Source: Flavobacteriales bacterium
Lineage (GTDB): Bacteria > Bacteroidota > Bacteroidia > Flavobacteriales_F > PHOS-HE28
NCBI GenBank assembly: GCA_016705545.1
Contig: JADIYA010000007.1
Location: 163,728-227,727, forward strand
Length of the DNA stretch: 64,000 nucleotides
Reading direction: 5' to 3'
In this document: positions 1 to 64,000 of the stretch, piece after piece
Layout: every line of letters starts with the position of its first letter
How positions within the stretch are numbered: the stretch's first letter is position 1
The notes under the pieces: generated by a model
The model's input: only the letters and a program-made list of their open reading frames with translations
Database searches by the model: none
Told to the model about the DNA's origin: nothing
Position numbers and translations under genes: made by a program

Positions 1-87
1 GGCGGTGGCCGGGTCCTGTGCCAGCAGCAATCCGCTGGCGGCGATCAGGAAGGCAAGGAATAGTGTGGCGATGCGCTTGGCCATGGG
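1..87 (-). CDS. Hypothetical secreted protein, N-terminal fragment; the gene continues beyond the window start.
   Basis: The reverse complement of 1..87 reads ATG MAKRIATLFLAFLIAASGLLLAQDPATA, a signal-peptide-like N-terminus. Start codon is at 85..87. The body of the gene is outside the window. Confidence 0.35.
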
Positions 88-198
88 ATGTTTTCTTCAA
101 AAGCGCTGTTCATACGCCGCATACCTGTTAAGGTTCAGCGCTCCGGGCCGCGCCTATGTTTGCCGCGCACCGCATGGAGCGGCCCCAATCCGATCAAC

Positions 199-1317
199 AT
201 GGCCAAGAAGAAGCAAGGCAAACACAAGAACGAGGTGAAGAGCCTGCTCACCAAGGATTCACTCGCGTTCCTGGAGCGCTATCTCAACAACCCCTCGCCC
301 ACCGGCTTCGAGAGCGAAGGGCAGAAGCTCTGGCTCGAGTACATCAAGCCTTATGTGGACACGCACTTGGTGGATCCCTACGGCTCTGTGGTGGGCATCA
401 TCAATCCGGAAGCGAAATGGAAGGTGGTGATCGAGGCCCACGCCGATGAGATCAGCTGGTTCGTGCACTACATCACCAAGGAAGGCTTCATCTACGTGAA
501 GCGCAACGGCGGCAGCGACCACATGATCGCGCCCAGCATGCGGGTGAACATCCACACGGAGAAGGGCATCGTGAAGGCGGTGTTCGGATGGCCCGCGATC
601 CATGTGCGCACCGCGAAGAACGATCCGGTGCCCACCACCGAGAACATCTTCCTCGACTGCGGCTGCGACAGCAAGGAGGAGGTGGAGAAGCTCGGGGTGC
701 ATGTAGGCTGCGTGGTCACGTTCGAGGATGAATTCATGGTGCTCAACGGCCGGCACTTCACCGGGCGCGCGCTCGATAACCGGATGGGCGGCTTCACGAT
801 CGCCGAGGTGGCGCGGCTGCTGAAGGAGGAACGCGCCAAGCTGCCCTTCGGGCTCTACATCACCAACAGCGTGCAGGAGGAAGTAGGGCTGCGCGGCGCC
901 GAAATGATCGTGGAGCGCATCAAGCCTGATGTGGCCATCGTGACCGATGTGACCCACGACACGCAGACGCCCATGATGAGCAAGGTGCAGAGCGGCGATA
1001 TCGCCTGCGGCAAAGGACCGGTGCTCAGCTATGCGCCCGCCGTGCACAACAGCGTGCTCCGCCACATCGTGAAGACCGCCGAGGCCGCGAAGATCCCCTT
1101 CCAGCGCCTGGCAGCCAGTCGTGCCACCGGCACAGATACCGATGCCTTCGCTTATGGCGGCGCCGGCGTGCCCAGTGCGTTGATCAGCCTTCCGCTCAGA
1201 TACATGCACACCACCGTGGAGACCGTGAGCCGCGTGGACGTGGAGAACGTCATCCGGCTGATCCACACCAGCGTGAAGGCGCTGAAGGCTGGACAGGACC
1301 TGCGCTATTTCAAGTGA
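199..1317 (+). CDS. M42 family metallopeptidase (glutamyl aminopeptidase / CelM-like).
   Basis: The 88..1317 ORF has an internal ATG at 199 giving MAKKKQGKHKNEVKSLLTKDSLAFLERYLNNPSPTGFE...HADEISWFVHYI...DNRMGGF. This is the typical M42 (FrvX/CelM) peptidase architecture, with metal-binding His and Asp motifs. Confidence 0.8.
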   Translation: MAKKKQGKHKNEVKSLLTKDSLAFLERYLNNPSPTGFESEGQKLWLEYIKPYVDTHLVDPYGSVVGIINPEAKWKVVIEAHADEISWFVHYITKEGFIYVKRNGGSDHMIAPSMRVNIHTEKGIVKAVFGWPAIHVRTAKNDPVPTTENIFLDCGCDSKEEVEKLGVHVGCVVTFEDEFMVLNGRHFTGRALDNRMGGFTIAEVARLLKEERAKLPFGLYITNSVQEEVGLRGAEMIVERIKPDVAIVTDVTHDTQTPMMSKVQSGDIACGKGPVLSYAPAVHNSVLRHIVKTAEAAKIPFQRLAASRATGTDTDAFAYGGAGVPSALISLPLRYMHTTVETVSRVDVENVIRLIHTSVKALKAGQDLRYFK

Positions 1318-1401
1318 TGCGCCGAGGGAGCTGGTGAACGCTGACAGCGGCAGATCATTGCGAGCGGCAACGCCTTCCCCGCGAATCCGTCTTCTAGTCG
1401 T

Positions 1402-1836
1402 ATGGATATCCAACGCATCACCACTGAAGAAACCTATCCCTTGCGCCTGCTTGTGCTCCGGCCGGGCGGCGCACTGAGGGAGGTTCAGTGGCCGCACGAC
1501 AACGATGAAGCCGCATTCCACCTGGGTGCGCAGAACGGTGCCGGGTTGATCGGCGTGGGTACCTTCTACCCTGAGAAGCACAAGGGCATCAAAGGCCCGC
1601 GCCCCTTCCGCCTGCGCGGCATGGCCACGCACCCCGACCATCGTGGCCGCGGCGCCGGTGGCCTCATCGTGCGCCACGCCATCGAGGAACTGCGCAAGCT
1701 CGATTGCACGCTGCTCTGGTGCAACGCGCGGATCAAGGCCGTGCCCTTCTATGAGCGCGAAGGCTTCCAGATACATGGTGAGGCCTTCGAACTGCCGGTG
1801 ATCGGCATGCACTACGTGATGTGGAGGAAGGTGTGA
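1402..1836 (+). CDS. GNAT family N-acetyltransferase.
   Basis: A 144-aa ORF. The motif RGRGAGGLIVRHAIEELRKLDCTLLWCNARIKAVPFYEREGF is a GNAT acetyl-CoA binding motif (R/Q-x-x-G-x-G/A). Confidence 0.8.
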   Translation: MDIQRITTEETYPLRLLVLRPGGALREVQWPHDNDEAAFHLGAQNGAGLIGVGTFYPEKHKGIKGPRPFRLRGMATHPDHRGRGAGGLIVRHAIEELRKLDCTLLWCNARIKAVPFYEREGFQIHGEAFELPVIGMHYVMWRKV

Positions 1837-1977
1837 GGATCGGAGTGGACTGATTCGCTGCCGATTTCAGGTAGTGCTTTACGGGCTATGGCCGGTTCTG
1901 CATTCTGCGATGCATTCCTTCCGCTGGTGCGACAATGATCCGGTTTCGGGTTACGTGCGCAGGATTAACCTTGCGCC

Positions 1978-3375
1978 GTGAGGCCGTCCTTGAATCACCG
2001 CATCGTCCTATTCGCCCTCATCGCCTTCAATCTGGTGGTGAAGCTGCTTTGGCTGGGCATCAACGACCTCGCGCACGACGAGCCCTTCACGGTGTACTGG
2101 TCTCAGCGGCCCCTGCCGGAATTCAAGGAGATGCTGTTCGCGGAGAACAACCCGCCTCTGCATTTCCTGATCACGCGGTGGTGGAGCCAACTCGTTCCCT
2201 TCGAGGCAGCCTGGCTCAGGGTGCCCTCGGCCATGTTCAGTGCCCTGGCGGTTTGGCCGCTCTACTTCATCGGCCGAAAGCTCGGCGGTGAACGCGCGGC
2301 GCTGATCACGGCACTCCTCTTCAGCTTGAGCAACTACCATTACGGCTATGCGCATGAGGTGCGCGCTTATGCGCTGTTCACGCTGCTGGCCTGCTGCGGC
2401 GCTTGGCTCGTGGCGCGCCGCATGGGCGATGTCCACGTTGGCTGGCTCCCGCTGTTGCAACTGGCTCTGGTGAATGCCGTGATGGTTTACACGCATTATT
2501 TCGGCTGGCTGATGGTGGGCGCTCAGTGCCTCTTCATCGTGCTCGTTCCCGGCCTTCGTGCATGGCGCGGCGCATTCGCGGTGGGCACTATGATCACCGC
2601 GCTGCTCTTCGGGCCGATGCTGCTGGTGTTCCTGAAGCGGGCGGGCGAGAGCCTTGGCCAAGGCACCTGGCTCGCGTACCCTGTGCCGGAGGAGCTCTAC
2701 AATATGGTGTGGAAGTGGAGCAACGCCCCAGTGATAGCCGCTGCTTCCATCATCTTGATCGTTGCGGGCATCTCTCGTCGCCAGCGGGGCGACGCCGGCT
2801 TGCGGCTGGCCATTATCTGGGGCCTGGTCCCTTTGATAGGCCTTTTCATGCTGAGCCAGTTCAAGCCCATGTTCCTCGACCGCTACCTGGTGTTCTCCGC
2901 ACCGGGCTTCGCACTGCTGGTGGCTCTTTGCATCCAAGAATCGCGCTTACCGCAACTGGCTACCAAATTGATCGGAGCGGCTCTGGTGATTGCCATGGCC
3001 GTCACCTTCAGCCCATGGAAGAAAGGACTCTACCAGCCCTCACGCGTGGCGGCCCAAGTGGATGCTTGGTGCGCGAGCGATTGCCACTTAGAAGTGGTGC
3101 CGCCTTGGTATTGGCTCAACTTGAAAGCCGGGCAGGGCATTGCTGAGCTGCGGCTGGACCAGTCGCACCTTCTGGGCACGCGCATCCTGGTGCCTGATCC
3201 GGTGCAAGCCAGAGCGCTCGGCCCCTACGTGCTCGTGGACGCCAGTGGGAACGACGAGAGCGCATGGGTGCGCGATGCGGTGCGCCTGGCCTACGATACC
3301 ATGCAAGTGGCTGAGCCCGACCATCGCCTGCGGGTGTTCCTTTTCAACCAGAGGCGGGAATCCGTGCCGAACTGA
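1978..3375 (+). CDS. Glycosyltransferase family 39 membrane protein (ArnT/PMT-like).
   Basis: A 465-aa polytopic membrane protein. The N-terminal region DEPFTVYWSQRP...HYGYAHEVRAYALF resembles GT39 / dolichyl-phosphate-mannose mannosyltransferase-like proteins. It starts at GTG 1978 or TTG 1990. Confidence 0.65.
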   Translation: MRPSLNHRIVLFALIAFNLVVKLLWLGINDLAHDEPFTVYWSQRPLPEFKEMLFAENNPPLHFLITRWWSQLVPFEAAWLRVPSAMFSALAVWPLYFIGRKLGGERAALITALLFSLSNYHYGYAHEVRAYALFTLLACCGAWLVARRMGDVHVGWLPLLQLALVNAVMVYTHYFGWLMVGAQCLFIVLVPGLRAWRGAFAVGTMITALLFGPMLLVFLKRAGESLGQGTWLAYPVPEELYNMVWKWSNAPVIAAASIILIVAGISRRQRGDAGLRLAIIWGLVPLIGLFMLSQFKPMFLDRYLVFSAPGFALLVALCIQESRLPQLATKLIGAALVIAMAVTFSPWKKGLYQPSRVAAQVDAWCASDCHLEVVPPWYWLNLKAGQGIAELRLDQSHLLGTRILVPDPVQARALGPYVLVDASGNDESAWVRDAVRLAYDTMQVAEPDHRLRVFLFNQRRESVPN

Positions 3376-3525
3376 CCAGAGGCCTTGGGCCGGATGGTTG
3401 TTCGATGCTTCGGGCAACGGAAGGTCCTGAACAGCCGTCCAATGGCTGTGTAAACCTGGCCTTGCCATGAGGTGAGGTCAATGCTACCGGAGCCTCTACC
3501 TTTCCGCACCCAAGCCCAAGCCCTG

Positions 3526-6291
3526 ATGCTCTATCGCCCTCTGGTCCTTATAGTATCCGCCACGCTCCTCGGATTCAGCGCCTCGGCACAGGTCGTGATC
3601 AACGAAGTGAGTGCCGCCAATTGGACCGGACCAACAGACTCCTTCGGCGAGCGCGAGGATTGGATTGAATTGTTCAACAGCGGTGGCGCGGTGGCTGACT
3701 TGAGCGGCTGGTACCTGAGCGATAGCCAGAACAACAACACCAAGTACCAGATTCCACCTGGCACCACAATCGCAGCAGGTGGAAGGCTGGTGGTTTGGTG
3801 CAGTGGCCGTGGCACAACCGCCGCGCCTTTGCACACCAACTTCAAGATCACACAAGCGGCAGGCGAGCGGGCCGTGCTGAGCAATGCCTCTGGGACGATC
3901 GTCGACAATTACCAGATCATAAATACCACCCAGGCCGATCACAGTTGGGGCCGCACCACTGATGGCGCCGCCACTTGGAGCCTCTTTCTCGCTCCCACAC
4001 CGAACGCGGCCAATGCTGGCGCCAGCCCATCGTATTACGCCGCAACGCCAACCATGAGCCAGCCTTCGGGCTATCACGCCACACCCATCAATGTGGCCTT
4101 GTCGGCTGCGGGCGCCGGCATCACCATTCGCTATACCACCGATGGCAGCACGCCCACTGCAGCTAGCACGGCCTACTCGGGGCCCATCGCAATCAACACA
4201 ACAACGGTACTGCGCGCGCGTGCCTTCAGCGCCACTCCGGGCGTGCCACCGAGCTTCGTAGAGACCAACACCTACTTCATCAACACCACCCACTCCCTGC
4301 CGATCCTCAGCTGCAGCGGTGATCAGGTGACCACCCTACTCAATGGGAATGGCGGCATCGAGCCGGAGGGCATCATGGAATATTTCGGCGCTAACGGTGT
4401 GCTTCGCGACAAGACCGGATGCACCTTCGATGAGCACGGACAGGATAGCTGGGCGTACCAGCATCGCGGCTTCGACTTTGTGGCACGCGACCAGTTCGGG
4501 CAGAACGATGGCATCCATTATCCGGTTTTCCGCACCAAGGACCGCGACCATTTCCAGCGCTTGATCGTGAAGGCCTCGGCTGGAGACAACTACGACTATG
4601 GCCCAGGACAACCGGCCCATATCCGCGACCAGTACGTGCAGGCCCTCAGCCAGGTCGGGGACCTCCGCGTGGATGAGCGGAGCTATGAACCCTGCATCGT
4701 GTACATCAATGGCCAATACTGGGGCGTATACGATGTGCGGGAGAAGGTGGATGACCACGACTACACCAAATACTACTACGACCAGGACGAATACGACATC
4801 CAATTCATCAAGACCTGGGGCGGCACCTGGAGCGAGTACGGAGGCCCTCAGGCCCAAACGGATTGGGATGCCTTGGTGGCCTATATCATGGCCAACGACA
4901 TGGGTGTTCAGGCCAACTTCGATTACGTGGATAGCCAGTTCAACTGGAAGAGCCTCATCGACTACTTCTGCTTGAACAGCTACACGGTCTGCGCCGACTG
5001 GCTCAACTGGAACACTGGCTGGTGGCGCGGATCGAACCCCGCAGGGGAACACAAGAAGTGGGGCTACATCCTGTGGGACATGGACGCCACCTTTGGGCAC
5101 TATACCAACTTCACAGGCATCCCAGACCAGACCGCAAACGCCGACCCATGCGCTGTGGAGGACCTGCCCAACCCTGGTGGACAAGGGCACACGGACATCC
5201 TCGAGAAGCTGCTCGCGGAGAACGAGATGGTGCATGATTATTACATCAACCGCTACATCGATCTGGGCAACACGCTCTTCAACTGCGACTTCATGCTGCC
5301 CTTCCTGGACAGTTTGGTCGCCAACATCGCCCCGGAAATGCCGGGCCAAGTCGCGCGTTGGAACGGCACCCTCGCGGGATGGCAGAACAACGTGCAGACC
5401 CTACGCACCTTCATCGAGACCCGCTGCGTCACCATCCAGCAAGGGCTCATCGACTGCTACACGCTCGCCGGGCCTTTTCAGGTCACCTTCAATGTAGACC
5501 CACCCTTGAGCGGAGAGATTCAGGTGAACAGCATCGTTCTACCCGATTACCCATTCACGGGCACGTACTACGGCGGCATCAATACCACCTTGGCCCCAAT
5601 TCCCGAAACCGGTTGGGTCTTCAGCCATTGGGAGATTTTCGGCGCTGATGCGCTCACGCCCAGCACCACCGATTCATTGGTCCGCGTGAATTTCACCGAT
5701 GCCGACAGCATCGTGGCGCACTTCATCCCCCCTACCCGCTACGATGTGATGCTCAATGTCGTGCCCGCCAATTCCGGCAGCATCACCTTCGATGGAACCA
5801 CATACACCAGCTTCCCCACCGTGGCTTCTGTGGGCGAGGATGTCGATGTGCCGTTCAACATCAACCCTGCGCTCTATTACGACTTCCTCTATTGGGACTT
5901 CAAGAATGACACCGTGAACACTTACCTACCCGGTGATTCGCTCACCAAATCGCAGGTGGCGCGGTACCTCACTACCGACACGGTCATCGCCTACTTGAAG
6001 CCACAGGACTATGTGTTCTACATCGCGAACGCCTTCACGCCGAACGGTGATGGCTACAACGACTCCTTCAAGCCGATCATCAATGTGGTGGATCTGGCCA
6101 CCTACGAGCTGAACATCTTCGACCGTTGGGGCGGGATCATCTGGTCAAGCAATGATCCCTGGGCTGAATGGGATGGTCAGGCCAGTGGCAAGGAGGTGCC
6201 GGGTGGGGTTTACGCTTGGCAGGCCTATGCCGTGGATGCGATCAAGAAGGACCGCTACGAGCTCTTCGGGCACGTGACCATTGTCCGGTAG
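3526..6291 (+). CDS. T9SS-secreted CotH kinase-family protein with an N-terminal lamin-tail domain and a type B C-terminal sorting domain.
   Basis: Signal peptide MLYRPLVLIVSATLLGFSASAQ. Lamin-tail motif VVINEVSAANW...EDWIELFNSG...LSGWYLSD. CotH-like core YINGQYWGVYDVREK...YYYDQDEYD. C-terminal YIANAFTPNGDGYNDSFKPII...YELNIFDRWG is the gliding-motility C-terminal domain, T9SS type B. Start could instead be 3472 or 3481. Confidence 0.75.
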   Translation: MLYRPLVLIVSATLLGFSASAQVVINEVSAANWTGPTDSFGEREDWIELFNSGGAVADLSGWYLSDSQNNNTKYQIPPGTTIAAGGRLVVWCSGRGTTAAPLHTNFKITQAAGERAVLSNASGTIVDNYQIINTTQADHSWGRTTDGAATWSLFLAPTPNAANAGASPSYYAATPTMSQPSGYHATPINVALSAAGAGITIRYTTDGSTPTAASTAYSGPIAINTTTVLRARAFSATPGVPPSFVETNTYFINTTHSLPILSCSGDQVTTLLNGNGGIEPEGIMEYFGANGVLRDKTGCTFDEHGQDSWAYQHRGFDFVARDQFGQNDGIHYPVFRTKDRDHFQRLIVKASAGDNYDYGPGQPAHIRDQYVQALSQVGDLRVDERSYEPCIVYINGQYWGVYDVREKVDDHDYTKYYYDQDEYDIQFIKTWGGTWSEYGGPQAQTDWDALVAYIMANDMGVQANFDYVDSQFNWKSLIDYFCLNSYTVCADWLNWNTGWWRGSNPAGEHKKWGYILWDMDATFGHYTNFTGIPDQTANADPCAVEDLPNPGGQGHTDILEKLLAENEMVHDYYINRYIDLGNTLFNCDFMLPFLDSLVANIAPEMPGQVARWNGTLAGWQNNVQTLRTFIETRCVTIQQGLIDCYTLAGPFQVTFNVDPPLSGEIQVNSIVLPDYPFTGTYYGGINTTLAPIPETGWVFSHWEIFGADALTPSTTDSLVRVNFTDADSIVAHFIPPTRYDVMLNVVPANSGSITFDGTTYTSFPTVASVGEDVDVPFNINPALYYDFLYWDFKNDTVNTYLPGDSLTKSQVARYLTTDTVIAYLKPQDYVFYIANAFTPNGDGYNDSFKPIINVVDLATYELNIFDRWGGIIWSSNDPWAEWDGQASGKEVPGGVYAWQAYAVDAIKKDRYELFGHVTIVR

Positions 6292-6630
6292 CCGTTGCCT
6301 GTGCGCTGAATTGCGCCAAGCCGGTGCTGACCAAGGCTTCACTGAAGTCTCAAGAATCTGGATTCTAGGCCAATCTTCCTTGCGTGACACACCGTGGGTC
6401 TTGAGCAAGTGTATTGGGACTTGTGAGTTGCGTCAGTGACTAGCCCATCATGGGCCGCTAACCAGGCACAGCAATACTTCCGCGATAGTCCTTACTGTTT
6501 TCTCCATGCATCCTTTCAGGAGCGGCAAGTCGGGGCATTTGTTAATATGTTCAACTTTATTAGCGCATCACTGAACAATACTTTCTGAGCCTTGTTCTCC
6601 CGGTGTTGTCAACCTAAACCCGCAACACCG

Positions 6631-9038
6631 ATGAAACTCTTCCCTACCCTTCGAACCACCCTGATTGCCCCAAGCCTCGGCTTGGCAGTCTGGGCATCCG
6701 CGCAAACAGCGCGATTGCAAGTGATCCACAACTGCGCTGACTTGAATGCAGCCGTGGTGGATGTCTATGTGAATGGAAACTTGGCGGTGCCCGATTTCGG
6801 TTTCCGCACGGCCACTCCATTCATCGACCTCCCATCGGGGGTTGATCTGGATGTGGCCATTGCCCCGGGTAATAGCACGAGCGCCGGTGATGCCCTGTTC
6901 ACACAGACCATCAACCTTGCTGACGGAGAGACCTATATCGCCGTGGCGAGCGGCACCTTGGGCCTCGGCGGCTACAACCCTGCAACTCCATTCACCATCG
7001 AGGTCTTCAGTGGCGCACGCGAAACCGCCCAAGGTGCAGGAACCGACGTACTGGCCCTGCATGGCGCAACCGATGCCCCCACTGTAGACGTGTTCGAGAG
7101 CGCCGTGGTGAGCACTACCATCATCGGCGACTTCAGCTACAGCGACTTCGCCGGTTACCTCGAACTGCCCACGCTCGATTTCACCCTCCAAGTGCGCACG
7201 GCTGACAACAGCACCATCGTGGCTGCCTATGCCGCCCCTTTGCAGACCCTCGGCCTCCAGGGCGCTGCCCTCACCGTGCTCGCCAGCGGATTCCTGAACC
7301 CGGCGAACAACAGCAATGGACCCGCCTTCGGCCTCTGGGTGGCGCTGCCCAGCGGCGGAGCCCTCGTTGAATTGCCCGCAGCAACCATTCCCACCGCCCG
7401 TATCCAGGCCATCCACAACAGCGCCGATGCCGCTGCCAGCGAAGTGGACGTTTACCTGAATGGTGCCCTGCTCGTTGATGATTTCGCTTTCCGCACCGCC
7501 ACGCCATTCGTTGATGTGCAGGCCGGCGTCGACCTCACGCTCAGCATCGCTCCAGCCACGAGCACCAGCGTGGCCGATGCCATCGCCAATTTCAATTACA
7601 ACCTGCCTGCCGATGAGACCTTCATCCTGGTGGCCAACGGCATCGTGAGCGCGAGCGGCTACAATCCCGCTACGCCCTTCGACATCCTTGTTTTCCCGGG
7701 TGCGCGCGAAACCGCCCAAGGTGCAGGAACCGACGTACTGGCCCTGCATGGCGCAACCGATGCCCCCACTGTAGACGTGTTCGAGAGCGCCGTGGTGAGC
7801 ACTACCATCATCGACGACTTCAGCTACAGTGATTTCGCCGGTTACCTCGAACTGCCCACGCTCGATTTCACCCTCCAAGTGCGCACGGCTGACAACAGCA
7901 CCATCGTGGCTGCCTATGCAGCCCCTTTGCAGACCTCGGCCTCCAGGGCGCTGCCCTCACCGTGCTCGCCAGCGGATTCCTGAACCCGGCGAACAACAGC
8001 AATGGACCCGCCTTCGGCCTCTGGGTGGCGCTGCCCAGCGGCGGAGCCCTCGTTGAATTGCCCGCAGCAACCATTCCCACCGCCCGTATCCAGGCCATCC
8101 ACAACAGCGCCGATGCCGCTGCCAGCGAAGTGGACGTATACCTGAACGGTGCCCTGCTCGTTGATGATTTCGCTTTCCGCACCGCCACGCCATTCGTTGA
8201 TGTGCAGGCCGGCGTCGACCTCACGCTCAGCATCGCTCCAGCCACCAGCACCAGCGTGGCCGATGCCATCGCCAATTTCAACTACAACCTGCCTGCCGAT
8301 GAGACCTTCATCCTGGTGGCCAACGGCATCGTGAGCGCGAGCGGCTACAATCCGGCTACTCCTTTCGACATCTACGTGTACCAGGGTGCCCGCGAAGCTG
8401 CCCAAGGCGCAGGCACTGATGTGCTCGTGTTCCACGGCTGCACCGATGCGCCCACGGTTGACGTGTTCGAGAGCGCTGTGGTGAGCACCACCATCGTGAA
8501 TGACCTCTCCTACGGTGAGTTCGATGGCTATCTGGAACTGCCCACGCTCGATTTCACCTTGCAGGTGCAAACTGCTGACGGCACAACGACCGTGGCCTCT
8601 TACGCCGCTCCGCTTCAGACACTCGGCTTGCAAGGTGCCGCCCTCACCGTGCTCGCCAGCGGATTCCTGAACCCGGCGAACAACAGCAACGGTCCAGCCT
8701 TCGGACTCTGGGTGGCCTTGGCCAGCGGCGGTACCTTGGTGGAACTGCCCATCGCAACAAGCGTTTCGGAGCAAGGCGCGATCGCGTCTGCAACGGCATG
8801 GCCCAATCCGGCCAACGACCGGCTCACGCTTGATGTGGACGCCCTGCGCGACGCCAACCTTGAAGCGGACCTGATCGACGCTACTGGCCGCTCATCGCGA
8901 CTCTTGAGCAGCACCGCATTGAACACTGGCCGCACGCAGTTGAATGTGGACCTGAGCGGCTTGGCCAACGGAAGCTACACGCTCGTTCTGCGCAGCAACG
9001 GAGGCGCAGTGAACCTACCGGTCGTGATCGCGCGCTAA
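6631..9038 (+). CDS. DUF4397-repeat protein with a T9SS type A C-terminal domain. The frame is broken by a 1-bp deletion near 7935 (ORFs 6592..7983 and 7962..9038).
   Basis: Signal peptide MKLFPTLRTTLIAPSLGLAVWASAQ. Three roughly 228-aa repeats (IHNxADxxA..VDVYxNG...YNPATPF) typical of DUF4397. C-terminus AWPNPANDRLTLDV...YTLVLRSNGGAVNLPVVIAR is a Por-secretion tail. Copy A reads cagaccctcgg and copy B reads cagacctcgg at about 7931..7936, which gives the frameshift. Confidence 0.7.
7011..8383 (+). repeat. Intragenic tandem duplication: two nearly identical units of about 687 bp (7011..7697 and 7698..8383), followed by a diverged third unit.
   Basis: Long identical strings recur at an offset of 687 bp. 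For example, gaaaccgcccaaggtgcaggaaccgacgtactggccctgcatggcgcaaccgatgcccccactgtagacgtg occurs at 7021 and 7708. The offset becomes 686 after the 1-bp deletion at about 7935. Confidence 0.85.
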
Positions 9039-9057
9039 GCGATTCGTCCGCCATGCG

Positions 9058-9090
9058 GAAGGGCCCCCTAAGGTTTGGTGGGGGCCCTTC
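9058..9090 (+). terminator. Candidate intrinsic-terminator hairpin downstream of the DUF4397 gene.
   Basis: Perfect 11-bp inverted repeat gaagggccccc / gggggcccttc with an 11-nt loop, starting 20 bp after the stop at 9038. No clear U-tract, so this is a hairpin-only call. Confidence 0.45.
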
Positions 9091-9168
9091 CCATTTGGTG
9101 GTGAACAGAGCGCCCGCTCTAACGTTATCCACGCGTTCGTAACCACCCGTTTACATTCACCGCCGCCA

Positions 9169-10068
9169 ATGGGACCCTTCCTCATGCGATTCCAGATCCG
9201 TGATCTGGAGCAGTTCACCGGGGTGAAGGCGCACACCATCCGGGTCTGGGAGCGGCGATACGGCCTGCTGAAGCCAGACCGCACCGACACCAATATCCGC
9301 ACGTACGATATCGATGAACTGAAGACGATCCTCAATGTGGCCTACCTCAATCAGAAGGGCCATAAGATCTCCCGGATCGCCGCCATGCCCGTGGCAGAGC
9401 GCGACAGGGCCGTGCGCCAAGCCGCCTTAGAGGACCATGGGGCCTTGGGCATCCTCAACACGTTGGTGATGGCGATGCTCTCATTCGATGAGCCGCTGTT
9501 CGATGGCACCTGCGATGCCTATGCCGCGCAGCATGGCTTCCGTGCGCTCGTTGAGGACGTGCTCGTGAAGCTTCTGGAACGCATCGGGCTGCTTTGGCAG
9601 AGCAATACGATCTGCCCGGCTCAGGAGCACTTCGTGAGCAATCTGGTGCGGCAACGACTCATCACCGAGACAGCGAAGCTCCCGTTGAGCAATAGCCATT
9701 CGATTGACGTGCTGTACCTGCCGGAGGACGAGATCCATGAACTGGGCCTACTCTACGTGAATTACCTCCTCCGCTCCGCTGGAAATCGGACCATCTATTT
9801 GGGCCAGAGCGTCCCTGGCGACGACCTGCGACAAGTAGCGAGCCTTTACAATGGCCCCATCCGATTCATCACGCTGGTCGTGGTTCGGCCAACGGCCGAT
9901 GATGCGCCTGCTTACTTGAACGCGCTGCGCGCCAGCATGCACGACCCACGGATCACGTTCATGGCTGCTGGCATGCCCCTGCGTGGGATCGAGGCCTCCG
10001 CGGTGCCGGAAGGCATGCAGCTCTTTCCGGATCTGGCAACGCTCATTGCAACGGTGGCTCCTCGCTAA
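9169..10068 (+). CDS. MerR family transcriptional regulator with a C-terminal domain that may be B12-binding-like (CarH/LitR-type).
   Basis: N-terminal MerR HTH: IRDLEQFTGVKAHTIRVWERRYGLLKPDRTDTNIRTYDIDEL. C-terminal roughly 130 aa: VLYLPEDEIHELGLLYVNYLLRSAGNRTIYLGQSVPGDDL, with an E/DxHxxG-like motif that resembles cobalamin-binding domains. Start could instead be Met6 at 9184. Confidence 0.75.
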   Translation: MGPFLMRFQIRDLEQFTGVKAHTIRVWERRYGLLKPDRTDTNIRTYDIDELKTILNVAYLNQKGHKISRIAAMPVAERDRAVRQAALEDHGALGILNTLVMAMLSFDEPLFDGTCDAYAAQHGFRALVEDVLVKLLERIGLLWQSNTICPAQEHFVSNLVRQRLITETAKLPLSNSHSIDVLYLPEDEIHELGLLYVNYLLRSAGNRTIYLGQSVPGDDLRQVASLYNGPIRFITLVVVRPTADDAPAYLNALRASMHDPRITFMAAGMPLRGIEASAVPEGMQLFPDLATLIATVAPR

Positions 10069-11468
10069 GGCAGCACCTTGCCGGGATTCATGATGCCCTG
10101 CGGGTCGAAGGCTTGCTTGATGGCGCGCATCACATTGAGCTGTGCAGCATTGAAGGCGATATCCATGTAGGGCCGTTGAACCAAGCCGATGCCGTGCTCG
10201 CCGCTGAGCGTGCCGCCCAACGAAACGGTTAGCGCGAAGATCTCGCGGATGGCTTTCGGCAATTCGTGCTCCCAAAACGCATCGGATAGATCGCCCTTGA
10301 TGATGTTCACGTGCAGGTTGCCATCGCCGGCGTGGCCGTAGCACACGCTGCTGAAGCCATATCGCGCGCCGATCTCCTTCACGCCCTTCAGCAATCGCGG
10401 CAGCTCGTAACGCGGCACCACGGTATCCTCTTCCTTGTAGACGCTATGGGCCTTCACGCTCACGGGCACGCTGCGCCGCATGCGCCAAAGGGCATCCTTC
10501 TCGGCTGAGCTTTCTGCGAAGAGCACCTCTCCCGCCTCATGCTTCTCCATCACCGTGACGATGGCCTCGCATTCGCGCATGATCGCATCGGCATGATCGC
10601 CATCGACCTCAATGAGCATGTAGGCGCCGGGCTCTGATGAGAGCTGTGCGGGAAGCCCCTCGGTGTGCTGCATCGTCCACACGATGGCATCGCGCTCGAT
10701 GAACTCCATGGCGCTGGGCGTTACGCCTGCTCGGAATGTGGCGCTCACCGCCTCACAGGCCTTCTCCGCACTGGCGAAGGGCACGAGCATGAGACGGTTC
10801 TCTTTCGGCAAAGGCGCCAGGCGCAACACGGCCTTGGTGATGATTCCTAAGGTGCCCTCGCTGCCCACGAGCAGTCGTGTGAGGTCATAGCCCGTGGCGT
10901 TCTTCAGCGTATTGGCACCGGTCCAAATCACTTCGCCATTGGGCAGCACCACTTCCAGATTGAGCACAAAGTCGCGCGTCACGCCATACTTCACGGCCCT
11001 TGGCCCACCGGCGTTCTCCGCGATGTTGCCGCCTAAGGTGCAACTGCCGCGGCTGCTGGGGTCTGGAGGGTAATACAGGCCCTTTGCCGCCACGGCCTCT
11101 TGCAGCACCTGCGTGATCACGCCTGGCTGCACCGTGACCTGCAGGTTCTGCTCATCGATGTGCTCGATGGCATTCATGCGGTCGAGCGCGAGGGCCACGC
11201 CGCCATGCACGCTCAGCGCGCCACCACTAAGACCCGTCCGCCCGCCGATGGGCGTGATGGGGAGGTTATGCTCCGCGCAGATGCGCACCACGGCGCTCAC
11301 CTGCCCGGTGCTCGCGGGCCTTGCCACTACAGAGGGCTGGAAGCAGAGATCCTCGGTCTCATCGTGTCCATAGGCTTTGCGCGCCTCGTCGGAACGCGAG
11401 AGGCCTTCCGGCCCTAGTGCAACCAAAAGCTGCTGATACACGGACTCAATGACGTCAATGATGGGCAT
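10065..11468 (-). CDS. FAD-binding oxidoreductase (GlcD / D-lactate dehydrogenase-like FAD-linked oxidase).
   Basis: A 467-aa protein. FAD-binding PCMH-type motifs PIGGRTGLSGGA and TLGIITKAVLRL. C-terminal FAD-linked oxidase domain GTLSGEHGIGL. Confidence 0.85.
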   Translation of the reverse strand: MPIIDVIESVYQQLLVALGPEGLSRSDEARKAYGHDETEDLCFQPSVVARPASTGQVSAVVRICAEHNLPITPIGGRTGLSGGALSVHGGVALALDRMNAIEHIDEQNLQVTVQPGVITQVLQEAVAAKGLYYPPDPSSRGSCTLGGNIAENAGGPRAVKYGVTRDFVLNLEVVLPNGEVIWTGANTLKNATGYDLTRLLVGSEGTLGIITKAVLRLAPLPKENRLMLVPFASAEKACEAVSATFRAGVTPSAMEFIERDAIVWTMQHTEGLPAQLSSEPGAYMLIEVDGDHADAIMRECEAIVTVMEKHEAGEVLFAESSAEKDALWRMRRSVPVSVKAHSVYKEEDTVVPRYELPRLLKGVKEIGARYGFSSVCYGHAGDGNLHVNIIKGDLSDAFWEHELPKAIREIFALTVSLGGTLSGEHGIGLVQRPYMDIAFNAAQLNVMRAIKQAFDPQGIMNPGKVLP

Positions 11469-11723
11469 GGGAGCCGGTTAAGTGTTCGCGAAGTTGCGCA
11501 ACTGAAGCTATGAGCGTGAAGGAATTGGAACAGGGAGCGAATGGAATCGAGCATGGGAAATGTCAGGCTTCCGCACGGAATGTGCTCAATGAACCCGTAT
11601 CGCAGAAGAGAGTGTCTTCATGGCCTGAGTGCAAGGCGTGAAGTGCCGGGAATCTCAAAGATGCCGCAGACTGGAGCGAAATCAACCCCATTGCACACAG
11701 CTAACACCGGCCGGTCTTCTGCC

Positions 11724-12014
11724 TTATTGCACCACCACTTCCTTCACCACTTCGCGTCCGGCCCGTTCATTTATCCGTGCAAGTATATCGGCACGCAGAT
11801 AACTGAGTTCTTGCCGCAGCGGTGCACTGTCCACATTGATGCGCAGGACGGCGTTACGCAGGCGGAGCGCGGTGGTATGGCGCGCCACCATGGCACCCGC
11901 AACTTCGGGCCATGCTTCCGCGATGGCGGCCTCGTCGAGGCGCTCTCGCATGCCTGCGCCATCGACCAGGTGTCCGATGGCCTCAGCCAGCGATTGCTCG
12001 TTGCGGCGTTTCAC
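11724..12014 (-). CDS. DUF721-type (DciA-like) small protein immediately downstream of recF.
   Basis: The C-terminal 96 aa of ORF 11724..12182 read VKRRNEQSLAEAIGHLVDGAGMRERLDEAAIAEAWPEVAGAMVARHTTALRLRNAVLRINVDSAPLRQELSYLRADILARINERAG. A DUF721 family protein downstream of recF is a commonly observed arrangement. The proposed GTG start at 12014 is uncertain, and the first 55 aa of the longer ORF look non-coding. Confidence 0.5.
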   Translation of the reverse strand: MKRRNEQSLAEAIGHLVDGAGMRERLDEAAIAEAWPEVAGAMVARHTTALRLRNAVLRINVDSAPLRQELSYLRADILARINERAGREVVKEVVVQ

Positions 12015-13116
12015 GGGTGATGCCTTCGTGGGTGAGGTGGAAGAAGCGCGTCTCGAGGTCGAGGCCATCGAGCGCGGCATGGAGCCGCTTCGGATCGGTG
12101 TCGGTGATGAGCACTTGCCCGAAGCGGTGATCGCTGAGCAGCTGCAGCAGGTGGCGCATGCGCTGCGGGTCGATCTTATCAAAGATGTCGTCGAGCAGCA
12201 GGATGGGGCGTTGGCCGGTGCGCTGCGTGGTGAGCTCGAATTGCGCCAGCTTCAGCGCGATCAGATAGGTCTTCTGCTGGCCTTGCGATCCGAAGCGCTT
12301 CAAGGGTTGGCCATCGAGCGTGAAGAGCAGGTCATCCTTGTGGACACCCGCCGTGGTGTGCTGCGCGGCGCGGTCGCGTTCCCAGCTCGCGGATAGCAGG
12401 TCGCGCATCGATGCGTCATTGAGCGGTGATCGGTATTCAAGCGCCACTTGCTCAGGCCCTGAGCTGATTGCGGAATAATGCTCCCGCAGCAGCGGTGCCA
12501 GATCACTGATGAACGCGCTGCGCGCGGAATGCACTGCAAAGGCGAGCACGCAAAGCTGCTCATCCCACGGCTCAAGGGTTGAAGGCTGTATTCCACCTCG
12601 TCCAGCTGCCTGCTTCAGCAACGCGTTGCGCTGGGTAAGCGCACGGTTGTAGCGGATCAGCGCATCGAGGAAGGGCTTATCGAATTGGGCGATGAGGCCA
12701 TCGATGAAGCGGCGGCGCACCTCGCTGCCGTCGAGGATCAGCTGGCCATCGTAAGGCGTGATCATCACCACCGGGTACCGGCCCACGTGGTCGGCCAAGC
12801 GGTCGTATTCCTTGCGGTTGCGGCTGAGCACCTTGCGCATGCCGCGCCGCACGCTGCAGAGAATTGCATCATCGCCCTCATCACCGCGCATCACCCCTTG
12901 CACCACGAAGAGCTCCTCACCGTGCCGAACATTGTACTGGTCCTGCGCCTCCAGGTATCCCTTGCCCAGTGCGAGGTAGTGGACCGCATCGAGCAGGTTG
13001 GTCTTGCCCACGCCATTCGGACCGGTGAAGCAGTTCACCTCAGCGCACAGGTCGGCTTCCGCTTCGCGGTGATTGCGGAAGTTGAGCGCATGCAGCCGGG
13101 CGAGATGAAAGGCCAT
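11983..13116 (-). CDS. recF: DNA replication and repair protein RecF.
   Basis: A 377-aa protein. Walker A GPNGVGKTNLLDAV, an SMC-like signature and a C-terminal LLLDDIFDKID Walker B motif. Confidence 0.9.
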   Translation of the reverse strand: MAFHLARLHALNFRNHREAEADLCAEVNCFTGPNGVGKTNLLDAVHYLALGKGYLEAQDQYNVRHGEELFVVQGVMRGDEGDDAILCSVRRGMRKVLSRNRKEYDRLADHVGRYPVVMITPYDGQLILDGSEVRRRFIDGLIAQFDKPFLDALIRYNRALTQRNALLKQAAGRGGIQPSTLEPWDEQLCVLAFAVHSARSAFISDLAPLLREHYSAISSGPEQVALEYRSPLNDASMRDLLSASWERDRAAQHTTAGVHKDDLLFTLDGQPLKRFGSQGQQKTYLIALKLAQFELTTQRTGQRPILLLDDIFDKIDPQRMRHLLQLLSDHRFGQVLITDTDPKRLHAALDGLDLETRFFHLTHEGITRETPQRAIAG

Positions 13117-13216
13117 GCGGCGAAGCTAACGGCACCGCGAGCGTCTGAAGCTGCGGTCATCAACTCAGTACAAGCGTGCTTTTATCTTCGGCCCCGCCTC
13201 ATCGCCTCGTTCCGCC

Positions 13217-14245
13217 ATGCAAACCCAACCCGTCGCCAAGCCTTCGCCCACCCAAGCTGCCAGCGCTGCAGCGGGAGCACGGCCCGTTTCGGCATTCATC
13301 GAGAAGCACTTCCTTCACTTCAACGCCGCCGCCCTCGTGGATGCCGCCAAGGGCTACAAGGAGCACTTGGGCAAGGGGAGGAAGATGATGATCACCCTGG
13401 CCGGGGCCATGAGCACCGGTGAGTTGGGCAAGATCCTCGCGGAGATGATCCGCCAAGGGAAGGTCGATATCATCAGCTGTACCGGCGCCAACCTAGAGGA
13501 AGACGTGATGAACCTGGTGGCGCACGACCACTATGAACGGATCCCCCACTACCGCGACCTCACCCCTATGCAAGAGCGCGCATTGCTCGACCGCGGCATG
13601 AATCGCGTCACCGACACCTGCATCCCCGAGCACGAGGCCTTCCGCCGTTTGGAGAAGCACGTCCTCGACCTCTGGACCGCCGACGATAAGAGCGGCAACC
13701 GCCGATTCCCGCACGAGTACTTCTACGCCATGATCAAGAGCGGCGTGCTGCAGCAGTACTACCAGATCGATCCGAAGGACAGCTGGATGGTGGCTGCGGC
13801 CGAGCGGAACCTGCCCATCATCTGCCCCGGTTGGGAGGACAGTACGCTGGGCAACATCTTCGCCGGCCATTGCATGACCGGCGATTGCAAGCCGCAGATG
13901 ATGAAGAGCGGCATCGAGTACATGATGTTCCTGGCCGAATGGTACACGAATAATTGCGGTACGGACGGCATCGGCTTCTTCCAGATCGGCGGAGGTATCG
14001 CGGGCGACTTCCCCATCTGCGTGGTGCCCATGCTGCATCAGGACCTTCAGCGCGATCACATCCCCTTCTGGAGCTTTTTCTGCCAGATCAGCGACAGCAC
14101 CACCAGCTACGGCAGTTATAGCGGAGCCGTGCCCAACGAGAAGATCACCTGGGGAAAGCTCGATACCGACACCCCGAAGCACATCATCGAGAGTGATGCT
14201 ACTATTGTGGCGCCCCTCATCTTCGCCTACGTCCTCGACATGTAA
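13217..14245 (+). CDS. Deoxyhypusine synthase family protein.
   Basis: A 342-aa protein. The motifs MMITLAGAMSTGELG, ISCTGANLEED, GGGIAGDFPICVVP and TSYGSYSGAVPNEKITWGK match the deoxyhypusine synthase fold, including the conserved active-site lysine region. Confidence 0.85.
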   Translation: MQTQPVAKPSPTQAASAAAGARPVSAFIEKHFLHFNAAALVDAAKGYKEHLGKGRKMMITLAGAMSTGELGKILAEMIRQGKVDIISCTGANLEEDVMNLVAHDHYERIPHYRDLTPMQERALLDRGMNRVTDTCIPEHEAFRRLEKHVLDLWTADDKSGNRRFPHEYFYAMIKSGVLQQYYQIDPKDSWMVAAAERNLPIICPGWEDSTLGNIFAGHCMTGDCKPQMMKSGIEYMMFLAEWYTNNCGTDGIGFFQIGGGIAGDFPICVVPMLHQDLQRDHIPFWSFFCQISDSTTSYGSYSGAVPNEKITWGKLDTDTPKHIIESDATIVAPLIFAYVLDM

Positions 14246-14251
14246 TCACCC

Positions 14252-14674
14252 ATGCAGCGCCTGATCCGCTCCTTCAACACCTTGACCGATGCGCTCAAGG
14301 AGACCTTGCAGGAACAATATCCTGACGGGATCGACACCTCGCACATCAAGACCATCCCCACCGCCAAAGGCGAGATGCTGCGGGTGATCGAGCTCAGTAC
14401 GCCTGAAGCCTTGTACCTGATCAAGATCAATGCGGAGAGCCGCGCGGAGATCGAGGAATTCCTGGATCAGGACAACGAGCCCGCCGCTGCCGGTGATGAT
14501 GACCTCGATGCAGAGGATGGAATCGAAGGCGAGGCGGATGACGAAGGTGATGGCATCGACGACGCCGATGACGCGGATGACGACGATGATACCAATGACG
14601 GCGACGGCGACGACGATGATGAGGACGATGACGGGGACGCCGGTGATGATGATAAGGACGATGACGAGGACTGA
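14252..14674 (+). CDS. Hypothetical protein with a 65-residue poly-Asp/Glu C-terminal tail, 6 bp downstream of the deoxyhypusine synthase gene.
   Basis: An N-terminal domain of about 75 aa: MQRLIRSFNTLTDALKETLQEQYPDGIDTSHIKTIPTAKGEMLRVIELSTPEALYLIKINAESRAEIEEFL. It is followed by DDDLDAEDGIEGEADDEGDGIDDADDADDDDDTNDGDGDDDDEDDDGDAGDDDKDDDED. I could not recognise the family. Confidence 0.55.
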   Translation: MQRLIRSFNTLTDALKETLQEQYPDGIDTSHIKTIPTAKGEMLRVIELSTPEALYLIKINAESRAEIEEFLDQDNEPAAAGDDDLDAEDGIEGEADDEGDGIDDADDADDDDDTNDGDGDDDDEDDDGDAGDDDKDDDED

Positions 14675-14699
14675 TTCCCGCTGAACCATGCTCCCGACG

Positions 14700-14736
14700 C
14701 AGGCCCCGGATAACCCTGGGGCCTGTTTACTTTCGG
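14700..14736 (+). terminator. Candidate rho-independent terminator after the acidic-tail gene.
   Basis: An 8-bp stem caggcccc / ggggcctg with a 10-nt loop, followed by tttactttc. It starts 26 bp after the stop at 14674. Confidence 0.45.
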
Positions 14737-14751
14737 GGCAACACCCGCAAC

Positions 14752-15168
14752 ATGAACGGCACCTTTCACATCGCCATTGCCACCACGGACCTTAAGCGCA
14801 TGAAGGCCTTCTACGGGAGATTCCTCGGCCTCAAGGAAGGTCGGAGCGCCAAGACCTGGGTCGATTTCGACTTCTTCGGCCACCAGCTCACCATCCAGGA
14901 AGTGCCCGTGACTTACCGGACCGCGCGCATCTACAACCCGGAATCGAATGTTCCCAGCGACCATTGGGGCATCGTGCTTTCCATGAGCGACTGGAAAAAA
15001 CTGCGCGACAAGCTCAAGAAGGTCGGCCATCCCTTCTTCATTGAGCCGCGCATGGTGATGAAGGGCGAAGTGGGTGAGCAGCGCAGCATGTTCATCGAGG
15101 ACCCCGATGGTCACGCGATCGAGTTCAAGGCTTTCGAGGATGCGTATGATCTGTTCCGTAAAGCATGA
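14752..15168 (+). CDS. VOC family protein (glyoxalase/bleomycin-resistance/dioxygenase fold).
   Basis: A 138-aa protein. MNGTFHIAIATTDLKRMKAFYGRFLGL...DPDGHAIEF is the typical VOC metal-binding His/Glu arrangement. Confidence 0.75.
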   Translation: MNGTFHIAIATTDLKRMKAFYGRFLGLKEGRSAKTWVDFDFFGHQLTIQEVPVTYRTARIYNPESNVPSDHWGIVLSMSDWKKLRDKLKKVGHPFFIEPRMVMKGEVGEQRSMFIEDPDGHAIEFKAFEDAYDLFRKA

Positions 15169-15362
15169 CCGCGCGCGGAGCCATCGTGCTCTTTTTATTC
15201 GGCCTCGCCCTCACCATCATCGGTGCAACGATCAAGATCATGCATTGGCCCTATGCGGATGCCCTGCTCACCGGAGCATCGCTCATGCAGACCATCGCTG
15301 TCCTGGTGCTCGCCTACAAGGTCTTCACCTACCCCGGCGCGAAGGGCTTCCTGGACTGTTGA
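15165..15362 (+). CDS. Small hypothetical membrane protein.
   Basis: A 65-aa ORF with two predicted TM helices (IVLFLFGLALTIIGATI and LMQTIAVLVLAYKVF). An ATGA overlap with the VOC gene stop suggests translational coupling. Confidence 0.35.
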   Translation: MTARGAIVLFLFGLALTIIGATIKIMHWPYADALLTGASLMQTIAVLVLAYKVFTYPGAKGFLDC

Positions 15363-15416
15363 CAGACAAAGACGAAGGCGCCCGGATGAGCGCCTTCCCA
15401 ATCGAATCCAGCAAGC

Positions 15417-15818
15417 TCAATAATCGCGCATGGCCACCAATTCGCCTTGCTCGTCGTACTGCTCACCTCGCTGTATCACGCCTTCGCTGTAAACCAGCCG
15501 GCAGACCACGCTGTTCCGGTGGCTCCGGAATTCCCAAACGCCTTGCCGTAAGCCATTGCGGAAGCTCGCGTGCGCCAGCACCGCACCGGTATCGCTGAAC
15601 TGCTTCCATTCGCCATCGCGACGGCCGCTTCGGAAACAACCCATCTCCTTCACCCGACCGTTCTCGTGGTAGGTGATGAAGCGGATCCGATCGCCCTCAC
15701 GGTAGCGCGTCGCCCGGAGCGTGCCATCAGGAAAGCGCTCTTGAACAAGCAACTCCGCACGCTGCGCGAACAGCGAAATCGTAAGGAACAAGGCCGAGAG
15801 GAATGTGATGCTGCGCAT
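15417..15818 (-). CDS. MORN-variant repeat protein (YwqK-like), secreted.
   Basis: Signal peptide MRSITFLSALFLTISLFAQ. Repeats of the form xGxxxGxW (RRDGEWKQF, LRQGVWEF, YHENGRVKEMGCF) are typical of MORN-like / YwqK family proteins. Confidence 0.55.
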   Translation of the reverse strand: MRSITFLSALFLTISLFAQRAELLVQERFPDGTLRATRYREGDRIRFITYHENGRVKEMGCFRSGRRDGEWKQFSDTGAVLAHASFRNGLRQGVWEFRSHRNSVVCRLVYSEGVIQRGEQYDEQGELVAMRDY

Positions 15819-16176
15819 GGTGACAGGTTGATTGCCCCGTTGTACGGCCAAAGATAGCATCTTGTTCACCATGATTTAACCTTTGCTTAACACTCGATTT
15901 TTCAACCAAGCAGGCCCCAGAACTTTCCACTTTGAACCCTTAGACGAGCAGCACATGATGGCCCCGCGCATCACGATATCAGCATTGCAAAAGCGAATTG
16001 GTGTTACGTGACCACCATCCCAGATGCCCGCGCCTACCTTGTGCCTAACCAGAAGCAACCGGTCCCGATAAAGACAGGCAATCGTGCTCCTTGTTGTCGG
16101 CCAAGAACCCATCTCTGCAGACTCCATCCAGGCGCTCGTTCATGCGCGACAAGCTCCCGCATAACGCACTCGAATC

Positions 16177-17277
16177 ATGGCCAGCGCAGCACCCCGATAC
16201 ATCGGTCCTACGAATGAACAGGATTTCGGCAGGACAGTGCGCGCCCGTGTGGCCGCCGAGTTCAAGGAAGCCGGAATAAGCACCAAGGCCGATCGCCGGT
16301 TGGTGCCCAAGGTCATCATCCTGCTCGTGCTCTTCCTTGCCCCGCTTGCTGTTATCCTACTGGTGCCCATGCCTGCTTGGACGGCGCTGGGCTTAGCGCT
16401 GGTGATGGGCCTCGGCATGGCGGGCGTTGGCATGGGGGTGATGCATGATGGCCTGCATGGAGCCAGTTCCAAGCACGCATTGACCAATGATCTGCTCGGC
16501 AGCTCCATGTACCTGCTCGGCAGCGACCCTTTCACCTGGAAGATCCAGCACAACGGGGCACACCACACCCACACCAATGTGGACGGCATTGATCAGGACA
16601 TCGATCCCCCGGAACTGCTGCGCTTCAGTGAGCATGCACCGCTGCGCCGCGTGCATCGCTTCCAATTCGTGTACTCGTTCTTCTTCTACGGACTGCTTAC
16701 CCTGGTGAAACTGGGCAACGACTTCTTTTCGCTCAGACGCGTAGCCAGAAACGGTGATGCGCGCTATAAGGGCCGCAGCTTCGCGCTGGACCTTGGTGTC
16801 ATGGTGCTGGTTAAGCTGGCGCATCTGGCGGTCTTCATCGGGCTCCCTTTCCTATTCACCGACTTCGCATGGTGGCAGGTCCTGCTGGGCTTCCTGCTCA
16901 TGCATTTCACCTGCGGCGTGGTGCTGGGCACGGTCTTCCAGTTGGCACACGTGGTGGAAGGCGCGCAGCAACCGATGCTTGATGACAAAGGTGTCATACA
17001 CAACGATTGGGCGGTGCATGAGCTGCTGACCACAGCCGATTTCGCACCGAGGAACCGGATGCTGACCTGGTACACCGGCGGGCTCAACTTCCAAGTGGAG
17101 CACCACCTTTTTCCCGCCATGTCGCACCTGCATTACCCGCGCATAGCACCTATCGTCCAACGGACTGCACAGGAATTCGGCTTGCCATACAATGTGAAGC
17201 CGACCATGCTGGCCGCGCTTGGCTCGCACGTGCGTCGCCTCAAGCAGCTCGGGCGCCAATCGGATCCATCGGAATAA
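16177..17277 (+). CDS. Fatty acid desaturase family protein (membrane di-iron, His-box).
   Basis: Three His boxes: HDGLHG, HNGAHHTHTN and QVEHHLFP. These sit between hydrophobic segments, as in front-end / linoleoyl-CoA-type desaturases. Confidence 0.85.
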   Translation: MASAAPRYIGPTNEQDFGRTVRARVAAEFKEAGISTKADRRLVPKVIILLVLFLAPLAVILLVPMPAWTALGLALVMGLGMAGVGMGVMHDGLHGASSKHALTNDLLGSSMYLLGSDPFTWKIQHNGAHHTHTNVDGIDQDIDPPELLRFSEHAPLRRVHRFQFVYSFFFYGLLTLVKLGNDFFSLRRVARNGDARYKGRSFALDLGVMVLVKLAHLAVFIGLPFLFTDFAWWQVLLGFLLMHFTCGVVLGTVFQLAHVVEGAQQPMLDDKGVIHNDWAVHELLTTADFAPRNRMLTWYTGGLNFQVEHHLFPAMSHLHYPRIAPIVQRTAQEFGLPYNVKPTMLAALGSHVRRLKQLGRQSDPSE

Positions 17278-17480
17278 GGCCTTTGCCGTTGAAGATTAAG
17301 CTGCGCTGCGGGCGGCGGATCCGGTTCATCATCGCGGTGCCTCCTCCACCGCTTATCCGCGTAGCATTTCAGGAAGCCGGGTTCGAAAGCAAGCGCGGCG
17401 AGCACTAGCAGTCAAAACGTAAGGAATGAACCGCAAGGAAGGCGCCATCCGTTCGGGATGAGAGTCCTCCAGCGAGCTGC

Positions 17481-17819
17481 TCAGGCCTTCTTCACGAACT
17501 CGCTCTTCAGCGCCATCGCACCGAAGCCCTCGATCCGGCAATCAATGTTGTGATCACCTTCCACCAGTCTGATGCCGCGCACCTTGGTGCCTGCCTTCAA
17601 GGCCTTAGGCGCTCCTTTCACCGCCAGGTCCTTGATCATCACCACGTCGTCACCATCCTGTAGCACCTTGCCGTTGGCATCCTTCACCACAGGGCCCGCG
17701 TTCGCCGCGGCGACCTCCTCCGGATTCCATTCGTGGCCGCACTCGGCGCACATCTGTGAGGTGCCGGTGGGATAGGTGATGGATGAGGCGCATTCAGGGC
17801 ATTTCTGTGTATCACTCAT
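17481..17819 (-). CDS. Zinc-ribbon protein of the PhnA/YjdC family.
   Basis: A 112-aa protein. N-terminal [25 protein letters not shown] is a Cys4 zinc ribbon. The C-terminal domain with [25 protein letters not shown] is characteristic of PhnA-like proteins. Confidence 0.8.
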
Positions 17820-17983
17820 GCGGTCGGATTGGCCGCGAATCTATTCCCTAGTTCAGGTTCCGTTTTATCTGAGCCGACCTGATGCTCAAGAACACCTGTA
17901 TGCACTCCCCGTTGCAGCACCAATGACGATTGCCATTTTCCTCCCCAATCGCAGCCCATATCTTCACCGCAAAGCCGAACGCC

Positions 17984-18427
17984 ATGAAGTCGATCCTCGC
18001 TGCCATCGACTTTTCAGCGGTTACCCCGCGCCTGCTTGCCTTGGCAACCGAACTGGCCAAGGGCCACGACTCCAAGCTATGGATCATCCATGTAGCTGCT
18101 CCTGACCCCGACTTCATTGGCTTCAGGACAGGTCCGCAATACATCCGCGATCATCGCGCAGAGCAGTTGCGGCAGGAGCACATCGATGCACAGTCCTTTG
18201 CCGATGCGGCCAGGGCGAAAGGCGTTGAGGCCGAAGCATTGCTTGTGCAAGGACCCACCGTAGAGACGCTGCTCGCCGAGGTCAATCGCTTGATGATAGA
18301 TATGGTGGTGATCGGCTCTCATGGACGCAGTGCTCTCTATCGCGCCTTCGTTGGCAGCGTGAGTGAACAAATGCTCAGCGAATGCCGGGTTCCAATGCTT
18401 GTGGTGCCCTCCTTGGAACAGAAATAG
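17984..18427 (+). CDS. Universal stress protein (UspA family).
   Basis: MKSILAAIDFS...LWIIHVAAP...VVIGSHGRSALYRAFVGSVSEQMLSECRVPMLVVP is the canonical Usp ATP-binding motif G-x2-G-x9-G(S/T). Confidence 0.8.
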   Translation: MKSILAAIDFSAVTPRLLALATELAKGHDSKLWIIHVAAPDPDFIGFRTGPQYIRDHRAEQLRQEHIDAQSFADAARAKGVEAEALLVQGPTVETLLAEVNRLMIDMVVIGSHGRSALYRAFVGSVSEQMLSECRVPMLVVPSLEQK

Positions 18428-18815
18428 GCCAGACCGGACCTCGAATCAGGACCAATGGTCTTGACTTTCAGCATGTGCTGGGCTGAATCGATGCGTCATA
18501 GATTATTCTAATTGCAGATGAATAGATATTATTCTTCGACCAAGACTTGACAACAGCCTATCAATCCTGATACGTTCGCGCCACTCTTTTCGACCGGATC
18601 GCTCGTCAGACCCTGCCTTTGGACACTTGTTCAGCCTACTGAGCAAGACCATGCGATACATGCAACGACGACCCGTTGCACCTCATCCTGAGGTGCTTTG
18701 GCTCGAACCTGAACAAGGCCTTTGGCACCGTGAAAGCGGCGCACATGCGGAACCTCCACTAGGGGTTACCTGGCCATTCCTGAATCCTGAGCACCCCCTT
18801 ACACCTCCATCACAG

Positions 18816-21800
18816 ATGAAGCACCGAAACCCATTGATAACCCAACTCGTGCGATTGGGTTCATTGCTCCTGCTCCTAGCCATTGGCTTGAGTTCAGCTG
18901 CACAGCACCGGCACGACCCGGTGAAGCCACGCGCGCAGCATCCCGGCCAAGACCATAGCCACGACCACGAGGGCATCGATGCACTGCTGAACCGGCATGA
19001 TCAGCGCATCACCTTCATGAAGAATGGCGGGCAGTTCGGATCCACAGTACTCTACCGTGCCGATTTCCCGCTTGGCCAGGCTGTCGCCACCGACAAAGGC
19101 ATGGTGGTCACCGCCTTCGATCCCATTGAAGTGGACAAGCGCACAGCGGAAGGCTTCCGCATCGAGGAAGAGATGGCGCAAGGCCTTCCGATGCGCGAGC
19201 TGCAATGGCGCAAACGCGGCCATGCGTGGCGCCACCGCTTCGTGGGCGCATCGAGTGAGATGCGCATCGAAGCGCGGGACAAGCACGCAGAATTGACGAA
19301 TTACTTCGTTGGCGACCGCAGCGCGCTGGATGTGGCCAGCTATCAGGAGGTCTGGTACACGGGCATCTATCCCAACATTGATGCACGCTACTACCCGGCT
19401 GCGGATGGCTCGCTCGAGTACGACGTGATCGTGATGCCAGGGGGCGACCCCAGCGAAGTCGCCATCGCTCATGACGGCATCGAACGCATGCGCGTGAACG
19501 AGAAGGGCGAGCTGGTCATCGAGACGATACTCGGCGAGATGGCCCACCCCGCGCCGTACGTGTACCAGCGCAACAATGGCCGCGAAATGCGGATCGACGC
19601 GACTTACAAGGTGGACGGGAACGTGCTGCGATTCGCCCTCGGTGCATATGACCGCACGCAGCCACTAGTGATTGATCCCATCGCCATGCGGTGGGCCACT
19701 TGGATCAACACCAACAGCAGCAGCGATAACCACGGTCATTGCATCTGGGTAGATCCGACCGATGGCGCGATCTACGTCGTTGCACGCGTAACAGGAACCA
19801 CCGACCAGATCACGCCCGGCGCATTCGATGAGACCGCAAATGGCGCCCTGGAGATGATTGTTGGCAAATACCTCGAGCCTGCCGCAATCGGCGGTAGCGG
19901 CACCCGCGTGTGGCAGACCTACATCGGCGGCAACGGCGATGACAACCCGTACGCAATGGAGCAAGGTCCCGATGGCAACCTCTACATCACCGGCCAGACC
20001 AGCAGCACCAACTTCCCGCTCCTAGGAGGCACGGCCTTCAGCGGCAGCAGCCTGAATCAGCAGGCGCAGAGCGACATCGATGTCTTCGTGCTGAAGATCA
20101 ACACTGCCGGAAATTCGATCAAGGCTGCGGTGGTTGGCGGCAACGGTGCCGATAACAACTTCGACGTGCGGCTGGCCGCCAATGGCGACGTGTTCGTAGC
20201 CGGAAGCACAACCAGCACCAACTTGCTCACGCTGAACCCCGGCAGTGGTGCAAGCAACACCAACAATGGTGGAAGCGATGTCTTCCTCTTCCGCATCAAC
20301 CAAGACCTTTCATCATTGGTATGGATGCGCAACTACGGAGGCGGCGCAACTGACCGGGCCAGCATCATGCTGCACGACCCAGCCACCGGTGACCTTTTTG
20401 TAGGTGGAAATACCAGCAGCACGAACTTCCCGACAGCAAGTCCACGCCAGGGCACGCGGGGCGGCAATACGGCTGGCTTCCTACAGCGCCTCAATGGTGC
20501 CACGGCGGCTACCTCATGGAGCAGCTATTTCTCCAGCGCAGCCAGTCAGAATGCCAACCTGCTCTGCATGGAGTTCAACACCTCAAAGGATGAGCTCTTC
20601 TTCGGCGGCGTCACCAGCGGCCTCAATAGCGCCAACATCACGGCCGGATCATATGACACAAGTCACAATGGCAACAATGACTTCTATGTCGGTCGCATGA
20701 CTGTCGACCAGACGTTCATCGCCGGCACCTACATCGGCGGCTCTGGCAATGAAGTGAACATGATGGGCCTCAACACCGATCTGAACAACGACGCGTATGT
20801 ATTCGGCTACAGCGCCAGCACGAACTTCCCGGTGAGCGCCTCGCCCAACGTGCCGCTGCAGACCACCAACCAAGGCAGCAATGACAAGGTGTTCTTCAAG
20901 CTGAAGAGCAGCCTGAACCAGCTTGAGTTCAGCACCTACTATGGCGGCACCAGCGACGACTACGACCCCGTCGGCGAGCGCGGCATCAAATTCAACGACT
21001 GCCGCATCTACACCATCGTCACGGCACAGAGCAACAACATCCCGCTCACCCAAGGCGCGCTCAACACCACGAAGAACAGCCCGACGAACCGCTACGAACC
21101 GGGGTTGGTGGTGTGGGCCAACCCACCCGACCTGCTGGGCAACAGCATCACCTATCAAGGCGTGTCCATCTGCCCAGGCGCAACACCCGGTGACATCACC
21201 GGATCGGAGCCGAGCTATTCGTTGCCCACCATCGTCCGCAACAACTCCGCATCGGGTTATCCCGCTTTCGCCAGCGCCGCAACTTATCAGTGGCAGATCA
21301 GCCTCGATAGCCTCAATTGGACCGACATCAACGGCGCCACCGGCCAGAACCTGCCTGGCTCGCTGATCGGGGCGATTACGCAGGACACATACATCCGCCG
21401 CATCATCGGCGGTGATGCCTGCATCCTTGCGGGCGCGGCCGATCAAGTGGTGAAAGTGCAATTGATGACCGCCGGCGGCAGCGTGACCGACGCACTCTGC
21501 AACGGCGCCGCAACAGGCAGCATCGCGGCAACAGCCGATGGTCAGGCCCCTTTCACATACGTATGGAGCGACGGCCAGACCACGGAGACCGCCATCAACC
21601 TCGCTGCTGGCCCCTATTCGGTAATCGTGACCGACTTCAACGGCTGCAGCGCCTCGGCAAATTTCGTCGTTGGGCAGCCTGCACCATTGAGCGCCGATGT
21701 TAACACCATGCTTGATGCCTGCGCAACTGGCACAGGCAGCGCGACCGCCACTGGTACGGGCGGCACACCTGGTTATGGCTATTTGTGGAGCACCGGCACC

Positions 21801-24800
21801 ACCGGTCCGAACCTCACGAATGTGAGTGCTGGCGCATACTCCGTGCAGGTCACCGACTTCAACCAATGCAGCGCGGTGGTGCTGGTCAATATCGATGGAA
21901 CCTTGCCGCCCTCTGCAAACGCTGGCGACGACCTGGAGATCAACTGCACTACCGGAACTTCCGTGCAATTGAATGGTTCCAGCCAGACGCCAGGCGTGAA
22001 CTTCAGCTGGACCGGCCCTGGCATCGTCAACGGCGGCGGTTCAGCCAACCCTACGGTGAACGCACCCGGTACCTATACACTAACGGTCACCAATCCCCAG
22101 ACAGGCTGCACCGCGACAGATCAAGTTGATGTCACAGTAAACACGACTGTCCCCGGCGCCCAGGCCGCTGGCGGGACCATCACCTGCAGCAACGAGTGCG
22201 TGATGCTCAGCGGCACCGGCAACGGAAGCTTCGCATGGAGCGGCCCGAGCAACTTCAACAGCACCGAGCAGAACCCCACCGTGTGCGCCCCGGCATCTAC
22301 ACCCTCGTGGTCACCGGCAGCAACGGCTGCACCAGCACCGCCACCGCTGAGGTGGAGCAGGACACCGATGTCCCCGGCGCCCAAGCCGCTGGCGGGACCA
22401 TCACCTGCAGCAACGAGTGCGTGATGCTCACGGGCACCGGCAACGGAAGCTTCGCATGGAGCGGCCCGAGCAACTTCAACAGCACCGAGCAGAACCCCAC
22501 CGTGTGCGCCCCCGGCACCTACACCAAGCACCGCCACCGCTGAGGTGGAGCAGGACACCGATGTCCCCGGCGCCCAGGCCGCTGGCGGGACCATCACCTG
22601 CAGCAAGAGTGCGTGTGCTCAGGGCACCGGCAGGAAGCTTGCATGGAGCGGCCGAGCAACTTCAACAGCACCGAGCAGAACCCACCGTGTGCGCGGCACC
22701 TCCCTCGGGCGGCCCGCCCAGGGGGCCGAGTCCCGGCAGGGCGGACCCCAGCCCCACCACCACCGGTGGTCACCGGCAGCAACGGCTGCACCAGCACCGC
22801 CACCGCTGAGGTGGAGCAGGACACCGATGTCCCCGGCGCCCAGGCCGCTGGCGGGACCATCACCTGCAGCAACGAGTGCGTGATGCTCACGGGCACCGGC
22901 AACGGAAGCTTCGCATGGAGCGGCCCGAGCAACTTCAACAGCACCGAGCAGAACCCCACCGTGTGCGCCCCGGCATCTACACGCTCGTGGTCACCGGCAG
23001 CAACGGCTGCACCAGCACCGCCACCGCTGAGGTGGAGCAGGACACCGATGTCCCCGGCGCCCAGGCCGCTGGCGGGACCATCACCTGCAGCAACGAGTGC
23101 GTGATGCTCACGGGCACCGGCAACGGAAGCTTCGCATGGAGCGGCCCGAGCAACTTCAACAGCACCGAGCAGAACCCCACCGTGTGCGCCCCGGCACCTA
23201 CACCCTGGTGGTCACCGGCAGCAACGGCTGCACCAGCACCGCCACCGCTGAGGTGGAGCGCCACCACAAGGACAACCGGCCAGGCCGCTGGCGGACCATC
23301 ACCTGCAGCAACGAGTGCGTGATGCTCACGGGCACCGGCAACGGAAGCTTCGCATGGAGCGGCCCGAGCAACTTCAACAGCACCGAGCAGAACCCCACCG
23401 TGTGCGCCCCGGCACCTACACCCTCGTGGTGACCGGCAGCAACGGCTGCACCAGCACCGCCACCGCTGAGGTGGAGCAGGACAACGATGTCCCCGGCGCC
23501 CAGGCCGCTGGCGGGACCATCACCTGCAGCAACGAGTGCGTGATGCTCACGGGCACCGGCAACGGAAGCTTCGCATGGAGCGGCCCGAGCAACTTCAACA
23601 GCACCGAGCAGAACCCCACCGTGTGCGCCCCCGGCACCTACACCCTGGTGGTCACCGGCAGCAACGGCTGCACCAGCACCGCCACCGCTGAGGTGGAGCA
23701 GGACACCGATGTCCCCGGCGCCCAAGCCGCTGGCGGGACCATCACCTGCAGCAACGAGTGCGTGATGCTCACGGGCACCGGCAACGGAAGCTTCGCATGG
23801 AGCGGCCCGAGCAACTTCAACAGCACCGAGCAGAACCCCACCGTGTGCGCCCCGGCACCTACACCCTGGTGGTCACCGGCAGCAACGGCTGCACCAGCAC
23901 CGCCACCGCTGAGGTGGAGCAGGACACCGATGTCCCCGGCGCCCAGGCCGCTGGCGGGACCATCACCTGCAGCAACGAGTGCGTGATGCTCACGGGCACC
24001 GGCAACGGAAGCTTCGCATGGAGCGGCCCGAACAACTTCAACAGCACCGAGCAGAACCCCACCGTGTGCGCCCCGGCACCTACACCCTGGTGGTCACCGG
24101 CAGCAACGGCTGCACCAGCACCGCCACCGCTGAGGTGGAGCAGGACACCGATGTCCCCGGCGCCCAGGCCGCTGGCGGGACCATCACCTGCAGCAACGAG
24201 TGCGTGATGCTCACGGGCACCGGCAACGGAAGCTTCGCATGGAGCGGCCCGAGCAACTTCAACAGCACCGAGCAGAACCCCACCGTGTGCGCCCCCGGCA
24301 CCTACACCCTGGTGGTCACCGGCAGCAACGGCTGCACCAGCACCGCCACCGCTGAGGTGGAGCAGGACAACGATGTCCCCGGCGCCCAGGCCGCTGGCGG
24401 GACCATCACCTGCAGCAACGAGTGCGTGATGCTCACGGGCACCGGCAACGGAAGCTTCGCATGGAGCGGCCCGAGCAACTTCAACAGCACCGAGCAGAAC
24501 CCCACCGTGTGCGCCCCCGGCACCTACACCCTGGTGGTCACCGGCAGCAACGGCTGCACCAGCACCGCCACCGCTGAGGTGGAGCAGGACAACGATGTCC
24601 CCGGCGCCCAGGCCGCTGGCGGGACCATCACCTGCAGCAACGAGTGCGTGATGCTCACGGGCACCGGCAACGGAAGCTTCGCATGGAGCGGCCCGAACAA
24701 CTTCAACAGCACCGAGCAGAACCCCACCGTGTGCGCCCCCGGCACCTACACACCTGGTGGTCACCGGCAGCAACGGCTGCACCAGCACCGCCACCGCTGA

Positions 24801-27644
24801 GGTGGAGCAGGACACCGATGTCCCCGGCGCCCAGGCCGCTGGCGGGACCATCACCTGCAGCAACGAGTGCGTGATGCTCACGGGCACCGGCAACGGAAGC
24901 TTCGCATGGAGCGGCCCGAGCAACTTCAACAGCACCGAGCAGAACCCCACCGTGTGCGCCCCCGGCACCTACACCCTGGTGGTCACCGGCAGCAACGGCT
25001 GCACCAGCACCGCCACCGCTGAGGTGGAGCAGGACACCGATGTCCCCGGCGCCCAGGCCGCTGGCGGGACCATCACCTGCAGCAACGAGTGCGTGATGCT
25101 CACGGGCACCGGCAACGGAAGCTTCGCATGGAGCGGCCCGAGCAACTTCAACAGCACCGAGCAGAACCCCACCGTGTGCGCCCCCGGCACCTACACCCTG
25201 GTGGTCACCGGCAGCAACGGCTGCACCAGCACCGCCACCGCTGAGGTGGAGCAGGACACCGATGTCCCGGCGCCCAGGCCGCTGGCGGGACCATCACCTG
25301 CAGCAACGAGTGCGTGATGCTCACGGGCACCGGCAACGGAAGCTTGCATGGAGCGGCCCGAGCAACTTCAACAGCACCGGAGCAGAACCCCACCGTGTGC
25401 GCCCCGGCACCTACACCCTGGTGGTCACCGGCAGCAACGGCTGCACCAGCACCGCCACCGCTGAGGTGGAGCAGGACACCGATGTCCCCGGCGCCCAGCC
25501 GCTGGCGGGACCATCACCTGCAGCAACGAGTGCGTGATGCTCACGGGCACCGGCAACGGAAGCTTCCGGCATGGAGCGGCCCGAGCAACTTCAACAGCAC
25601 CGAGCAGAACCCCACCGTGTGCGCCCCGGCACCTACACCTGGTGGTCACCGGCAGCAACGGCTGCACCAGCACCGCCACCGCTGAGGTGGAGCAGGACAC
25701 CGATGTCCCCGGCCCAGGCCGCTGGCGGGACCATCACCTGCAGCAACGAGTGCGTGATGCTCACGGGCACCGGCAACGGAAGCTTCGCATGGAGCGGCCC
25801 GAGCAACTTCAACAGCACCGAGCAGAACCCCACCGTGTGCGCCCCGGGCACCTACACGCTCGTGGTCACCGGCAGCAACGGCTGCACCAGCACCGCCACC
25901 GCTGAGGTGGAGCAGGACACCGATGTCCCCGGCGCCCAGGCCGCTGGCGGGACCATCACCTGCAGCAACGAGTGCGTGATGCTCACGGGCACCGGCAACG
26001 GAAGCTTGCATGGAGCGGCCCGAGCAACTTCAACAGCACCGAGCAGAACCCCACCGTGTGCGCCCCCGGCACCTACACCCTGGTGGTCACCGGCAGCAAC
26101 GGCTGCACCAGCACCGCCACCGCTGGGTGGGCAGACATGTCCCCGCCCCAGCCGCTGGCGGGACCATCACCTGCAGCAACGAGTGCGTGATGCTCACGGG
26201 CACCGGCAACGGAAGCTTCGCATGGAGCGGCCCGAGCAACTTCAACAGCACCGAGCAGAACCCCACCGTGTGCGCCCCCGGCACCTACACCCTGGTGGTC
26301 ACCGGCAGCAACGGCTGCACCAGCACCGCCACCGCTGAGGTGGGCGCCGATTTCGATGCACCACAAGCCACACTGACCAGCACCCTGATCGGTTGCGAAG
26401 GCGAACCCGCAACGGTGAGCTACACCAGCACCAGCGCAATCGCCTCGGCTGAATGGTACAACGCCAATGGCCTCGTGGGCAGCGGCAGTTCCATCTCAAC
26501 GAGCACACCAGGTGCCTACACGCTCATTCTCACCGCGCTCAATGGCTGCACTAATGAATTCAGCATCGAGGTGCAGCAGAACACCGATTGTGACAAGGAC
26601 TGCGAGCCCTTGATCCTCACCTGCCCGTCTGATATCACGGTGGCCTGCGCCGACGACTTCTCACCCTTCGGGCTCGGTGGCGAACCTGTCTTCAATAAGA
26701 ACAAGGACGACGAATGCCCGGATGTCGTTCAGGCATGGTGGAGCGATGTGATCCTAAGCAACTGCCCATACGTGATCCGCCGCACCTGGCATGCTGTGGG
26801 TAGCGATGGCAGCACCGAGACCTGCACGCAGTACATCACCGTGATCGACGACGTGGCGCCCATCTTCTACAATGTGCCCGACGGCATCAACATCGCCTGC
26901 GATGCGGACATGGACGCGATCACCACGCCCGATGTGACTGCCTACGATGAATGCACCAAGGTGGATGTTGCCGTCTATCACAATATGGAAATCGTGCAAG
27001 GCAATTGCGCTGGCAACTACTCCATCATCCATACCTGGACATCGCAGGACCAGTGCGGGAACATCGGTACGGCCACTTGGACAATTGAGGTGATCGACAA
27101 CGTACCGCCTGTCATCAGCTGCCCGGTGGAAGACATCTCGGTAGAATGCAAGGATGTGCCGGAGCCCACCGACAAATGTGAAGCCTCGGACAATTGCTCA
27201 GCGGAAGTAACCATCACCGTGGAGGAGGAGAAGGGCGAACAGGATGAAGACGGCAAATACGTCATCACCCGCACCTACATCGCCATTGACGAATGCGGCA
27301 ACACGAGCACTCAGGTGCAGCTCATCACCGTGTGGTGCGACAAGAAAGAGGAAGACGGAAAAGGCCCGGTGCAAGCAGGCATCAAGATGGTAGCGAGCGC
27401 ATGGCCGAACCCCTTCCGCGAGGAGAGCAGCATCAGCATCACAGCGCAGGAGAGCGGACTTGTCCAAGTGATCGTCACTGACCTGCAAGGGCGCGTGGTG
27501 AGCGAGTTGTACAACGGCCATGTGGAGGCTGGCGCAATGGTGGTGCTGCCCTTCCGCCCAGCCGAGCGCAATGGCGGCGCCTATCTCTACCGCGTAAGGC
27601 TCAATGGCGAGGAACTCATGGGCCGCATACTGGCGCAGCCCTGA
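18816..27644 (+). CDS. Giant T9SS-secreted adhesin-like protein of about 2,900 aa if read continuously. It contains SBBP beta-propeller repeats, SprB repeats, about 19 tandem 74-aa Ig/PKD-like repeats and HYR-like repeats. The frame is broken many times inside the tandem array.
   Basis: Signal peptide MKHRNPLITQLVRLGSLLLLLAIGLSSAAQ at 18816. SBBP-type repeats: LYITGQTSSTNFP...DVFVLKINTAG, DVFVAGSTTSTNL...DVFLFRINQD. SprB repeats: CNGAATGSIAATADGQAPFTYVWSDGQTTETAINLAAGPYSVIVTDFNGC. The repeat array runs 22145..26340. HYR-like Cys-rich repeats span 26580..27300. C-terminal VASAWPNPFREESSISITAQ...YLYRVRLNGEELMGRILAQP is a T9SS type A tail. It is continuous from 18816 to about 22285 and from about 26340 to 27644, and fragmented into overlapping ORFs in all three forward frames in between. 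Confidence 0.75.
22145..26340 (+). repeat. Tandem array of about 19 near-identical 222-bp coding repeats (74-aa unit ...PGAQAAGGTITCSNECVMLTGTGNGSFAWSGPSNFNSTEQNPTVCAPGTYTLVVTGSNGCTSTATAEVEQDTDV), flanked by diverged edge copies.
   Basis: The 222-bp period is visible by eye. Interior units are about 97-100% identical, with recurrent variants (gacaccgat/gacaacgat giving D/N; agcaac/aacaac giving S/N). Indels cluster in C/G homopolymers (gcgcccccggcacc vs gcgccccggcatc). Copies at 22600..22800 and 25260..26200 are badly degraded. Confidence 0.9.
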
Positions 27645-27736
27645 TGCACACCCTGTAACGGAACCGATGGAGCCCTGGCGCAAGCCGGGGCTTCTTCGTT
27701 CCTCGTCCCCCATGCGCGCGATCCTATCTTGGCCGC

Positions 27737-29578
27737 ATGGCCGGTCGTCTTTTCCCGCGCTGGGGCATCCTCTTCATCGACTTGGTGCTGTGCATGGTGG
27801 CGCTGGCCTCAGCGTACCTGCTCCGATTCAACTTCAAGGTGCCTGCGCATGAGGTTGACCTTCTGCTGCCCGTGCTGCCCCTATTCCTGATCGTGCGCGC
27901 CGCTACCTTCCTGATCGCTGGCATTCCGCGCATCATGGTGCGGCACACCAGCACGGAGGATGCGCGCCGCCTCTTCCTCACCGTTGCTACTGGCACAGCG
28001 GTGCTCGGCGCGATCAGCATGCTGCGCTACCTCCTCTTAGATGGCCAGTACTTCCTGCCGCGCGCGGTGATCATCATCGACTTCATGGCCACCGCCATGC
28101 TGGTGATCTCAGCGCGCATCGCCTTCAAGCTGCTGCACCTGCGCAGCCGCGGCGCGGGCAAGGAGCGCGTGCGCGTGATCATACATGGTGCGGGCGAAGC
28201 GGGCCTGATCACCAAGCGCACGCTCGAGCGAGAGGGTTCGGTGAAGTACGAGGTCGTCGCGTTCATCGATGATGATGACCGCAAGGCCGGAAAGCGCCTT
28301 GAAGGGGTCGGCATAGCGAGCACCGGCCGATTGCCAGCCCTGCTCACCGAGAGCGTCGATCAGGTGATCATCGCCATCGGCAAGCCCGATCCGGAGAAAC
28401 GGCGCCAAGTGGTTGATGCCTGCATCGCCGCGAAGGTGCAGGTGCGCACCATTCCGCCTGTGAATGATTGGATCAACGGCCAGCTGAGCGCAGGGCAGAT
28501 CCAGCAGGTGCGCATCGAGGACCTGCTCGGGCGACAGGTGATCCACCTCGAGCAGGAAGCCGTGCGGCGACTCGTCGCCGGCAAGCGCGTACTGGTCACG
28601 GGTGCTGCGGGCAGCATCGGCAGCGAACTGGTTAGGCAGCTGGCGGAGATGGAAACGTCTGCTCTTGCGCTGGTGGACATCGCCGAGAGCGGCCTGTACG
28701 ATGTGCAGATGGAACTGGTGGGCAAGGGCCGCAGCGACAAGCTCCATGTGCACGTGGCCGATGCGCGCGACAGGAATCGCATGGAGGCCGTGTTCGCGCA
28801 GGAGCGTCCGCAACTTGTCTTCCATGCTGCAGCTTACAAGCATGTGCCCTTGATGGAAGCGCAGCCCGAAGAGGCCGTGCGCACCAACATCGGCGGCACG
28901 GGCACGGTGGCACGGCTGGCGTGCAAGCATGGGGTGGAGCGTTTCGTGCTCATCAGCACGGACAAGGCCGTGAACCCCACCAGCGTGATGGGGGCCAGCA
29001 AGCGCGCCGCCGAAATGCTCGTGGGCGCCATCGCGCAAGGCTGCGGAACCGTATTCGTCACAACGCGCTTCGGCAACGTTTTGGGCAGCAGCGGCTCGGT
29101 GATCCCGCTCTTTCGCAAGCAGATCGAGGCCGGCGGCCCGGTGACGGTGACGCATCCGGAAGTCACGCGCTTCTTCATGACCATCCCCGAAGCGTGCCGC
29201 CTGGTGATGGAAGCGGCGGCCATGGGCCAAGGCGGTGAGATCTACGTATTCGATATGGGCCAGCCCGTGCGCATCGCCGACTTGGCCGACAAGATGATCC
29301 GCCTCAGCGGCAAGGAGCCCGGTAGCGATATCACCATCACCTACACGGGCCTGCGCCCGGGCGAGAAGCTCTATGAAGAGTTGCTGACCACCGATGAGAA
29401 CACCTTGCCCACGCACCATCCTCGCATACTCATCGGGCAGGTGGCTCCGGTTGATGCCGAAGACGTGCTGCGCCGAACGGATGCGATGCTCCGGTTGATC
29501 GGCAATGAAGCCGTGCTCGCGCTGAAGGATATGATCCCTGAATACGGCCCAGAGAGCCGCGTGCGGACCGCACGTTGA
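27737..29578 (+). CDS. Polysaccharide biosynthesis protein of the CapD/WbpM/PglF type (membrane-anchored NDP-sugar 4,6-dehydratase).
   Basis: A 613-aa protein. N-terminal TM helices, then a Rossmann motif VLVTGAAGSIGSEL, the catalytic region FHAAAYKHVPLME and STDKAVNPTSVMGASKR. This is the typical CapD-like architecture. Confidence 0.9.
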   Translation: MAGRLFPRWGILFIDLVLCMVALASAYLLRFNFKVPAHEVDLLLPVLPLFLIVRAATFLIAGIPRIMVRHTSTEDARRLFLTVATGTAVLGAISMLRYLLLDGQYFLPRAVIIIDFMATAMLVISARIAFKLLHLRSRGAGKERVRVIIHGAGEAGLITKRTLEREGSVKYEVVAFIDDDDRKAGKRLEGVGIASTGRLPALLTESVDQVIIAIGKPDPEKRRQVVDACIAAKVQVRTIPPVNDWINGQLSAGQIQQVRIEDLLGRQVIHLEQEAVRRLVAGKRVLVTGAAGSIGSELVRQLAEMETSALALVDIAESGLYDVQMELVGKGRSDKLHVHVADARDRNRMEAVFAQERPQLVFHAAAYKHVPLMEAQPEEAVRTNIGGTGTVARLACKHGVERFVLISTDKAVNPTSVMGASKRAAEMLVGAIAQGCGTVFVTTRFGNVLGSSGSVIPLFRKQIEAGGPVTVTHPEVTRFFMTIPEACRLVMEAAAMGQGGEIYVFDMGQPVRIADLADKMIRLSGKEPGSDITITYTGLRPGEKLYEELLTTDENTLPTHHPRILIGQVAPVDAEDVLRRTDAMLRLIGNEAVLALKDMIPEYGPESRVRTAR

Positions 29579-29635
29579 ATCGGCTTGGCACCTTAAGCGC
29601 TTATCCGGTCCAGCAGCGAAATCCCCCCAGCACCC

Positions 29636-30133
29636 ATGAGCCAACACACCGAAGCCCAGTTCCTCGCCCGCATCGTTGAGCGCTCGCGGGAATATTCACG
29701 ATTCTACCTGAGCCAGCTCAAGGGCCAGGACCCGCATCGCGTATTCGTTTGCGAAGGCAAACCGCTGAATAGCCTGTTCTGGATCGTAGCGCACATGGCT
29801 ACTACGCAGAATGGCCTGCTGCTCTACAGCACGGGCGGCCCGTTCGAGAAATTCAGCTGGGCGAAGCACTTCAGCATTGGTGGAAAGGGACTGCCGCCTG
29901 ATCAGTGCCCGCCCTACGAGGAGGTGTGGGGCACCTTCAAGGCGGTGCATGAGAAAGCCATGGCCTACCTGCCCACGCTCACGGCGGAACAACTGGACGC
30001 TCCCAATCGCACAGGCTTGCCGCTGATCGGGACAACGGTGCGCGATGCGATCATCCATGCGGCCCGGCACGAATCGCTGCATACCGGGCACATCACCACC
30101 CTTTGCAAGCTCTACGGCATCGCCACGGTCTGA
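29636..30133 (+). CDS. DinB family protein (DinB_2 / damage-inducible four-helix bundle).
   Basis: A 165-aa protein. WIVAHMATTQNGLL...HESLHTGHITTL is the His-triad metal-binding pattern of the DinB/YfiT fold. Confidence 0.7.
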   Translation: MSQHTEAQFLARIVERSREYSRFYLSQLKGQDPHRVFVCEGKPLNSLFWIVAHMATTQNGLLLYSTGGPFEKFSWAKHFSIGGKGLPPDQCPPYEEVWGTFKAVHEKAMAYLPTLTAEQLDAPNRTGLPLIGTTVRDAIIHAARHESLHTGHITTLCKLYGIATV

Positions 30134-30143
30134 TCACCTGCGC

Positions 30144-30590
30144 ATGCTCACCGCACGCTTCCTCCTCGCCGTGATGCATCTGTTGGCGCTCGCCATCGGC
30201 ATCGCGGCGGTGTATGCGCGCGGCCGGGCATTGCGCCGCACCACCACCGCCGCCGACCTTCCCGACGTTTTCCATGCCGACAACTGGTACGGCATCGCGG
30301 CGCTGATCTGGGTCGGCAGCGGGCTCTGGCGCGCCTTCGGTGGCGTGGAGAAAGGCAGCGATCACTACTTGGAGAGCCACTGGTTCATCGGCAAGATGGG
30401 CCTCTTCCTGCTCGTGCTCGCGTTGGAGCTGCTGCCCATGATCACGCTGATCCGCTGGCGCATGGCCTTCAAGAAGTACAATGCCATCCCGCTGGAGAAG
30501 GCCCCGCTCCTTGCGCGGCTGACCTTTGCCCAATTGCCCTTACTCCTGCTCATGGTACTCATGGCAGCGGCCATGGCACGGGGGTTCTGA
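30144..30590 (+). CDS. Hypothetical integral membrane protein (possibly DUF2214-like).
   Basis: Internal ATG at 30144 (MLTARFLLAVMHLLALAIGIAAVY...). Four predicted TM helices. It overlaps the DinB gene stop by only 10 bp in another frame. Confidence 0.5.
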   Translation: MLTARFLLAVMHLLALAIGIAAVYARGRALRRTTTAADLPDVFHADNWYGIAALIWVGSGLWRAFGGVEKGSDHYLESHWFIGKMGLFLLVLALELLPMITLIRWRMAFKKYNAIPLEKAPLLARLTFAQLPLLLLMVLMAAAMARGF

Positions 30591-30626
30591 ATACCGCTTC
30601 TATCTTCCCGGCGAAACCTGTCCGGC

Positions 30627-33529
30627 ATGCCTGCACTGCGAATGCTCCTGCGCGGATTCCTCCGCCTCTTCGTCCCATGCTGCTGCTGTGCGGCGGCGGC
30701 TCATGCCCAGCAGTACAAGCTGCGCGGCATCGTGAGCGACGGCGCCACCGGTGAGACCCTCGTCGGCGCCAACGTGTTGCTCAAGGGCACCACAAACGGC
30801 ACGGTCACCGACATCGACGGGCGCTTCCAGTTGCTGGTGAGTGAGCTCCCGCCCTACACCCTTGTGGTGAGCTACATCGGATACACGCCGCTTGAACTCG
30901 TGGTGAAGAGCCTCGACAAGGAATTGAAGCTGAAACTCAGCACCGACCAGGTGCTGCTGGACGAGACCGAAGTCGTAGGCAGCCGCATCAGCGAGAAGCA
31001 GAAGCAGGCGCCGCTCACGGTGGAGAGCATGGACGTGATCGCCATCCGCGAAGCGCCCAGCGGCGACTTCTACGAGAGCCTCGGCACCCTCAAGGGCGTG
31101 GATATGACGGCAGCGAGCATGGGCTTCAAGGTACTCAACACGCGCGGCTTCAACAGCACCAGTCCCGTGCGCTCCTTGCAGCTGATCGACGGCGTGGACA
31201 ACCAGAGCCCCGGCCTCAACTTCTCACTGGGCAACTTCCTTGGCGCAAGCGACCTGGATGTGATGAAGGTGGACGTGATCGCCGGAGCAAGCACCGCCTA
31301 CTATGGCCCGGGCGCATTCAACGGCGTGGTGAGCATGACCACCAAGAGCCCGTGGAATTTCCCCGGCCTCAGCGTGAGCGCCAAGGGAGGTGAACGCGGG
31401 CTGCTTGAGGGAGCCGTTCGGTGGGCACAAGTCTTCAAGGACAAGGACGGCAAGCCGCGAGTCGCCTACAAGCTGAACATGTTCGGCATGCGTGCCGAGG
31501 ATTGGTACGCGCAGGATTATGGCGCAACGAGCAACAGCCCAACGCAACCGGGAAACCCTGGCCGCTACGATGGCGTGAACATCTACGGCGATGAGAACGT
31601 GACGGTGAACAACGACTTCAGTAACAACGCATTCGACCGCAGGACCTATCCCGGCCTTGGCTTATTCCTGCGACCTGGTTACCGAGAGGAAGACCTCGTT
31701 GACTACGGCACCACAACCTGAAGGCCGGCGCTTCGCTGCACTACAAGCTCACCGATAGCGTGGAGGTGATCGCAGCCGCCAACTACAGCACGGGCAGCAC
31801 GGTCTATCAAGGTGAGAATCGTTACCGCTTGGACGGCGTGCAATTCTGGCAACAACGGATCGAGCTGCGCAAGGAAGGCAAGTGGTTCGTGCGCGGCTAC
31901 TACACCGGCGAGGACGCCGGCAAGACCTACGACATCTTCACCACGGGCGTACGCCTCCAGGAAGCTGGCGGCGAAACGCGAGAGTGGAACGTCAAATACT
32001 TCACGCTGTGGGAGACCTGGATCAAGCCGCGCATCAACAACGAACGGCCTGATTTCATCACGGTGCAGGAGGCGCCCGGTGCGGGCATCACAACGCAAGC
32101 TGCCTACGATGCCTACATCCAGCAATTCGTCGCGGACAACAGCGGGCTATTCACTGGCTACCACAACGAGGTGGCCGATAGCATCGCCTTGATCGACAAC
32201 AACGAATTGAATCCATCCTACGTCGCGGGCACACAGCGCTTCAACGAGAAGCTCGATGAGATACGTGGCAAGCGCTTCACCGAAGGCGGATCGCTCTTCT
32301 ACGACCGGAGCGCGCTGGCGCACGCCATGGGCGAGTACCGCTTCAAGCCGAGGTTCGCAGAGATCGCCATAGGCGGCAGCTTCCGGCAGTACATGCCCAA
32401 CAGCGCGGGCACCATCTTCCGCGATACCGGCAATGTGGTGATCCGAAACAACGAATTCGGGCTCTATGCCGGCCTCGAGAAGAAGCTGATGAAGGAGAAG
32501 CTGAAGGCTACGGCCACGCTCCGAATGGACAAGAACCAGAACTTCAACGCGCTGCTCTCCCCTGCGCTGTCCTTCGTGTATGTGCCACGTCAGGACCGCA
32601 CCTTTCGGGTGAGCTTCAGCAGTGCGGTGCGCAACCCGACGCTCGCTGACCAGTACCTCTACTACAACGTGGGTCGCGCCATCCTCCTTGGCAATGTCGA
32701 TGGACAGTTCGAGGGCGGCCGCGACAGCCTGATCACCGTGGAGAGCTTCAACGATTACCGCTCCTCGCCCACCCTGCTCGAAGGCTTGGCAAAACTCGAC
32801 TACTTCAACGTTGACCGGCTGCGCCCCGAGCAGGTGCGCACCATTGAGGCCGGATACCGCGGAACGCATGCCGAGAAGTTCTACGTGGATGTGAGCGCCT
32901 ACAGCAGCTGGTACACCGATTTCATCGGTTACCTCATCGGGCTCAGCGCGCGCTTCGATCAGACCAATGGATTCCCCGTGGGCGGCCTTCAGGCCTACCG
33001 CCTTGCTGCCAACGCCACCACCACCGTGCGCACCCAAGGCGCCAACCTCGGCGTGAGCTACTTCCGCAAGCGGATGACCTACAGCGCGAACTACAGCTAC
33101 AACGAGCTCATCACCGGCGACGATGACCCCATCATCCCGGCCTTCAACACGCCGCGCAGCAAATTCAATGTGAGCTTTACCGGCCACGACATGAAGGTGC
33201 CCTTCAGCGGCAAGCCCAACCTCGGCTTCGGCATCAATTGGAAGTACGTGGAGGGCTTCACCTTCACCGGCTCACCGCAGTTCACCGGCCCTATCCCCAG
33301 CTACGACATGATCGATGCCCAGGTGAACGTCAAGTTCCCCGTGCAGCACCTCACGGTGAAGGTGGGCGGCAGCAATCTGTTCGGTTTCATCCCCATGTTC
33401 GAGGACTCGGAACCCAACAGGCCGCGGTGGGAACGCGTCTTCGACAATCAGGTGCGCATGGTGTACGGCGGCCCCTTCGTGGGAAGGCTGGCCTACGTGC
33501 AGCTGATCTATGAATTGGATAGGCGCTGA
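30627..33529 (+). CDS. TonB-dependent receptor with an N-terminal carboxypeptidase-regulatory-like domain. A single-base indel near 31712 splits the frame (ORFs 30627..31721 and 31760..33529).
   Basis: Signal peptide, CarbopepD_reg-like YKLRGIVSDGATGETLVGANVLLKGTTNGTVTDIDGRFQL, plug domain, and a beta-barrel ending in an aromatic C-terminus. At 31706..31716 ggcaccacaacctg is read where ggcacccacaacctg (GTHNLKAGASLHYKL) is expected. Confidence 0.8.
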
Positions 33530-36066
33530 TCACTTCAGCACTGCGAGCCGCTCCTCCAGTGCTTTGATCTTGGCCTCGGCGTCGGCCTTCTTCTTCCGCT
33601 CGGTTTCCAGCACCTGCGGCGGTGCTCCGTTCACGAATCGCTCGTTGCTGAGCTTCTTCTCCACGCTGGCGAGGAACCCACGCAGGTGCACGAGCTCTGC
33701 TTCAGCTTTCTTCGCTTCAGCCTCGGTGTCGATGTTGCCGCCGAGATCCACTGCATACTCGGTTGTTCCTACAAGGAAAGTGATGGAGCCTTCGCTGGCC
33801 TTCTCCACCTCGGCGATGGCCGTTACGTTGGCCAGCTTGTTCACCAACGCTGAAACGGCCGCACGCATGGGCGCAGCACCCTTGGCCAGCACTTCCAGCG
33901 GCGCCTTCGGACTCATGCCGCGCTCGTTGCGCACGTTGCGAACGGCAGTCACCAGGTCGAAGGCATGCTGCACCTCGGCATCGAGCCTCGCATCGCCCGC
34001 GCCGCCCTTGGGCCATGCAGCTACGACACGGTGGCCTCGTAGGTCTTACGATCGATCGGTTCGGCCACGCCCTCCCCCGCCGCGTTCTTCACGAAGGCAG
34101 TCTTGATGCTCTCCAGGTACCAGCTGCACAGGTCATCCCATACCAGCTTGTAGGTGGCCATGAGCGCCTCACTGATGCGGAACTGCGCAAAGAGCTGATC
34201 GATCTCGGTGGTGCTGCGTGACACACGGCTCTGCATCCAGGCGACAGCCGCCGCTGATGAAGCCGGTTGCGAACGGTCATCGACGCTCCAACCCTTCACC
34301 AAGCGGAAGGCGTTCCAGATCTTGTTGCTGAAGTTGCGGCCCTGCTCGCAGAGCGAATCGTCGTAGGGCAGGTCGTTGCCAGCGGGACTGGTGAGCAGCA
34401 TGCCCACGCGCACGCCATCGGCGCCGAACTTCTCGATCAGCTCCAAGGGGTCGGGGCTGTTGCCGAGGCTCTTGCTCATCTTTCGGCCCTGCTTGTCGCG
34501 CACGATGCCGGTGAGGTACACGTTCTTGAACGGCACCTCCTGGCGGTACTCCATGCCGGCCATGATCATGCGTGCCACCCAGAAGAAGAGGATTTCCGGC
34601 GCGGTGACGAGGTCGTTCGTAGGGTAGTAATACTTGATGTCGGCGTTGTTCGGGTCCTTGAAACCATTGAATACGCTGATGGGCCAGAGCCAGCTGCTGA
34701 ACCAGGTGTCAACGACATCCTCATCCTGCTTGATGCCGTTGGTGCTTTGTCCGGCAGCCTTGAATTGTGCCATCGCTTCGGCTTCGGACCTGCACACGGC
34801 GGCGTCACCCGCATCGTTGTACCATGCGGGCACTTGCTGCCCCCACCACAACTGGCGGCTGATGCACCAATCGCGCACGTTCTCCATCCAATAGGTGTAG
34901 GTGTTGGCGAACTTCTGCGGGTGCAGTTTCACCCGGCCATCCTTCACCACTTCCAAGGCGGGCTTGGCCAGCTCGCCCATCTTCACGAACCACTGCAAGG
35001 AGAGGCGCGGCTCAATAACAGCATCGGTGCGCTCGCTGTAGCCCACTTTGTTCTTGATGTCCTCGATCTTGACGATGTGCCCTTTCTCTTCCAGCTCCTT
35101 CACGATCTTCTTGCGCACAGCGAAGCGCTCCTCACCCACGTACAGCTGAGCGGCTGGGCTGAGCGTGCCATTCGGTTCCAGAATGTCGATGGTCTCGAGA
35201 TTGTGCTTCTTTCCCAGTTCGTGGTCATTCGTATCGTGCGCAGGCGTGACCTTCAGTGCACCGGTGCCGAATTCGCGCTCCACGTACTCATCGAAGATGA
35301 CAGGGATGCTGCGTCCGATCAGCGGTACCAAGGCGCGCTTGCCCTTCAGGTGGGCATAGCGCTCATCCTCCGGGTGGACCGCGATGGCGGTATCGCCGAG
35401 TATCGTCTCCGGGCGCGTGGTGGCTATGGTGACCCATTGCTCCGTTGCGCCATCAATCGCGTAGCGCACATGGAAGAGCCTTGAATTCTGCTCCTTCATG
35501 ATCACCTCTTCGTCGCTCACGGCCGTCAACGCCACCGGATCCCAGTTCACCATGCGCAGGCCGCGGTAGACCAGGCCTTTCTTATGCAGGTCGATGAAGA
35601 CGTCGATGACGGCCTCGCTGAGGTCGGGCTCCATGGTGAAGCGCGTGCGGTCCCAATCACAGCTGGCGCCGAGCTTCTTCAACTGCTCCAGGATCACGCC
35701 GCCGTACTTCTCCTTCCACGCAAAGGCATGCTTCAGGAATTCCTCACGTCCGATCGCGCTCTTCTTGATCCCTTGTTCGCCCAGCAGCCGCACCACCTTC
35801 GCTTCGGTCGCGATGCTCGCGTGATCGGTGCCGGGGACCCAGCAGGCGTTCTTGCCTTGCATGCGCGCGCGGCGCACCAGCACATCCTGGATGGTGTTGT
35901 TGAGCATGTGCCCCATGTGAAGCACGCCCGTCACGTTGGGCGGCGGTATCACCACGGTATAGGGCTCGCGCGCGTCGGGCACACTGCGGAAGTAGGCCTT
36001 GGCCATCCAATGCGGGTACCACCTGGCCTCGGCTTGCTGCGGATCGAAATGCTTGGGGATCTCCAT
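33530..36066 (-). CDS. valS: Valine--tRNA ligase. Reading frame is interrupted between 33973 and 34021.
   Basis: The N-terminal ORF 34021..36066 has HMGH ([17 protein letters not shown]), a KMSKS motif (KMSKSLGN) and editing and anticodon-binding domains. ORF 33530..33973 is the ValRS C-terminal coiled-coil domain (...[38 protein letters not shown]...). The two ORFs are separated by a frame break. Confidence 0.9.
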
Positions 36067-36150
36067 CGCCTGAAATGAGCGGCGAAAGTAGCCCGCTGGC
36101 AATCGCCGCAAGTCCTAGGACGCTCAGGGTATCTTGCCGCACAGTCCACC

Positions 36151-38163
36151 ATGCGTCGAAGCCCGCTCCGTGATGCCCTCGAAGCCATGGCCGCCAGCGA
36201 TGGCAGCGATGTGCAGCCGCTCGCCATGCTGGTGCAAGCCGTGCGGCCATCGCGCTCCGAAAGCAAGCGGGGTGAAGCGCCGCGATTCATGGCTCTTCTG
36301 CAGTTGATCGAGCACCACGACGATCTGCGCGAGGGCCTTTCGCGCTATGTGCACCGATACTTCAGCGGCAAGGCCATCAGCCGCACTCTCACCGATGCCG
36401 GCATGCCGAGCGGGACCTTCTGGCAAGAACTGCAGCAGCGCCTCACCTACAAGGTGCTGCCGTATCAGCCTGCGCCCGAAACGCTCGACCACGCCCTGAT
36501 CAACGCCTTTTTCCAGGAAGGGGATGCGGACTGGGTGAGCGCCCTGCCCGACGGCGACGTGGTGCGGCTGCTGGCCCTTCTCGGTGTCGATGGCATTGAT
36601 GCGCGCGAGCGCCACGGGCTGTTGATGCAGGAGCTCTTCTTCGCAGCCAAGGTGCTGGCGTTGCGCATCGCCGGGCGCGCCTTCGACGGCGAGGTGCTGC
36701 GCATGGTACCCGAGCATGCCAACTTCAACAGTCCCTTCGTACGCCTCGAGGATGCGCTGGACCGCTACCTCGACCAGCTGCGGCTGGGCGAAGCATCGCG
36801 CCGACCGGATGACCCAGAGCGCATGCCTGTGCTGGTCCTGCTCGACGATTGCCATGCGGCCATCGCCGATGCGTACCGCAATAGCGAGGCGCTGGGCATC
36901 ACGTTCCGTGTGAATCAGCACCTGGTCCTGATGGAGCGCATGCTTCGGCGCCTGCGCGGCGTGCTCGATGCCATTGCGCCGCCAGCGGAAATCGATGGTC
37001 GTACGGCATTGGCGCGCATGCTGAAGGAAGTGGTGCGCATCAGCAGTGGCCGCACGCGCGTCGGCGCTTTCATCCAGGAGAGCACCCAAGTGGTGGCGAG
37101 GGAGATCACGCAGCACACGGGCCGCAAGGGGGAGCATTACATCACCACCAGCCGCAGCGAGTACCTGTCCATGCTGCGCAGCGCGCTGGGAGGCGGCGCT
37201 ATTGTAGCCGTGGCGTGCATGCTGAAGGCCTGGTACGGCAGCATCGAGGGCAGCCTCTTCTTCCACGCCTTCTTGTACAGCATGAACTACGCGATGGCCT
37301 TCATCGCCATCTACCTCCTGCACCTCACCTTGGCCACCAAGCAGCCCGCCATGACCGCCGCCACCATTGCGCAAGCGCTCGACGAGGGCCGCCACGATGG
37401 GAGCATGCATTACGATTCGCTCAGTGAATTGGTGGCGCGCGTGTGGCGCAGCCAGTTCATCGCCTTCGTGGGAAATGTGGCCATGGCCTTCCCAGTGTCG
37501 TTGGCGCTCGCCTACGGGTGGAATGCGCTCTTCGGCCCGGAACTGCTCGCGCACAAATCGGAGAAGATGCTGCACGAGCTCGACCCCTTCCGGTCGCTGG
37601 CCATCCCGCACGCCGCCATCGCCGGGATCTTCCTCTTCATCAGCGGTCTCATCGCGGGCAGCATCACCAATGCGAGCATCCACCGCAATGTGCCGTTGCG
37701 CATCCAGGAGCATCCGGCGCTGAAGGTGGTGATGAGCGAGCGCTGGAGGCGGCGGATCGCCCGTGCGTACGAACAGCACGCAGGCGGCGTGATCAGCAAT
37801 TTCTGGTTCGGTGTCTTCATGGGGTCGGTCGGCGCGGTGGGTGCTTTCCTGGGCCTCGCGCTCGATATCCGCCACATCACCTTCGCCGCTGGCAACCTGG
37901 GCCTGGGGCTGGTAGGCATCGATTGGACCACGACGCTGTACACAGTGATCGCCTCTGTGCTCGGCATCGGCCTCATCGGGCTGTTCAACTTCATCGTCAG
38001 CTTCGCACTGTCGCTCATCCTGGCCATGCGCTCGCGCGGCATCGCCTTCCAGGACCTGCTGCCCATGCTCGTGGCCGTGCGGCACCGCTTCGCCCGGGAG
38101 CCTCGGTCGTTCTTCTTCCCTCCACTGGACCGATCTGCACCCGCTGCCGACCCAGAAACGTAA
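36151..38163 (+). CDS. Large hypothetical membrane protein. It may belong to the poorly characterised family annotated as site-specific recombinase (PF10136-like); function unknown.
   Basis: A 670-aa protein. A soluble N-terminal domain of about 330 aa is followed by a C-terminal half with at least six predicted TM helices (AIVAVACMLKAWYG, AMAFIAIYLLHLTLA, IAGIFLFISGLIAG, FWFGVFMGSVGAVGAFLGLAL, LGLGLVGIDWTTTLYTVIASVLGIGLIGLF). Family assignment is from memory and is not verified. Confidence 0.45.
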   Translation: MRRSPLRDALEAMAASDGSDVQPLAMLVQAVRPSRSESKRGEAPRFMALLQLIEHHDDLREGLSRYVHRYFSGKAISRTLTDAGMPSGTFWQELQQRLTYKVLPYQPAPETLDHALINAFFQEGDADWVSALPDGDVVRLLALLGVDGIDARERHGLLMQELFFAAKVLALRIAGRAFDGEVLRMVPEHANFNSPFVRLEDALDRYLDQLRLGEASRRPDDPERMPVLVLLDDCHAAIADAYRNSEALGITFRVNQHLVLMERMLRRLRGVLDAIAPPAEIDGRTALARMLKEVVRISSGRTRVGAFIQESTQVVAREITQHTGRKGEHYITTSRSEYLSMLRSALGGGAIVAVACMLKAWYGSIEGSLFFHAFLYSMNYAMAFIAIYLLHLTLATKQPAMTAATIAQALDEGRHDGSMHYDSLSELVARVWRSQFIAFVGNVAMAFPVSLALAYGWNALFGPELLAHKSEKMLHELDPFRSLAIPHAAIAGIFLFISGLIAGSITNASIHRNVPLRIQEHPALKVVMSERWRRRIARAYEQHAGGVISNFWFGVFMGSVGAVGAFLGLALDIRHITFAAGNLGLGLVGIDWTTTLYTVIASVLGIGLIGLFNFIVSFALSLILAMRSRGIAFQDLLPMLVAVRHRFAREPRSFFFPPLDRSAPAADPET

Positions 38164-38201
38164 GGAAACGCGACCTAGCGCGACCATCGCTGCAAATCCA
38201 C

Positions 38202-39257
38202 ATGCACATGCGCACCCCGCTTCTCTTGGCCGCGTCGTTCATCGCCTTCGGCTGCTTTGCCCAAGTGAGCACCGACCCACAGCCACGTAACGTGCTCTTG
38301 GAAGAATTCACCGCCATCAATTGCGGCAACTGCCCTGCTGGCCACGTATCTGCTGCGACCATTCTGAATGCCAATCCCGGCCGTGTGGTGTTAGTGAATG
38401 TGCACGCCGGATCACTCGCGAACCCATCCGGATCGCAGCCCGACTTCCGCACGCCCTGGGGCAACCAGTTGCACAGCACCTATGGCGTCACCTTCACGCC
38501 GCAAGGACTGGTGAGCCGCACGGCTTACAATGGCCCTACCCTGCTCTCCTCGGTGAATTGGAACGCGGCGGCAAACGTGCTCCTCGCTCAGACCGCCATT
38601 GTGAATCTGAGCATCACTACAGACTTTGATCCCGCAACGCGCTTGCTGCAAGTCTCCGTGGAGCACTATTACACCTCAACCAGCCCAGGTGCGGCCGACC
38701 GCCTGCATGTACTGCTCACCGAAGACCATTTGACCGCATACCAAGCGAATTACGGCGCAGGTGGCGCACAACCCAGCTACGACCACCGGCACGCCTTGCG
38801 CGTGGGACTGACACCTTTTGCTGGTGATGCGCTCGGAACAGGCGCATCCGGCGAGCAAGGGATGAATACCTACTCGCATGTCCTGCCCATCGGCTGGAAT
38901 GCGGACAACGTGCGCGTGGTGGCCTTCATCAACGAGGCTGCTGGAACCCTACCGGGCGAGGTGCATCAGGCAGCAGAGGCGCCGGCCATCGCCATTGCGA
39001 CGGGGGTAGTTGAAATGCCGCAACCAGCTGCATTGAATGCCTTCCCGAATCCGGCGCACGGCGCTTTCGTCCTGCAAGCGCTGGATGGGTCAATTGGCGC
39101 CATTACGGTTCGTGATGCGTCCGGCCGCATGGTGGGAGCGATTCAGCCTGCATCCAAGGCCAATGCCCTGATGCTGGATGCCTCGGCTTGGTCAGCTGGC
39201 ATTTACATCATTGCCACGGACGATGGACGCGTTGCGCGCTTGGTGGTCCAGCATTGA
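38202..39257 (+). CDS. Omp28-related outer-membrane protein with a T9SS type A C-terminal domain.
   Basis: Signal peptide MHMRTPLLLAASFIAFGCFAQ. The thioredoxin-like CxxC motif (NCGNCPAGH) is typical of Omp28-family proteins. C-terminal LNAFPNPAHGAFVLQ...YIIATDDGRVARLVVQH is a T9SS tail. Confidence 0.6.
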   Translation: MHMRTPLLLAASFIAFGCFAQVSTDPQPRNVLLEEFTAINCGNCPAGHVSAATILNANPGRVVLVNVHAGSLANPSGSQPDFRTPWGNQLHSTYGVTFTPQGLVSRTAYNGPTLLSSVNWNAAANVLLAQTAIVNLSITTDFDPATRLLQVSVEHYYTSTSPGAADRLHVLLTEDHLTAYQANYGAGGAQPSYDHRHALRVGLTPFAGDALGTGASGEQGMNTYSHVLPIGWNADNVRVVAFINEAAGTLPGEVHQAAEAPAIAIATGVVEMPQPAALNAFPNPAHGAFVLQALDGSIGAITVRDASGRMVGAIQPASKANALMLDASAWSAGIYIIATDDGRVARLVVQH

Positions 39258-39503
39258 TCAACCATCGATCCGCTTGAACACGGACCGCTGGAGCGCCTCC
39301 GTATCCAGCGGTTGCCCGATGTCCCGGCGCTGCTGCATCCACCGATCGATCATCACGCTCTGACGCTGGTAGGTACTGCAAGCCGTGCAGATGCGCAGGT
39401 GAAGCCAAAGGCCGATACGCTCTACGAGGCTCAAAGGCTTGAACACGCGACGCTCGATGAGCACGGTGGCCTTGCGGCAGGAGACGCTGCGTAGCTGGCT
39501 CAT
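39258..39503 (-). CDS. Anti-sigma factor (zf-HC2 zinc-finger type).
   Basis: An 81-aa protein with HLRICTACSTYQRQ, an H-x3-C-x2-C motif. It overlaps the upstream ECF sigma gene by 4 bp (ATGA). Confidence 0.6.
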   Translation of the reverse strand: MSQLRSVSCRKATVLIERRVFKPLSLVERIGLWLHLRICTACSTYQRQSVMIDRWMQQRRDIGQPLDTEALQRSVFKRIDG

Positions 39504-40096
39504 TCGCGGATCGGTTTGAGGCGCTGCTCGATGCAGGCGCGCAGCTTGAGCTTGGCGCGGTGCACTTGCTGCCAGTAATTGGCTTCACTCAGGCCAAGCG
39601 CTTCCTGAATGCGCGCGCCCTCCATGTCCTGCAGGTACTTCATCTCCACGGCGGCTCGCCAACGTTCAGGCAATGCATCCAAGCAATGGCGAAGCGCGCG
39701 ATCAAGCTTCTCGGACTGATCGTCCTGACGGAAGATCATGATGTCATGTGGTGCCTGTTCATTGTTCCAATGCCCCTCCTGATTGAAGAACTGTTCAGCA
39801 GGGTCGTCGGGATCGGACTCGCGGCCTGACAAACGGGCGGCATCGCGGTAGCTCTTGCGGTAGTGGTCGAGCAGCTTGTGCTTGAGGATGGCGAAAAGCC
39901 ATGTGCGCGGCGAACTCTCGCCCTGGAACCGATCAAGGGTCTCCCATGCGCTCACCAAGGCCACTTGCACGAGTTCCTCCGCATCATCGGGGTCCTTCAC
40001 GCGGTTCCGGGAGAAACGGAGCAGGTCGGCGGTGTGCGCCTTCACCCATTCCTCGAAGGTCCTTCTCCGGGCAGTCTCGTCCATCACCGTTGGCAC
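39500..40096 (-). CDS. RNA polymerase sigma-70 factor, ECF subfamily.
   Basis: A 198-aa protein. Region 2: LVQVALVSAWETLDRFQGESSPRTWLFAILKHKLLDHYR. Region 4: LDALPERWRAAVEMKYLQDMEGARIQEALGLSEANYWQQVHRAKLKLRACI. Confidence 0.9.
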   Translation of the reverse strand: MPTVMDETARRRTFEEWVKAHTADLLRFSRNRVKDPDDAEELVQVALVSAWETLDRFQGESSPRTWLFAILKHKLLDHYRKSYRDAARLSGRESDPDDPAEQFFNQEGHWNNEQAPHDIMIFRQDDQSEKLDRALRHCLDALPERWRAAVEMKYLQDMEGARIQEALGLSEANYWQQVHRAKLKLRACIEQRLKPIRE

Positions 40097-40114
40097 GGGG
40101 CCAAGGTAGCGGAG

Positions 40115-41722
40115 CTATTGCACGATGAAGCGCTGCGAGAGGGCACCGCCTTGAGTGGTGAATCGCGCCAGATAGGCACCCGGCGCCAAGCTGGAGACCA
40201 TGCTGCTGCTGCCTGGGGAAAGGCGCTGCTCACGCACGATGCGTCCAGCGCCATCGAGAACCACGAGCTGTCCGCTAGCGGTTGCCCGAACGCTGATCGG
40301 CCCAGTTGCAGGATTCGGGAAAACGGTGAATGATTCCGCTGGCTGCGCCACTTCGCCGGTGCCCACTGCGAACATGAGCGCATTGAACGCATTGATCCGC
40401 CCATGGCCGTGATAGTTGTCGAAGCCGGGCGTGTCCTCCAACGGATCACCCACCTGATCCTCTGCAGTGGCCTCGATGATGGCACGGATCTGCGCGGGCG
40501 TGCGCGTTGGTTGTTGGGCCTTCAGTAGCGCAGCCAAAGCGCTAACGTGCGGCGTGGCCTGCGAAGTGCCAGACCAATAGGTGGTAAAGGAGACGTTGCT
40601 CGTGTGACTGAGCCCGTAGATGTAATCGCCGGGCGCGCACACGCTGATGTGGCTGCCGTAGTTGCTGCCGCTGGAAGCGCTCCAATAGAATGGCACGGCG
40701 CGACGGTCATTCGGCTTGGTGCCGCCCACGGCCATGACGCCGTTGAGTGAGGCAGGGATGAACGGAACGCTGCTGTTGGTGTTCATCATGCAGGCCACCA
40801 CGAGCACACCATTGGCCAGTGCGTAATCGACGGCCGCCTGCATTTCCGGTGAAGGATCCGTTCCGCCCATGCTCATGCTGATGACGTCGGCCCCTTTGTC
40901 GACGGCGTAGTACATGCCCGCAACCCACCAGCTGTAGTAGCCTTGGTTCGAGCTGTTCAGCGCCTTGATCACCATCGCCTTGCAATTGAGGTCAACGCCC
41001 GTGAAGCCGATTCCATTGTCACCAGCAGCCGCCACGATGCTTGTGACGTTGGTTCCGTGGCCCTGATCGTCGGTGGGGTCGTTGTCGTTGTTGGCGAAGT
41101 CCCAGCCCTGCACGTCGTCAATGAATCCGTTGCTGTCGTCATCGATCCCGTTGCCCGCGATCTCCCCGCCGTTCTGCCAGATGCGATCGCCCCAGTCCGG
41201 GTGCTGCAAGCGCACGCCGCTGTCGATGATAGCCACGGTCACCTCTTCGCTGCCCTGCTCGATCTCCCATGCGGCCGTCATGTCGATGTCGGCGCCTGCT
41301 AAAGCCGGCGAGAGCGCGAAGGTGCCATCGTTGTGCAGCCCCCATTGCTTGGCGTAATGAGGATCGTTCGGCGTGAAGTCGCGATCGCCGCCGCCATGAC
41401 CCAAGTGATCCCGCTCGGCACGCAGAACGCCAGGAAGCAGGCGGTACGCCGCAAGTGCTTGATCGATCTCCGTGCCTTCGGGCAACTCAACGACGAAGAG
41501 GCTGGGCATGCCGGGCTTCGCAGGTGTGAGGCGATTGGCGCGCAATGCACCGAGCGATGCGCTCAGCCGATCCACCGGCACCGATCCGATGTTGGCCTTT
41601 GCCGCGATGGGCACAGCCTTCAGTTGCGCATCGGACGTGAGGCGGATCATGATGCGATTGTTCTGATGCGCTTGGAGCGAGGCGGACAACACGAGGAATG
41701 CGAACGTGGCGAGTAGTCTCAT
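40115..41722 (-). CDS. S8 family serine peptidase (subtilase) with a T9SS type A C-terminal domain.
   Basis: Signal peptide MRLLATFAFLVLSASLQA. Catalytic triad contexts: Asp VAIIDSGV, His DDQGHGTNVTSIVAA, Ser GTSQATPHVSALAALL. C-terminus SFTVFPNPATGPISVRA...ARFTTQGGALSQRFIVQ. Confidence 0.9.
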   Translation of the reverse strand: MRLLATFAFLVLSASLQAHQNNRIMIRLTSDAQLKAVPIAAKANIGSVPVDRLSASLGALRANRLTPAKPGMPSLFVVELPEGTEIDQALAAYRLLPGVLRAERDHLGHGGGDRDFTPNDPHYAKQWGLHNDGTFALSPALAGADIDMTAAWEIEQGSEEVTVAIIDSGVRLQHPDWGDRIWQNGGEIAGNGIDDDSNGFIDDVQGWDFANNDNDPTDDQGHGTNVTSIVAAAGDNGIGFTGVDLNCKAMVIKALNSSNQGYYSWWVAGMYYAVDKGADVISMSMGGTDPSPEMQAAVDYALANGVLVVACMMNTNSSVPFIPASLNGVMAVGGTKPNDRRAVPFYWSASSGSNYGSHISVCAPGDYIYGLSHTSNVSFTTYWSGTSQATPHVSALAALLKAQQPTRTPAQIRAIIEATAEDQVGDPLEDTPGFDNYHGHGRINAFNALMFAVGTGEVAQPAESFTVFPNPATGPISVRATASGQLVVLDGAGRIVREQRLSPGSSSMVSSLAPGAYLARFTTQGGALSQRFIVQ

Positions 41723-41794
41723 GGCGAGAGGATCAGGGTTGCCGAAAATAAGAAGGTGGATGCGTGTCCACGCCTTCACGAGTATCCGGGCCGG

Positions 41795-43405
41795 TCATCC
41801 GTGCTCGGTGAGCTGCTCCTGCAAGGTCGGTCCTGCATGCCCTGGTTTGCGCGGAACAAGGCTCATGGCATATTCCGCCAGCGCCGTGATGGTCAGGCTC
41901 GGGTTCACGCCCAGGTTCGCGGGGATGATCGAGCCATCCAGGATCCGTAGTTCGGGATAGCCGAAGGCCTCGAAACGGTCATTCACCACACCCTCAACGG
42001 CATCGGCACCCATGGGACAACCACCGAGGATGTGCGCCGTGCTGCTCATGTCGAGCAGTACTTCGGGCAATGCGTTCATGGCCGTGCCGCCGGTCTTCGC
42101 CGCGTATCGGTGCATCACCTCCTGTCCCACGCCGATGAAAGCGGGAATGCGCTTGCCACCATCGCGCGCAACGCTCAGCCTGCCGCCGAAGAGTCCGCGC
42201 TTCCACCGCACGCGCACGGCATTGTCCAGGCTCTGCATCACCAATAAGATGATGCTGTGCCTGCCAAAATCGCGGCGGAGCACTTGGAACGCCTTGCGCG
42301 GCTGCGCAATCGTGTTCCAAAGCGATTTCGCCACGCGCAGCAATGGCGGACCTTCACCTGCTGCCATCACCGCGAGCAGGCCCATGGCACCGGAGCCGTC
42401 GCCGTACTTCACCAGTTCGATGTGCGTGTGCGCATCGGGCTCGAACACGCGACTGATGGCCACGCCGTGGTTGACCTTATCCGGGATGCCGCTGATGCCG
42501 CAGAGCGATTCGCTATTGGTGCGCACCGTGGTACCGAGCCGATCGGACAGCTTGGGCAAGGTGCGCAGATCGTGTTTCTGCCGAAGGAGCAGCTTCAATG
42601 TGCCCATCACGCCCGCGCTCACCACAAGACCTTTTGATCGGAACACGCGCTCCTTGCGTCTGAAAAAGGCCGTTGTGCTGCGCACATGCACATGGTACGA
42701 TCCGTCCCTGTGCTCGATACGCGTGACCTCGGTCTCGGCCTCGATGCGCGCGCCGAATCGCTCCGCGAACCAGAGGTAGTTCTTGTCGAGCGTGTTCTTG
42801 GCGTTGAAACGGCAGCCCACCATGCAGTTGGCGCAGGCCGTGCATCCGGTGCGTTCTGGTCCAAGGCCGTTGAAGTACGGGTCGGTCGGGGTCTTCGCAT
42901 CGCCGAGGTACACGCCCACATGATCCACGGGCTTGTAGGTATCGGTCTTGCCCATGTCGCGCGCGATCTCCGCCAGCACACGGTCCTCAGGACCTTCCTG
43001 CGCGTAACGCGTACTGCCCAGCATGAAGCGGGCGGTGGCGTAGTGCGGAGCCAGGCGCTGCTTCCAATCGCCAAGGCGCGACCACGCGGGATGGCTGAAG
43101 AAGGCATCGCTGGGCATCATGTGCGTGTTGGCGTAGATGAGGCTTCCACCGCCCACACCCGCACCACTGAGCACCATGATCCGATTGAGCAACTCGATCT
43201 GCTGCGGACCGAAGCAGCGCAGCAGCGGTGCCCACAGGAACTTGCGGACGTTCCAATTGGTGCGCGGGAAATCCTTCGCCTCCCAGCGCTTGCCCTTCTC
43301 CAGCACGAGCACGCTGTAGCCCTTCTCCGCCAGCCGCATCGCGCTAACACTGCCACCGAAGCCTGAGCCGATGACGATGTGATCGAGGATGTCGTTGGTG
43401 GGCAT
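41795..43405 (-). CDS. GMC family oxidoreductase (cholesterol-oxidase-like flavoprotein).
   Basis: N-terminal FAD-binding motif DHIVIGSGFGGSVSAMRLAEKGYSVLVLEKG. C-terminal GMC motif ILGGCPMG...VVNDRFEAFGYPELRILDGSIIPANLGVNPSLTI. Confidence 0.9.
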   Translation of the reverse strand: MPTNDILDHIVIGSGFGGSVSAMRLAEKGYSVLVLEKGKRWEAKDFPRTNWNVRKFLWAPLLRCFGPQQIELLNRIMVLSGAGVGGGSLIYANTHMMPSDAFFSHPAWSRLGDWKQRLAPHYATARFMLGSTRYAQEGPEDRVLAEIARDMGKTDTYKPVDHVGVYLGDAKTPTDPYFNGLGPERTGCTACANCMVGCRFNAKNTLDKNYLWFAERFGARIEAETEVTRIEHRDGSYHVHVRSTTAFFRRKERVFRSKGLVVSAGVMGTLKLLLRQKHDLRTLPKLSDRLGTTVRTNSESLCGISGIPDKVNHGVAISRVFEPDAHTHIELVKYGDGSGAMGLLAVMAAGEGPPLLRVAKSLWNTIAQPRKAFQVLRRDFGRHSIILLVMQSLDNAVRVRWKRGLFGGRLSVARDGGKRIPAFIGVGQEVMHRYAAKTGGTAMNALPEVLLDMSSTAHILGGCPMGADAVEGVVNDRFEAFGYPELRILDGSIIPANLGVNPSLTITALAEYAMSLVPRKPGHAGPTLQEQLTEHG

Positions 43406-43440
43406 GCACCAAAGCTACCGGTAGGCCAGAAAGCCTAGCG

Positions 43441-43476
43441 CTCTAGAACTGGAAGTAAATGAAGGGCACCATCTCC
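43441..43476 (+). repeat. Upstream copy of a perfect 36-bp direct repeat (ctctagaactggaagtaaatgaagggcaccatctcc) that flanks the PKD/T9SS gene.
   Basis: Identical to 45040..45075. On the minus strand it encodes ...EEMVPFIYFQF-stop, a duplicate of the MBOAT C-terminus. Confidence 0.9.
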
Positions 43477-43619
43477 TCATTCTGGTTCGGACAGACCTAT
43501 GAACACCGCCGCTCCGTCGGGCCAATCAATCTACGGATAGTGCATATTACAGTATTACATTGCATGTGGCTTATTTAGATGGCATCACGAGCTGCACCTC
43601 AGCGAATCAACCTGAAGCG

Positions 43620-45038
43620 ATGAAAACGCGCACCATTCTCACCTTGCTCAGCGCTTTTGCTGGCCTGCTTGTCCGAGGCCAATGCAGCGCCGACTTCAGC
43701 CACGTTTCGAATTGGGACACCCTTGCGTTCACCAATCTCTCCTCGGTATCGAACGCGCGCTACTATTGGAACTTCGGCGATGGCTCCACGTCGTATGAGG
43801 CGGACCCAGAGCATGTCTTCATTGAGGCGGGTACCTTCCAAGTCACGTTGCATGCACTAGATACCCTAAGCCTCTGTCATAGCTATCACCAAACATGGAT
43901 CTCCGTTTCCCGGCCACCAGATTCGAGCTGCGAGCCGTACATGACCGATTCACAGTTCACGTACAACAACACGGACTATGTCGAGATCTTCGACCAGGCC
44001 ACCGGGTGCACTGGCATGATGCGACACATTGATTGCATGGGCGCGCAGAACTTCTCGCCAGGAAATTGGTTCAACCTAAGTAGCTGGAACAATGCGCTCA
44101 CCATGGCGCGTTTGCGATACACCAGCAACGACTCTATCAATGGACTCGTGTTCCGCCGGGCCTATTACCGCACCATTCCGTACAATCAAACACCCGCTAC
44201 CAGCTACGACACCTGCTCAGCCGACTTCGAGTATCTGATAGACTATCAGCCGAATGGCGCAGTGGTCACCTTCAAGCCGCTGGGATCCCCCAACGCCGAT
44301 ACCGTATGGGTAACGGGCTTCGGCAATCCGATTCCGCTGGTTGGCCAGACTTCAACCTTCACCTTCCCCTATACCGGGGGAAATCTGGGTAAATGGCAGA
44401 ACGTGTGGCGTCGGAACTATGATCCGGCTTACGGATGCCAGAGCCGGCAAGCGCACACCTTGATTATTAGGAACCCTTACTACATAGCCCCACCAACCTG
44501 CCATATCGGCGATCAGCCGCAGGATTTAATGGTCCAGCAGAATGGATCGGCACAGTTCATCATAACTACTGACGCTGGCTCGATCAAGCAATGGCAGCAA
44601 AACGCCGGTCTTGGATGGCAGAACCTCTTCAACGCAGGTCCTTATTCCGGAGTGAACACTGATACGCTCACGGTGGCCAATTGCCAGAATTGGTGGAGCA
44701 ACTACCTCTACCGCTGCGTGGTAACAGCACCTGGCAGCAGTTGCCATAACACAAGCACGGTGGCTGTGCTGAGCGTGACCGTAGGCCTGGAGGAACTGGA
44801 GCAAACTGGAATATCCGCCTTCCCGAATCCGGTGCAAGACAATTTATTCCTGCGATTCTCCGATGCCGGTGGTTCCGCGCGTATCACGATCATCGACACG
44901 CTCGGCAAGGAAGTCCGCAATTCAACTCAAACGGGGAGCACGGCGACAATCGACTTGAGCGACCTCAGCCAAGGGTTGTATATCATCGCGGCGAGGACCG
45001 GCAATCGGCTGTTCCAAGGCCGCATCGTGAAACAATGA
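43620..45038 (+). CDS. PKD-domain protein with a T9SS type A C-terminal sorting domain.
   Basis: Signal peptide MKTRTILTLLSAFAGLLVRGQ. PKD-like region ARYYWNFGDGSTSYEADPEHVFIEAGTFQVTL. C-terminus ISAFPNPVQDNLFLRF...GLYIIAARTGNRLFQGRIVKQ. Its upstream region (43480..43619) is AT-rich compared with the rest of the window. Confidence 0.7.
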   Translation: MKTRTILTLLSAFAGLLVRGQCSADFSHVSNWDTLAFTNLSSVSNARYYWNFGDGSTSYEADPEHVFIEAGTFQVTLHALDTLSLCHSYHQTWISVSRPPDSSCEPYMTDSQFTYNNTDYVEIFDQATGCTGMMRHIDCMGAQNFSPGNWFNLSSWNNALTMARLRYTSNDSINGLVFRRAYYRTIPYNQTPATSYDTCSADFEYLIDYQPNGAVVTFKPLGSPNADTVWVTGFGNPIPLVGQTSTFTFPYTGGNLGKWQNVWRRNYDPAYGCQSRQAHTLIIRNPYYIAPPTCHIGDQPQDLMVQQNGSAQFIITTDAGSIKQWQQNAGLGWQNLFNAGPYSGVNTDTLTVANCQNWWSNYLYRCVVTAPGSSCHNTSTVAVLSVTVGLEELEQTGISAFPNPVQDNLFLRFSDAGGSARITIIDTLGKEVRNSTQTGSTATIDLSDLSQGLYIIAARTGNRLFQGRIVKQ

Positions 45039-45039
45039 C

Positions 45040-45075
45040 CTCTAGAACTGGAAGTAAATGAAGGGCACCATCTCC
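45040..45075 (+). repeat. Downstream copy of the 36-bp direct repeat, overlapping the stop codon and last 11 codons of the MBOAT gene.
   Basis: Exact match to 43441..43476. Confidence 0.9.
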
Positions 45076-46709
45076 GCTGTCACAGTCTGGTAGATGAGCG
45101 CCACCGTGGCGGCGCAGGCCAGTGCCATGGCCCAGAGCGGAAGCGATGCGAAGCCCTCGCGGTAGCGCTGCTTGATGGATTCCGGCAGCCAATGCACCAC
45201 GAGGCCGATGAGCATCAGCATGAACACACTCTTGAATGCGACGAGCACATCGAGCATGTGCCTTGTACCGAAATCACCGGTGAGTTGATGCAGGAAGGCG
45301 TCGGCGGTCTCCAGATCGGGGCTTCTGAACCAGATGCGTGTGAAGGAGATGAAGGCGAAGGTGAGCGCCACCTTCCAGGCATGCGCGAGCCAGTGCGGGC
45401 TCTTCTCCCAGGGACTGATCCGCTTCCACTGCTTGTACACCAGCAGGCCGATCCCGTTGAGGCCGCCCCAGATCACGAACATCCAACTGGCACCATGCCA
45501 CAGACCGCCGATGAGCATGGTGATCATCAGGTTGCTGTTGGTGGTGATCGCTATCTGCAAGCCGGGCCAGAAGCGCGTGAGCACAGCGAACAGCGCAACC
45601 GCACTGAGGTAGACCACCGGCAACCACCACCACCCGGTGAGCAGCACGAGCGCCGCGCCGATCACGCTGAGCATGATCCACGAGAAGAGCGACCCCCCGC
45701 GATTGCCACCCATGGGGATGTAGAGGTAATCGCGCAGCCAGGTGCTGAGGCTCATGTGCCAGCGCTTCCAGAATTCGGCCACGTTGCGCGCCTTGTACGG
45801 GCTGTTGAAATTCATGGTGAGCCGGAAGCCCATGAGCAGCGCGACGCCGATGGCGATGTCGGTGTAGCCGCTGAAGTCGGCGTAGACCTGCAACGAGTAG
45901 CCGCCGAGCGCCATCAGGTTCTCGAAGCCGGTGAATCGGAGGGGATCGGCGAAGACGCGATCGATGAAGTTCACGGCGATGTAGTCGCCCACCACCATCT
46001 TCTTCACGAGGCCATTGAGGATCCAGAAGACAGCGATCCCGAACTCGGCGCGTGCGAGCGCGAAGGGCTTGGTGATCTGCGGGATGAACTCGCTGGCGCG
46101 CACGATGGGGCCAGCCACCAGTTGCGGGAAGAAACTCACGTAGAAGCCGAAATCGAACAGGTTGCGAACGGGCTTAAGGTCGCCCCGGTACACATCGATC
46201 GCGTAGCTCATGCACTGGAAGGTGTAGAAGCTGACGCCCACGGGCAGGAGCACTTTGTTCTCCACGAAATGCGCATCCCACGCGAGGTTGGCCCAGCGCG
46301 CGAAGAAGTTCACCGGCTGGAACGCAGTGCCTGCGATGGCATTGATGTTCTCGACCACGAAGTGCGCGTACTTGAAAAAGAGCAGCACGCTCAGGTTGAG
46401 GGTGATGCTGACCGCGAGCAGCACGCGCTTGCGCAGGCGATCGTCCGTAGCACCGCTGGCACGGCCGATCACGAAATCCATGACGATGCTGAAGAGCAAC
46501 AGGCCCACGAAGAGCCCGCTGGTCTTGTAGTAGAAGAAGAGGCTCACGGCGAATAGCCAGCCGCTGCGAACCAGCGGACGCCGGTGCACCAGCGAATACC
46601 CGGCGAGCACCACGGCGAAGAAGCCCCAGAAGAAGAACCGCGTGAAGATCACCGGCGACTGCGCGTCGTACGCCAGGATCGAGGTCCAGTCGAAGGCGAG
46701 CGTGGTCAT
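45042..46709 (-). CDS. MBOAT family membrane-bound O-acyltransferase (AlgI/DltB/PatA-like).
   Basis: A 555-aa polytopic protein. The MBOAT core FWKRWHMSLSTWLRDYLYIPMGGNRGG has the conserved His. Upstream is FSGYTDIAIGVALLMGF. Confidence 0.9.
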   Translation of the reverse strand: MTTLAFDWTSILAYDAQSPVIFTRFFFWGFFAVVLAGYSLVHRRPLVRSGWLFAVSLFFYYKTSGLFVGLLLFSIVMDFVIGRASGATDDRLRKRVLLAVSITLNLSVLLFFKYAHFVVENINAIAGTAFQPVNFFARWANLAWDAHFVENKVLLPVGVSFYTFQCMSYAIDVYRGDLKPVRNLFDFGFYVSFFPQLVAGPIVRASEFIPQITKPFALARAEFGIAVFWILNGLVKKMVVGDYIAVNFIDRVFADPLRFTGFENLMALGGYSLQVYADFSGYTDIAIGVALLMGFRLTMNFNSPYKARNVAEFWKRWHMSLSTWLRDYLYIPMGGNRGGSLFSWIMLSVIGAALVLLTGWWWLPVVYLSAVALFAVLTRFWPGLQIAITTNSNLMITMLIGGLWHGASWMFVIWGGLNGIGLLVYKQWKRISPWEKSPHWLAHAWKVALTFAFISFTRIWFRSPDLETADAFLHQLTGDFGTRHMLDVLVAFKSVFMLMLIGLVVHWLPESIKQRYREGFASLPLWAMALACAATVALIYQTVTAEMVPFIYFQF

Positions 46710-46767
46710 GCCGGTGCGTAGCGTCGCTTGAATGCGATCCGGTAGCTCATAGCAGAACTTTCACGGG

Positions 46768-48033
46768 TCATGGGGCCGTGCGCTTGAGGTGCTCCCCGTA
46801 CTTCTCGATCATCGCACCGAACAGCAGGTCGCCCAGCAGTTCGTAGCCCGCGCGGTTCAGGTGAACACGGTCGGCTTTGGCCATGCCCGCCTTCTCCCAG
46901 CGCCTGATGCTGGCCTCTCCGCCCATCACGCCCCAGCTGTCCCAGACACCCACGCCTTCATTGGCGCTGAGGCGCAGCATGGCATCGCGCACCGCACCCG
47001 CGTTCTTGTTCACGAAGCGCCGCTTCATGTAGCTGTCCGTGTTGGTGGTGAGCAGGATCGCGGCACCCGGTTCCGCGACGCGGATGCGGCGGATCAGCTC
47101 CCGGTAGTTGGCCTCATACCGCGCCGCGTTGAAGTCGGGATCATGCGCGTCGTTGATGCCGATGGAGAGGATGACGAGGTCCGGTCCCAGGAGCAAGCTC
47201 CTCGCTGAAGCGCTGGCAGCGCAGCCAACTCGTGGTGCTCGCGCCATTCACGCCGAGGGCATGCAGCACCACACCGGGGTCGTCGCCGTCGAGCACGATG
47301 CCGCGCAAGGTGAATTGCCGCTGCATGGAATCGGTACGCGCGATGCGCAGCTGCAGCGTGTCCACGTACCGGTCGTAAGTGAACTCGGTGAACCCGCCGG
47401 CTTCATCCACGCGACGAGCGATGCGCAGCGTGCTGTCCCGATCCCACGCGGTGACGGCGTAGCTGCTGTCCGGGCGATGCAGCACCCGCACGCGCCGGAA
47501 AGGATATCCCGCATGGATGTCTGTTCGGAAGCTCACCTTCAGCTCAGCGAGCGTGTCACGCGTGGTGGCGCTGATTCCGCGATGCCGAGGATGCTGCTGT
47601 CGGCGCGCGTGACATTGCGCACGGCAGTCCACTTGCCGGTGTACTCCGGCCGGTACCACCATGGCGTGTTGCTCTTCGCCATGGCATAAGGGAAGACGAA
47701 GCCGCGTCCTGCGCGCATACCGGGCGACAATGTCTGCAAGCGGTGCCGCAACTGCATGCTCCATTGATCGGCCTGCACATGCGAACCGCCGATATGAGCA
47801 ATGCTCATTCTCCCTTCACCCTCGAAGACCAGCTTGTCCAATTTGGCGTGAAAACGTGCCCACGCCGCGCTATCGCCTTTGAAGATGATCCGGTTCGCAG
47901 CGGCGTTCACGAAGGGAAGCTCCTTCACGCGCACCGGATTGCCCTGCGAATGGGCCGATGATGCCAGCAACATCGCCAGCAGTGCGATGAGGAGGCGGCT
48001 ATTGCTGCGCGGCATGATGATCGGCGTAGGCAT
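46768..48033 (-). CDS. SGNH/GDSL hydrolase family protein (DltD/PatB-like), with the frame broken in two places.
   Basis: Three consecutive minus-strand ORFs encode parts of one protein: 47539..48033 (signal peptide ...MSIAHIGGSHVQADQW..., the SGNH block I Ser region), 47141..47764, and 46768..47247 (...LVILSIGINDAHDP...DRVHLNRAGYELLGD, blocks III and V). Confidence 0.55.
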
Positions 48034-49475
48034 CGATCAGAGCGGTGTAGAAGAGCTCGCCCACTTTGCGCGCGCCCAACGGGCTGAAATGCGTGTAGTC
48101 CTCGGCAGCGAGCGGCGGATCGGCCTGCACCCAGCTCACCATGCTGTTGCGGCCGCCCATGGCGTCGTACATGTCCCAGAACACCGCGCCTTGCGCGAGC
48201 GTGTTGGCCTTCATCGCGTCGCGCACGTCCTCGAGGTAGGGCCGCGTCACATAGTCTTCGCCTTCTTTGATGCTCATGTCGCTGGGGCCGATGACGACCA
48301 CCGGAACACCGGGCGCCAGCTTGCGGAAGCGGCCGATCTGCGCGCCGAAGAAGCGGCCATACTGCTCCGCTTCCTCCTTGCTCTTCAGGCTGGGGCACGT
48401 TGCCGCCGTATTGGAGGATCAACCAGGAAGGACCGAGCTGTGCGTACATCGACGCTAATAGCCCCTTGGTCCTGCCGCTTGAATTCTAGCCCGCGGCGCC
48501 GCGTGCCGCGATGTTGTCCACAGCCACTCCATTGCGGCCATCGAGGGCGATACCGAAGACGTCGGGACTGTCTGTCCCTCGGAAGCGAAGGGTCAACTCC
48601 TTCGGCGGCGATTCGAGTCGCCATTCGCGCAGCAGCAGTTCGTTCGCGGGGGCGATGGTCTCACTCGTAAGCTCCACCCCATCGGCTTCCACCGTGATGG
48701 TCACAGGTGCGCGGTGCCAACCGAACCAGAGCTTGCACCGGCTCCACGCCTGCGCTTTCGCGTAGCACTTGCGGTCGGGCTTCAAGGTCACGAATGCCTC
48801 ATGCACGATGGTGTCCGGCACGATGGTGTCGTTGAGGATAGGTGAGAATCGGGAGAATGCGGAGAGTGCGCCGAACCGATCGTGGCGCTGCTCTTTGGGC
48901 TTCTTGCCCATCACGCTGTACCGATTCCAATCGCCGCCGAGTACGCGCTCCACGCTGAAGTGCGGCACAATGTCCGCCACGGCAATGAGGCCCGGGCCGT
49001 TGCCTCCGAATTGCACTTGCAGTTTGTTCCGCACGTATGCCGTGATCCGATCGCCCTCGATCTGCGAATCACCGTAGTGCAGGATGCGGACCGGCTTCGC
49101 CTGCGCCGCAGCCGACTCCAGATCAGCGAAGAATGGCTGAAGCACCGACGCACCTTGCGCGGGGAAATGCAGCTTGATGCGCTCCTCCAATGGCGCTAGA
49201 GTGCTCGGGTCGAAGGCTGGCACCGATGCGGCCGAATCAGCGGGCACTTCCACGGTGATCGTGTCCAATGCCGCCTCTGTTGAATCCGTGGCCACCGCCA
49301 GGATATCACTGATGTCCACGCGCACCTGTTCCTCGGGAAAGAGAACGTCGCGCCAGCGCGGCATGCGTAACGTGAGCCCGCCGATGGATAGACCGTCCTG
49401 TGGGATCAGCTGCCCGATGAGCGTTAGCAAAGCCAGCACCGCGAGCAGGAAAACGAGCACGCGTGCCGGACTCAT
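47999..49475 (-). CDS. Second SGNH hydrolase family protein (paralogue, DltD/Ape-like), with an in-frame TAG at about 48486 and an additional frame break.
   Basis: ORF 48486..49475 has the N-terminus MSPARVLVFLLAVLALLTLIGQL...RILHYGDSQIEGDRITAYVR (GDS block). It continues past the TAG as ...GLLASMYAQLGPSWLILQYGGN. ORF 47999..48301 (...VVVIGPSDMSIKEGEDYVTRPYLEDVRDAMK...DYTHFSPLGARKVGELFYTALIDAY) is the C-terminal block. There is an ATGA overlap with the mltD-like gene stop. Confidence 0.5.
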
Positions 49476-50956
49476 CGCTTGGTGGGGACTTTGATGCGCT
49501 GGCCAGGCCGGATGCCAGGGCCGATGCCGTTCACCCGCATGAGGCTGTCGGCATCGACGCCGGGATAACGCTTCGCGATGCCGTAGAGCGAATCGCCCTT
49601 CCGCACCGTGTACCACGTGAAGCGTTCTCCCGTTGAATGCGAAAGCGCATCACCGGCCTTCAGCGGCACCTGCGCCGTCGAGCCATCGGGTTTCGGCGAA
49701 GCATCGTTCACCGGTTCATCGGCATCGTCGTTCTTCTCCTGCTGCTTCTCGAAGCGCGCGCGCTGCGCAGGCGTCACCCAGATAACCAGTTCCTCGCCCA
49801 CATCGATGTGATCGCTGCGCATGCGGTTCCAAGTCTTGATCTGCGACACCTTCACGTTGAAGCGCTGCGCGATACGGCCGAGGAAATCGCCGCTGCGCAC
49901 GCGGTAGTAGATAGCCTCACGGCCGCTCGGCCCTTGTGCCACGGCATCGGTGCCGGGCTCGCTAGCGGTGCGTGCGCGTTCAATCAGCGCTAGCTGCACA
50001 TGCGCAATGGAATCGGACAACGCCGTATAGCGGACGCCCTCGCCCTTGGGCACCAGCAGCGCATGGTAGGCGGGCACCTGCGCGCCGCAGAGCGTGGGAT
50101 TGAGTGCACGTAATCGGGGCACCGGCAGGCCCAAGGCCACCGCCAGCGCATCGAAGCGCACGGGCTGCGGGGATCGCAGGGTGTCTGCGGGCTCCATCGG
50201 TGTCACCATCATGGGCGCAATGCCGAGTTGGTCCTGGTGCAATGCGAGGTAGCTCATCGCCATCCATAAGGGCAGCGCATCGCGCACGCCTTCGGTCACA
50301 TGCGGATAGAGCTCGCGCAGCTCCGGAGTCGCGCGTGTGCGTCCGATCGCGCGCTGCACGTTTGCCGGTCCGCAGGCGAAGGCCATGATCGTTCGGCTCC
50401 AGTCGCTGTAGTGCTGGAAGAGGTCCTTGAGGTAGCGTGCCGCGGCCATCGTGCACAGGCGTGGATCGCGGCGCTCGTCCACTTCACCGTTCACTCGCAG
50501 GCCGTAGCGCAGTGCCACTGGATAGGTGAGCATCCAGAGGCCAGCGCCGCCTTCCGGACCCTCGGCCAACGTGTTCATGCACGAGAGCGCGAGCGGTAGG
50601 CGCTTCAGCTCCTTCGGCAAGCCGTGCTGCACCAATTCGCCCTCGATGAGTGCATCGTACGCACGGGCAAGTCCGAGAGCAGCCCGCAGGTCGTCGCGGC
50701 GCGCCTCACCGAGCACGTCCACGTAGCGCGCTACGAGGCTGTCAGCGAAGACGGGCAAGCCGGGCTGTCCGGTGCGCAGCTTGGCGTACAGGTCGCGCAT
50801 GTCCATGGCGCGTACCACGCCCGGCCCGTGCTGGCGACGGTCGGCTTCCTGTGCCGCTTGCACGGGCCACGTGGCGGCGAGGCTATCGAGCCGCCACAGT
50901 GGCTGCGCTGCTGCGCACGCAGTGGTGAGAACGGAGAGGAACGCGAAGGCGCGCAT
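49472..50956 (-). CDS. Membrane-bound lytic murein transglycosylase D-like protein (SLT domain plus two LysM domains).
   Basis: Signal peptide MRAFAFLSVLTTACAAAQ. SLT catalytic region LPLALSCMNTLAEGPEGGAGLWMLTYPVALRYGL...TIMAFACGPANVQRAI. Two LysM repeats: YYRVRSGDFLGRIAQRFNVKVSQIKTWN and WYTVRKGDSLYGIAKRY. Confidence 0.85.
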   Translation of the reverse strand: MRAFAFLSVLTTACAAAQPLWRLDSLAATWPVQAAQEADRRQHGPGVVRAMDMRDLYAKLRTGQPGLPVFADSLVARYVDVLGEARRDDLRAALGLARAYDALIEGELVQHGLPKELKRLPLALSCMNTLAEGPEGGAGLWMLTYPVALRYGLRVNGEVDERRDPRLCTMAAARYLKDLFQHYSDWSRTIMAFACGPANVQRAIGRTRATPELRELYPHVTEGVRDALPLWMAMSYLALHQDQLGIAPMMVTPMEPADTLRSPQPVRFDALAVALGLPVPRLRALNPTLCGAQVPAYHALLVPKGEGVRYTALSDSIAHVQLALIERARTASEPGTDAVAQGPSGREAIYYRVRSGDFLGRIAQRFNVKVSQIKTWNRMRSDHIDVGEELVIWVTPAQRARFEKQQEKNDDADEPVNDASPKPDGSTAQVPLKAGDALSHSTGERFTWYTVRKGDSLYGIAKRYPGVDADSLMRVNGIGPGIRPGQRIKVPTKR

Positions 50957-51050
50957 GGGGGCGCGTAAAGCAAGAACCGCGCGCACCTTGGAACACGCGA
51001 CGCAGCGTGGGCATTTTGCACGGATGGGTGTTGAGGGGGTGCAATGACCC

Positions 51051-52097
51051 TTAGGCCCCCAGCACCCCGCACAGATGCCACAGCAGACGTGCACCCACGT
51101 TGGCATCCCATTCATCCTTGCCGGGGCTCACCTCCACGAGATCGAAGCCGATGATGGTGCGCTTGGCGGCGAGGCGAGAGAGCAGATAGGTGGCTTCTTC
51201 GAAGGCGAGACCGCCCGGCACCGGCGTGCCCGTGTTTGGGCATAGCGTGGGGTCGAGCCCGTCGATGTCGAAGCTGATGTGCACCTTCTCCGGCAATGCG
51301 TTGATGATGGCCTCGCATTGCTGTTGCCAAGTAGCGCCTTCGAACTGCATGGCGCGGATGTCGGCGCTGCGCACAACGCGCACGCGGTCCTTCTGCTTCA
51401 GGAAGACATCGTTCTCCTGTTGGCAGAAGTCGCGGATGCCCACGCTCACGATGCGCTCCAGCTGCGGCAGCGCGAGCGCGTTGTGCATGATGCTGGCGTG
51501 GCTGTACAGGAAGCCTTCGTAGGCGATGCGCAGGTCGAGGTGCGCATCGATGTGCAGAATGCCGAATTTCTTGTGGCGCTTGGCCTGTGCGCGGAGGAGG
51601 CCGAGCGGCGTGCTGTGATCGCCGCCCACGAGGCCAACCCGTTTTCCCTTCTTCAACCAGTAGGCGCAGCGCTCCTCCACCCAATCGTTCATCACAGCGC
51701 ATTCCTCATTGATGAGCACCATGGCCTCGGCGGCTTTGGCGAGCTTTTTCGGACTCGTTTCGCCGGTCTGCGTCTCAATCACGAGCGCGGCGAGCTTCTT
51801 CAGGGTGGCGCTCTGCTGCTTCAAGGCCTTGGGTACTTCATCCATGGCGATGCCGCGTTTCCATAGCCCGGGGAACTCCGGATGGAATAGGTCCACTTGC
51901 AGGCTGGCTTCCCGGATGGCCTGGGGGCCCCGCGAGCATCCGCCGCCGTAGCTGGTGGTCACTTCCCACGGCACGGGCACGAGCACGATATCGGCCTCTT
52001 CGCAGGTGAAGGGCAGGCCGTAGATCTGCGCGCTGGGGTCAGCGGGGCTGTTCGGGTCGAAGGACTTGGTCTTGGCGGTCTTGCTCATGGCGGCCAA
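51051..52097 (-). CDS. Arginase/agmatinase/formiminoglutamase family protein (ureohydrolase).
   Basis: A 348-aa protein with Mn-binding motifs GGDHSTPLGL, ILHIDAHLDLR and SFDIDGLDP. Confidence 0.85.
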   Translation of the reverse strand: MAAMSKTAKTKSFDPNSPADPSAQIYGLPFTCEEADIVLVPVPWEVTTSYGGGCSRGPQAIREASLQVDLFHPEFPGLWKRGIAMDEVPKALKQQSATLKKLAALVIETQTGETSPKKLAKAAEAMVLINEECAVMNDWVEERCAYWLKKGKRVGLVGGDHSTPLGLLRAQAKRHKKFGILHIDAHLDLRIAYEGFLYSHASIMHNALALPQLERIVSVGIRDFCQQENDVFLKQKDRVRVVRSADIRAMQFEGATWQQQCEAIINALPEKVHISFDIDGLDPTLCPNTGTPVPGGLAFEEATYLLSRLAAKRTIIGFDLVEVSPGKDEWDANVGARLLWHLCGVLGA

Positions 52098-52112
52098 GGT
52101 AGGATCATGGCG

Positions 52113-52580
52113 TTACCTCAATCGGTCCGCGCTGCGCACCAATTCCTCATCCTTCCGGATGGCCCGTTCGGCCAGCATGCCGAACACGATCACCGCCACC
52201 GGCAGGAAGAACGAGACTCCGTAACGCCCTTGAGCTCCTACGCCCAAATAAGCATCGATGGAATTGCAGGAGATGAACTGCAACACGCCTGTGAGCAGCG
52301 CTACCATCCACCCACCGCGCACGAGCCTTGCCTGACGCATTCGGTTCCTGAAGAGGAAGACCGCGGCCAGCAACACCAGCGCTACCGCGGAATGCAGAAC
52401 GGCATACGGTATCGGCAGGCCGATGTCCAGGATCTCGGTGCCATCAGAGGTTCTCATTCCCGAAACAAAGAAGCGCGCCTCCGATTCGCCCAGAGACCAC
52501 GAACGGACAGGAAAGAACCACGTGGCACCGCTGGATAGAGCGGCTAAGAAGAGGAAAGCGGATTGGATGCGCTGGATCAT
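52113..52580 (-). CDS. Hypothetical integral membrane protein; family not confidently identified.
   Basis: Internal ATG at 52580 (MIQRIQSAFLFLAALSSGATWFF...). Four predicted TM helices. Confidence 0.5.
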   Translation of the reverse strand: MIQRIQSAFLFLAALSSGATWFFPVRSWSLGESEARFFVSGMRTSDGTEILDIGLPIPYAVLHSAVALVLLAAVFLFRNRMRQARLVRGGWMVALLTGVLQFISCNSIDAYLGVGAQGRYGVSFFLPVAVIVFGMLAERAIRKDEELVRSADRLR

Positions 52581-52776
52581 GTGAAGAACCGGTGGGCAAA
52601 GATGCTCCCGACCGGGCTTGCGCATATCGGGGATCCGCTTACGTTTGCGCCGTACTGCATCAACGGGCTCCGTTCGGAGCCTGTGACCCGACTGAAATCT
52701 TACCGGATCGCATGAGGCCCTGAAGGGCTTTCCGCATGGCGCAATGGCGCCACTCCATTCACACTACCGCACGCAT

Positions 52777-54599
52777 ATGCACGACCAAGAGGCGCTCAGC
52801 GCCATGAAGCTCGCTGAGCTGAAGGACATCGCGAAGAAGCTAGGCCTGAAGAAGACCGACACCCTGAAGAAGCAGGACCTGGTGGCCAAGATCCTGGAGG
52901 CCCAAGCTTCCAAAAAGGGCGAAGGGGAAAAGGCCATTGGCCCAGCCTTCCGCGGCGACGATAAGGACCTCACCGACCTAGCCACTTCGGACGAACCCAG
53001 CGTTGTAGAGGATCCCGAACCGGAGCCTACGACCATGGGCGATGACCATGACGACGACGAGGAGGACGGTGATGACGATGAGGAGGACGATGATGACGAG
53101 GACGAGGACGAGACCAGCGAAACGGACGTGAAGGCTGCTTCCGGCGCCCCTCCACCGCCTCCAGAGGCTCCATCCGGTCAGAATCCGAACCGCGAGACCC
53201 GGCAGGACCGTTGGCGAGATCGTCGCGAGCGTCAACGGCAGGAGCGTCAACAAGGAGGCGAACAACGTCCGGCGCAGGAGCAGCGCCCGCAGCAGGAACC
53301 CCGCTCCAGAACAGGGCGATCGCCCACGCGAGGATCGGCGCGATGACGCCGCGACGACCGGCGCGATGATCGCCGCGAACCGCGCCAGGACCGTCCGCAA
53401 GGCAATGGCGGAGAGCAGCGGGTCGACCAACGCGGCGATCAGCAGCGGCAGGACCGCCCTTTCCAGCCGCCGCGCGAGCAGGTCACCTTCGACGCCTTCG
53501 TGGAATGCGAAGGCGTGCTGGAAGTGATGCCCGAAGGCTATGGCTTCCTGCGCAGCAGCGACTACAACTACCTCGCATCGCCGGACGATGTGTACGTGAC
53601 GCAGCAGATCATCAAGCGCTGGCCTGAAGCTCGGCGACACGGTGAGCGGCTTCGTGCGCCCGCCACGCGAGGAGGACAAGTTCTTCCCGCTGGTGAAGAT
53701 CGATCGGATCAACGGCCGCGATCCCGAATGGGTCCGCGACCGTGTCCCCTTCAAGTTCCTAACCCCCTGTTCCCCGACGAGAAATTCACCTCGCCGCCAA
53801 GGACACCAACATCAGCATGCGCGTGCTCGACCTCTTCGCGCCCATCGGCAAGGGACAGCGCGGCTTGATCGTGGCTCAGCCCAAGACCGGCAAGACCGTG
53901 CTGCTGAAGGACGTGGCCAACGCCATCGCCGCGAATCATCCGGAAGCGTACCTGATCGTGCTGCTCATCGATGAGCGCCCGGAGGAAGTGACCGACATGG
54001 CCCGCAGCGTGAAGGCCGAAGTGATCGCGAGCACCTTCGACGAACCCGCCTCACGCCACGTGGCGGTCGCCGGCATCGTGCTGGAAAAAGCGAAGGCGCT
54101 CACGGAATGTGGTCACGATGTGGTGATCCTGCTCGACTCCATCACGCGCCTGGCCCGCGCCTACAACACCGTGCAACCGGCCAGCGGCAAGATCCTCAGC
54201 GGTGGTGTGGACGCGAACGCGCTGCAGAAGCCCAAGCGCTTCTTCGGAGCCGCGCGGAAGATCGAGAACGGCGGCTCACTCACCATCCTCGCCACCGCTC
54301 TGGTCGATACCGGCAGCAAGATGGACGAGGTGATCTTCGAGGAGTTCAAGGGCACGGGCAACATGGAACTCGTGCTCGACCGGAAGATCAGCAACCGCCG
54401 CATCTTCCCCGCCATCGACATCATGAGCAGCGGTACCCGCCGCGACGATCTGCTGCACCACAAGGAAGTCCTCCAACGCACGTGGATCCTGCGCAAGCAC
54501 CTCGCCGACATGAACCCCGTTGAAGCCATGGAGTTCGTGAAGAAGCACATGGAGGGTACGAAGAGCAACGAGGAGTTCCTGGTCTGGATGAATGGTTGA
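52777..54599 (+). CDS. rho: Transcription termination factor Rho with a long low-complexity N-terminal insertion (acidic, then R/Q/D-rich). An in-frame TGA at 53344 and at least three indels interrupt the frame.
   Basis: N-terminus [43 protein letters not shown]. Insertion: ...[21 protein letters not shown]...[18 protein letters not shown]...[21 protein letters not shown]-binding OB region [34 protein letters not shown]. ATPase core 53817..54599: [32 protein letters not shown]...[16 protein letters not shown]. The frame switches near 53619 (extra t) and at about 53766 and 53784 (C-run deletions). Confidence 0.9.
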
Positions 54600-54747
54600 G
54601 GGTGATGACGGTTGCGCGCGAAGCCGCCGTTCGTCGACCTAGGGGCGGGGAGCCAGGAATGCGGCTTCGTGGTCTTGGCTGTTCGCATCGTCGTCATCGC
54701 TTTGCGATTGCCCACGGCCTGATGCCGCGCCACAGGGTGCCGATTTC

Positions 54748-55137
54748 ATGCTGGTGCATTTCCTGGCGATCGTGACCGTGGTCTTCTTCAATCAGCTGCG
54801 CTTCCTGCGCAAGGCGAAGGAAGACGCCGGATTCCCACATCTGGTGCGCGAGGGATTCAAGGGCGCTGCGATCTACGCGCTGATCATGCTGCTCTTCCTC
54901 TGGTGGTACTACCATGCCATCGAGACGGACGCCTTCGAGCGGCGGGTGGAGCAACTCGTGTTCAGTGCTGTTGAAGAAGGACAGGAGGAGCTTCGGGTGC
55001 GCCCGATGATCATGCGCTTCTTCACTCCATTCAACTACGCGAGCATGAGCTTCTTCGCGCTCCTGGCGGCAGGGGTCGCGAACGCGCTCATCATCGGTGC
55101 CATCCACCACAAGATCCTGCGCCGCGCTATGCGGTGA
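54748..55137 (+). CDS. Hypothetical small membrane protein; family uncertain.
   Basis: A 129-aa protein with three predicted TM helices (MLVHFLAIVTVVFF, AAIYALIMLLFLWWYY, FFALLAAGVANALIIGAI). Confidence 0.5.
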   Translation: MLVHFLAIVTVVFFNQLRFLRKAKEDAGFPHLVREGFKGAAIYALIMLLFLWWYYHAIETDAFERRVEQLVFSAVEEGQEELRVRPMIMRFFTPFNYASMSFFALLAAGVANALIIGAIHHKILRRAMR

Positions 55138-56497
55138 AGGCCTCGCTGAGCGCCTGCAGGTCCAGTCCTCCGAAATTGCCGCTGCTCATCATCAAGAGCA
55201 CGCTGTCCCCTCCGATGCCCTTGCGCACCTCGCCCATCACGGCAATGGGGTCGTTGAGCACGATGAGGTCCTCGCGTGCGAAGGCACGCTTCACGCGCTC
55301 CACAGGGATCGGCGGCAGGCGCTTGAGTTCCACCGCATGCGGGTCGTAGAAAACGATGGCATGATCCGCCGCGTCCATGCAGCCGGCGTATTGGTCGATG
55401 AAGCCCTCGTTGAGGCTGCTGTAGGTGTGCAGCTCCATGCAGGCCACCAAGCGGCGATCAGGGAATTGCTCGCGCACGGCTTCCAAGGTGGCTTTCAACT
55501 TGCTCGGTGAATGCGCGAAATCCTTGAAGACGATGCGACCCGGGGACTCAGCCAGCTTCTCCAGCCGCTTTGCCGCTCCGTGGAAGGTGCCGATCGCCGC
55601 ATGGAACTCCTTTTCGCCGATGCCGAGCAGATGGCACACATGGCGCGCACCCTCGAGGTTCTGCAGGTTGTGCTTGCCGAAGACCTGCAGCGGGACATCG
55701 CCATGCGCGGTCTCGAGAATGGTGACGCCATCGACGATGCGATGCTTCGGCACGCCGTAGCCCACGCGCTGCGCCTTCACTTCTTTCTCCTCCCCCGCTT
55801 CCCTTACCGTGCCATCTTCCGTGCAATACACCAGCTTGCCGCCAGGCTCAATGCAGGCGATGAACTTGCGGAACTGGTCCACGTAGCTCTCGAAGGTCTT
55901 GAACACGTTCACATGATCCCATGCGATCCCGCTGATGAGCGCGATGTCCGGCTTGTACAGGTGGAACTTGGGTACCGGTTCCAAGGCAGAAGCGAGGTAC
56001 TCATCGCCCTCGATGATGGCCACCCGGCTGCTGTCGCTGAGCTTCACCATGCAATCGAAGCCGTCGAGTTGCGCGCCAACGAGGTAGTCGAATTCCACTT
56101 GGGCGTGGCGCAGCACATGCACGATCATGCTGGTGATGGTGGTCTTGCCGTGGCTCCCGCCGATCACCACACGGGTCTTGCTCTTGGTGCGCTCGTAGAA
56201 GTATGAGGGGTAGCTATAAACGGGGATGCCCAGTTCCTGGGCTCGCTTCAGTTCAGGATTGTCGATGCGGGCGTGCATGCCGAGGATCACGGCGTCAATC
56301 TCCTTGGTGATGTCCTCCGGATGCCAGCCGAGCCGATCGGGCAAGAGGCCAAGGCGATCCAATCGGCTGCGGCTGGGCTCGAAGATCTCATCGTCGCTGC
56401 CGGTGATGTCGAAGCCCTGGCGATGCAGCGCGATGGCCAGATTGTGCATGGCGCTGCCGCCGATGGCGATGAAGTGGAGGCGTTTAGGGGGGGGCAT
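55127..56497 (-). CDS. mpl: UDP-N-acetylmuramate:L-alanyl-gamma-D-glutamyl-meso-diaminopimelate ligase (Mpl) / Mur ligase family protein.
   Basis: Start MPPPKRLHFIAIGGSAMHNLAIAL. Mur ligase motifs GSHGKTTITSM and DEYLAS, plus a C-terminal domain. It lacks the MurC-specific N-terminal extension, which is consistent with Mpl. Confidence 0.75.
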   Translation of the reverse strand: MPPPKRLHFIAIGGSAMHNLAIALHRQGFDITGSDDEIFEPSRSRLDRLGLLPDRLGWHPEDITKEIDAVILGMHARIDNPELKRAQELGIPVYSYPSYFYERTKSKTRVVIGGSHGKTTITSMIVHVLRHAQVEFDYLVGAQLDGFDCMVKLSDSSRVAIIEGDEYLASALEPVPKFHLYKPDIALISGIAWDHVNVFKTFESYVDQFRKFIACIEPGGKLVYCTEDGTVREAGEEKEVKAQRVGYGVPKHRIVDGVTILETAHGDVPLQVFGKHNLQNLEGARHVCHLLGIGEKEFHAAIGTFHGAAKRLEKLAESPGRIVFKDFAHSPSKLKATLEAVREQFPDRRLVACMELHTYSSLNEGFIDQYAGCMDAADHAIVFYDPHAVELKRLPPIPVERVKRAFAREDLIVLNDPIAVMGEVRKGIGGDSVLLMMSSGNFGGLDLQALSEAFTA

Positions 56498-56611
56498 CTT
56501 CTCAAAGGCCAAGTGAGCATGTGCAACCGACCTCGCCGCGAAGCTGCGTGACACTGCGCAAGAGGAACTGCTCCGCGATGAATGATCGTGAACGATTCCG
56601 TGTGGAATGCG

Positions 56612-56770
56612 CTAGGACTTCACCAGCACCACTCTGCCATCGCGCATGAGGGCGATGGCAGTCCCATGCAGCTTGGCATCCATCCGGGCTGCTTTCGCGG
56701 CCCGTCGCATGGCCCGCCCGACTATCGCCGCGAACGTTTCCTGCTTCTTGGCGCGCTTGCGCTTTGCCAT
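56612..56770 (-). CDS. Possible small basic protein (52 aa). It is absent from the ORF track because it is under 60 aa.
   Basis: The reverse strand reads ATG MAKRKRAKKQETFAAIVGRAMRRAAKAARMDAKLHGTAIALMRDGRVVLVKS TAG. It occupies the otherwise empty intergenic space between mpl and the MBL hydrolase. No family recognised. Confidence 0.3.
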   Translation of the reverse strand: MAKRKRAKKQETFAAIVGRAMRRAAKAARMDAKLHGTAIALMRDGRVVLVKS

Positions 56771-56817
56771 GGCTGGTTAAGGTGCATCCTCCATTCAGCC
56801 GAGCGATCTTCGCCCCT

Positions 56818-57681
56818 ATGACCCTTCACCCCATCGACACGGGCTTCTTCAAGCTCGACGGCGGCGCCATGTTCGGCGTGGTGCCCAAGACCCTCTGGAG
56901 CAAGCACCATCCGCCGGATGAGAAGAACCTCTGCACCTGGGCCATGCGCTGCCTGCTGGTGGAGGATGGCCAGCGCCTCTTCCTCATCGACAACGGCATC
57001 GGCGATAAGCAGGAAGCGCACTTCTTCAGCCACTACGACTTGCATGGCGACGACACGCTCGTAGGCTCCCTGCACAAGGCCGGGTTCAGCAAGGACGATG
57101 TGACCGACGTCTTCCTCACGCACCTGCACTTCGATCATTGCGGCGGCAGCATCATGCGCGAGGGCGACAAGCTCATCCCTGCATTCCGCAATGCGAGGTA
57201 TTGGAGCAACGAGCACCACTGGGCCTGGGCCACACGGCCCAATCCACGCGAAAAGGCCAGCTTCCTCAAGGAGAACATCCTGCCCATCAAAGAGAGCGGG
57301 CAACTGGAGTTCGTGCCCGTGGGGCGCCGCAGCGAAGAAGAGAACGTTTACCTGAAGGAGGTCTTCCCTGCATTCGATGTGTTCCTGGTGAATGGCCACA
57401 CCGATGCGATGATGATCCCGCACATCCGGTACAAGGGACGCACCATCGCATACATGGCCGACCTATTGCCGAGCATCCACCATATCCCGCTGCCGTGGGT
57501 GATGGCCTACGATACGCGCCCGCTGCTCACCATGCAGGAGAAGTCCGATTTCCTCGGAGTGGCCGCCGACGAGGGCATCGTGCTCTTCTTCGAGCACGAC
57601 CCCGTGAACCAGTGCTGCACCGTGGAGCGCACGGAGAAAGGCGTTCGACTGAAGGAGGCGTTCCCCTTGAGCGCTTTGTGA
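56818..57681 (+). CDS. MBL-fold metallo-hydrolase.
   Basis: The HxHxDH motif THLHFDHCGG and downstream His/Asp ligands (NGHTDAMM). Start at the internal ATG 56818 (MTLHPIDTGFFKLDGG). Confidence 0.8.
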   Translation: MTLHPIDTGFFKLDGGAMFGVVPKTLWSKHHPPDEKNLCTWAMRCLLVEDGQRLFLIDNGIGDKQEAHFFSHYDLHGDDTLVGSLHKAGFSKDDVTDVFLTHLHFDHCGGSIMREGDKLIPAFRNARYWSNEHHWAWATRPNPREKASFLKENILPIKESGQLEFVPVGRRSEEENVYLKEVFPAFDVFLVNGHTDAMMIPHIRYKGRTIAYMADLLPSIHHIPLPWVMAYDTRPLLTMQEKSDFLGVAADEGIVLFFEHDPVNQCCTVERTEKGVRLKEAFPLSAL

Positions 57682-57917
57682 GCTGCTCTGTTTCGAGCAT
57701 CGGCCGGGACGAAGACTGCGCCGGGTCACAGCCACGGTTGATAACTTGACGGGTATTCCGTCGCGAAGATTCCGGGAAACAGGCCATATACTTGTGCCGG
57801 ATAATCGGCCAAGACCATGACGGATACCCTGGCATTGGTACCGTGTGCCGGCTTAATAACTCGCCATATCCCTCTAGCCCCCATCCTGCTTCAGACCAAC
57901 CTTCAACCTCCTTGACC

Positions 57918-58745
57918 ATGGCAAACACAGTCTTCGGCAGCAACATCAAGCTCCTGCGCACCCGACGCGGCCGATCACAGGAGGAAGTGGCGGTCGCGCT
58001 CGACGTGAAGCGATCGAGCTACAGCGGCTATGAGAACGGCAGCGCCGAGCCCACCTTCGAACTGCTTGTGCGCATGAGCGAGTACTACAAGCTCAGCATC
58101 GATAAGCTCTTGCGCGACGACCTCACCGCCTTGAGCGAGAGCCAACTGGGCATTCTGGAGCGCGGCGGCGACATCGACCTCAGCGGCCGGCGCCTGCGCG
58201 TGCTGGCCACCACGGTGGATAAGAACGACCGCGAGAACGTGGAACTCGTGCCCGAGAAGGCCAAGGCCGGCTATGCGTTGGGCTACGCCGATCCGGAGTA
58301 CATCAGCATCCTGCCCACCTTCCAGATGCCCTTCCTGGCCAAGGACCGCAAGTACCGCACCTTCCAGATCAGCGGCGACAGCATGCCACCCGTAGCCGAC
58401 GGTTCATGGGTGACCGGCGAGTACGTGCAGAACTGGCAGGCGCTGCGCGACGGCCAGCCCTACATCGTGATCACCAAGGAGGACGGCATCGTCTTCAAGG
58501 TCGTTTACAACCAGCTGAAGGAGAAGGGCTCCTTGCTGCTGTGCAGCACCAATCCGCTCTATGCGCCCTACGAGGTGCAAGTGGCCAACGTGCTCGAGAT
58601 CTGGAAATTCACCCACTTCATCAGCGCCGAGCTGCCCGAGCCCAATATGAGCCGCGACGAGCTGGCCCGCAGCGTGATGGAACTGCGCAAGGAGGTGAGC
58701 CAGCTGCGGCTATCCATGGAGCAGCAGGGCCGGTTGGCGTTCTGA
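57918..58745 (+). CDS. XRE-family HTH transcriptional regulator fused to an S24 (LexA-like) peptidase domain.
   Basis: HTH: IKLLRTRRGRSQEEVAVALDVKRSSYSGYENGSAEPTFELLVRMSEYYKLSIDKLL. C-terminal S24 region ISGDSMPPVADGSWV...VFKVVYN, with a Ser/Lys dyad context. Confidence 0.75.
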   Translation: MANTVFGSNIKLLRTRRGRSQEEVAVALDVKRSSYSGYENGSAEPTFELLVRMSEYYKLSIDKLLRDDLTALSESQLGILERGGDIDLSGRRLRVLATTVDKNDRENVELVPEKAKAGYALGYADPEYISILPTFQMPFLAKDRKYRTFQISGDSMPPVADGSWVTGEYVQNWQALRDGQPYIVITKEDGIVFKVVYNQLKEKGSLLLCSTNPLYAPYEVQVANVLEIWKFTHFISAELPEPNMSRDELARSVMELRKEVSQLRLSMEQQGRLAF

Positions 58746-58896
58746 GCGGCTTCGGGGAAACCACGTGCGCCAACGCATTCCCGCAGGCCGGGACCCGTGT
58801 TGGCGCTTGGTCTTTTTTAACGGCGGAACCCGCATGCTCCCGCCAAAACCGAACGGTTACATTTGGCACCCTTTCAACGACCTTATCCTCAGGAGA

Positions 58897-61062
58897 ATGA
58901 CACCGAAGAAGCTCTTGGCCGCGGCGTTCTGTGGCCTCTGCATCACGAACGCCAACGCCCAGAACGGAAGCGCCGACCCCGTGCTGATGACCGTGGATCG
59001 CCAACCAGTGACCCGCGCGGAATTCGAGGCCATCTATAAGAAGAACAACAAAGAAGCCTCTGTGACCAAGGAGGCCCTCGACGAATACCTCGAGCTCTTC
59101 ATCAACTACAAACTGAAGGTGCGCGAAGCGGAGACCTTGGGCATGGACACCATCAGCAAGTTCCGCAATGAGCTCGATGGCTACCGCAAGCAATTGGCCC
59201 GCCCCTATCTGATCGACCGGGAGCTGAATGATGCGCTGATGCGCGAGGCCTATGACCGCAGCACGCAGGAGGTGCGCGCCAGCCACATCCTGCTGCAAGT
59301 GTCACCAGACGCCAGTCCGGAGGATACCATGGCTGTTTGGAAGCGCATCACGGCGCTACGCGACCGCATCGTGAAAGGCGAGGACTTCGCAACGGTGGCC
59401 AAAGGCGTGGGTGGCAGCGAGGACCCCAGCGCGCAGAAGAACGGTGGCGACTTGGGCTGGTTCAGTGCCTTGCAGATGGTTTATCCCTTCGAAAACGCAG
59501 CCTTCAGCACACCCGAAGGCACCGTGAGCCAACCGGTGCGCACGCGTTTCGGCTACCATGTGGTGAAAGTGACGGGACGCCGGCCCGCACGCGGCCAAAT
59601 GAAGGTGGCGCACATCATGCTGCGCAGCACTGATCAAGACAGCCCCGAGAAGCAGCAGAATGCCGAGCAACGCATCCGCGAGATCCACCGCCAACTCGCC
59701 TCGAATGCCATCACCTTCAGCGAGGCCGCACTCAAATACAGCGAGGACGAGAGCAGCAGCACCAAGGGCGGTGAACTGGCGCAGTTCGGCACCGGGAAGA
59801 TGATCGAGGAGTTCGAGGATGCCGCCTTCGCTTTGAAACAGCCGGGTCAGATGAGTGAGCCGATCAAGTCGCGCTTCGGCTGGCACATCATCCGCTGCAT
59901 CGAAGCCATTCCGCCACCTACTTACGACCAGGCCAAATCGGAGCTCAAGACCAAGATTGCCCGCGACAGCCCAGCGGAGATCACTCGCAAGGCCTTCATG
60001 GAGCGCCTGCGCAAGGAATACGCATTCACCACCTATCCGAAGAACTTCGACAAGGCCATCGCCCTGATCGACACCAACGTGTTCAAGAAGGGCACCGCCA
60101 CCACCGACACGATCATCCGCCGCCAATACGCCGAAGGGCCATTCACCAAGGGGAAGGGCAAGAAGGCCGTGCGCTACCGCCGCGAACTGGCGGGAGCCAT
60201 CATCGGTGGCCGCATGCTCGCTGCGAAGAGCCGTCCGTATGAGGAAATGACGCAGACCCTCGACGATACCGTGGTGGTGCGCGAAGTGATGGAAGGCTGG
60301 GCCTACGACCGAAAGAAAGCCGCGAAGCTCACCAAGCCGGTCTTCACCTTCGCCGGCGGCACCGTGAGCCAGCGCGACCTGCTCGACCAGATTGAATCGC
60401 GCCAGCGCCGAGAGCGCGTGCAAGCAATCCCTGGATATGCGAGTGCTCGCATGATGGAATACGCCGACGAGCGAATCCTGGCCTATGAGGACAGCAAGCT
60501 CGAGGAGAAGTACCCCGAGTTCCGCATGCTGATGAAGGAGTACCGCGATGGCATCCTCCTCTTCGAGCTCACCGACCAGAAGGTCTGGGGCAAGGCCGTA
60601 AAGGACAGCACAGGCCTCGGTGCCTTCCACAAGGCCAATTCGGATCGATTCATGTGGCCAACACGCTACGAATGCGACCTGTACGCCTGCGCAGATGCCG
60701 CCGTGAGCAAGCAGATGCGCGCCAACCTGAAGCGCGGAAAGCGCGGAAAGGACCTGATGGATATCGTGAACAAGTCGAACCCGCTCGCATTGAGCATCGA
60801 TGGCGGGATCTTCTCAGCCGAGGAGAAACCTTTCCTCGCAGGGCTGAGCGCCATCGGCCTGAGCAAGGACATCGCCTTCGAGGGCAAAGTGATGGTGGCC
60901 GATGTGAAGCGCATCCTGCAACCCGCACCCAAAGCGATTGACGAGGCGCGCGGCGTGATCACCGCAGCTTACCAGGACCACCTGGAGAAGGAATGGATAG
61001 GCGAATTGCGCGCGAAATACCCGGTCACGGTGGACAAGGCCGTGCTGTATTCCATCAAGTGA
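58897..61062 (+). CDS. PpiC-type peptidyl-prolyl cis-trans isomerase (large SurA-like periplasmic chaperone).
   Basis: Signal peptide MTPKKLLAAAFCGLCITNANAQ. Two parvulin domains: RASHILLQV...GGDLGWFSALQMVYPFENAAF...TRFGYHVVKV and KGGELAQFGTGKMIEEFEDAAF...SRFGWHIIRC. Confidence 0.85.
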   Translation: MTPKKLLAAAFCGLCITNANAQNGSADPVLMTVDRQPVTRAEFEAIYKKNNKEASVTKEALDEYLELFINYKLKVREAETLGMDTISKFRNELDGYRKQLARPYLIDRELNDALMREAYDRSTQEVRASHILLQVSPDASPEDTMAVWKRITALRDRIVKGEDFATVAKGVGGSEDPSAQKNGGDLGWFSALQMVYPFENAAFSTPEGTVSQPVRTRFGYHVVKVTGRRPARGQMKVAHIMLRSTDQDSPEKQQNAEQRIREIHRQLASNAITFSEAALKYSEDESSSTKGGELAQFGTGKMIEEFEDAAFALKQPGQMSEPIKSRFGWHIIRCIEAIPPPTYDQAKSELKTKIARDSPAEITRKAFMERLRKEYAFTTYPKNFDKAIALIDTNVFKKGTATTDTIIRRQYAEGPFTKGKGKKAVRYRRELAGAIIGGRMLAAKSRPYEEMTQTLDDTVVVREVMEGWAYDRKKAAKLTKPVFTFAGGTVSQRDLLDQIESRQRRERVQAIPGYASARMMEYADERILAYEDSKLEEKYPEFRMLMKEYRDGILLFELTDQKVWGKAVKDSTGLGAFHKANSDRFMWPTRYECDLYACADAAVSKQMRANLKRGKRGKDLMDIVNKSNPLALSIDGGIFSAEEKPFLAGLSAIGLSKDIAFEGKVMVADVKRILQPAPKAIDEARGVITAAYQDHLEKEWIGELRAKYPVTVDKAVLYSIK

Positions 61063-61920
61063 CCCCGCAAAGGGCACGACGGCTCCGAACGGCCTGCGCA
61101 TCGCTTACGGCCTTGGCGTGCTTGGGCGCATGCTCGACTGGAACAGACGATGACGACCCCGTCGTTGCCCGCGCTTATGAGCAGCAATTGCGCTGGAGCG
61201 ACCTGCGCCAGCTCGTTCCCTTGGGCACGGAACCAGAGGACAGCGCAGCCTTGGTGCAGGCCTACGTGAACAATTGGCTCAGGCAACAGGTGGAACTGCG
61301 CCACGCTGAGCAGCAGCTCGCGGAGAACAGGAAACTCTTCGATGCCGAGCTGCGCGATTACCGCAATTCACTGCTGCTTCACGCATACGAGGAGGAACTC
61401 GTGCGGCAGCACCTCGATACGGCTTTCTCGGAGGGAGATATCGAATCGTACTACCAGGCCAACACCGACCGTTTCGTCCTCCGCGACGACCTGGTGCGTG
61501 CACGATGGTTCCGTGTCACCGAGAATGACCGCCGTGCACTCAAGCGCATCGAGGACCGTTTCCTCAGCGGGAAGGCCGACGACATGCGCGAGGTGGAGAT
61601 CCAGTGGCCATGAGGAGCATCACGATCACGGATCGCAGTGGAGCTGGACCTCCCTTTCGGAACTCCGCAACGAGGTGCCCATCGAGTCCATCTCCGCAGT
61701 GCCTCCTGCGGGAAGGCGGCTCACCTTGAGGGACGACGATGGCGCGTGGTTCCTGGACATCGTCGAACTTCGCCCCCGCTTGAGTCCATCGCCCATTGAA
61801 CTGGTGCGCCAGGACATCCGCTCCATCCTCCTGAACCAGCGCAAGCTCACCTTGATCGAGCGCATGCGCGAAGACCTATATCAACAAGCCCTAGCAAACG
61901 ATGCGATCGAAGCGCCTTGA
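61059..61920 (+). CDS. Hypothetical lipoprotein (SurA-N-like chaperone-associated), with a frame break near 61610.
   Basis: GTG start overlaps the upstream stop (GTGA). Lipobox-like LTALACLGACS. Frame 1 reads up to ...DDMREVEIQWP-stop at 61613 and continues in ORF 61342..61920 (...SELRNEVPIESISAVPPAGRRLTLRDDDGAWFLDIVELRPRLSPSPIELVRQDIRSILLNQRKLTLIERMREDLYQQA). Confidence 0.45.
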
Positions 61921-63268
61921 AATCCTCGCGCTCGCCGTTGCGATGCCGGTGGCGCTGCTCGCGCAGCCCCAGTCGCTGCTGATCGACAAGGTTGTAGCGG
62001 TGGTGGGCCGCGAAGCCTTGCTGCGCTCCGATGTGCTGGGGAAGTTGGAGCAGGCGCGTCAAGCAGGTGCTCCGTCTGACGGATTGGAATGCGCGATGCT
62101 CGATGAGCTGCTATACGAGAAGCTGCTGGTTGAGCAAGGCAAGCTCGACAGCGTTAATGTGGATGAGGCGCAGGTGAACTCGGAGCTCGACCGCCGCATC
62201 CGCTATTTCTCCCAGCAGATCGGCGGCGACCGAAAGCTGGAGGAATACTATGGCAAGAGCATCGCCGAGATCAAGGACGATTTCCGAAAGCAGGTGCACG
62301 ATCAATTGCTCATGCAGCAGGTGCAGCAGCGCATCACCGCCGAGGTTAGCCTCACCCCGCGCGATGTGAAGCGGTTCTTCGAGCGCATACCCGAGGACAG
62401 CATCCCGTACGTGGGCACCGAGGTGGAATTCTCCGTCATCCTGCGGGTGCCCAAGGCCAGTGAAGACGAAGTGAGGCGCGTGCGCAGGAAGATGGAGGAG
62501 TACCGGGAAGCCATCGTGAAGAAAGAGAAGGACTTCTGCGTGCTGGCCATGGCCTACTCCGAGGATCCAGGATCGGCCAAGGATTGCGGCGAACTCGGCA
62601 TGGTGCCGCCTGGTGTGATGGTGCCCGAATTCGATGCCGTGGCCATGAGCCTGAAGGATGGCGAGGTGAGCAATGTGTTCTCCACGCAGTTCGGATGGCA
62701 CTTCATGCAGATGGTGGAGCGACGGGGCGAGCAGTACAATGCGCGGCACGTGCTCATGATTCCCAAGGTCTCACCTGCCGACCTGCTGCGCGAACGCGAT
62801 CGCTTGGATAGCGTGCGCACGGCCGTGATCGCCGGCACGCTCGATTTCGGTGAGGCCGCGCTTGCCATGAGCGATGATGAAGAGAGCAAGGGCAACCGCG
62901 GGCTGATGGTGGAGCCCAATGCGAATTCGACCCGATGGGACCTGAAGGCCATTGACCAGCAGACCTTCTTCGTCCTTGATCGGCTGAAGCCCGGCGAGGT
63001 CAGCGAGCCCCAAGTGATCATCAACCCCGACGGAAGCAAGGCGTACCGGCTGCTCAAGCTCTTGAGCCGCAGCGAGCCGCACCGAGCCAATCTGCGCGAT
63101 GATTATCGCCTCATCCATCAGGCCGCCGAAGCGCGCAAACGACAAGAGAGCGTGGATCGGTGGGTGAGCGAACGGAGCGCAACCACCTATATCCGGATCG
63201 ACCCCGACTACCAGGAGTGTCCATTCACCCATCCTTGGAACCCGCCCGCTACAGGGCAACGACCATGA
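61901..63268 (+). CDS. surA: Peptidyl-prolyl cis-trans isomerase SurA.
   Basis: Signal peptide. SurA N-domain (LLIDKVVAVVGREALLRSDV...) and parvulin domain (RHVLMIPKV...; GELGMVPPGVMVPEFDAVAMSLKDGEVSNVFSTQFGWHFMQM). Confidence 0.85.
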   Translation: MRSKRLEILALAVAMPVALLAQPQSLLIDKVVAVVGREALLRSDVLGKLEQARQAGAPSDGLECAMLDELLYEKLLVEQGKLDSVNVDEAQVNSELDRRIRYFSQQIGGDRKLEEYYGKSIAEIKDDFRKQVHDQLLMQQVQQRITAEVSLTPRDVKRFFERIPEDSIPYVGTEVEFSVILRVPKASEDEVRRVRRKMEEYREAIVKKEKDFCVLAMAYSEDPGSAKDCGELGMVPPGVMVPEFDAVAMSLKDGEVSNVFSTQFGWHFMQMVERRGEQYNARHVLMIPKVSPADLLRERDRLDSVRTAVIAGTLDFGEAALAMSDDEESKGNRGLMVEPNANSTRWDLKAIDQQTFFVLDRLKPGEVSEPQVIINPDGSKAYRLLKLLSRSEPHRANLRDDYRLIHQAAEARKRQESVDRWVSERSATTYIRIDPDYQECPFTHPWNPPATGQRP

Positions 63269-64000
63269 GCAGCGACGTGCAGAGCGTAGAGCGATTCGGC
63301 GAGCAGTATCGCCGGCTGAAAGCCGAAGTGAACAAAGTGATCATCGGTCAGGATGCCGTGGTGGACCATGTGCTCCTGGGCATTTTCAGCCGGGGGCATT
63401 GCCTTCTGGTAGGCGTGCCTGGCCTGGCGAAGACCTTGCTGGTGAATACCGTGGCGCGTGCACTCGGATTGACATTCAACCGCATCCAGTTCACCCCTGA
63501 TCTGATGCCGAGCGACATCATCGGCAGCGAGATACTTGGTGAGGACCGTCACTTCCGCTTCATCAAGGGCCCCTTGTTCGCCAACATCGTCCTAGCCGAT
63601 GAGATCAACCGTACCCCGCCGAAGACCCAGGCCGCGCTGCTCGAAGCCATGCAGGAGAAAGCCGTGACCGCAGCCGGACAGACCCACCGATTGCCCGATC
63701 CGTTCTTCGTGCTCGCCACGCAGAACCCGATTGAGCAAGAAGGGACCTATCCCCTTCCAGAGGCGCAGCTTGACCGATTCATGTTCGACATCCGAGTCGA
63801 TTACCCCTCTTTCGCAGAGGAACTCGCCGTGGTGAAAGCCACCACCAGCGATGAACAACCTGAATTACGGCCGGTTCTCTCTGCAGAGGAGATCATCCAT
63901 TTCCAGGGCCTCGTGCGTCGAGTACCCGTTGCCGAGAATGTGCTTGAGTATGCCGTGAAACTCGCCACGCGCACCCGACCCGGCCTGCCCACAGCACCGG
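63265..64000 (+). CDS. MoxR-family AAA+ ATPase (partial; continues beyond the window end).
   Basis: ATGA overlap with the surA stop. Walker A LLVGVPGLAKTLLV, Walker B LANIVLADEINRTPPKTQAALLEAMQE, sensor ATQNP. Confidence 0.9.
   Translation, partial: MSSDVQSVERFGEQYRRLKAEVNKVIIGQDAVVDHVLLGIFSRGHCLLVGVPGLAKTLLVNTVARALGLTFNRIQFTPDLMPSDIIGSEILGEDRHFRFIKGPLFANIVLADEINRTPPKTQAALLEAMQEKAVTAAGQTHRLPDPFFVLATQNPIEQEGTYPLPEAQLDRFMFDIRVDYPSFAEELAVVKATTSDEQPELRPVLSAEEIIHFQGLVRRVPVAENVLEYAVKLATRTRPGLPTAP

Follow-up and report, generated by a model that had tools for sequence, protein, structure and literature searches.

Gene layout at the locus

Two open reading frames (ORFs) that are separated by 6 nt and followed by a terminator-like hairpin lie on the plus strand of the window, i.e. 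of the whole 64-kb stretch of DNA that was analyzed. The first very probably encodes a bacterial deoxyhypusine synthase (DHS) homolog of the SpeY type and the second a small protein with a long acidic tail. The features of the locus, with the evidence for each, are as follows.

13217-14245, plus strand: speY-type deoxyhypusine synthase homolog, 342 aa (ORF; Pfam DS match)
14246-14251, plus strand: intergenic spacer of 6 nt, TCACCC (sequence)
14252-14674, plus strand: gene of the small acidic-tail protein, 140 aa (ORF)
14252-14473, plus strand: N-terminal globular domain of the small protein, residues 1-74 (profile searches, alignments, AlphaFold2 model)
14474-14674, plus strand: acidic tail of the small protein, residues 75-140, and TGA stop (composition)
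14699-14736, plus strand: terminator-like G+C-rich hairpin (14699-14726), then a T-rich tail (scan, RNA fold)
14752-15168, plus strand: VOC/glyoxalase-family gene, 138 aa (Pfam Glyoxalase, E 1.9e-09)

The TAA stop of the speY-type gene occupies positions 14243-14245 and the ATG of the small gene starts at 14252, both ORFs being in the same reading frame. Such a short spacer implies that the two genes would be co-transcribed, possibly with translational coupling in addition. The hairpin, which separates the small gene from the VOC gene, was found in the terminator scan and consists of 11 pairs, 8 of which are G-C, with TTTACTTTCGG directly 3' of it. The intergenic RNA 3' of the small gene folds with -33.6 kcal/mol (z = -3.78), a stability that none of 200 shuffled sequences equaled. 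Thus the two ORFs, the 6-bp gap and the hairpin behind them, as described in the first-pass annotation of this DNA, were all found again. A VOC gene directly 3' of the small gene is also present in Polaribacter (L008, L021), in one Tenacibaculum locus (L058) and in a near relative (L094), and may be a third member of the neighborhood, seen behind the small gene in some relatives.

The enzyme gene

The product of the first ORF matches the Pfam family DS (PF01916) with an E-value of 1.5e-41 and 143 bits against a cutoff of 27, residues 34-338 being aligned to positions 10-287 of the 288 positions of the profile. This full-length match above the gathering score places it in the deoxyhypusine synthase superfamily. 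Its catalytic lysine is K314 in a WGK motif, the equivalent of human K329. GSYSGAVPNEKITWGKL of the window enzyme aligns with GSDSGARPDEAVSWGKI of human and other DHS chains and structures, and K314 is invariant in 11 orthologs. The scores against several NCBIfam models stayed below the respective cutoffs, with 86.9 bits for the G44G synthase model NF002699 (cutoff 500), 112.6 bits for the homospermidine biosynthesis protein NF001980 (cutoff 450) and 76-111 bits for the equivalogs of deoxyhypusine synthase proper (TIGR00321, NF002630 and others; cutoffs 304-434). Judged by its sequence, the enzyme belongs to a divergent Bacteroidota subfamily outside the reach of NF002699 and NF001980.

SpeY is a bacterial DHS homolog which has been shown in work of 2024-2026 to couple two agmatines to N1,N9-bis(guanidino)homospermidine (G44G) en route to homospermidine, agmatine being both donor and acceptor (PMC13625781). 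Activity was demonstrated for one Flavobacteriaceae homolog from an ADC-SpeB-SpeY cluster (ADC, arginine decarboxylase) and for homologs from five other phyla, and the SpeY of Winogradskyella algicola made G44G in E. coli without the small protein or any other protein partner (PMC13625781). Many Bacteroidota have homospermidine as their main polyamine, a statement which the same source makes for diverse bacterial phyla (PMC13625781). The first-pass annotation took DHS-like enzymes of bacteria to be transferases that depend on spermidine and whose substrates are mostly unknown. This premise is out of date, as SpeY homologs couple agmatines alone in E. coli (PMC13625781).

The window gene resembles these SpeY clusters in the DS fold family, in the WGK lysine and in an identity of 70-76% to Flavobacteriaceae DS genes, most of which lie behind ADC and some of which are part of ADC-(SpeB)-DS clusters of the W. 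algicola type. It differs from SpeY, also called agmatine-coupling G44G or 'caldomycin' synthase, by its N-terminal extension of 21 aa, absent from homologs, and by its separation from ADC, the upstream genes being recF and dciA. No ADC gene was found within the 64-kb window and an arginase-family gene is located 37 kb from speY, whereas close relatives of the window organism with 96% and 92% identical enzymes do have ADC directly upstream.

From the identity to these other Flavobacteriaceae genes, some of them in the same type of cluster, we infer that the window enzyme is an ortholog of the tested SpeY, and by analogy with the tested homologs the region 13217-14245 very probably encodes an agmatine-coupling SpeY. 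If so, the enzyme would use the conserved WGK lysine and NAD to join two agmatines into G44G, from which a SpeB-like ureohydrolase would release homospermidine, and it would work on small molecules, with no protein substrate. Eukaryotic and archaeal DHS, which act on eIF5A and aIF5A, share the superfamily and the catalytic lysine with the window enzyme, but bacterial SpeY takes agmatine instead of spermidine and a protein. Enzymes of the DHS type form tetramers.

The small acidic protein

The N-terminal domain of the small protein comprises 74 aa and is itself acidic (14 D/E versus 8 K/R). An AlphaFold2 model (pLDDT 76.6) predicts the topology beta-alpha-beta-beta-beta-alpha for it, and the residues R3, P24, G26, Y55 and K58 are near-invariant in our alignments (A2 and A4). 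The lysine of the motif TAKGE is K39, which is placed in the loop of the predicted beta2-beta3 hairpin, and K58 lies inside a predicted beta-strand. Judged by codon differences to two relatives, in which synonymous changes outnumber non-synonymous ones (18 vs 7 and 21 vs 11), the domain is under purifying selection.

The tail, previously described as an Asp/Glu stretch of 65 residues, measures 66 aa with 34 D and 7 E (41 D/E, 62%), a single K and a net charge of -40. It is encoded with 17 GAT and 17 GAC codons in DNA that TRF resolves into imperfect 27/33-nt repeats, and is presumably disordered. Tails of 18-83 aa with 39-67% D/E occur in all of the more than 80 homologous loci, and in more than 200 homologs the tail keeps its frame and its acidity all the way to the stop, the length and the sequence being variable. 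The other two frames of the tract are either Met/Thr/Arg-rich or full of stops. An untranslated GAT/GAC tract can therefore be rejected. Free variation of the tract or its lack of translation had been named beforehand as grounds for giving up the assignment; translation and acidity are borne out, but length and sequence do vary. Taken as a whole, these sequence features indicate that the small protein is a real, translated and selected protein.

Profile searches collected 144 representative clusters and 6086 plus 2904 proteins. The small protein is a member of a large, undescribed and Bacteroidota-wide family. Searches against Pfam, NCBIfam, PHROG, PADLOC and the PDB gave no match and the fold comparison of the domain no convincing one, so that the domain could not be placed in any curated family or solved fold and remains as unrecognized as on first inspection. 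The only Pfam family at E <= 0.1 was the sub-threshold DUF2344 (E 0.03), which was set aside, and no Pfam family was common to the 41 members scanned. A scan of viral contigs revealed no phage relatives, and our literature search found nothing on this protein. Members have received automatic names such as 'RNA polymerase subunit delta', 'DNA primase' or 'phosphopantothenoylcysteine synthetase/decarboxylase', the first two of which probably arise only from the acidic tail. In one member (P0204) the domain and an acidic stretch are fused to a long, basic repeat tail rich in Lys, Ser, Thr and Pro that recalls histone-H1-like proteins.

Gene neighborhood across genomes

Because the 41 diverse domains aligned in A2 proved too divergent, the query of the locus scan was A3, a narrower alignment of Flavobacteriaceae domains. 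It yielded 80 genome loci biased towards Flavobacterium, one per species, 79 of which were informative and whose named records are mostly Flavobacteriaceae. The small gene lies directly 3' of speY and on the same strand in 64 of the 79 loci, with ADC in 60 of these and SpeB as well in 6. The conservation of the pair, which had been proposed as a check, is hence seen in these genome loci and in several divergent metagenome lineages, and the small gene adjoins speY in most sampled Flavobacteriales.

The gap between the two genes has a median of 11 nt; it measures 3-22 nt in 45 of the 64 loci and 74-92 nt in the other 19, of which 17 possess an own TAnnTTTG promoter motif for the small gene. The small proteins of the pair represent at least six lineages that diverge from one another, and the pair is kept between lineages with different flanks whose small proteins are about 30-35% identical, namely the window clade, Polaribacter/Tenacibaculum, Flavobacterium and several metagenomic clades. 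Even on a contig of about 1 kb (L093) the DS gene is found directly upstream of the small gene.

The association is not exclusive. In 12 genome loci the small gene is kept behind aroB (DHQ synthase) with ADC-speY missing at that position, and conversely no small gene was found within the 3 kb downstream in 56 of 77 speY-like metagenome loci. Monocistronic copies beside unrelated genes occur in Rikenellaceae and other lineages: in Alistipes/Rikenellaceae the small gene adjoins ligA, another lineage has it next to an ECF sigma gene and with DksA/TraR-ScpB-RluB downstream of it, and in further ones it neighbors two-component or TPR genes. The loci without speY, the stand-alone lineages and the speY-like loci without the small gene all mean that the function of the small protein cannot be specific to SpeY or G44G. 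By analogy with the enzyme of W. algicola, the small protein is likewise not needed for SpeY catalysis.

Possible functions of the small protein

The best overall explanation is that the locus encodes SpeY together with an acidic partner that handles polycations, to which we assign a probability of about 0.4. The most likely role, at low confidence, would be that of a polycation-binding accessory or sensor tied to polyamine synthesis. Polycation binding by the tail is deduced from its net charge of -40 and from the fact that only its composition is conserved. Tentatively, the polyanionic tail would bind guanidino or amino products of the pathway, or basic macromolecules for which polyamines compete, and the conserved domain would dock the protein onto a specific partner. 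In Flavobacteriales, the site behind speY could tie the dosage of the small protein to polyamine synthesis, and the protein might then buffer, sense or pass on cationic products. Against this explanation counts the small capacity of one tail per protein in comparison with millimolar polyamine pools. The link to speY is supported by the persistence of the pair where both flanks differ, as in the window with its upstream recF and without ADC, and by the adjacency kept even in the 17 loci with an own promoter motif.

Nearly as likely, though again short of even odds, is a general polyanionic factor of the Bacteroidota, for which the position behind speY would be a matter of co-regulation or convenience. 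Such a factor might mimic DNA, act on basic DNA/RNA-binding proteins as a chaperone or competitor, or serve as an accessory resembling RNA polymerase delta. This would agree with the phylum-wide distribution of the family and its mostly stand-alone genes outside Flavobacteriales, with the small gene surviving where ADC-speY has been deleted and bearing a promoter motif of its own in 17 loci, with the acidity of the whole protein including the domain, and with the basic repeat tail of P0204. The names given by annotators point in the same direction, tail-driven as they probably are. However, the exact position behind speY throughout the order, with gaps of 3-22 nt and despite rearranged flanks, exceeds what unrelated genes would be expected to show, and no Pfam match to the delta N-domain or any DNA-mimic family, no fold match and no phage homologs were found.

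Comparison with known acidic proteins gives a similar picture. Like the delta subunit of Firmicutes RNA polymerase (RpoE), after which JGI names some members, the small protein combines a folded N-domain with a long Asp/Glu tail, here of 66 aa. The N-domain of delta is a winged-helix/HARE-HTH domain, whereas the small protein lacks a Pfam HARE-HTH/delta match and differs in its predicted topology, its phylum and its gene context. Bacterial and phage DNA mimics (e.g. Ocr, DMP12/DMP19, HI1450) and acidic-tail autoregulators (SSB, HMGB1, Hfq) are likewise small and very acidic, and use their negative charge to imitate nucleic acid or to compete for basic partners. The searches revealed no resemblance to them in sequence or fold, and DNA mimics carry their charge on a rigid surface, the small protein in a tail that varies in sequence and is presumably disordered.

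The polycation-handling reading can be narrowed to a dedicated handler of the route from agmatine via G44G to homospermidine, which would act as a sensor, carrier or feedback regulator by capturing guanidino or amino products with its Asp-rich tail while the domain docks on a pathway enzyme or polyamine target. We regard this version as unlikely. If the protein did sense polyamines and modulate pathway enzymes, feedback proteins of the ornithine decarboxylase antizyme type would offer a functional analogy only, since antizymes show no homology to it and are not polyanionic.

Less probable still is that the adjacency reflects inherited synteny without functional meaning and that the small protein does something unrelated. 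Most sampled loci come from one family and heavily from Flavobacterium, so that the counts are phylogenetically inflated, and the survival of the small gene after loss of ADC-speY fits this explanation as well. Against it stand the very short spacers and the retention of the pair across lineages with strongly diverged small proteins and differing flanks.

Finally, the suggestion of the first-pass annotation that the small protein is the substrate of its neighbor is very unlikely. An aminobutyl-type group would here be attached to a lysine, comparable to the hypusination of eIF5A. In favor of this are the adjacent genes, predicted to be co-transcribed, the eIF5A-like position of K39 at the tip of a predicted beta-hairpin and the nearly invariant K58. 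However, many members, also directly behind speY (NAQNE, NANGD, NAHNE), have Q, N, H, R, S or G in place of K39, which thus is no invariant target lysine on an exposed loop, and K58 is within a predicted beta-strand. No relation to eIF5A/EF-P is detectable, the family persists at loci without speY and in lineages in which the two genes are never neighbors, most speY-like loci lack the family, and SpeY homologs use agmatine as donor and acceptor without requiring a protein (PMC13625781).

Conclusion

The published clusters are described as ADC, SpeB/AIH and SpeY, and in the sections cited the acidic-tail gene is not mentioned (PMC13625781). The small gene represents a very widely conserved fourth gene absent from these cluster descriptions. 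Should the small protein handle polyamines, the homospermidine pathway would have its first known protein-level buffer, sensor or carrier, and an orphan family with thousands of members would gain a function. As a dedicated handler, this Bacteroidota-wide family would constitute a new class of polyamine-homeostasis proteins. If it is instead a general DNA mimic or chaperone, it would still be an uncharacterized, phylum-wide and probably abundant small protein that is worth naming. Either way, misleading automatic names of the family are corrected by these results.

Organisation of the locus

The gene pair and its flanks comprise the following features.

Upstream of the DS gene, opposite strand: recF and dciA
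13217-14245, same strand and frame as the small gene: deoxyhypusine-synthase family (DS) ORF, 342 aa
14252-14674, same strand and frame as the DS gene: small-protein ORF, 140 aa
14699-14726, 3' of the small gene: terminator-like hairpin from a hairpin scan, 11 pairs, 8 of them G-C, then TTTACTTTCGG
14752-15168, + strand, 3' of the small gene: VOC/glyoxalase gene

The first-pass annotation had described two genes followed by a hairpin, and this description is accurate, as both ORFs, their 6-nt spacer and the hairpin were found in the window. RNA of the 80-nt intergenic stretch folds at -33.6 kcal/mol (z -3.78), and 0 of 200 shuffles were as stable. The same arrangement is present in the wastewater Flavobacteriales MAG GCA_963851565.1 and on three metagenome contigs.

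A VOC gene also lies directly 3' of the acidic-tail gene in Polaribacter (L008 5313-5726, L021 580-984), one Tenacibaculum locus (L058 6641-7048) and a 96%-identical relative (L094 2335-2748); some lineages may therefore have speY, the small gene and the VOC gene as a conserved unit, even though a hairpin separates the latter two in the window. The window and Polaribacter VOC proteins are 34% identical. A 65-aa ORF (15165-15362, + strand) overlaps the VOC stop by 4 nt; its product, a tiny membrane protein, matches the GldL N-terminal domain at E 1.7e-05, a score that narrowly passes the Pfam cutoff.

The enzyme

The 342-aa protein clearly belongs to the Pfam DS family (E 1.5e-41); it scores far below every NCBIfam equivalog cutoff (archaeal DHS models and two bacterial models), and solved DHS structures match it only at E ~1e-9. 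K314 aligns with K329 (WGK), the catalytic lysine in human DHS, and does not vary among 11 aligned orthologues that share 70-76% identity with the window protein. SpeY from six phyla has been tested, including that of Winogradskyella algicola (Flavobacteriaceae), whose gene is part of an ADC-SpeB-SpeY cluster, ADC being arginine decarboxylase (PMC13625781). SpeY couples two agmatines to N1,N9-bis(guanidino)homospermidine (G44G), which a SpeB-like 'diagmatinase' hydrolyses to homospermidine (PMC13625781; see also PMC9992855), and SpeY expressed alone in E. coli produces G44G (PMC13625781). The earlier premise of spermidine-dependent enzymes with mostly unknown substrates is superseded.

Around orthologues of the window gene the order is ADC-SpeB-DS in Polaribacter, Kordia and Tenacibaculum loci and DHQS-ADC-DS in Flavobacterium loci (DHQS being DHQ synthase, aroB), and ADC is directly upstream in two relatives with a DS 96% and 92% identical to that of the window. 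No ADC adjoins the window gene or occurs in the 64 kb of the window. Taken together, the Pfam match, the conserved lysine, the published function and the context of related loci therefore lead us to read the product of 13217-14245, with considerable confidence, as SpeY.

Upstream of speY, the window (11983-13216) and its MAG carry recF and dciA where the 96%- and 92%-identical relatives have ADC (L094 3-737 and L095 1480-2865). This looks like a recent rearrangement which split ADC from speY in the window lineage, with speY, the small gene and the VOC gene staying together. An arginase-family gene (Pfam E 1.3e-56) occupies 51075-52001 on the - strand. It shares 30% identity with the SpeB-like gene of the Polaribacter ADC-SpeB-SpeY cluster and is a candidate for the G44G ureohydrolase, but may encode another ureohydrolase. 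The SpeY ORF starts with a 21-residue Ala/Pro/Gln-rich extension (13217-13279, MQTQPVAKPSPTQAASAAAGAR), which Flavobacteriaceae orthologues lack and which is unmatched even in the 96%-identical relative; it has no alternative in-frame start before the conserved PVSAFIEKH.

The small protein family

A search with the first 80 residues of the small protein returned, from Flavobacteriales MAGs, 419 close homologues; in the best 120, identity across the aligned part of the domain is 82% or more. Every full-length homologue listed (114-142 aa) carries an acidic tail of variable length and sequence, the exceptions being four truncated or frameshifted entries. An exhaustive profile search gave 144 cluster representatives (50% identity), almost all of which measure 70-180 aa and carry the domain N-terminally; in a larger database, a Flavobacteriia-centred profile found 6086 proteins and a second profile 2904, with Alistipes/Rikenellaceae as named top matches. 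Pfam, NCBIfam, PADLOC and PHROGs gave no match, PDB-sequence profile searches reached E 0.13 at best, a scan of viral contigs found zero relatives, and neither a fold match nor literature was found, which bears out the first-pass annotation in not recognising the N-terminal domain.

Family alignments show R3, P24, G26, Y55 and K58 to be near-invariant. The domain is acidic in itself (14 D/E versus 8 K/R), and the tail has 41 D/E and 1 K among 66 residues. Synonymous exceed non-synonymous codon differences when the domain is compared with two relatives (18 versus 7 and 21 versus 11). The tail, questioned earlier as possibly untranslated or freely varying, stands as translated, in-frame acidic sequence, although its length and sequence do vary. 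Imperfect 27- and 33-nt tandem repeats in its DNA (14557-14675) may explain length variation between near-identical strains, consistent with frame-keeping slippage; homologues at 99-100% identity over their first 81 residues still differ in total length, from 133 to 140 aa. The small protein is a conserved, translated polyanion with a specific folded domain.

Some members (P0001, P0080, P0270-P0276, P0303, P0355 and others) bear the source names 'DNA primase', 'DNA-directed RNA polymerase subunit delta' or 'phosphopantothenoylcysteine synthetase/decarboxylase'; domain evidence was found for none of these, and we judge the names to be low-complexity artefacts of the tail. One member, P0204 (367 aa), continues after domain and acidic stretch into a repeat region of ~170 aa, rich in Lys/Ser/Thr/Pro (...PKKTRSSRTTKA...) and similar to the tails of bacterial histone-H1-like proteins, which hints at a nucleoid connection for the family.

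Conservation of the gene pair

From the small-protein side, 80 genome loci were fetched, one per species, and 79 were informative. DS is immediately upstream on the same strand in 64 (60 with ADC, 6 also with SpeB). In 12, aroB takes this place and ADC-DS is missing, as in Christiangramia/Gramella, Marixanthomonas, Ulvibacter, Aureitalea and Thermobacterium; a Zunongwangia small protein on metagenome contigs shows the same order. The remaining 3, all Capnocytophaga, have neither. As the sample is mostly Flavobacterium, the raw fraction overstates the independent events. The pair also occurs in lineages with different flanks and small proteins only ~30-35% identical, namely the window clade, Polaribacter/Tenacibaculum, Flavobacterium and several metagenomic clades (KRVIKDYNS..., QRKIVDCKK..., KKNVIKDYKS..., PRLITAFEK...). 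From the DS side (DS 67-96% identical), the small gene is downstream in only 21 of 77 informative metagenome loci, the other 56 having unrelated genes and no acidic ORF there.

Of the 64 loci, 45 have a spacer of 3-22 nt and 19 one of 74-92 nt, and the small gene is predicted from this spacing to be usually co-transcribed with speY in Flavobacteriales. In 17 of the 19 (L011, L012, L014, L022, L028, L036, L039, L040, L050, L056, L063, L072, L078, L083-L086), TAnnTTTG, the Bacteroidetes -7 promoter element, lies ~36 nt before the ATG. The expanded spacer (~86 nt), with A/T-rich sequence upstream of the motif, marks a Flavobacterium subclade and suggests an independent promoter; the small gene therefore keeps its place even with a promoter seemingly its own.

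Outside Flavobacteriales the gene is monocistronic and its neighbours differ: in Alistipes/Rikenellaceae it is divergent from ligA, another lineage has it between an ECF sigma gene and DksA/TraR-ScpB-RluB, and elsewhere it adjoins two-component or TPR genes. It is an ancient Bacteroidota gene that was placed directly after speY in Flavobacteriales and kept there, and it survives without speY at its locus.

Possible function of the small protein

In E. coli, SpeY catalysis does not require the small protein. Tails conserved in composition only typically act electrostatically, so this one probably binds polycations, the probable candidates being the pathway products G44G and homospermidine, or basic macromolecules. 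Guanidinium-carboxylate pairing is strong. The polyanionic tail would capture these ligands and the invariant domain would supply partner specificity. We favour, with low confidence (roughly 35%), a polyamine-linked accessory (a buffer, sensor or hand-over factor), because this best explains the order-wide, tight and rearrangement-resistant adjacency to speY.

Nearly equal in standing is a general DNA mimic or basic-protein chaperone or competitor, perhaps associated with RNA polymerase or the nucleoid, whose co-expression with polyamine synthesis in Flavobacteriales would be incidental; it best accounts for the stand-alone genes throughout the phylum, for retention after speY loss and for P0204, where the domain is fused to a basic tail of H1-like type. 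Pure historical synteny as the source of the same adjacency seems unlikely to us. The suggestion that the protein is modified by SpeY was attractive since K39 (TAKGE) lies on the beta2-beta3 hairpin loop of the predicted structure, but it is very improbable given the distribution data, the variable K39 position (AQNE, ANGD, AHNE, ANNE, ARNE, ASNE, PGGD and others across many members, some of them encoded directly after speY), the location of the only near-invariant lysine, K58, inside predicted strand beta4, and the fact that SpeY needs no protein acceptor (PMC13625781).

Conclusion

The SpeY half is a further member of a well-described kind of enzyme, and its partner belongs to no curated family and has neither fold match nor literature that our searches found; the finding is therefore a SpeY gene cluster whose fourth component is uncharacterised. 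Less a surprise in itself, the pair of speY and acidic-tail gene offers polyamine research a solid lead.

Follow-up and report, generated by a model that had tools for sequence, protein, structure and literature searches.

A stretch of 64 kb from an uncultured wastewater Flavobacteriales bacterium, hereafter the window, carries what is in all probability (roughly 80 %) one intact gene for a periscope-like fibrillar adhesin of about 2,950 aa delivered by the type IX secretion system (T9SS), with the breaks in its assembled reading frame being artefactual. The gene extends on the + strand from an ATG at 18816 to a stop codon at 27644, and the centre of its product is an array of 19 near-identical 74-aa units.

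Gene limits and domain architecture

As assembled, the locus has no continuous ORF. The frame switches repeatedly from 22288 to 26151, and the truncated ORF encodes 1,202 aa. Looked up as exact sequences, neither this truncated product nor the 613-aa protein of the downstream gene had an entry among recorded proteins. After frame repair, the protein counts 1117 + 19x74 + 425 = 2,948 aa. The positions of the ATG and of the stop codon bear out the limits of the original prediction (18816-27644). The single protein of about 2,900 aa that it proposed has the right size once repaired, whereas the continuous frame is lost within the array. Long antisense ORFs within the array (e.g., 23859..24968) were dismissed as by-products of a high-GC repeat. 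The features are as follows.

18816..18905, +, start codon and putative Sec-type signal peptide, from inspection of the translation only
19014..19682, +, DUF7948, aa 67-289, first part of the distal head (Pfam PF25778, E 5.2e-54, 184 bits)
19700..21130, +, SBBP-type beta-propeller, about aa 295-770, limits approximate (Pfam SBBP, 37.1 bits versus a cut-off of 20.5)
21480..21850, +, pair of SprB repeats, the best stretch being aa 889-922, end approximate (Pfam PF13573, 44.3 bits versus 28)
21918..22166, +, diverged Ig-like unit directly upstream of the array (partial nhmmer match, 49 % aa identity to the consensus)
22167..26366, +, homogenised array, 19 units each nominally 222 bp long (74 aa), in protein register (TRF and unit alignment)
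22525..22770, +, worst degraded stretch, affecting units 2-3, with a 29-bp deletion in unit 2
25060..26153, +, second indel-error cluster, with 17 events spread over four of five units (25721-25942 is clean)
26367..26600, +, Ig-like unit following the array, diverged (29 % aa identical to the consensus)
26592..27370, +, Cys-rich HYR-like region, three modules counted from motifs by inspection
27402..27644, +, T9SS type A C-terminal sorting domain and stop codon (TIGR04183, 27.6 bits versus 23)

The N-terminal sequence MKHRNPLITQLVRLGSLLLLLAIGLSSAAQ looks typical of a signal peptide by eye, with a basic n-region, a Leu-rich h-region, and SAA-Q. In the AF2 model of the head, the DUF7948 part is beta-rich (mean pLDDT 83.8), and the blocks across the propeller mostly reach a pLDDT of 90-97. 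DUF7948 was absent from the domain list drawn up earlier for this DNA. At the other end, the TIGR04183 match spans residues 416-486 of the C-terminal fragment, while HYR_4C (Pfam PF23237) scores 26.1 bits at 27129-27332, i.e., 0.9 below its cut-off of 27. Both PF23237 and PF18962, the type A sorting domain, are precomputed for many orthologues. The Pfam and NCBIfam scans therefore agree with the giant T9SS type A cargo that had been proposed and with its domain types: the SBBP, SprB, and type A tail assignments exceed their cut-offs, and only HYR_4C falls slightly short. A literature search for the combination of DUF7948, SBBP, and T9SS domains found no paper.

Three other ORFs of the window carry T9SS tails, namely, a CHU_C tail (3472-6291) and two Por_Secre_tail domains (about 39.0-39.26 kb and 40115-41779). 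Since, in addition, the relatives that host orthologues are Flavobacteriales MAGs, the host lineage is considered to bear a T9SS.

The repeat array and its frame breaks

TRF delimits the array at 22148-26343 (period 221/222, 18.9 copies, 91 % matches, 2 % indels), and this is the sole long tandem array within the window. The MAFFT consensus of the 19 units is exactly 222 bp long and reads AGGTITCSNECVMLTGTGNGSFAWSGPSNFNSTEQNPTVCAPGTYTLVVTGSNGCTSTATAEVEQDTDVPGAQ, with a nucleotide identity of 98.2 % among units. The array is thus as originally described, with about 19 tandem near-identical 74-aa units and with diverged units at both edges. Recurrent variants had also been described and do recur: an S->N change is found in two units, T->I in two, and T->N in three, together with a silent CTG/CTC change. 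The S/N variant is therefore retained, whereas the supposed 'D/N' variant is really the T->N change, located inside the motif D-T-D.

About 45 indel events stand against about 21 substitutions in the array, most of the latter recurring in at least two units. Of the 19 units, only 5 are free of indels, and one further unit measures 223 bp. Deletions are far commoner than insertions, eight of them striking one C5 homopolymer. In the worst stretch, unit 3 has undergone seven small deletions, all of 1 bp but for one of 2 bp, and bears an unalignable insert of about 50 bp; the unit at 22581-22846 totals 12 indel events, about 50 bp of unalignable sequence included. The stretches suspected at the outset of being degraded by assembly (22600-22800 and 25260-26200) are indeed those where indels accumulate, with 12 and 17 events.

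Other assemblies of the same strain, 99.3-99.9 % identical to the window, allow these breaks to be interpreted. In GCA_963851565.1 (L082), a long assembly with 18 units, 17 units are exactly 222 bp long, including those corresponding to 22525..22770, and none of the window's frameshifts is present, as expected if the degraded units are artefacts. Its sole array indel is an extra A at a polymorphic ACC/AAC site, which the window lacks. Over 16.4 kb of flanks, the two sequences differ by 36 substitutions and one 1-bp gap. In the comparison with L080, a short-read contig, the flanks (about 11.2 kb) hold 34 substitutions and no indels; every indel sits in array units, those at 26137-26151 included. 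Pooled over three independent assemblies (about 27 kb), the flanks present 70 substitutions, a single 1-bp deletion, and one deletion of 104 bp. None of the array indels of the window, sought in L080, L083, and L082 of the same lineage, is reproduced. Because the flanks are nearly free of indels and the near-identical array of L082 consists almost wholly of 222-bp units, the frame breaks are sequencing or assembly consensus errors and not pseudogenisation. They would originate in a long-read-type assembly in which reads from the repeat cannot be placed uniquely for polishing.

A genuine decaying pseudogene, with real frameshifts and a protein cut at about 1,200 aa and lacking the secretion tail, is very unlikely in this light. 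It would account for a frame broken many times, and the two flank deletions relative to L082, that of 1 bp in the gene for a TonB-dependent receptor and that of 104 bp in valS, could mean general genome decay. However, the truncation of valS, an essential gene, more probably reflects an error of assembly too. Array indels exceed substitutions by about 2:1, in contrast to the flanks, and no frameshift is shared with L082, the array of which keeps its frame except at one artefact-like extra base. The units, moreover, are still 98 % identical, and their substitution variants are mostly recurrent. Phase variation or programmed frameshifting at the C4/C5 tract was also rejected: L082 has C5 in all 18 units, and the remaining indels (about 37) are scattered, some within unalignable sequence.

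The opposite error, an array largely created by the long-read assembler from a true gene with one or a few units, is extremely unlikely. Two MEGAHIT assemblies of the strain do yield a clean one-unit ORF of 1,613 aa, and the window's array is visibly of low quality. Both one-unit contigs are nevertheless k=141 de Bruijn assemblies, in which a perfect 222-bp repeat is a cycle prone to collapse, and two further short-read contigs of the strain begin within the last unit, as a repeat that is present predicts. Two independent long assemblies reach 19 and 18 units, and both contain the distinct variants 82G>A, 199C>A, 218G>A, and the 125/137/140 triple, which require several copies. An 88 % orthologue (L081) has 19.9 units, and the count is 14-26 in at least 12 related genomes, which stem from different projects, several arrays being perfectly in frame. 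The array is genuine, and arrays of this kind are the norm in its gene family. Short reads collapse or break such arrays, as had been foreseen, with 19 units reduced to one in the two MEGAHIT contigs and 38 of 79 related loci ending at the array.

For the source strain, the count of 19 units is provisional, L082 having 18, and a frameshift might still occur in a subpopulation. The two counts, from sequences more than 99 % identical and from error-prone or consensus assemblies in both cases, merely hint at variation in copy number between cells or strains. The order of unit variants also differs between the window and L082, which could reflect either a real rearrangement or scrambling of the consensus.

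Orthologous arrays and concerted evolution

Orthologous arrays in related MAGs comprise 14-26 units, or about 9-25 copies where the ORF is continuous. Intact ORFs of 2,450-3,820 aa occur in 9 of the 19 orthologues examined; the continuous ORFs (2,451-3,821 aa) are those of L007, L011, L018, L019, L020, L022, L027, L058, and L074. Since these ORFs span the arrays, the gene family appears to be functional in other genomes. The family is common in wastewater and activated-sludge Flavobacteriales and so far without study. An exact 65-nt unit-junction pattern gave no match in JGI metagenome contigs.

The units of one genome resemble each other more than those of other genomes in all ten genomes compared. 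Unit identity within a genome is 88-99 % in nine of the ten, versus 62-78 % between most genomes. The window's array, at 98.2 % internally, shares 92.4 % identity with its nearest orthologous counterpart (L081) and 64-78 % with eight further arrays. This pattern is that of concerted evolution, in line with the recent expansion or concerted evolution initially suspected, and the comparison of array lengths among related genomes that had been recommended yields the 14-26 units given above. Unequal crossing-over or gene conversion inside the array would keep the 19 units near-identical in DNA, and the same recombination could add or remove units and thereby alter the length of the stalk, as in a periscope-type fibrillar adhesin.

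Stalk fold, head, and relation to known surface proteins

A single unit is modelled by AF2 as a compact beta-sandwich (pLDDT 88.3). For this model, Foldseek retrieves PKD-like domains and fragments of the GhpA stem, with a TMq of 0.66-0.75 to 9flw and 9flp, and the unit profile matches GhpA 9flp over 17 stretches (E 9.3e-149). The unit is thus a predicted PKD/Ig-like sandwich, and its sequence family is also that of the stem in GhpA, a grappling-hook protein of Aureispira. Scanned against Pfam as three concatenated units, the 74-aa unit stays below threshold for every PKD, Big, HYR, and SprB model, although these families had been suggested for the searches, and no single stretch passes a threshold alone; the NCBIfam scan likewise gave nothing above threshold. 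The scores below threshold include Ig_2 (24 bits versus 27) and K319L-like_PKD (17.1 versus 27), the other Ig-like matches being inflated by the repeat. Filing the unit in one of these curated families was thus rejected.

Periscope proteins and fibrillar adhesins with near-identical stalk repeats include Sgo_0707 with its SHIRT domains, Rib, SasG, Esp, and CdrA (PMC8201768, PMC9704523). The present protein shares with them a single chain, an N-terminal functional head, a stalk of individually folding near-identical repeats, repeat DNA that permits intragenic recombination, and a repeat number that varies among relatives (here 14-26, and 19 versus 18 in the assemblies of one strain). The highly identical, individually folding domains that define the group (PMC9704523) are found here, with 98.2 % identity and a compact AF2 unit. 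Known members use sortase, autotransporter, or T1SS routes, whereas the route here is the T9SS, with anchoring presumed; neither PMC8201768 nor PMC9704523 mentions Bacteroidetes or the T9SS.

GhpA of Aureispira sp. CCB-QB1 (PDB 9flp and others) is a T9SS substrate in which Ig-like domains form a straight stem carrying an N-terminal hook (10.1101/2024.01.29.577165). Its stem domains share sequence family and fold with the present units, and the order of signal peptide, N-terminal head, long Ig-like stem, and T9SS sorting domain is the same. However, GhpA is 5,898 aa long, with 52 'slightly varying' repeats (10.1101/2024.01.29.577165) compared to 19 near-identical ones here, and forms a heptamer. 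The PorP/PorE-like genes ghpB and ghpC adjoin ghpA. In the locus analysed, the neighbours are Usp, YjdM, and a fatty-acid desaturase upstream and a CapD-like polysaccharide synthesis gene, DinB, DUF2214, and a TonB-dependent receptor downstream; among them, neither PorP/PorE-like genes nor a sprF/porP-like partner was found.

The gliding adhesin SprB of Flavobacterium johnsoniae is likewise a giant protein of Bacteroidota that is secreted by the T9SS and forms surface filaments, and SprB repeats (PF13573) occur here too. There are only two of them, the stalk is a homogenised array, and the sprF/porP-like neighbour is missing. SprB ends in an SprB-type sorting domain; the present protein has a type A domain (TIGR04183) instead.

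For the head, the best solved match in both structure and profile is CylK, a cyanobacterial Friedel-Crafts alkylating enzyme (PDB 7fh6, 7ron) in which an N-terminal beta domain also precedes an SBBP beta-propeller. CylK is the top Foldseek match of the head model (E 7e-19), and the sequence profile of head alignment A2 matches its propeller blades (E 1e-22). Identity is nevertheless 15-16 %, the profile match is limited to generic propeller blades, and CylK is a soluble enzyme without stalk or T9SS tail. As a counterpoint to the adhesin reading, the nearest solved relative of the head is an enzyme and no adhesin.

These resemblances raise another reading, in which the protein is a subunit of a multimeric, length-calibrated GhpA-type appendage, or a stalk with a catalytic CylK-like head, and not a passive monomeric adhesin. 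The family might then build a rigid, possibly multimeric appendage related to grappling hooks that catches cells, filaments, or particles, with concerted evolution keeping the stem units interchangeable. Besides the GhpA-like units and domain order and the fold and profile of CylK, this reading would suit a copy number that stays within 14-26 over divergent lineages and the four Cys per unit, compared to two in most relatives, as GhpA has inter-domain disulfides. It is, however, unlikely. By phmmer, residues 1-1156 have no match to GhpA at E <= 0.1, only the Ig-like units matching; the flanking genes (Usp and YjdM, CapD-like and DinB) are not of the PorP/PorE-like type; and the similarity to CylK is confined to those generic blades.

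For the preferred periscope-like adhesin, the domain order and the GhpA stem point to a monomeric rod-like stalk that would project the head from the surface. The protein would be exported by Sec and then by the T9SS, the type A sorting domain would be processed, and the C-terminal end would remain at the outer membrane, although many type A T9SS cargos are released and not anchored. The rod would comprise about 21 Ig/PKD-like domains (the 19 near-identical ones and one diverged at each end) and would hold the head, DUF7948 plus SBBP beta-propeller, tens of nanometres off the cell. With the spacing of GhpA, about 4 nm per domain, the predicted fibre would measure roughly 80-100 nm. Surface anchoring, this rod geometry, an adhesive role of the head, and real switching of copy number are what we infer for the living cell.

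The mechanism holds no surprise for specialists. For annotation, frameshifted 'pseudogenes' within homogenised arrays of long-read MAGs are unsafe to take at face value, and short-read MAGs conceal such genes by reducing 19 units to one or by ending contigs at the array. The locus provides the periscope and fibrillar-adhesin concept with an environmental, T9SS-secreted example from Bacteroidota, and its predicted stalk domain is tied to the sole solved structure of its domain family, the GhpA stem. Because the family is common in wastewater Flavobacteriales, it may plausibly play a role in floc adhesion.

The gene and its repeat array

The gene, described by the original prediction as encoding a single giant T9SS cargo protein with about 19 homogenised 222-bp repeats, starts at ATG 18816 on the forward strand with a signal-peptide-like sequence and ends with a stop codon at 27644. 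These limits hold, but no ORF runs unbroken through the assembled gene: the frame that enters from upstream stops at 22424, after which the frame changes many times up to the last ORF (26010-27644).

Tandem Repeats Finder detects one large array at 22148-26343 (period 221/222, 18.9 copies, 91 % matches, 2 % indels). Once split at a conserved anchor into 19 pieces and aligned, it gives a consensus of exactly 222 bp, translated in a single frame as AGGTITCSNECVMLTGTGNGSFAWSGPSNFNSTEQNPTVCAPGTYTLVVTGSNGCTSTATAEVEQDTDVPGAQ, which confirms the predicted tandem units. No second long array is present in the 64-kb window. Short in-frame GAC/GAT/GAG-rich tandem repeats encoding Asp/Glu runs occur at 14595-14675, in the region of ORF 14467..15114 (minus strand, no Pfam match), and at 53044-53111, in the region of ORF 52978..53754 (minus strand).

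Hundreds of proteins are related to the N-terminal 1,156 aa, nearly all of them in uncultured Flavobacteriales/Bacteroidota MAGs and many from activated sludge; where they carry an annotation, it reads 'SBBP repeat-containing' or 'T9SS type A sorting domain-containing' protein. The 222-bp array is found in the orthologue wherever the contig is long enough, with 15.9-22.5 copies in the six tabulated loci.

Arrays in orthologous loci of related MAGs (copies; within-array identity)
L011: 15.9; 92 %
L018: 17.1; 98 %
L027: 19.0; 94 %
L081 (closest orthologue, 88 % aa identity): 19.9; 98 %
L069: 20.0; 96 %
L019: 22.5; 91 %

A continuous ORF of 2,451-3,821 aa spans the array in 9 of the 19 loci examined, and broken ORFs are found mainly in contigs with names suggesting long-read assembly (tig000..., ont); therefore, an intact gene is the normal state of the family. 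In one related MAG (L007), the orthologue is preceded at a distance of about 6.5 kb by a separate array at 11-3386 (14.8 copies with a 228-bp period, 72 % matches), which suggests that a second giant repeat protein is encoded next to it.

Frame breaks and assembly behaviour

Relative to their consensus, the 19 units show about 21 substitutions, mostly recurring in at least two units, and about 45 indel events, with deletions far exceeding insertions and eight events consisting of one C missing from the same C5 run. Only five units are clean 222-mers. The worst damage lies in the same places as the degraded stretches flagged originally.

Badly degraded regions
22525-22770: one 29-bp and seven small deletions (1 bp in six cases, 2 bp in the seventh), plus an unalignable insert of about 50 bp
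25060-26153: 17 indel events

Three assemblies made independently from a nearly identical strain, located via protein databases, were compared with the window.

Assemblies of the near-identical strain
L080 (= L084) and L083: MEGAHIT k141 contigs, array assembled as one unit; L080 flanks versus window, about 11.2 kb, 99.6-99.8 % identical, 34 substitutions, zero indels
L082: 564-kb contig of GCA_963851565.1, array assembled as 18 units; flanks versus window, 16.4 kb, 36 substitutions, one 1-bp gap

All indels between the window and L080 fall within array units. Of the 18 units of L082, 17 measure exactly 222 bp, and the sole indel of its array, an extra A at a polymorphic ACC/AAC site that is absent from the window, looks like a consensus artefact. 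Because indels are about 170 times denser within the array than outside, outnumber substitutions in it and are not reproduced in the sister assembly, the frame breaks are concluded to be consensus errors in an unpolishable repeat. Pseudogenisation was rejected, as the excess of indels is confined to the array and not reproduced in L082. The degraded units, as first proposed, and all frame breaks are judged assembly artefacts.

Two other differences from L082 are likely further errors of the window. A 1-bp deletion at 31712, the sole single-base indel in the 16.4 kb of non-repeat sequence, splits the gene of a TonB-dependent receptor, an intact 962-aa protein in L082, into ORFs 30627..31721 and 31760..33529 on the forward strand. 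Near 34026 (34021-34030), 104 bp present in L082 (14392-14497) between GCTACG direct repeats are missing, truncating valS (minus strand, ORF 34021..36111), so that valyl-tRNA synthetase has 696 aa versus 879 aa in L082; this loss in an essential gene probably reflects faulty assembly or, alternatively, a minority deletion variant.

The two long assemblies, with 19 and 18 units, share one set of unit variants (82G>A, 199C>A, 218G>A and the 125/137/140 triple). The array itself can therefore be taken as real, since such a shared set requires several distinct copies. The difference in unit number and in variant order could be real or assembly-derived. The two MEGAHIT assemblies yield a one-unit ORF of 1,613 aa (protein P0002), two further short-read contigs of the strain begin within the last unit, and contigs stop at the array in 38 of 79 related loci (count from the locus listing). 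One-unit ORFs and contig ends at the array are the expected short-read behaviour on a 222-bp perfect repeat, and the anticipated collapse was borne out. The practical lesson is that long-read consensus damages repeat arrays and short-read assembly erases them.

Homogenisation of the units

Expressed as mean nucleotide identity with gaps ignored, the window units are 98.2 % identical among themselves, versus 92.4 % with those of L081 and 64-78 % with those of eight other genomes; within-genome identity exceeds between-genome identity in every genome compared. Likewise, the orthologous protein P0001 has units identical to one another, and five fixed residues distinguish them from the window consensus. 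The flanking units, predicted to be diverged, share just 49 % and 29 % identity with the consensus, a classic edge effect. These values support concerted evolution, with an array probably homogenised by unequal crossing-over or gene conversion, as originally suggested.

Compared with L081, the head region (18816-22147) shows only 83 % DNA identity, whereas, within 22167-27644, array units reach 92 % and the C-terminal region 93 %; the cause is either faster evolution of the head or, through recombination, a different history of each part.

Domains and a putative surface fibre

Domain scans support the SBBP, SprB and type A tail assignments, whereas the HYR assignment stays below its cut-off.

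Domain matches
DUF7948: aa 67-289, Pfam, E 5e-54
SBBP: Pfam, 37.1 bits (cut-off 20.5)
SprB, two repeats: Pfam, 44.3 bits (cut-off 28)
HYR_4C: Pfam, 26.1 bits (below cut-off 27)
T9SS type A tail: NCBIfam TIGR04183, 27.6 bits (cut-off 23)

The 74-aa unit matches no family over its curated threshold in Pfam and NCBIfam scans. A profile of 47 diverse units overwhelmingly matches one solved protein, the grappling-hook protein GhpA of Aureispira (9flp, E 9e-149, 17 stretches). The AlphaFold2 model of one unit is a beta-sandwich (pLDDT 88.3), with collagenase PKD-like domains and GhpA stem fragments as top structural matches (TMq 0.64-0.75). Array units (e.g. 24838-25059) have four cysteines each (positions 7, 11, 40 and 55); most related units have just the invariant pair C7/C55, and the additional two are shared with some other lineages. 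In GhpA, disulfides link adjacent Ig-like domains. A recurrent T->N variant sits in the D-T-D linker between domains. For the head model (pLDDT 83.8), the top match is CylK, an enzyme that contains an SBBP propeller (E 7e-19), and homology of the propeller blades is confirmed by a sequence profile (E 1e-22); a sequence search with the head gave no match to GhpA.

Other genes in the window
3472-6291, forward: T9SS cargo, CotH kinase/LTD protein with CHU_C (type B) tail
9169-10068, forward: MerR-family regulator with B12-binding domain (CarH-like light or B12 sensor architecture)
13217-14245, forward: bacterial deoxyhypusine synthase homologue (PF01916, E 1.5e-41)
36151-38163, forward: 670-aa protein matching PF10136 'Site-specific recombinase' end to end (Pfam, 596 bits), overlapped by an equally long antisense ORF (36124..38187) and adjoining the Omp28-like gene
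about 38.2-39.26 kb, forward: T9SS cargo, Omp28-like protein with type A tail
40115-41779, minus: T9SS cargo, S8 subtilase with type A tail

By analogy with GhpA, the protein most likely acts as a fibre on the cell surface. GhpA is a T9SS substrate whose consecutive Ig-like domains make up a straight stem with a hook at the N-terminal end (10.1101/2024.01.29.577165); the analogy also covers periscope proteins (PMC8201768, PMC9704523). The gene is not a GhpA orthologue, because it has neither PorP/PorE-like neighbours, present at the GhpA locus, nor a GhpA-type head; a multimeric grappling-hook-like appendage is nevertheless possible.

For the favoured surface fibre, the protein would be exported via the T9SS and its C-terminal end would remain at the outer membrane, with the DUF7948/propeller head presumably held off the cell by a rod of about 21 Ig-like domains and directed to a putative ligand. 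The original observation is confirmed and its interpretation largely upheld: the gene is judged to encode a giant T9SS adhesin of a kind already known, whose homogenised stalk is periscope-like and in which fibre length would be set, and could be changed, through recombination in the array.

Follow-up and report, generated by a model that had tools for sequence, protein, structure and literature searches.

The segment described here lies between two genes of the window (the whole stretch of 64 kb of DNA that was analysed), which encode an MBOAT O-acyltransferase (MBOAT) and a GMC-family oxidoreductase (GMC), respectively (Table 1). MBOAT closes a conserved arginase-SLT/LysM-GDSL-GDSL-MBOAT block, the synteny of which is kept in three other loci (L001, L090 and L211). 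The C-terminal FIYF of the MBOAT protein is invariant, and the ending PFIYFQF followed by the stop codon, or a near variant of it, is kept in all of the MBOAT loci compared. The slot downstream of MBOAT varies among relatives. It is occupied by a beta-lactamase-family gene in L002, by AAA/VWA genes and an MmeI-like enzyme in L211-213, by an nSTAND NTPase in L022 and L024, and by an ECF sigma factor in others.

Table 1. Positions (in the window) of the features at the MBOAT-GMC junction
Feature	Position	Strand	Remarks
GMC-family oxidoreductase	41795..43405	-	Pfam GMC_oxred_N and GMC_oxred_C; ancestral downstream neighbour of MBOAT, now parted from it by the insert
Ancestral MBOAT-GMC spacer, 35 nt	43406..43440	-	29/35 nt identical to the L090 spacer
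Putative -7 box TAGCTTTG	43410-43417	-	Fits Bacteroidota TAnnTTTG; 4 nt upstream of the GMC ATG
Orphan repeat copy	43441..43476	-	Exact match to the MBOAT 3' end (last 10 codons, stop and 2 nt); in ancestral position beside the spacer and GMC
Inserted segment, 1,563 bp	43477..45039	+	143-nt leader, one gene and 1 nt
Leader, 143 nt	43477..43619	+	Relatively AT-rich; presumed promoter region
Cargo gene, 472 aa	43620..45038	+	PKD and Por_Secre_tail domains
Functional repeat copy	45040..45075	-	Present MBOAT 3' end (EMVPFIYFQF, stop and 2 nt)
MBOAT (AlgI/DltB-like) O-acyltransferase, target gene	45042..46709	-	Pfam PF03062

The insert is bracketed by a 36-mer, CTCTAGAACTGGAAGTAAATGAAGGGCACCATCTCC, which is present in exactly two copies with 0 mismatches, as an earlier reading of the sequence (the first-pass annotation) had described. 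No third copy was found in the window, even when up to 3 mismatches were allowed, and none of 100 dinucleotide-preserving shuffles yielded any such match. The 36-mer was also absent from IMG/VR viral contigs and from JGI metagenome contigs, and hence is not a dispersed repeat. The downstream copy had been annotated as the 3' end of MBOAT, which proved correct; it is composed of 10 sense codons, the stop codon and 2 nt. The upstream copy had been described as attached to nothing, and in-frame stop codons indeed precede it, which excludes its translation within a gene. The 35-nt spacer directly adjoining the orphan copy has its homologue in the MBOAT-GMC spacer of L090, and the reading frame of MBOAT has been preserved through the duplication. 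Identity between the copies breaks off at exactly 36 bp on either side. Residual similarity in the flanks was not significant (local alignment of the 150 nt adjoining each copy, score 11 against a null of 9.0 +/- 1.5, p = 0.15). Degenerate homology extending past the 36 bp, which would be the mark of an element-borne gene end, was rejected because none appeared in this alignment. Owing to the repeat, any 1,599-bp register within 43441-45075 is an equivalent description of the insert boundaries.

The insert contains one real gene, in agreement with the first-pass annotation. The encoded protein is composed of a signal peptide, a PKD domain, beta-sandwich middle domains, an I-set Ig-like domain and a T9SS C-terminal sorting domain, and no catalytic domain was detected in it. 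The N-terminal signal peptide and the C-terminal Por_Secre_tail are the features of T9SS type A cargo. The leader is presumed to act as the promoter region, and no sigma-70-type site was seen in it. Among approximately 2.4 Mb of fetched loci, the leader matches only itself and L001 and is species-unique there; it differs from the conserved motif upstream of the cargo orthologues. The first-pass annotation had called 43480-43619 the most AT-rich stretch of the window, which is not the case: its GC content is 0.49, and even the overlapping 140-nt interval 43442-43581 (0.457) only ties for third lowest, lower values being found at 18437 (0.414) and 6459 (0.436).

The GC content of the insert is 0.54 versus 0.60-0.66 in the flanks, and the cargo gene has a GC content of 0.55 and a GC3 of 0.68, whereas the GC3 of its neighbours is 0.73-0.88. 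This deficit in composition and codon usage is no sign of a recent foreign origin and was rejected as proof of one, since the cargo orthologues are equally GC-poor in their own genomes (0.55-0.56 where the locus has 0.60-0.64, and 0.45 where it has 0.51). These orthologues are found in at least four other contexts, i.e., after a methylmalonyl-CoA mutase gene, after a formate-dehydrogenase-like gene, beside an Omp28 gene and before DinB. It was considered whether they form a mobile cassette that is flanked by repeats everywhere, and this was rejected: the flanking repeats in L084 and L083 are a multi-copy hairpin (REP-like or terminator-like), and L082, L086 and L088 are without any. For the nearest cargo orthologues (69% amino acid identity at best), an overlap at the stop-codon junction of at most 2 nt is possible.

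An empty site was identified in L090 (JGI Ga0620610_0002020), a sister species in which MBOAT is 93% identical at the amino acid level and the locus approximately 89% identical at the nucleotide level. In L090, only a 35-nt spacer, the homologue of window 43406-43440, lies between the MBOAT stop and the GMC start. The insert is also missing in L005, L007 and L008, where GMC comes directly after MBOAT. The comparison that the first-pass annotation had proposed, a search for relatives with GMC adjacent to the MBOAT 3' end, thus supports its view that a one-gene cassette was inserted at this end with duplication of a 36-bp target or attachment site. Positions 11635-11670 of L090 align with both repeat copies of the window, which marks the event as a true insertion in which 36 bp were duplicated. 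Both copies and the insert are also present in an independent assembly that is approximately 99% identical (GCA_963851565.1, L001). The two assemblies differ by three synonymous SNPs in the insert and by none in the repeats, and a 99%-identical cargo protein is encoded on two further contigs. No empty-site allele within the species was seen in the two assemblies.

The insertion is real and fairly recent. The two repeat copies differ at 0/36 positions, whereas the window and L090 differ at 3/36 positions in the repeat and at 6/35 in the adjoining spacer. Both copies are alike at every synonymous site, and L090 already differs at three of these. From these counts and the sharing of the insert with L001, it follows that the insertion postdates most of the species split and predates the 1% divergence between strains. 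Identity profiles to L090 and L002 gave no clear signal of a recombination breakpoint in MBOAT or GMC, and the identity to L090 shows no clear discontinuity along MBOAT.

No transposase or integrase is encoded in the insert, in which the PKD/Por_Secre_tail gene is the only family-supported open reading frame, and no transposase, integrase or IntI was present among the gene calls within 10 kb on either side. The first-pass annotation, which had reported no integrase or transposase, was correct to this extent, but a gene of Pfam family PF10136 ('site-specific recombinase') is located 5.3 kb away (36187-38163). This gene is outside the insert and is a conserved syntenic neighbour in relatives. 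Terminal inverted repeats were not found at the ends of the insert, and no further copy of the insert or the leader was found in the window, in L001 or in the 2.4 Mb of loci. Searches of plasmid collections, phage collections and Rfam families with the insert gave no match. Since the PKD/T9SS gene stands alone, with no integrase or transposase within 10 kb, no terminal inverted repeats, no further occurrence of the leader or the 36-mer in the sequences searched and no plasmid or phage similarity, we think that the insert is not a self-mobile element. No direct repeats were found around a neighbouring 2.1-kb indel (38126-40250).

Small inserts flanked by long duplications of a gene 3' end were found four times in approximately 2.4 Mb of Bacteroidota loci, with duplications of 36 bp (window), 46 bp (L022), approximately 65 bp (L085) and 38-62 bp (L035). 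In L022, an unrelated Flavobacteriales MAG, a VapBC-like pair is located at the same MBOAT end within a 46-bp duplication, and L022 also has its own empty-site relative. The core of its repeat, GTGCCSTTCATTTAYTTCCAGTTCT, shows 92% identity with the core in the window, and the outer repeat edges lie beyond the MBOAT stop by 2 nt in the window and by 3 nt in L022. In L085, an open reading frame of 173 aa lies within a duplication of the 3' end of methylmalonyl-CoA mutase; the orphan copy is the ancestral tail, whereas the in-gene copy is a diverged mutase-like tail. In L035, the locus of a DUF819-family hit, the 3' end of a different gene is present as an orphan copy that has diverged. Read in cargo orientation, the three clean cases are composed of a repeat, a leader (143, 69 or approximately 20 nt), one or more open reading frames, a stop codon, a further 1, 8 or 12 nt, and a repeat.

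Apart from the repeat, the cargos of the window and L022 share no end motifs or terminal inverted repeats. A weak resemblance of the cargo ends beside the orphan copies (GAACCAGAATGA versus GAGCCAAATG) was discounted as too short. The degenerate MBOAT-end pattern was not found in viral contigs, and none of 120 further metagenome contigs with the pattern contained a second copy; L200, which had been a candidate, contains an unrelated AT-rich repeat. Other direct-repeat candidates (L102, L171, L120, L006 and L038/L080) are tandem paralogues or small intergenic repeats, which is a different phenomenon. The second hit on the same gene end in L022 hints at a site preference. The chance of a second hit on an MBOAT end was estimated as P of approximately 0.2, a value that is conditioned on one case and assumes that events fall on gene ends generally.

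The insert is tentatively interpreted as a product of host recombination or repair acting where a variable gene islet begins, directly downstream of MBOAT, and the probability of this reading is put at roughly 0.45. The comparison with L090 establishes the ancestral gene order, the entry of a segment and the doubling of 36 bp. An ancestor with the order MBOAT, 35-nt spacer, GMC and S8 received 1,563 bp of DNA (the 143-nt leader and one complete gene) within the MBOAT coding sequence, 34 nt from its end. The 36 bp from the entry point to 2 nt beyond the stop came to flank the insert on either side, one copy now terminating MBOAT and the other staying by the spacer and GMC. The mechanism, in contrast, we can only infer. 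Homologous recombination may have been one-ended, with its anchor in MBOAT and an illegitimate second join 36 bp 'too early', or a DNA fragment may have been captured at a staggered break that was then filled in. Other insertions at this position would truncate MBOAT, so that only events that duplicate the gene end would survive selection.

The islet-boundary reading is favoured because different accessory genes fill the slot after MBOAT in relatives, and because the repeats stop 2 or 3 nt past the stop codon, where the homology between islet variants would end. It is further favoured by the tails in L085, which match the prediction of a donor-derived arm and an illegitimate join; L035 is similar. 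Homology-facilitated and double illegitimate recombination during the uptake of foreign DNA have been described in Acinetobacter, Streptococcus and Pseudomonas, and the window resembles these events in the lack of element machinery, in the single conserved anchor (MBOAT) beside non-homologous DNA and in the arbitrary inner junction. L085, where a donor-type gene tail lies next to the kept recipient tail, is likewise similar to homology-facilitated illegitimate recombination. However, that process is known mainly for deleting recipient DNA, whereas 36 bp were duplicated in the window. We know of no documentation of natural transformation for this lineage. The version with a homologous arm requires a donor in which the cargo abuts the MBOAT stop, and none was found among the 8 contexts of cargo orthologues or approximately 90 MBOAT loci. 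A local duplication or a conspecific donor fits better than a foreign arm, since the copies are identical at all synonymous sites. The tight 3' boundary in the three clean cases (1, 8 or 12 nt after the cargo stop) speaks against an unspecific process.

Several other explanations were weighed against host recombination or repair. An att-flanked remnant or trans-mobilised element is unlikely; here a tyrosine or serine recombinase would have used the MBOAT 3' end as attB, with a copy of the gene end in attP and the 36 bp common to both hybrid att sites after integration, and would since have been lost or would act in trans. By definition, cis-mobilizable elements of this type (CIMEs) have lost the integration and transfer genes and retained attL and attR (PMC5704250). 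Identical direct repeats, one of them overlapping the end of a conserved gene, are what integration into a gene end classically leaves behind; the repeats end 2 or 3 nt past the stop, which is all that an element must carry for the gene to be restored; and the same gene end was struck independently in L022. CIMEs and decayed integrative elements in gene 3' ends, such as the ICESt1/ICESt3 family of streptococci, are also alike in the intact target gene, the lack of an integrase inside and the accessory cargo. However, the window insert is only 1.56 kb long, consists of one gene without mobility remnants and is flush with the cargo stop, so decay must have cleanly removed all else. No recombinase was found in the insert or in the surrounding 10 kb, and no related recombinase-bearing element was seen at the site, although the last is a weak test that singletons and elements larger than 10 kb would escape. 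No integrase-bearing relative was found at the MBOAT site among the loci scanned, and Phage_integrase is outside the 25 most frequent Pfam families among 130 open reading frames directly downstream of MBOAT, again a weak test because singletons are missed. The absence of the MBOAT-end pattern from IMG/VR viral contigs, of a second copy from the 120 metagenome contigs and of common end motifs in the two MBOAT cargos also counts against such an element, as do the unequal repeat lengths of these two cases (36 versus 46 bp) and the match of the window repeat to the local allele at all synonymous sites. In phage 21 and e14, which integrate in icd, the 3' end of the gene is swapped for an element-borne copy. 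The displaced orphan 3' end beside the insert is alike, and L085 and L035 with their diverged copies come close to this situation, whereas the copies in the window are identical and the insert contains no phage or island genes. It is quite unlikely that a 1.6-kb circle carrying the cargo and one 36-bp copy, perhaps excised from another strain via the same repeats, was integrated by a single (Campbell-type) crossover at the MBOAT end. Perfect identity of the copies is expected from recombination within a species, the structure is by construction reversible via the same repeats, and 36-46 bp is approximately the minimum length for efficient action of RecA or single-strand-annealing proteins. Such a circle would account for the spread of the insert but not for its origin, since an earlier event must have joined the cargo to the 36 bp; moreover, neither a circle nor a second context was observed, and the two assemblies of the species revealed no empty-site allele.

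A novel recombinase-less cassette that is moved in trans by a widely staggered cutter, such as an IS1634/IS1549-like transposase or a Cas1/casposase-like integrase, is very unlikely, in spite of the four small inserts with long gene-end duplications and the common polarity of the three clean cases. [quoted passage not shown] Insertion sequences of the IS1634/IS1549 type resemble the window in having target duplications of tens of bp whose length varies by event, but they possess a transposase gene, defined ends and many copies, all of which the insert is without. Nor does it otherwise resemble an insertion sequence, MITE or transposon, since its duplication is 36 bp versus 2-14 bp in these elements. 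Conserved ends of the cargo, inverted repeats and a multi-copy family are all lacking; the cargo orthologues occur in at least four other contexts without gene-end duplications, the repeats at two of these being REP-like or terminator-like intergenic sequences; the diverged alleles of L085 and L035 fit homologous exchange better than fill-in; and no candidate enzyme was found. A single enzyme whose stagger or att core is fixed is disfavoured because the repeat lengths (36, 46, approximately 65 and 38-62 bp) and the targets differ. We would regard it as a long shot that an undescribed Bacteroidota process adds small recombinase-less modules, such as a lone surface-protein gene, a VapBC pair or a small secreted ORF, to conserved gene 3' ends with defined polarity and a preference for the MBOAT end, duplicating the last 36-65 bp, and thereby sparing the function of the target, by an enzyme acting in trans with staggered cuts or gene-end recognition. 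Integron cassettes and Xer-dependent dif modules are similarly small, promoter-poor or single-gene units without a recombinase of their own, for which a toxin-antitoxin cargo like that of L022 is typical. In contrast, the repeat in the window is a direct copy of MBOAT coding sequence with no attC hairpin or dif-like XerC/XerD site; no inverted repeat at the cassette end and no Rfam or structured element was found, and no integron integrase was called nearby. An artefact of assembly or consensus, e.g., a chimeric join at a shared k-mer, is scarcely credible. The window is derived from a MAG, and 1-2-bp indels relative to the conspecific assembly break the neighbouring GDSL genes; however, the exact structure is common to two independent assemblies that are approximately 1% apart, the cargo gene is intact with synonymous changes only, the spacer joined to the orphan copy is conserved in L090, and an analogous structure is present in the unrelated L022 with its own empty-site relative.

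The locus represents a clean and comparatively dated case of a single accessory gene entering a chromosome without visible mobile machinery and without damage to the essential end of the target, with the sister species providing the empty-site control. If the MBOAT pair and the analogous cases are the result of one process, this process would account for some of the gene-by-gene turnover that islet boundaries undergo in Bacteroidota, and the orphan copy of a gene end would be a simple sequence signature by which similar insertions could be recognised in any genome. Should the cases be independent accidents, the insert is an ordinary indel that is mainly useful as a marker. Because the 36-bp repeats make the insertion precisely reversible, its presence or absence may vary among activated-sludge strains. 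GMC probably has its own promoter box within the spacer, judging from the sequence of the putative -7 box. This box is kept in the L090 spacer and is one of only 5 such matches in the 64 kb.

A perfect 36-bp direct repeat (CTCTAGAACTGGAAGTAAATGAAGGGCACCATCTCC) flanks a 1,563-bp segment at the 3' end of the MBOAT (O-acyltransferase) gene, as the first-pass annotation had described (see table). A third site was not found in the window even at up to 3 mismatches, and 0 of 100 dinucleotide-preserving shuffles gave a match. Identity stops sharply on both sides, with no similarity in the 150 nt adjoining each copy (p = 0.15). The downstream copy comprises the last ten sense codons of MBOAT (EMVPFIYFQF), the stop codon and two bases. 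The upstream (orphan) copy is directly preceded by in-frame stops and, as proposed, lies outside any gene. One gene, the cargo, is present between the copies behind a 143-nt leader, and its stop codon is three bases from that of MBOAT. The description of the leader as the most AT-rich stretch of the window holds roughly, not strictly: an overlapping 140-nt segment (GC 0.457) ties for third lowest. The structure is a direct-repeat-flanked single-gene indel at the boundary of a variable islet.

Positions of the insert, its neighbours and the compared features (L numbers are loci fetched from relatives)
Feature	Locus	Position (strand)	Context
Orphan repeat copy	window	43441-43476	beside GMC spacer
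In-gene repeat copy	window	45040-45075	MBOAT 3' end
Insert	window	43477-45039
Leader	window	43477-43619
Overlapping 140-nt AT-rich segment	window	43442-43581
Cargo gene	window	43620-45038 (+)	PKD/T9SS protein
MBOAT gene	window	45042-46709 (-)
GMC oxidoreductase gene	window	41795-43405 (-)
Spacer after orphan copy	window	43406-43440
TAGCTTTG box	window	43410-43417 (-)	4 nt before GMC ATG
PF10136 gene	window	36187-38163 (+)
2.1-kb segment missing from L090	window	38126-40250	Omp28/T9SS gene, anti-sigma factor, ECF sigma factor
BLAST alignment	window = L090	56665-45040 = 13-11670
BLAST alignment	window = L090	43476-40251 = 11635-14857
Alignment overlap	L090	11635-11670
1-2-bp indels against L001	window	47196, 47577, 48395, 48462, 48487	region 46768-49616
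23-bp Rho segment	window	53336-53358
Rho region with further differences	window	53600 onward
221-bp units	window	22141-26366
686-bp units	window	6912-8758
MBOAT-end copies	L022	3096-3141, 3760-3805
Mutase-end duplication	L085	272-955
Membrane-protein-end duplication	L035	14216-15024
TTGAAAATCAACAAACGCACTATGAAATC elements	L038; L080	3729-4064; 3745-4156
Hairpin repeats around cargo orthologue	L084	5618-5810, 7466-7707
Hairpin repeats around cargo orthologue	L083	5501-5543, 7563-7605
After MBOAT	L090		GMC-S8
After MBOAT	L002	11938-13587	beta-lactamase-family gene (with DUF3471), then GMC-S8
After MBOAT	L003		S8 and sigma factor
After MBOAT	L003, L006, L009, L010, L012, L014, L018 (n=7)		ECF sigma factor, directly adjoining except in L003
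After MBOAT	L211-213	7739-13406 (L211)	AAA/VWA genes and MmeI-like restriction-modification enzyme
After MBOAT	L022, L024	3844-7923 (L022)	nSTAND NTPase (nSTAND1 in L022)
Cargo orthologue	L082, L084, L086, L085		after methylmalonyl-CoA mutase (one additional ORF in L085)
Cargo orthologue	L088, L089		after formate-dehydrogenase-like gene
Cargo orthologue	L083		beside Omp28 gene
Cargo orthologue	L087		before DinB

The empty site sought by that annotation was found in a sister species (L090, JGI metagenome contig Ga0620610_0002020), in which 35 nt of spacer separate the MBOAT stop (TAG AG) from the GMC start codon. The MBOAT of this contig is 93% identical to that of the window, the locus shows ~89% nucleotide identity, and both share the gene order Rho-DUF4293-arginase-SLT/LysM-GDSL-GDSL-MBOAT-GMC-S8 except for the insert. 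Two BLAST alignments overlap in L090, so that one stretch there is matched by both window copies, and 29/35 positions of the spacer next to the orphan copy match the L090 spacer. GMC also directly follows MBOAT in more distant relatives, with a gap of 23 nt (L005 and L007) or 137 nt (L008). Comparison with the empty site shows that the segment entered 34 nt inside the MBOAT reading frame with 36 bp of target on either side, and that the orphan copy keeps the ancestral position. The window differs from L090 at 6/35 spacer positions and 3/36 repeat positions (all synonymous), whereas its two copies differ from each other at 0/36. If the orphan copy drifts freely, the age of the insertion would be less than most of the period since the two species separated, with a rough 95% Poisson limit of under ~three quarters of it. 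Another way for the two copies to stay identical would be gene conversion.

The same arrangement was identified in a second assembly of the species (L001; GCA_963851565.1, contig CAWKQS010000010.1), which is ~99% identical to the window over 21 kb. Both repeat copies show 0 differences from the window and the insert shows three, all at third codon positions; two further contigs are on record as carrying a cargo protein that is 99% identical. Because the structure is common to both assemblies, it is real and older than the ~1% strain divergence, and an assembly artefact is very unlikely. The cargo and adjoining MBOAT proteins are identical to MBK6342653.1 and MBK6342654.1, respectively, both from a Flavobacteriales MAG. 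Small indels relative to L001 break both GDSL-lipase genes of the window, which are intact in L001 and L090 (422 and 492 aa); the probable cause is consensus error in the window's assembly, not pseudogene formation. A 23-bp segment in the N-terminal region of the Rho gene is missing from L001, and more small indels and dense SNPs occur further along this region.

In the cargo protein (472 aa), a PKD domain spans residues 33-85 and a T9SS C-terminal sorting domain residues 401-463, and the N-terminus is hydrophobic. A structure model built with 41 homologues is all-beta (mean pLDDT 85.5), and the protein is predicted to be a secreted multi-beta-sandwich protein, probably at the cell surface. 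Orthologues of the same length in related MAGs share 36-69% identity with it, and none of those in contexts L082-L089 adjoins MBOAT. The best value, 69%, is comparable to that of the fast-evolving neighbouring S8 protease (77% to L090). The GC content of the orthologues is 0.55-0.56 in host loci of 0.60-0.64, and that of the window cargo is 0.55 against 0.62. The orthologues lie equally far below their own loci, so the dip is a property of the gene family and the low GC is no sign of recent import; the gene may have moved within this genome or come from a relative. Multi-copy hairpin repeats of the GACCCCTTCAGGGTC type and CCCCGCTCTCTCGAGCAGGGG flank the orthologues in two genomes (L084 and L083); these were rejected as insertion scars and look like REP or terminator elements instead.

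Neither the insert nor the 10 kb to each side of it contained an integrase, transposase or other mobility gene, in line with the first-pass annotation, and the insert has no terminal inverted repeats, no plasmid or phage similarity and no Rfam family. The 36-mer is not dispersed: no further copy occurs in ~2.4 Mb of fetched loci, IMG/VR or JGI metagenome contigs, and no other copy of the leader was found in the fetched loci. A gene labelled 'site-specific recombinase' by Pfam (PF10136; 658 aa, end-to-end match, E = 8e-179) lies near the insert but is not linked to it. L090, L005, L008, L014 and L018 have this gene in conserved synteny with the MBOAT region, and its recombinase role is putative.

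A scan of every MBOAT locus for repeats of the gene's own 3' end identified one more case, in a Flavobacteriales MAG (L022, JAGODO010000130.1) whose MBOAT is 62% identical to that of the window. Here 46 bp (13 codons, stop and 3 nt) are duplicated with 45/46 identity, the single mismatch being synonymous. The 618 bp between the copies encode a small ORF and a PIN-domain (VapC-like) protein, a VapBC-like pair co-directional with MBOAT. The corresponding empty site is L024 (MBOAT 86% identical to that of L022): a 45-bp stretch there matches both copies, and the nSTAND NTPase gene comes next as it does in L022. The window and L022 cargos have nothing in common except the repeat, and the L022 insertion arose independently at this gene end. 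Neither the 120 metagenome contigs with the MBOAT-end pattern nor L211-213 yielded another case. The chance of a second MBOAT hit is ~0.2 (one extra among about four other events, ~1,400 genes), and the loci had been selected for containing MBOAT. The coincidence of the outer edges (+2 and +3 nt past the stop) has a probability of ~0.01 under a uniform model in a post hoc test.

A general scan of all loci for two-copy direct repeats yielded two more cases. In L085 (Logan SRR30863580_314962), a secreted ORF of 173 aa, directly upstream of the cargo orthologue, lies between two copies of ~65 bp from the methylmalonyl-CoA mutase 3' end. The orphan copy is continued by the mutase tail and spacer of the ancestral arrangement, which L086 and L082 also have, and the in-gene copy by a diverged mutase-like tail (AAKAILKKLSAA*) that overlaps the beginning of the new ORF. 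The pattern resembles a homologous arm acquired from a donor with the mutase beside that ORF, the recipient having retained its own gene end. In L035 (CAWFMB010000028.1), the duplicated stretch is 38 perfect bp (62 bp at 92%) from the 3' terminus of a gene for a 421-aa membrane protein. It encloses ~700 bp of low-complexity DNA, which is composed of short degenerate repeats of the GGGGATTGC type, and the orphan copy runs on as a diverged gene fragment. The remaining candidates were rejected as tandem paralogues or small intergenic repeats. A ~45-nt element (TTGAAAATCAACAAACGCACTATGAAATC...), present two or three times with a hairpin before each, was also observed downstream of an ORF of 207-222 aa in L038 (labelled Chitinophaga) and L080 (Bacteroidia), and may represent tandem small RNAs.

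The conserved block arginase-SLT/LysM-GDSL-GDSL-MBOAT ends at MBOAT, and accessory or defence-type genes that differ by relative (L002, L211 and L022) fill the slot directly downstream. The 2.1-kb window segment missing from L090 has no flanking direct repeats and is a second indel of the same islet. Given this segment and the differing downstream content, MBOAT marks the edge of a variable islet.

Like integrative elements, the insert entered a gene 3' end and restored the gene. On membership tests it did not qualify as an IS or MITE, an integron cassette or a recombinase-bearing integrative element, and of the features of a CIME (as defined in PMC5704250) it has only the repeat. The first-ranked of four readings, held tentatively (rough probability 0.45), is host recombination or repair with no element-encoded machinery, either by one-ended homologous recombination, in which MBOAT would serve as the anchor and the second join would be illegitimate, or by capture of a fragment at a staggered break. 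In favour of this, machinery and defined ends are both absent from the insert, which sits at the islet boundary; repeat lengths and target genes vary between cases; the repeats stop 2-3 nt past the stop codon, where islet-variant homology ends; and the copies are allelic in L085 and L035. However, a donor with the cargo adjoining MBOAT is not known, synonymous sites do not differ between the two window copies, and events of this kind are more familiar as a source of deletions than of duplications.

A CIME-type origin, as an att-flanked remnant or an element mobilised in trans, would explain why the repeat is a gene end and why the MBOAT end was used repeatedly, but is unlikely, as no integrase-bearing relative was found at the MBOAT site in the loci scanned and the insert is 1.56 kb and flush with the cargo stop codon. 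A small circle that integrated via the 36 bp is more doubtful still and would account for spread, not for origin. The lowest rank was given to a new cassette mechanism with long staggered cuts, which is improbable: three clean cases share the polarity repeat, leader, ORFs, stop codon, 1-12 nt, repeat, but conserved ends, recurring cargo and an enzyme are all missing. Long variable target duplications have a precedent in the IS1634/IS1549 transposases (PMC2266710). The insertion, though well documented, is probably an ordinary event, and its main interest is that long gene-end duplications recur around small recombinase-less modules in Bacteroidota.

The MBOAT and cargo reading frames are both intact, and the conserved MBOAT C-terminus would have been retained only through the duplication. 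Precise loss of the insert should be possible via the 36-bp repeats. Transcription of the cargo presumably starts in the leader and heads towards MBOAT without space for a terminator, and the transcript should extend antisense into the MBOAT 3' end. The TAGCTTTG box, also conserved in L090, fits the Bacteroidota -7 promoter element TAnnTTTG. This suggests that GMC is transcribed from a promoter of its own into a nearly leaderless mRNA. Since the native 71 nt upstream of GMC, including this box, are retained, the gene is probably still expressed. Elsewhere in the window, large surface-protein coding regions contain tandem units, 3 of them 686 bp long and ~18 of 221 bp, several of the latter differing by single-base indels that would shift the frame.

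Follow-up and report, generated by a model that had tools for sequence, protein, structure and literature searches.

Two Ape1-like SGNH paralogues and a PatA-like MBOAT in a probable Bacteroidota-type peptidoglycan O-acetylation cluster with a degenerate MltD-like protein

A four-gene cluster found in a 64,000-nucleotide stretch of DNA from a Flavobacteriales bacterium (the whole stretch is referred to as the window) is best explained, and probably so, as a Bacteroidota-type O-acetyl-peptidoglycan (OAP) cluster, in which the protein SGNH1 would act as the transferase, SGNH2 as the esterase and an MltD-like protein as an accessory. Both SGNH proteins are paralogues of the peptidoglycan O-acetylesterase Ape1, as judged by sequence and predicted fold. 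The cluster type is already known in the phylum, and the window, which carries an ordinary copy, adds no new kind of system. What it provides is a concrete candidate, SGNH1, for the transferase role in a PatB-less Bacteroidota cluster; the genomes of at least 594 Bacteroidota species from several orders contain the arrangement with two Ape1 paralogues. It also draws attention to a linked MltD homologue in which the catalytic residues have been lost repeatedly while purifying selection was maintained.

Peptidoglycan O-acetylation controls autolysins and sensitivity to lysozyme. To our knowledge, its mechanism has been worked out only for PatA/PatB (Proteobacteria and Campylobacterota) and OatA (Firmicutes). 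Major gut commensals whose walls are heavily O-acetylated belong to the Bacteroidota.

The four genes are co-directional on the minus strand and are laid out as follows:

49472..50956, minus strand: MltD-like gene, SLT domain and two LysM domains, 494 aa (relatives 481-494 aa)
49472..49475, minus strand: ATGA in which the SGNH1 start and the MltD-like stop overlap, seen in the sequence itself
47999..49475, minus strand: SGNH1 ('Ape1b-like'), about 492 aa after repair, assigned by Pfam, PDB matches and AF2 model
46768..48033, minus strand: SGNH2 ('Ape1c-like'), about 416-422 aa after repair, assigned by Pfam, PDB matches and AF2 model
45042..46709, minus strand: PatA-like MBOAT, 555 aa, intact (Pfam MBOAT 5e-23)

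The open reading frame of the MltD-like gene runs up to 51115, and the additional part is an upstream extension, as relatives are only 481-494 aa long. Within the ATGA, the SGNH1 start codon (49475..49473) overlaps the MltD-like TGA (49474..49472), an arrangement that suggests translational coupling of the two genes. SGNH1 stops at a TAG (47999..48001), SGNH2 starts at the ATG at 48033 (or 48015) and stops at a TGA (46768..46770), and a gap of 58 nt precedes the MBOAT start codon at 46709. Pfam places Lipase_GDSL_2 in both SGNH1 (2.6e-9) and SGNH2 (1.3e-19). The original prediction had described one co-directional, overlapping gene set; these boundaries were confirmed in the sequence, and all of its coordinates hold, exact to the base. 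The host, an uncultured member of the Flavobacteriales with a high GC content, comes from wastewater-type samples.

The assignment of the SGNH proteins relies on their catalytic blocks, sequence relatives and predicted folds. The blocks were located at these positions:

49065..49067, minus strand: catalytic Ser137 of SGNH1, in the motif I variant GDSQ
48498..48500, minus strand: block II Gly326 of SGNH1
48399..48413, minus strand: block III QYGGN of SGNH1
48098..48100 and 48089..48091, minus strand: block V Asp and His, respectively, of SGNH1
47782..47784, minus strand: catalytic-block Ser of SGNH2, in GGSH
47240..47254, minus strand: block II GVNGA of SGNH2
47146..47163, minus strand: block III IGINDA of SGNH2
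46858..46872, minus strand: block V DRVHL of SGNH2

The Ser-His-Asp triad and the oxyanion Gly and Asn are invariant or near-invariant among 83 SGNH1 and 74 SGNH2 sequences. SGNH1 consists of an N-terminal TM helix, a conserved juxtamembrane segment, a disordered linker and an SGNH domain of the Ape1 type that carries a beta-sandwich insert; in SGNH2, the same type of domain and insert follows a cleavable signal peptide. In single-sequence searches, the top solved relatives of both were Ape1 structures (4K3U, 8GKD/8GLD), with 4K3U matched at 1.1e-12 by SGNH1 and 1.7e-18 by SGNH2, and C. jejuni Ape1 was matched as well. When profiles were searched against PDB sequences, Ape1 was the sole relative found for SGNH1 (4K3U, 7.3e-20) and the first for SGNH2 (4K3U, 5.4e-29; the next match was at 8.8e-7). 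The AF2 models (pLDDT 88.8 for SGNH1 and 90.3 for SGNH2) matched 4K3U, 8GKD and 8GLD with target-normalised TM scores of 0.77-0.82 for both proteins, whereas matches outside Ape1 reached at most 0.62 in partial alignments over the SGNH core of about 170 residues. A strand-rich beta-sandwich insert lies between blocks I and II (residues 162-323 in SGNH1 and 127-261 in SGNH2), as does the CBM35-like insert of Ape1. Paralogy extends over the full length of the two proteins (hhalign 98.8%): they can be aligned across the whole insert, and their length difference of 70 aa is located N-terminally. The expectation that an Ape-like esterase would be found among the SGNH genes was therefore borne out by Ape1 ranking top in both sequence and fold.

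No relationship to PatB was detected. PatB chains were absent at E<=10 from the profile searches of PDB sequences and from the top 50 fold matches of both SGNH proteins. DUF459 (PF04311, the PatB family) was not matched by SGNH1, and the match of SGNH2 was below threshold (18.2 bits versus a cut-off of 27.2). That the sole DUF459 match belongs to SGNH2 and not to SGNH1 counts against SGNH1 as a stand-in for PatB. In the transferases PatB and OatA, the block II Gly is reported to be changed to Ser or Asn (PMC12148441). This PatB-like change (type I turn) is absent here, as the invariant residue pair at this position is R-G in SGNH1 and N-G in SGNH2, compared with N-G in Ape1. Both keep the canonical block II Gly, and neither sequence bears any mark of a transferase. 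A PatB-type (DUF459) identity was therefore rejected for either protein on the grounds of no PatB similarity, a retained block II Gly and an Ape1 fold. AlgJ/AlgX, DltD and WssI were likewise absent from the sequence matches (E<=10) and the top 50 fold matches of both proteins. The profile searches and structure predictions that had been proposed as a check thus yielded models of an Ape1 carbohydrate (peptidoglycan) O-acetylesterase, and a DltD or lipase identity was rejected. Of the PatA/PatB-type pair originally proposed, the MBOAT/SGNH acyl-transfer system stands and the PatB-type transferase does not, as both SGNH proteins are of the Ape1 type.

The MBOAT protein is recognized by PF03062 with 82.3 bits (cut-off 27), and its closest solved relatives are DltB structures (6BUG/8JEM, E 5e-25). 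Two elements of PatA are known from experiment to be catalytic, namely a His (His315 in CjPatA) and the Tyr of a C-terminal FxYxxF hexapeptide, which serves as the acetyl acceptor (PMC12148441). Their apparent counterparts are located at:

45756..45758, minus strand: putative catalytic His318, inside RWHMSLSTWLRDYLY, by motif conservation
45045..45062, minus strand: C-terminal FIYFQF, with Tyr552 at 45054..45056

The His is present in 64/64 aligned orthologues covering the region, and FIYFQF is near-invariant, being kept in about 58 of 60 full-length orthologues. The MBOAT thus keeps both the catalytic His and the acetyl-Tyr shuttle motif.

The MltD-like protein carries an N-terminal signal or lipoprotein-like peptide, a degenerate SLT domain and two LysM domains (Pfam SLT 8e-14, LysM 3e-28):

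about 50327..50620, minus strand: degenerate SLT domain
50585..50587, minus strand: Leu124 codon at the position of the family-1 lytic transglycosylase (LT) catalytic Glu (ES to LS), by alignment to 8RHE
50528..50542, minus strand: degenerate motif II GLWML (canonical GLWQ)
50369..50383, minus strand: degenerate motif III AFACG (canonical AYN(A/C)G)
49781..49912, minus strand: LysM domain 1
49478..49615, minus strand: LysM domain 2

Among PDB entries, P. aeruginosa MltD (8RHE, E 1.6e-20) is matched best, with similarity covering about 210 catalytic-module residues, and the score against the NCBIfam MltD equivalog NF008050 (107.1 bits) is far below the cut-off of 508. In the family 1D MltD proteins of E. 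coli and P. aeruginosa (8RHE), as here, LysM domains follow an SLT domain of the catalytic type; however, the protein of the window has two of them instead of four, and its catalytic residues are replaced. In the alignment to 8RHE, 'LPLALSCMN' of the window stands opposite 'LPVIESAYN', and relative to PaMltD the changes are E144 to Leu, Q162 to Met, Y214-N215 to Phe-Ala and Y249 to Ala. In PaMltD, E144 is the catalytic acid/base, Q162 binds the +1 sugar and Y214/N215 bind the -1/-2 sugars (PMC11327851). The Leu recurs in L001, L002 and other close relatives, and the catalytic Glu is missing in 31 of 47 cluster-adjacent MltD-like homologues. Because the catalytic Glu and three other active-site residues are lost, the protein is probably not an active LT, nor an enzyme whose restraint would call for O-acetylation. 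A LysM lytic transglycosylase blocked by O-acetylation had been envisaged; its SLT and LysM architecture is confirmed, but its catalytic activity is probably lost.

The arrangement goes far beyond chance, as the order recurs in dozens of Bacteroidota genomes. SGNH1 was found in no fewer than 594 species genomes of Bacteroidota, from several orders. The SGNH1-SGNH2-MBOAT triad is kept in 50 of 59 sampled loci, which therefore share with the window the order Ape1-type, Ape1-type, pat, without ape2. SGNH1 and SGNH2 are conserved together beside the MBOAT gene (63/71 and 59/65). SGNH genes without a nearby MBOAT occur in 6/65 sampled loci, which counts against the OAP reading. Four loci retain SGNH1 and the MBOAT without SGNH2 nearby, which speaks for a pairing of these two proteins. 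The proposed synteny check also came out in favour of the mltD-like linkage: the gene adjoins the cluster, often overlapping it, in 43 of 70 sampled loci from several Bacteroidota orders. It is missing upstream in the other 27 and is therefore a non-obligate part of the system.

Clusters of the type ape1b-ape1c-pat, which go back to a 2005 prediction in Bacteroides, were described in B. thetaiotaomicron, B. fragilis and P. gingivalis, and 27-69% peptidoglycan O-acetylation was measured in two Bacteroides species that carry them (Weadge, Pfeffer & Clarke 2005, PMC1199599). The system is thus not new to the Bacteroidota. The original prediction had held it to be experimentally undescribed in this lineage; this fails for the cluster type and for O-acetylated peptidoglycan, both described in the phylum, and holds for the genes, as no biochemical or genetic tests of this cluster type's genes in Bacteroidota were found in the literature searched. 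Compared by its published description (Bacteroides NP_811593-95), the 2005 cluster shares with the window the phylum, a longer and a shorter Ape1-family gene followed by an AlgI-like MBOAT gene, the absence of Ape2/PatB, and GDS-type and DxxH motifs; the first Ape1-type protein of P. gingivalis is membrane-anchored, as is SGNH1. It differs in that a cation-efflux gene lies upstream in Bacteroides, whereas a degenerate MltD-like gene belongs to the operon here, and motif I reads GDSQ and GGSH here. A further, apparent difference concerns a segment of about 100 aa after motif I, which is described as present in Ape1b and absent from Ape1c (PMC1199599): SGNH2 has a large insert at this position.

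With the patA-patB-ape1 clusters of Neisseria and Campylobacter, the window shares co-directional genes, an MBOAT with the catalytic His and, at its C terminus, the acetyl-Tyr shuttle FxYxxF, and an esterase of the Ape1 fold into which a CBM-like beta-sandwich is inserted. However, PatB (DUF459) and the block II change from Gly to Ser/Asn are absent, a second Ape1 paralogue takes the place of PatB, and the order is reversed, with the SGNH genes before the MBOAT gene. The layout of SGNH1, with its TM helix, juxtamembrane segment and disordered linker, does resemble that of PatB. The AlgI-AlgJ-AlgF-AlgX, WssH/WssI and DltB/DltD/DltX systems also combine an MBOAT with one or two extracytoplasmic SGNH-type partners, and the C-terminal Tyr motif is common to AlgI-type MBOATs. 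Unlike in these systems, there is no equivalent of AlgF, DltC or DltX here, nor are polymer-synthesis genes nearby.

The family and fold assignments, the conserved motifs, the synteny and the missing LT active-site residues are observed directly; a substrate, a division of labour and a role for the MltD-like protein we infer as follows. The PatA-like MBOAT would take acetyl from cytoplasmic acetyl-CoA and, by means of His318, load it on Tyr552 of the FIYFQF tail at the periplasmic face. From there, the block I serine of an SGNH partner would accept the acetyl for transfer to the C6-OH of peptidoglycan MurNAc, and the second SGNH enzyme would remove O-acetyl groups, making wall remodelling possible. 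In the absence of PatB, and given the Ape1 fold of both SGNH proteins, the transferase role beside the MBOAT would fall to SGNH1, the membrane-anchored and more diverged paralogue, whereas SGNH2, which bears a signal peptide and is more Ape1-like, would be a soluble periplasmic esterase. The MltD-like protein, in which the fold and the LysM domains are retained, would most likely be an accessory that binds peptidoglycan without catalysis and serves in targeting or regulation. A broader proposal is more tentative, and we lean somewhat against it: across much of the Bacteroidota, the PatB step might be performed by a membrane-tethered Ape1-fold SGNH1, with the co-translated MltD-like protein as a catalytically dead, LysM-bearing peptidoglycan adaptor by which the acetylation/de-acetylation pair is targeted or regulated. 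If true, SGNH1 would represent an independent esterase-to-transferase conversion of the SGNH scaffold, without the block II change of PatB and OatA.

Two other readings of the cluster were considered. Both SGNH proteins could be needed for O-acetylation, in an acetyl relay without a dedicated esterase similar to AlgI to AlgJ to AlgX. The acetyl would pass from the MBOAT tail to tethered SGNH1 and then to soluble SGNH2, whose inserted carbohydrate-binding module would place it on the polymer. The conservation of both SGNH genes beside the MBOAT gene, the match of one anchored and one soluble partner to the AlgJ/AlgX topology (PMC9487903) and the weak DUF459/PatB-family matches of SGNH2 are consistent with such a relay. 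It is nevertheless unlikely, as no resemblance to AlgJ, AlgX or PatB is seen in the sequence or the fold of either protein, SGNH2 is closer than SGNH1 to the proven esterase Ape1, and SGNH1 and the MBOAT also occur without SGNH2 nearby.

The target could also be another surface glycan (an exopolysaccharide, an LPS-linked or a glycoprotein glycan) that is acetylated or de-acetylated. Substrate specificity cannot be read from sequence, no PatA-specific model exists, so that the MBOAT is equally 'AlgI/DltB-like', and about 15 kb from the cluster there is a Polysacc_synt_2 gene (27737..29578). However, polysaccharide-synthesis, glycosyltransferase and export genes do not adjoin the cluster, and the solved structures nearest to both SGNH proteins are those of peptidoglycan O-acetylesterases, far ahead of xylan esterases and others. 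Across orders, the cluster has a peptidoglycan-binding LysM/SLT protein as its neighbour; it is also near-universal and apparently single-copy in its at least 594 species, whereas glycan loci are variable. Together with the O-acetylated peptidoglycan of Bacteroides species that have this cluster type, this makes another glycan very unlikely. The original view of a peptidoglycan-directed system thus seems largely right, given the Ape1-type SGNH proteins, their LysM/SLT neighbour and the Bacteroides peptidoglycan.

Both SGNH genes contain frame breaks, which were mapped by alignment to intact relatives (L001, 89% identity; L083, 98.9% identity):

48394..48486, minus strand: three frame-shifting indels in SGNH1, -1 at 48486 (in-frame TAG at 48484..48486), +1 at 48462-48465 and -2 at 48394
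47195..47578, minus strand: two frame-shifting indels in SGNH2, -1 at 47576-47578 and -2 at 47195

If both genes were real pseudogenes in this strain, the cluster would be in the process of being lost. The five indels are clustered within 1.3 kb between intact MltD-like and MBOAT genes, only two of them fall in G-runs, and not all are in homopolymers, which would fit such decay. However, all five are specific to the window: L083 has all four genes intact, and intact genes are also found in three other assemblies. The indel-to-substitution ratios (3:5 and 2:9) are far above those of neutral decay, and the dN/dS values of the SGNH genes (0.07 and 0.11) are low and similar to those of neighbouring genes. 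Rho is normally essential, and the Rho gene in the same window has the same kind of indels. Decay is therefore highly improbable, and because the 98.9% identical relative is intact, Rho is likewise broken and dN/dS is low, the frame breaks are almost certainly assembly or consensus errors, as had been suspected from the sequence. A TonB-dependent receptor gene and a giant adhesin gene in the window are also broken, which likewise speaks for errors.

Four co-directional genes of the minus strand, at 45042-50956, form the cluster, exactly as the original prediction had described them from the sequence, and the operon structure is tight.

49472..50956, minus strand: MltD-like gene (relatives 481-494 aa, start at the MRAF... 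methionine)
49472..49475, minus strand: ATGA start/stop overlap of the MltD-like gene and SGNH1
47999..49475, minus strand: SGNH1 gene (Ape1b-like), Pfam Lipase_GDSL_2
48033 (or 48015) to 46768, minus strand: SGNH2 gene (Ape1c-like), ATG within the SGNH1 3' end, Pfam Lipase_GDSL_2
45042..46709, minus strand: MBOAT gene, intact, 555 aa, Pfam MBOAT 5e-23

The MltD-like protein carries Pfam SLT and two LysM domains; its ORF as listed reaches 51115, and the length of the relatives and their MRAF... start favour the shorter gene. The gap between SGNH2 and the MBOAT gene is 58 nt. Promoter and terminator scans gave site numbers not above those of shuffled sequence, and the Bacteroidota -7 motif TAnnTTTG was neither enriched nor found upstream of the cluster. 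A terminator-like hairpin (50976..51001, minus strand) falls in the gap that separates the MltD-like start from the arginase-family gene (51051..52097) and could set the cluster apart from that upstream gene, such sites being no commoner here than in shuffled sequence.

O-acetyl-peptidoglycan (PG) clusters were defined by Weadge, Pfeffer and Clarke (2005, PMC1199599), who described the order ape1b, ape1c, pat, without ape2, in B. thetaiotaomicron, B. fragilis and P. gingivalis, and who measured PG O-acetylation of 27% and 69% for the two species of Bacteroides. The ape2 gene was later renamed patB. Matched to the Bacteroides genes by their published description, the window cluster is a Flavobacteriales member of this ape1b-ape1c-pat type. 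The general reading of the original prediction, a PG O-acetylation operon, was right and the finding is real, as an instance of a known cluster kind. One described feature is at odds with the window: Weadge et al. report that Ape1c is without a segment of ~100 aa after motif I, whereas the insert is present in both window paralogues. A homologue search seeded with a locus from a 'Bacteroides sp.' MAG (L035) returned environmental Bacteroidales only and no named gut Bacteroides proteins, and no later tests of the Bacteroidota cluster genes were found in the open-access literature. What keeps the cluster interesting is which protein serves as transferase in Bacteroidota without PatB, and that loss of the catalytic residues recurs in the linked MltD homologue.

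With each species represented by one genome, a scan turned up SGNH1 relatives in at least 594 genomes, and 79 loci from Flavobacteriales, Bacteroidales, Chitinophagales, Cytophagales and Sphingobacteriales were analysed. SGNH2 followed SGNH1 in 63 of 71 loci and the MBOAT gene came after in 59 of 65; the three genes were complete in 50 of 59. An MltD-like gene stood directly upstream in 43 of 70 loci, and all four genes were together in 33 of 59. Where it was missing, the genes upstream of SGNH1 were heterogeneous, with no alternative conserved partner; examples are response regulators and a recurring 'MNISKKDINAL...' ORF, which we take to be trigger-factor-like in appearance. Four loci (L033, L048, L076, L079) lack SGNH2 within 7 kb, the MBOAT gene coming straight after SGNH1, and six (L017, L030, L046, L068-L070) have SGNH1 with or without SGNH2 and no MBOAT gene nearby. 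Inspection by eye of the listed downstream ORFs of loci without an adjacent MBOAT gene revealed no recognisable substitute acyltransferase. These natural variants could help role assignment. One of them, L030 (CAXPZW010000013.1), is labelled Luminiphilus sp., presumably Gammaproteobacteria; its Bacteroidota-like SGNH1-SGNH2 pair (39% identity to window SGNH1) could reflect a mis-binned contig or lateral transfer.

Both SGNH genes are interrupted in the window:

48486, minus strand: SGNH1 frame break -1, creates TAG
48462-65, minus strand: SGNH1 frame break +1
48394, minus strand: SGNH1 frame break -2
47576-78, minus strand: SGNH2 frame break -1
47195, minus strand: SGNH2 frame break -2

Taken at face value, these breaks would mean true pseudogenisation. 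This reading is disfavoured by the relative L083 (GCA_963851565.1), 98.9% identical over 21.3 kb, which has the same gene order and all four genes intact, as have L001 (89% DNA identity) and two short metagenome contigs; against these, all five indels are window-specific. Read through the indels, dN/dS between the window and L001 is 0.07 for SGNH1 and 0.11 for SGNH2 (neighbouring genes, 0.06-0.15), and SGNH1 has three indels against five substitutions, unlike neutral decay. The Rho gene contains 1-2-nt indels of the same kind, and two genes elsewhere in the window, one for a TonB-dependent receptor and one for a giant repeat adhesin, are likewise split. Because the relatives are intact, dN/dS is low and other window genes are broken too, the five breaks are almost certainly errors, as had been suspected from the sequence.

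Searched singly, each SGNH protein has Ape1 as its best solved relative (N. meningitidis 4K3U and C. jejuni 8GKD/8GLD). Ape1 is a PG O-acetylesterase. In profile searches of solved structures it was the sole relative of SGNH1 (7e-20) and by far the top relative of SGNH2 (5e-29; next 8.8e-7). AlphaFold2 models, built on the intact relatives P0001 and P0121 (93%- and 99%-identical) with alignments of 55-56 sequences, were confident (pLDDT 88.8 for SGNH1 and 90.3 for SGNH2) and matched the Ape1 structures with target-normalised TM scores of 0.77-0.82; the next matches, xylan and other carbohydrate esterases, fell far short of this and aligned only partially over the SGNH core (TM ≤0.62). The CBM-like beta-sandwich between blocks I and II, a hallmark of Ape1, is present in both, and the two align from end to end as paralogues (25% identity, hhalign probability 98.8%), SGNH2 being closer to Ape1 and SGNH1 more diverged. 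The catalytic Ser, block II Gly, block III Asn and block V Asp/His are invariant in 83 SGNH1 and 74 SGNH2 sequences. Models and alignments give both proteins the Ape1 fold with intact catalytic residues, and both are predicted to be periplasmic. SGNH1 (~492 aa) begins with a TM helix, followed by a conserved juxtamembrane stretch and a disordered linker that leads to the catalytic module; SGNH2 (~416-422 aa) begins with a cleavable signal peptide.

The PatB and Ape pair that had been proposed was not borne out: both SGNH proteins are Ape1-type by sequence, profile and fold, neither is DUF459/PatB-like by any of the three, and the pair is ruled out. [quoted passage not shown] A Gly-to-Ser change in SGNH1 was hinted at by the single-sequence Ape1 alignment; it was discarded, since profile and profile-profile alignments match the invariant Gly326 to the block II Gly of Ape1. 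SGNH2 matched DUF459, the PatB Pfam family, below threshold (18.2 bits against 27.2). Of the SGNH2 relatives listed, roughly one in ten, including P0137, P0148, P0152, P0163 and P0188, have precomputed PF04311 (DUF459) matches beside GDSL ones; the listed SGNH1 relatives have none, which runs against SGNH1 as the transferase.

The universal catalytic His is present in the MBOAT as His318, in RWHMSLSTWLRDYLY, and the C-terminus is FIYFQF; both are near-invariant among 60-64 orthologues. In PatA, the Tyr of the C-terminal FxYxxF is auto-acetylated in a His-dependent manner, and the acetyl-Tyr is the donor to the SGNH partner (Anderson et al. 2025, PMC12148441). On these residues the window MBOAT is identified as PatA-type, with its predicted acetyl-Tyr shuttle motif intact. 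We infer a route in which the MBOAT would load acetyl from acetyl-CoA onto its Tyr552; one SGNH protein would accept it on its Ser and hand it on to the C6-OH of MurNAc, and the other SGNH protein would take it off again. SGNH1 is favoured as the transferase because of its PatB-like membrane anchor and linker, because it has diverged further than SGNH2, and because SGNH1 and MBOAT pair without SGNH2 in four loci; SGNH2 is favoured as the esterase, active-site motifs giving no proof. An AlgJ/AlgX-like relay and a substrate other than PG are rivals to this route. DltD-like, AlgX-like and lipase readings of the SGNH proteins are ruled out by sequence, profile and fold, and no PatB, AlgJ/X, DltD, OatA or WssI chain appeared at E≤10 in the profile searches with either protein. 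Neither in the window nor in L083 is the cluster flanked by genes for glycosyltransferases or polysaccharide export.

The MltD-like protein was aligned to P. aeruginosa MltD (8RHE; E 1.6e-20), for which the structural work names the acid/base, the Tyr that aligns it and two residues that bind sugar (PMC11327851). In the window protein the catalytic Glu144 (ES motif) is replaced by Leu124, Q162 of GLWQ by Met, Y214-N215 of AYNxG by Phe-Ala and Y249 by Ala, and it is classed from its sequence as a degenerate lytic transglycosylase. Since these residues are replaced and the gene is under purifying selection (dN/dS 0.12), the protein is probably maintained as a non-catalytic, LysM-bearing PG-binding protein. 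Among 47 MltD-like proteins directly upstream of SGNH1, 16, mostly from Bacteroidales MAGs, keep ES, G.WQF and AYNCG; the other 31 have lost both the Glu and motif III and include the window's Flavobacteriales lineage, Draconibacterium/Maribellus and Cyclobacteriaceae.

Elsewhere in the window, the Rho gene (52744..54599, plus strand) is split into three ORFs through -1, -1, -2, +23 and +1 indels relative to L083, with 68 substitutions, the highest of all genes compared; its low-complexity N-terminal insertion domain is presumably typical for Bacteroidota Rho. At 54611..54719, covering the 5' end of a DUF4199 gene and the neighbouring intergenic region, 16 small deletions relative to L083 are densely packed, reflecting either local misassembly or a hypervariable spot. 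The TonB-dependent receptor (30627..33529, plus strand) is divided into two ORFs, one of 364 aa with CarboxypepD_reg and Plug and one of 589 aa with the beta-barrel, probably by a further assembly frame break. A giant gene (18627..27644, plus strand), for a surface protein whose C-terminal tail is of the T9SS type, contains a Cys-rich unit of ~221-222 nt (74 aa) repeated ~19 times in tandem at 22148..26343; the copies are 91% alike and account for the block of GC 0.68 and AT-skew 0.33; its reading frame is broken many times, by either indel errors or collapsed repeats. A Mur-ligase family gene (55127..56554, minus strand; N, M and C domains, 456 aa in relatives), by its size presumably the muropeptide-recycling ligase Mpl, lies ~4 kb from the cluster, beyond Rho, a position kept only in close relatives.
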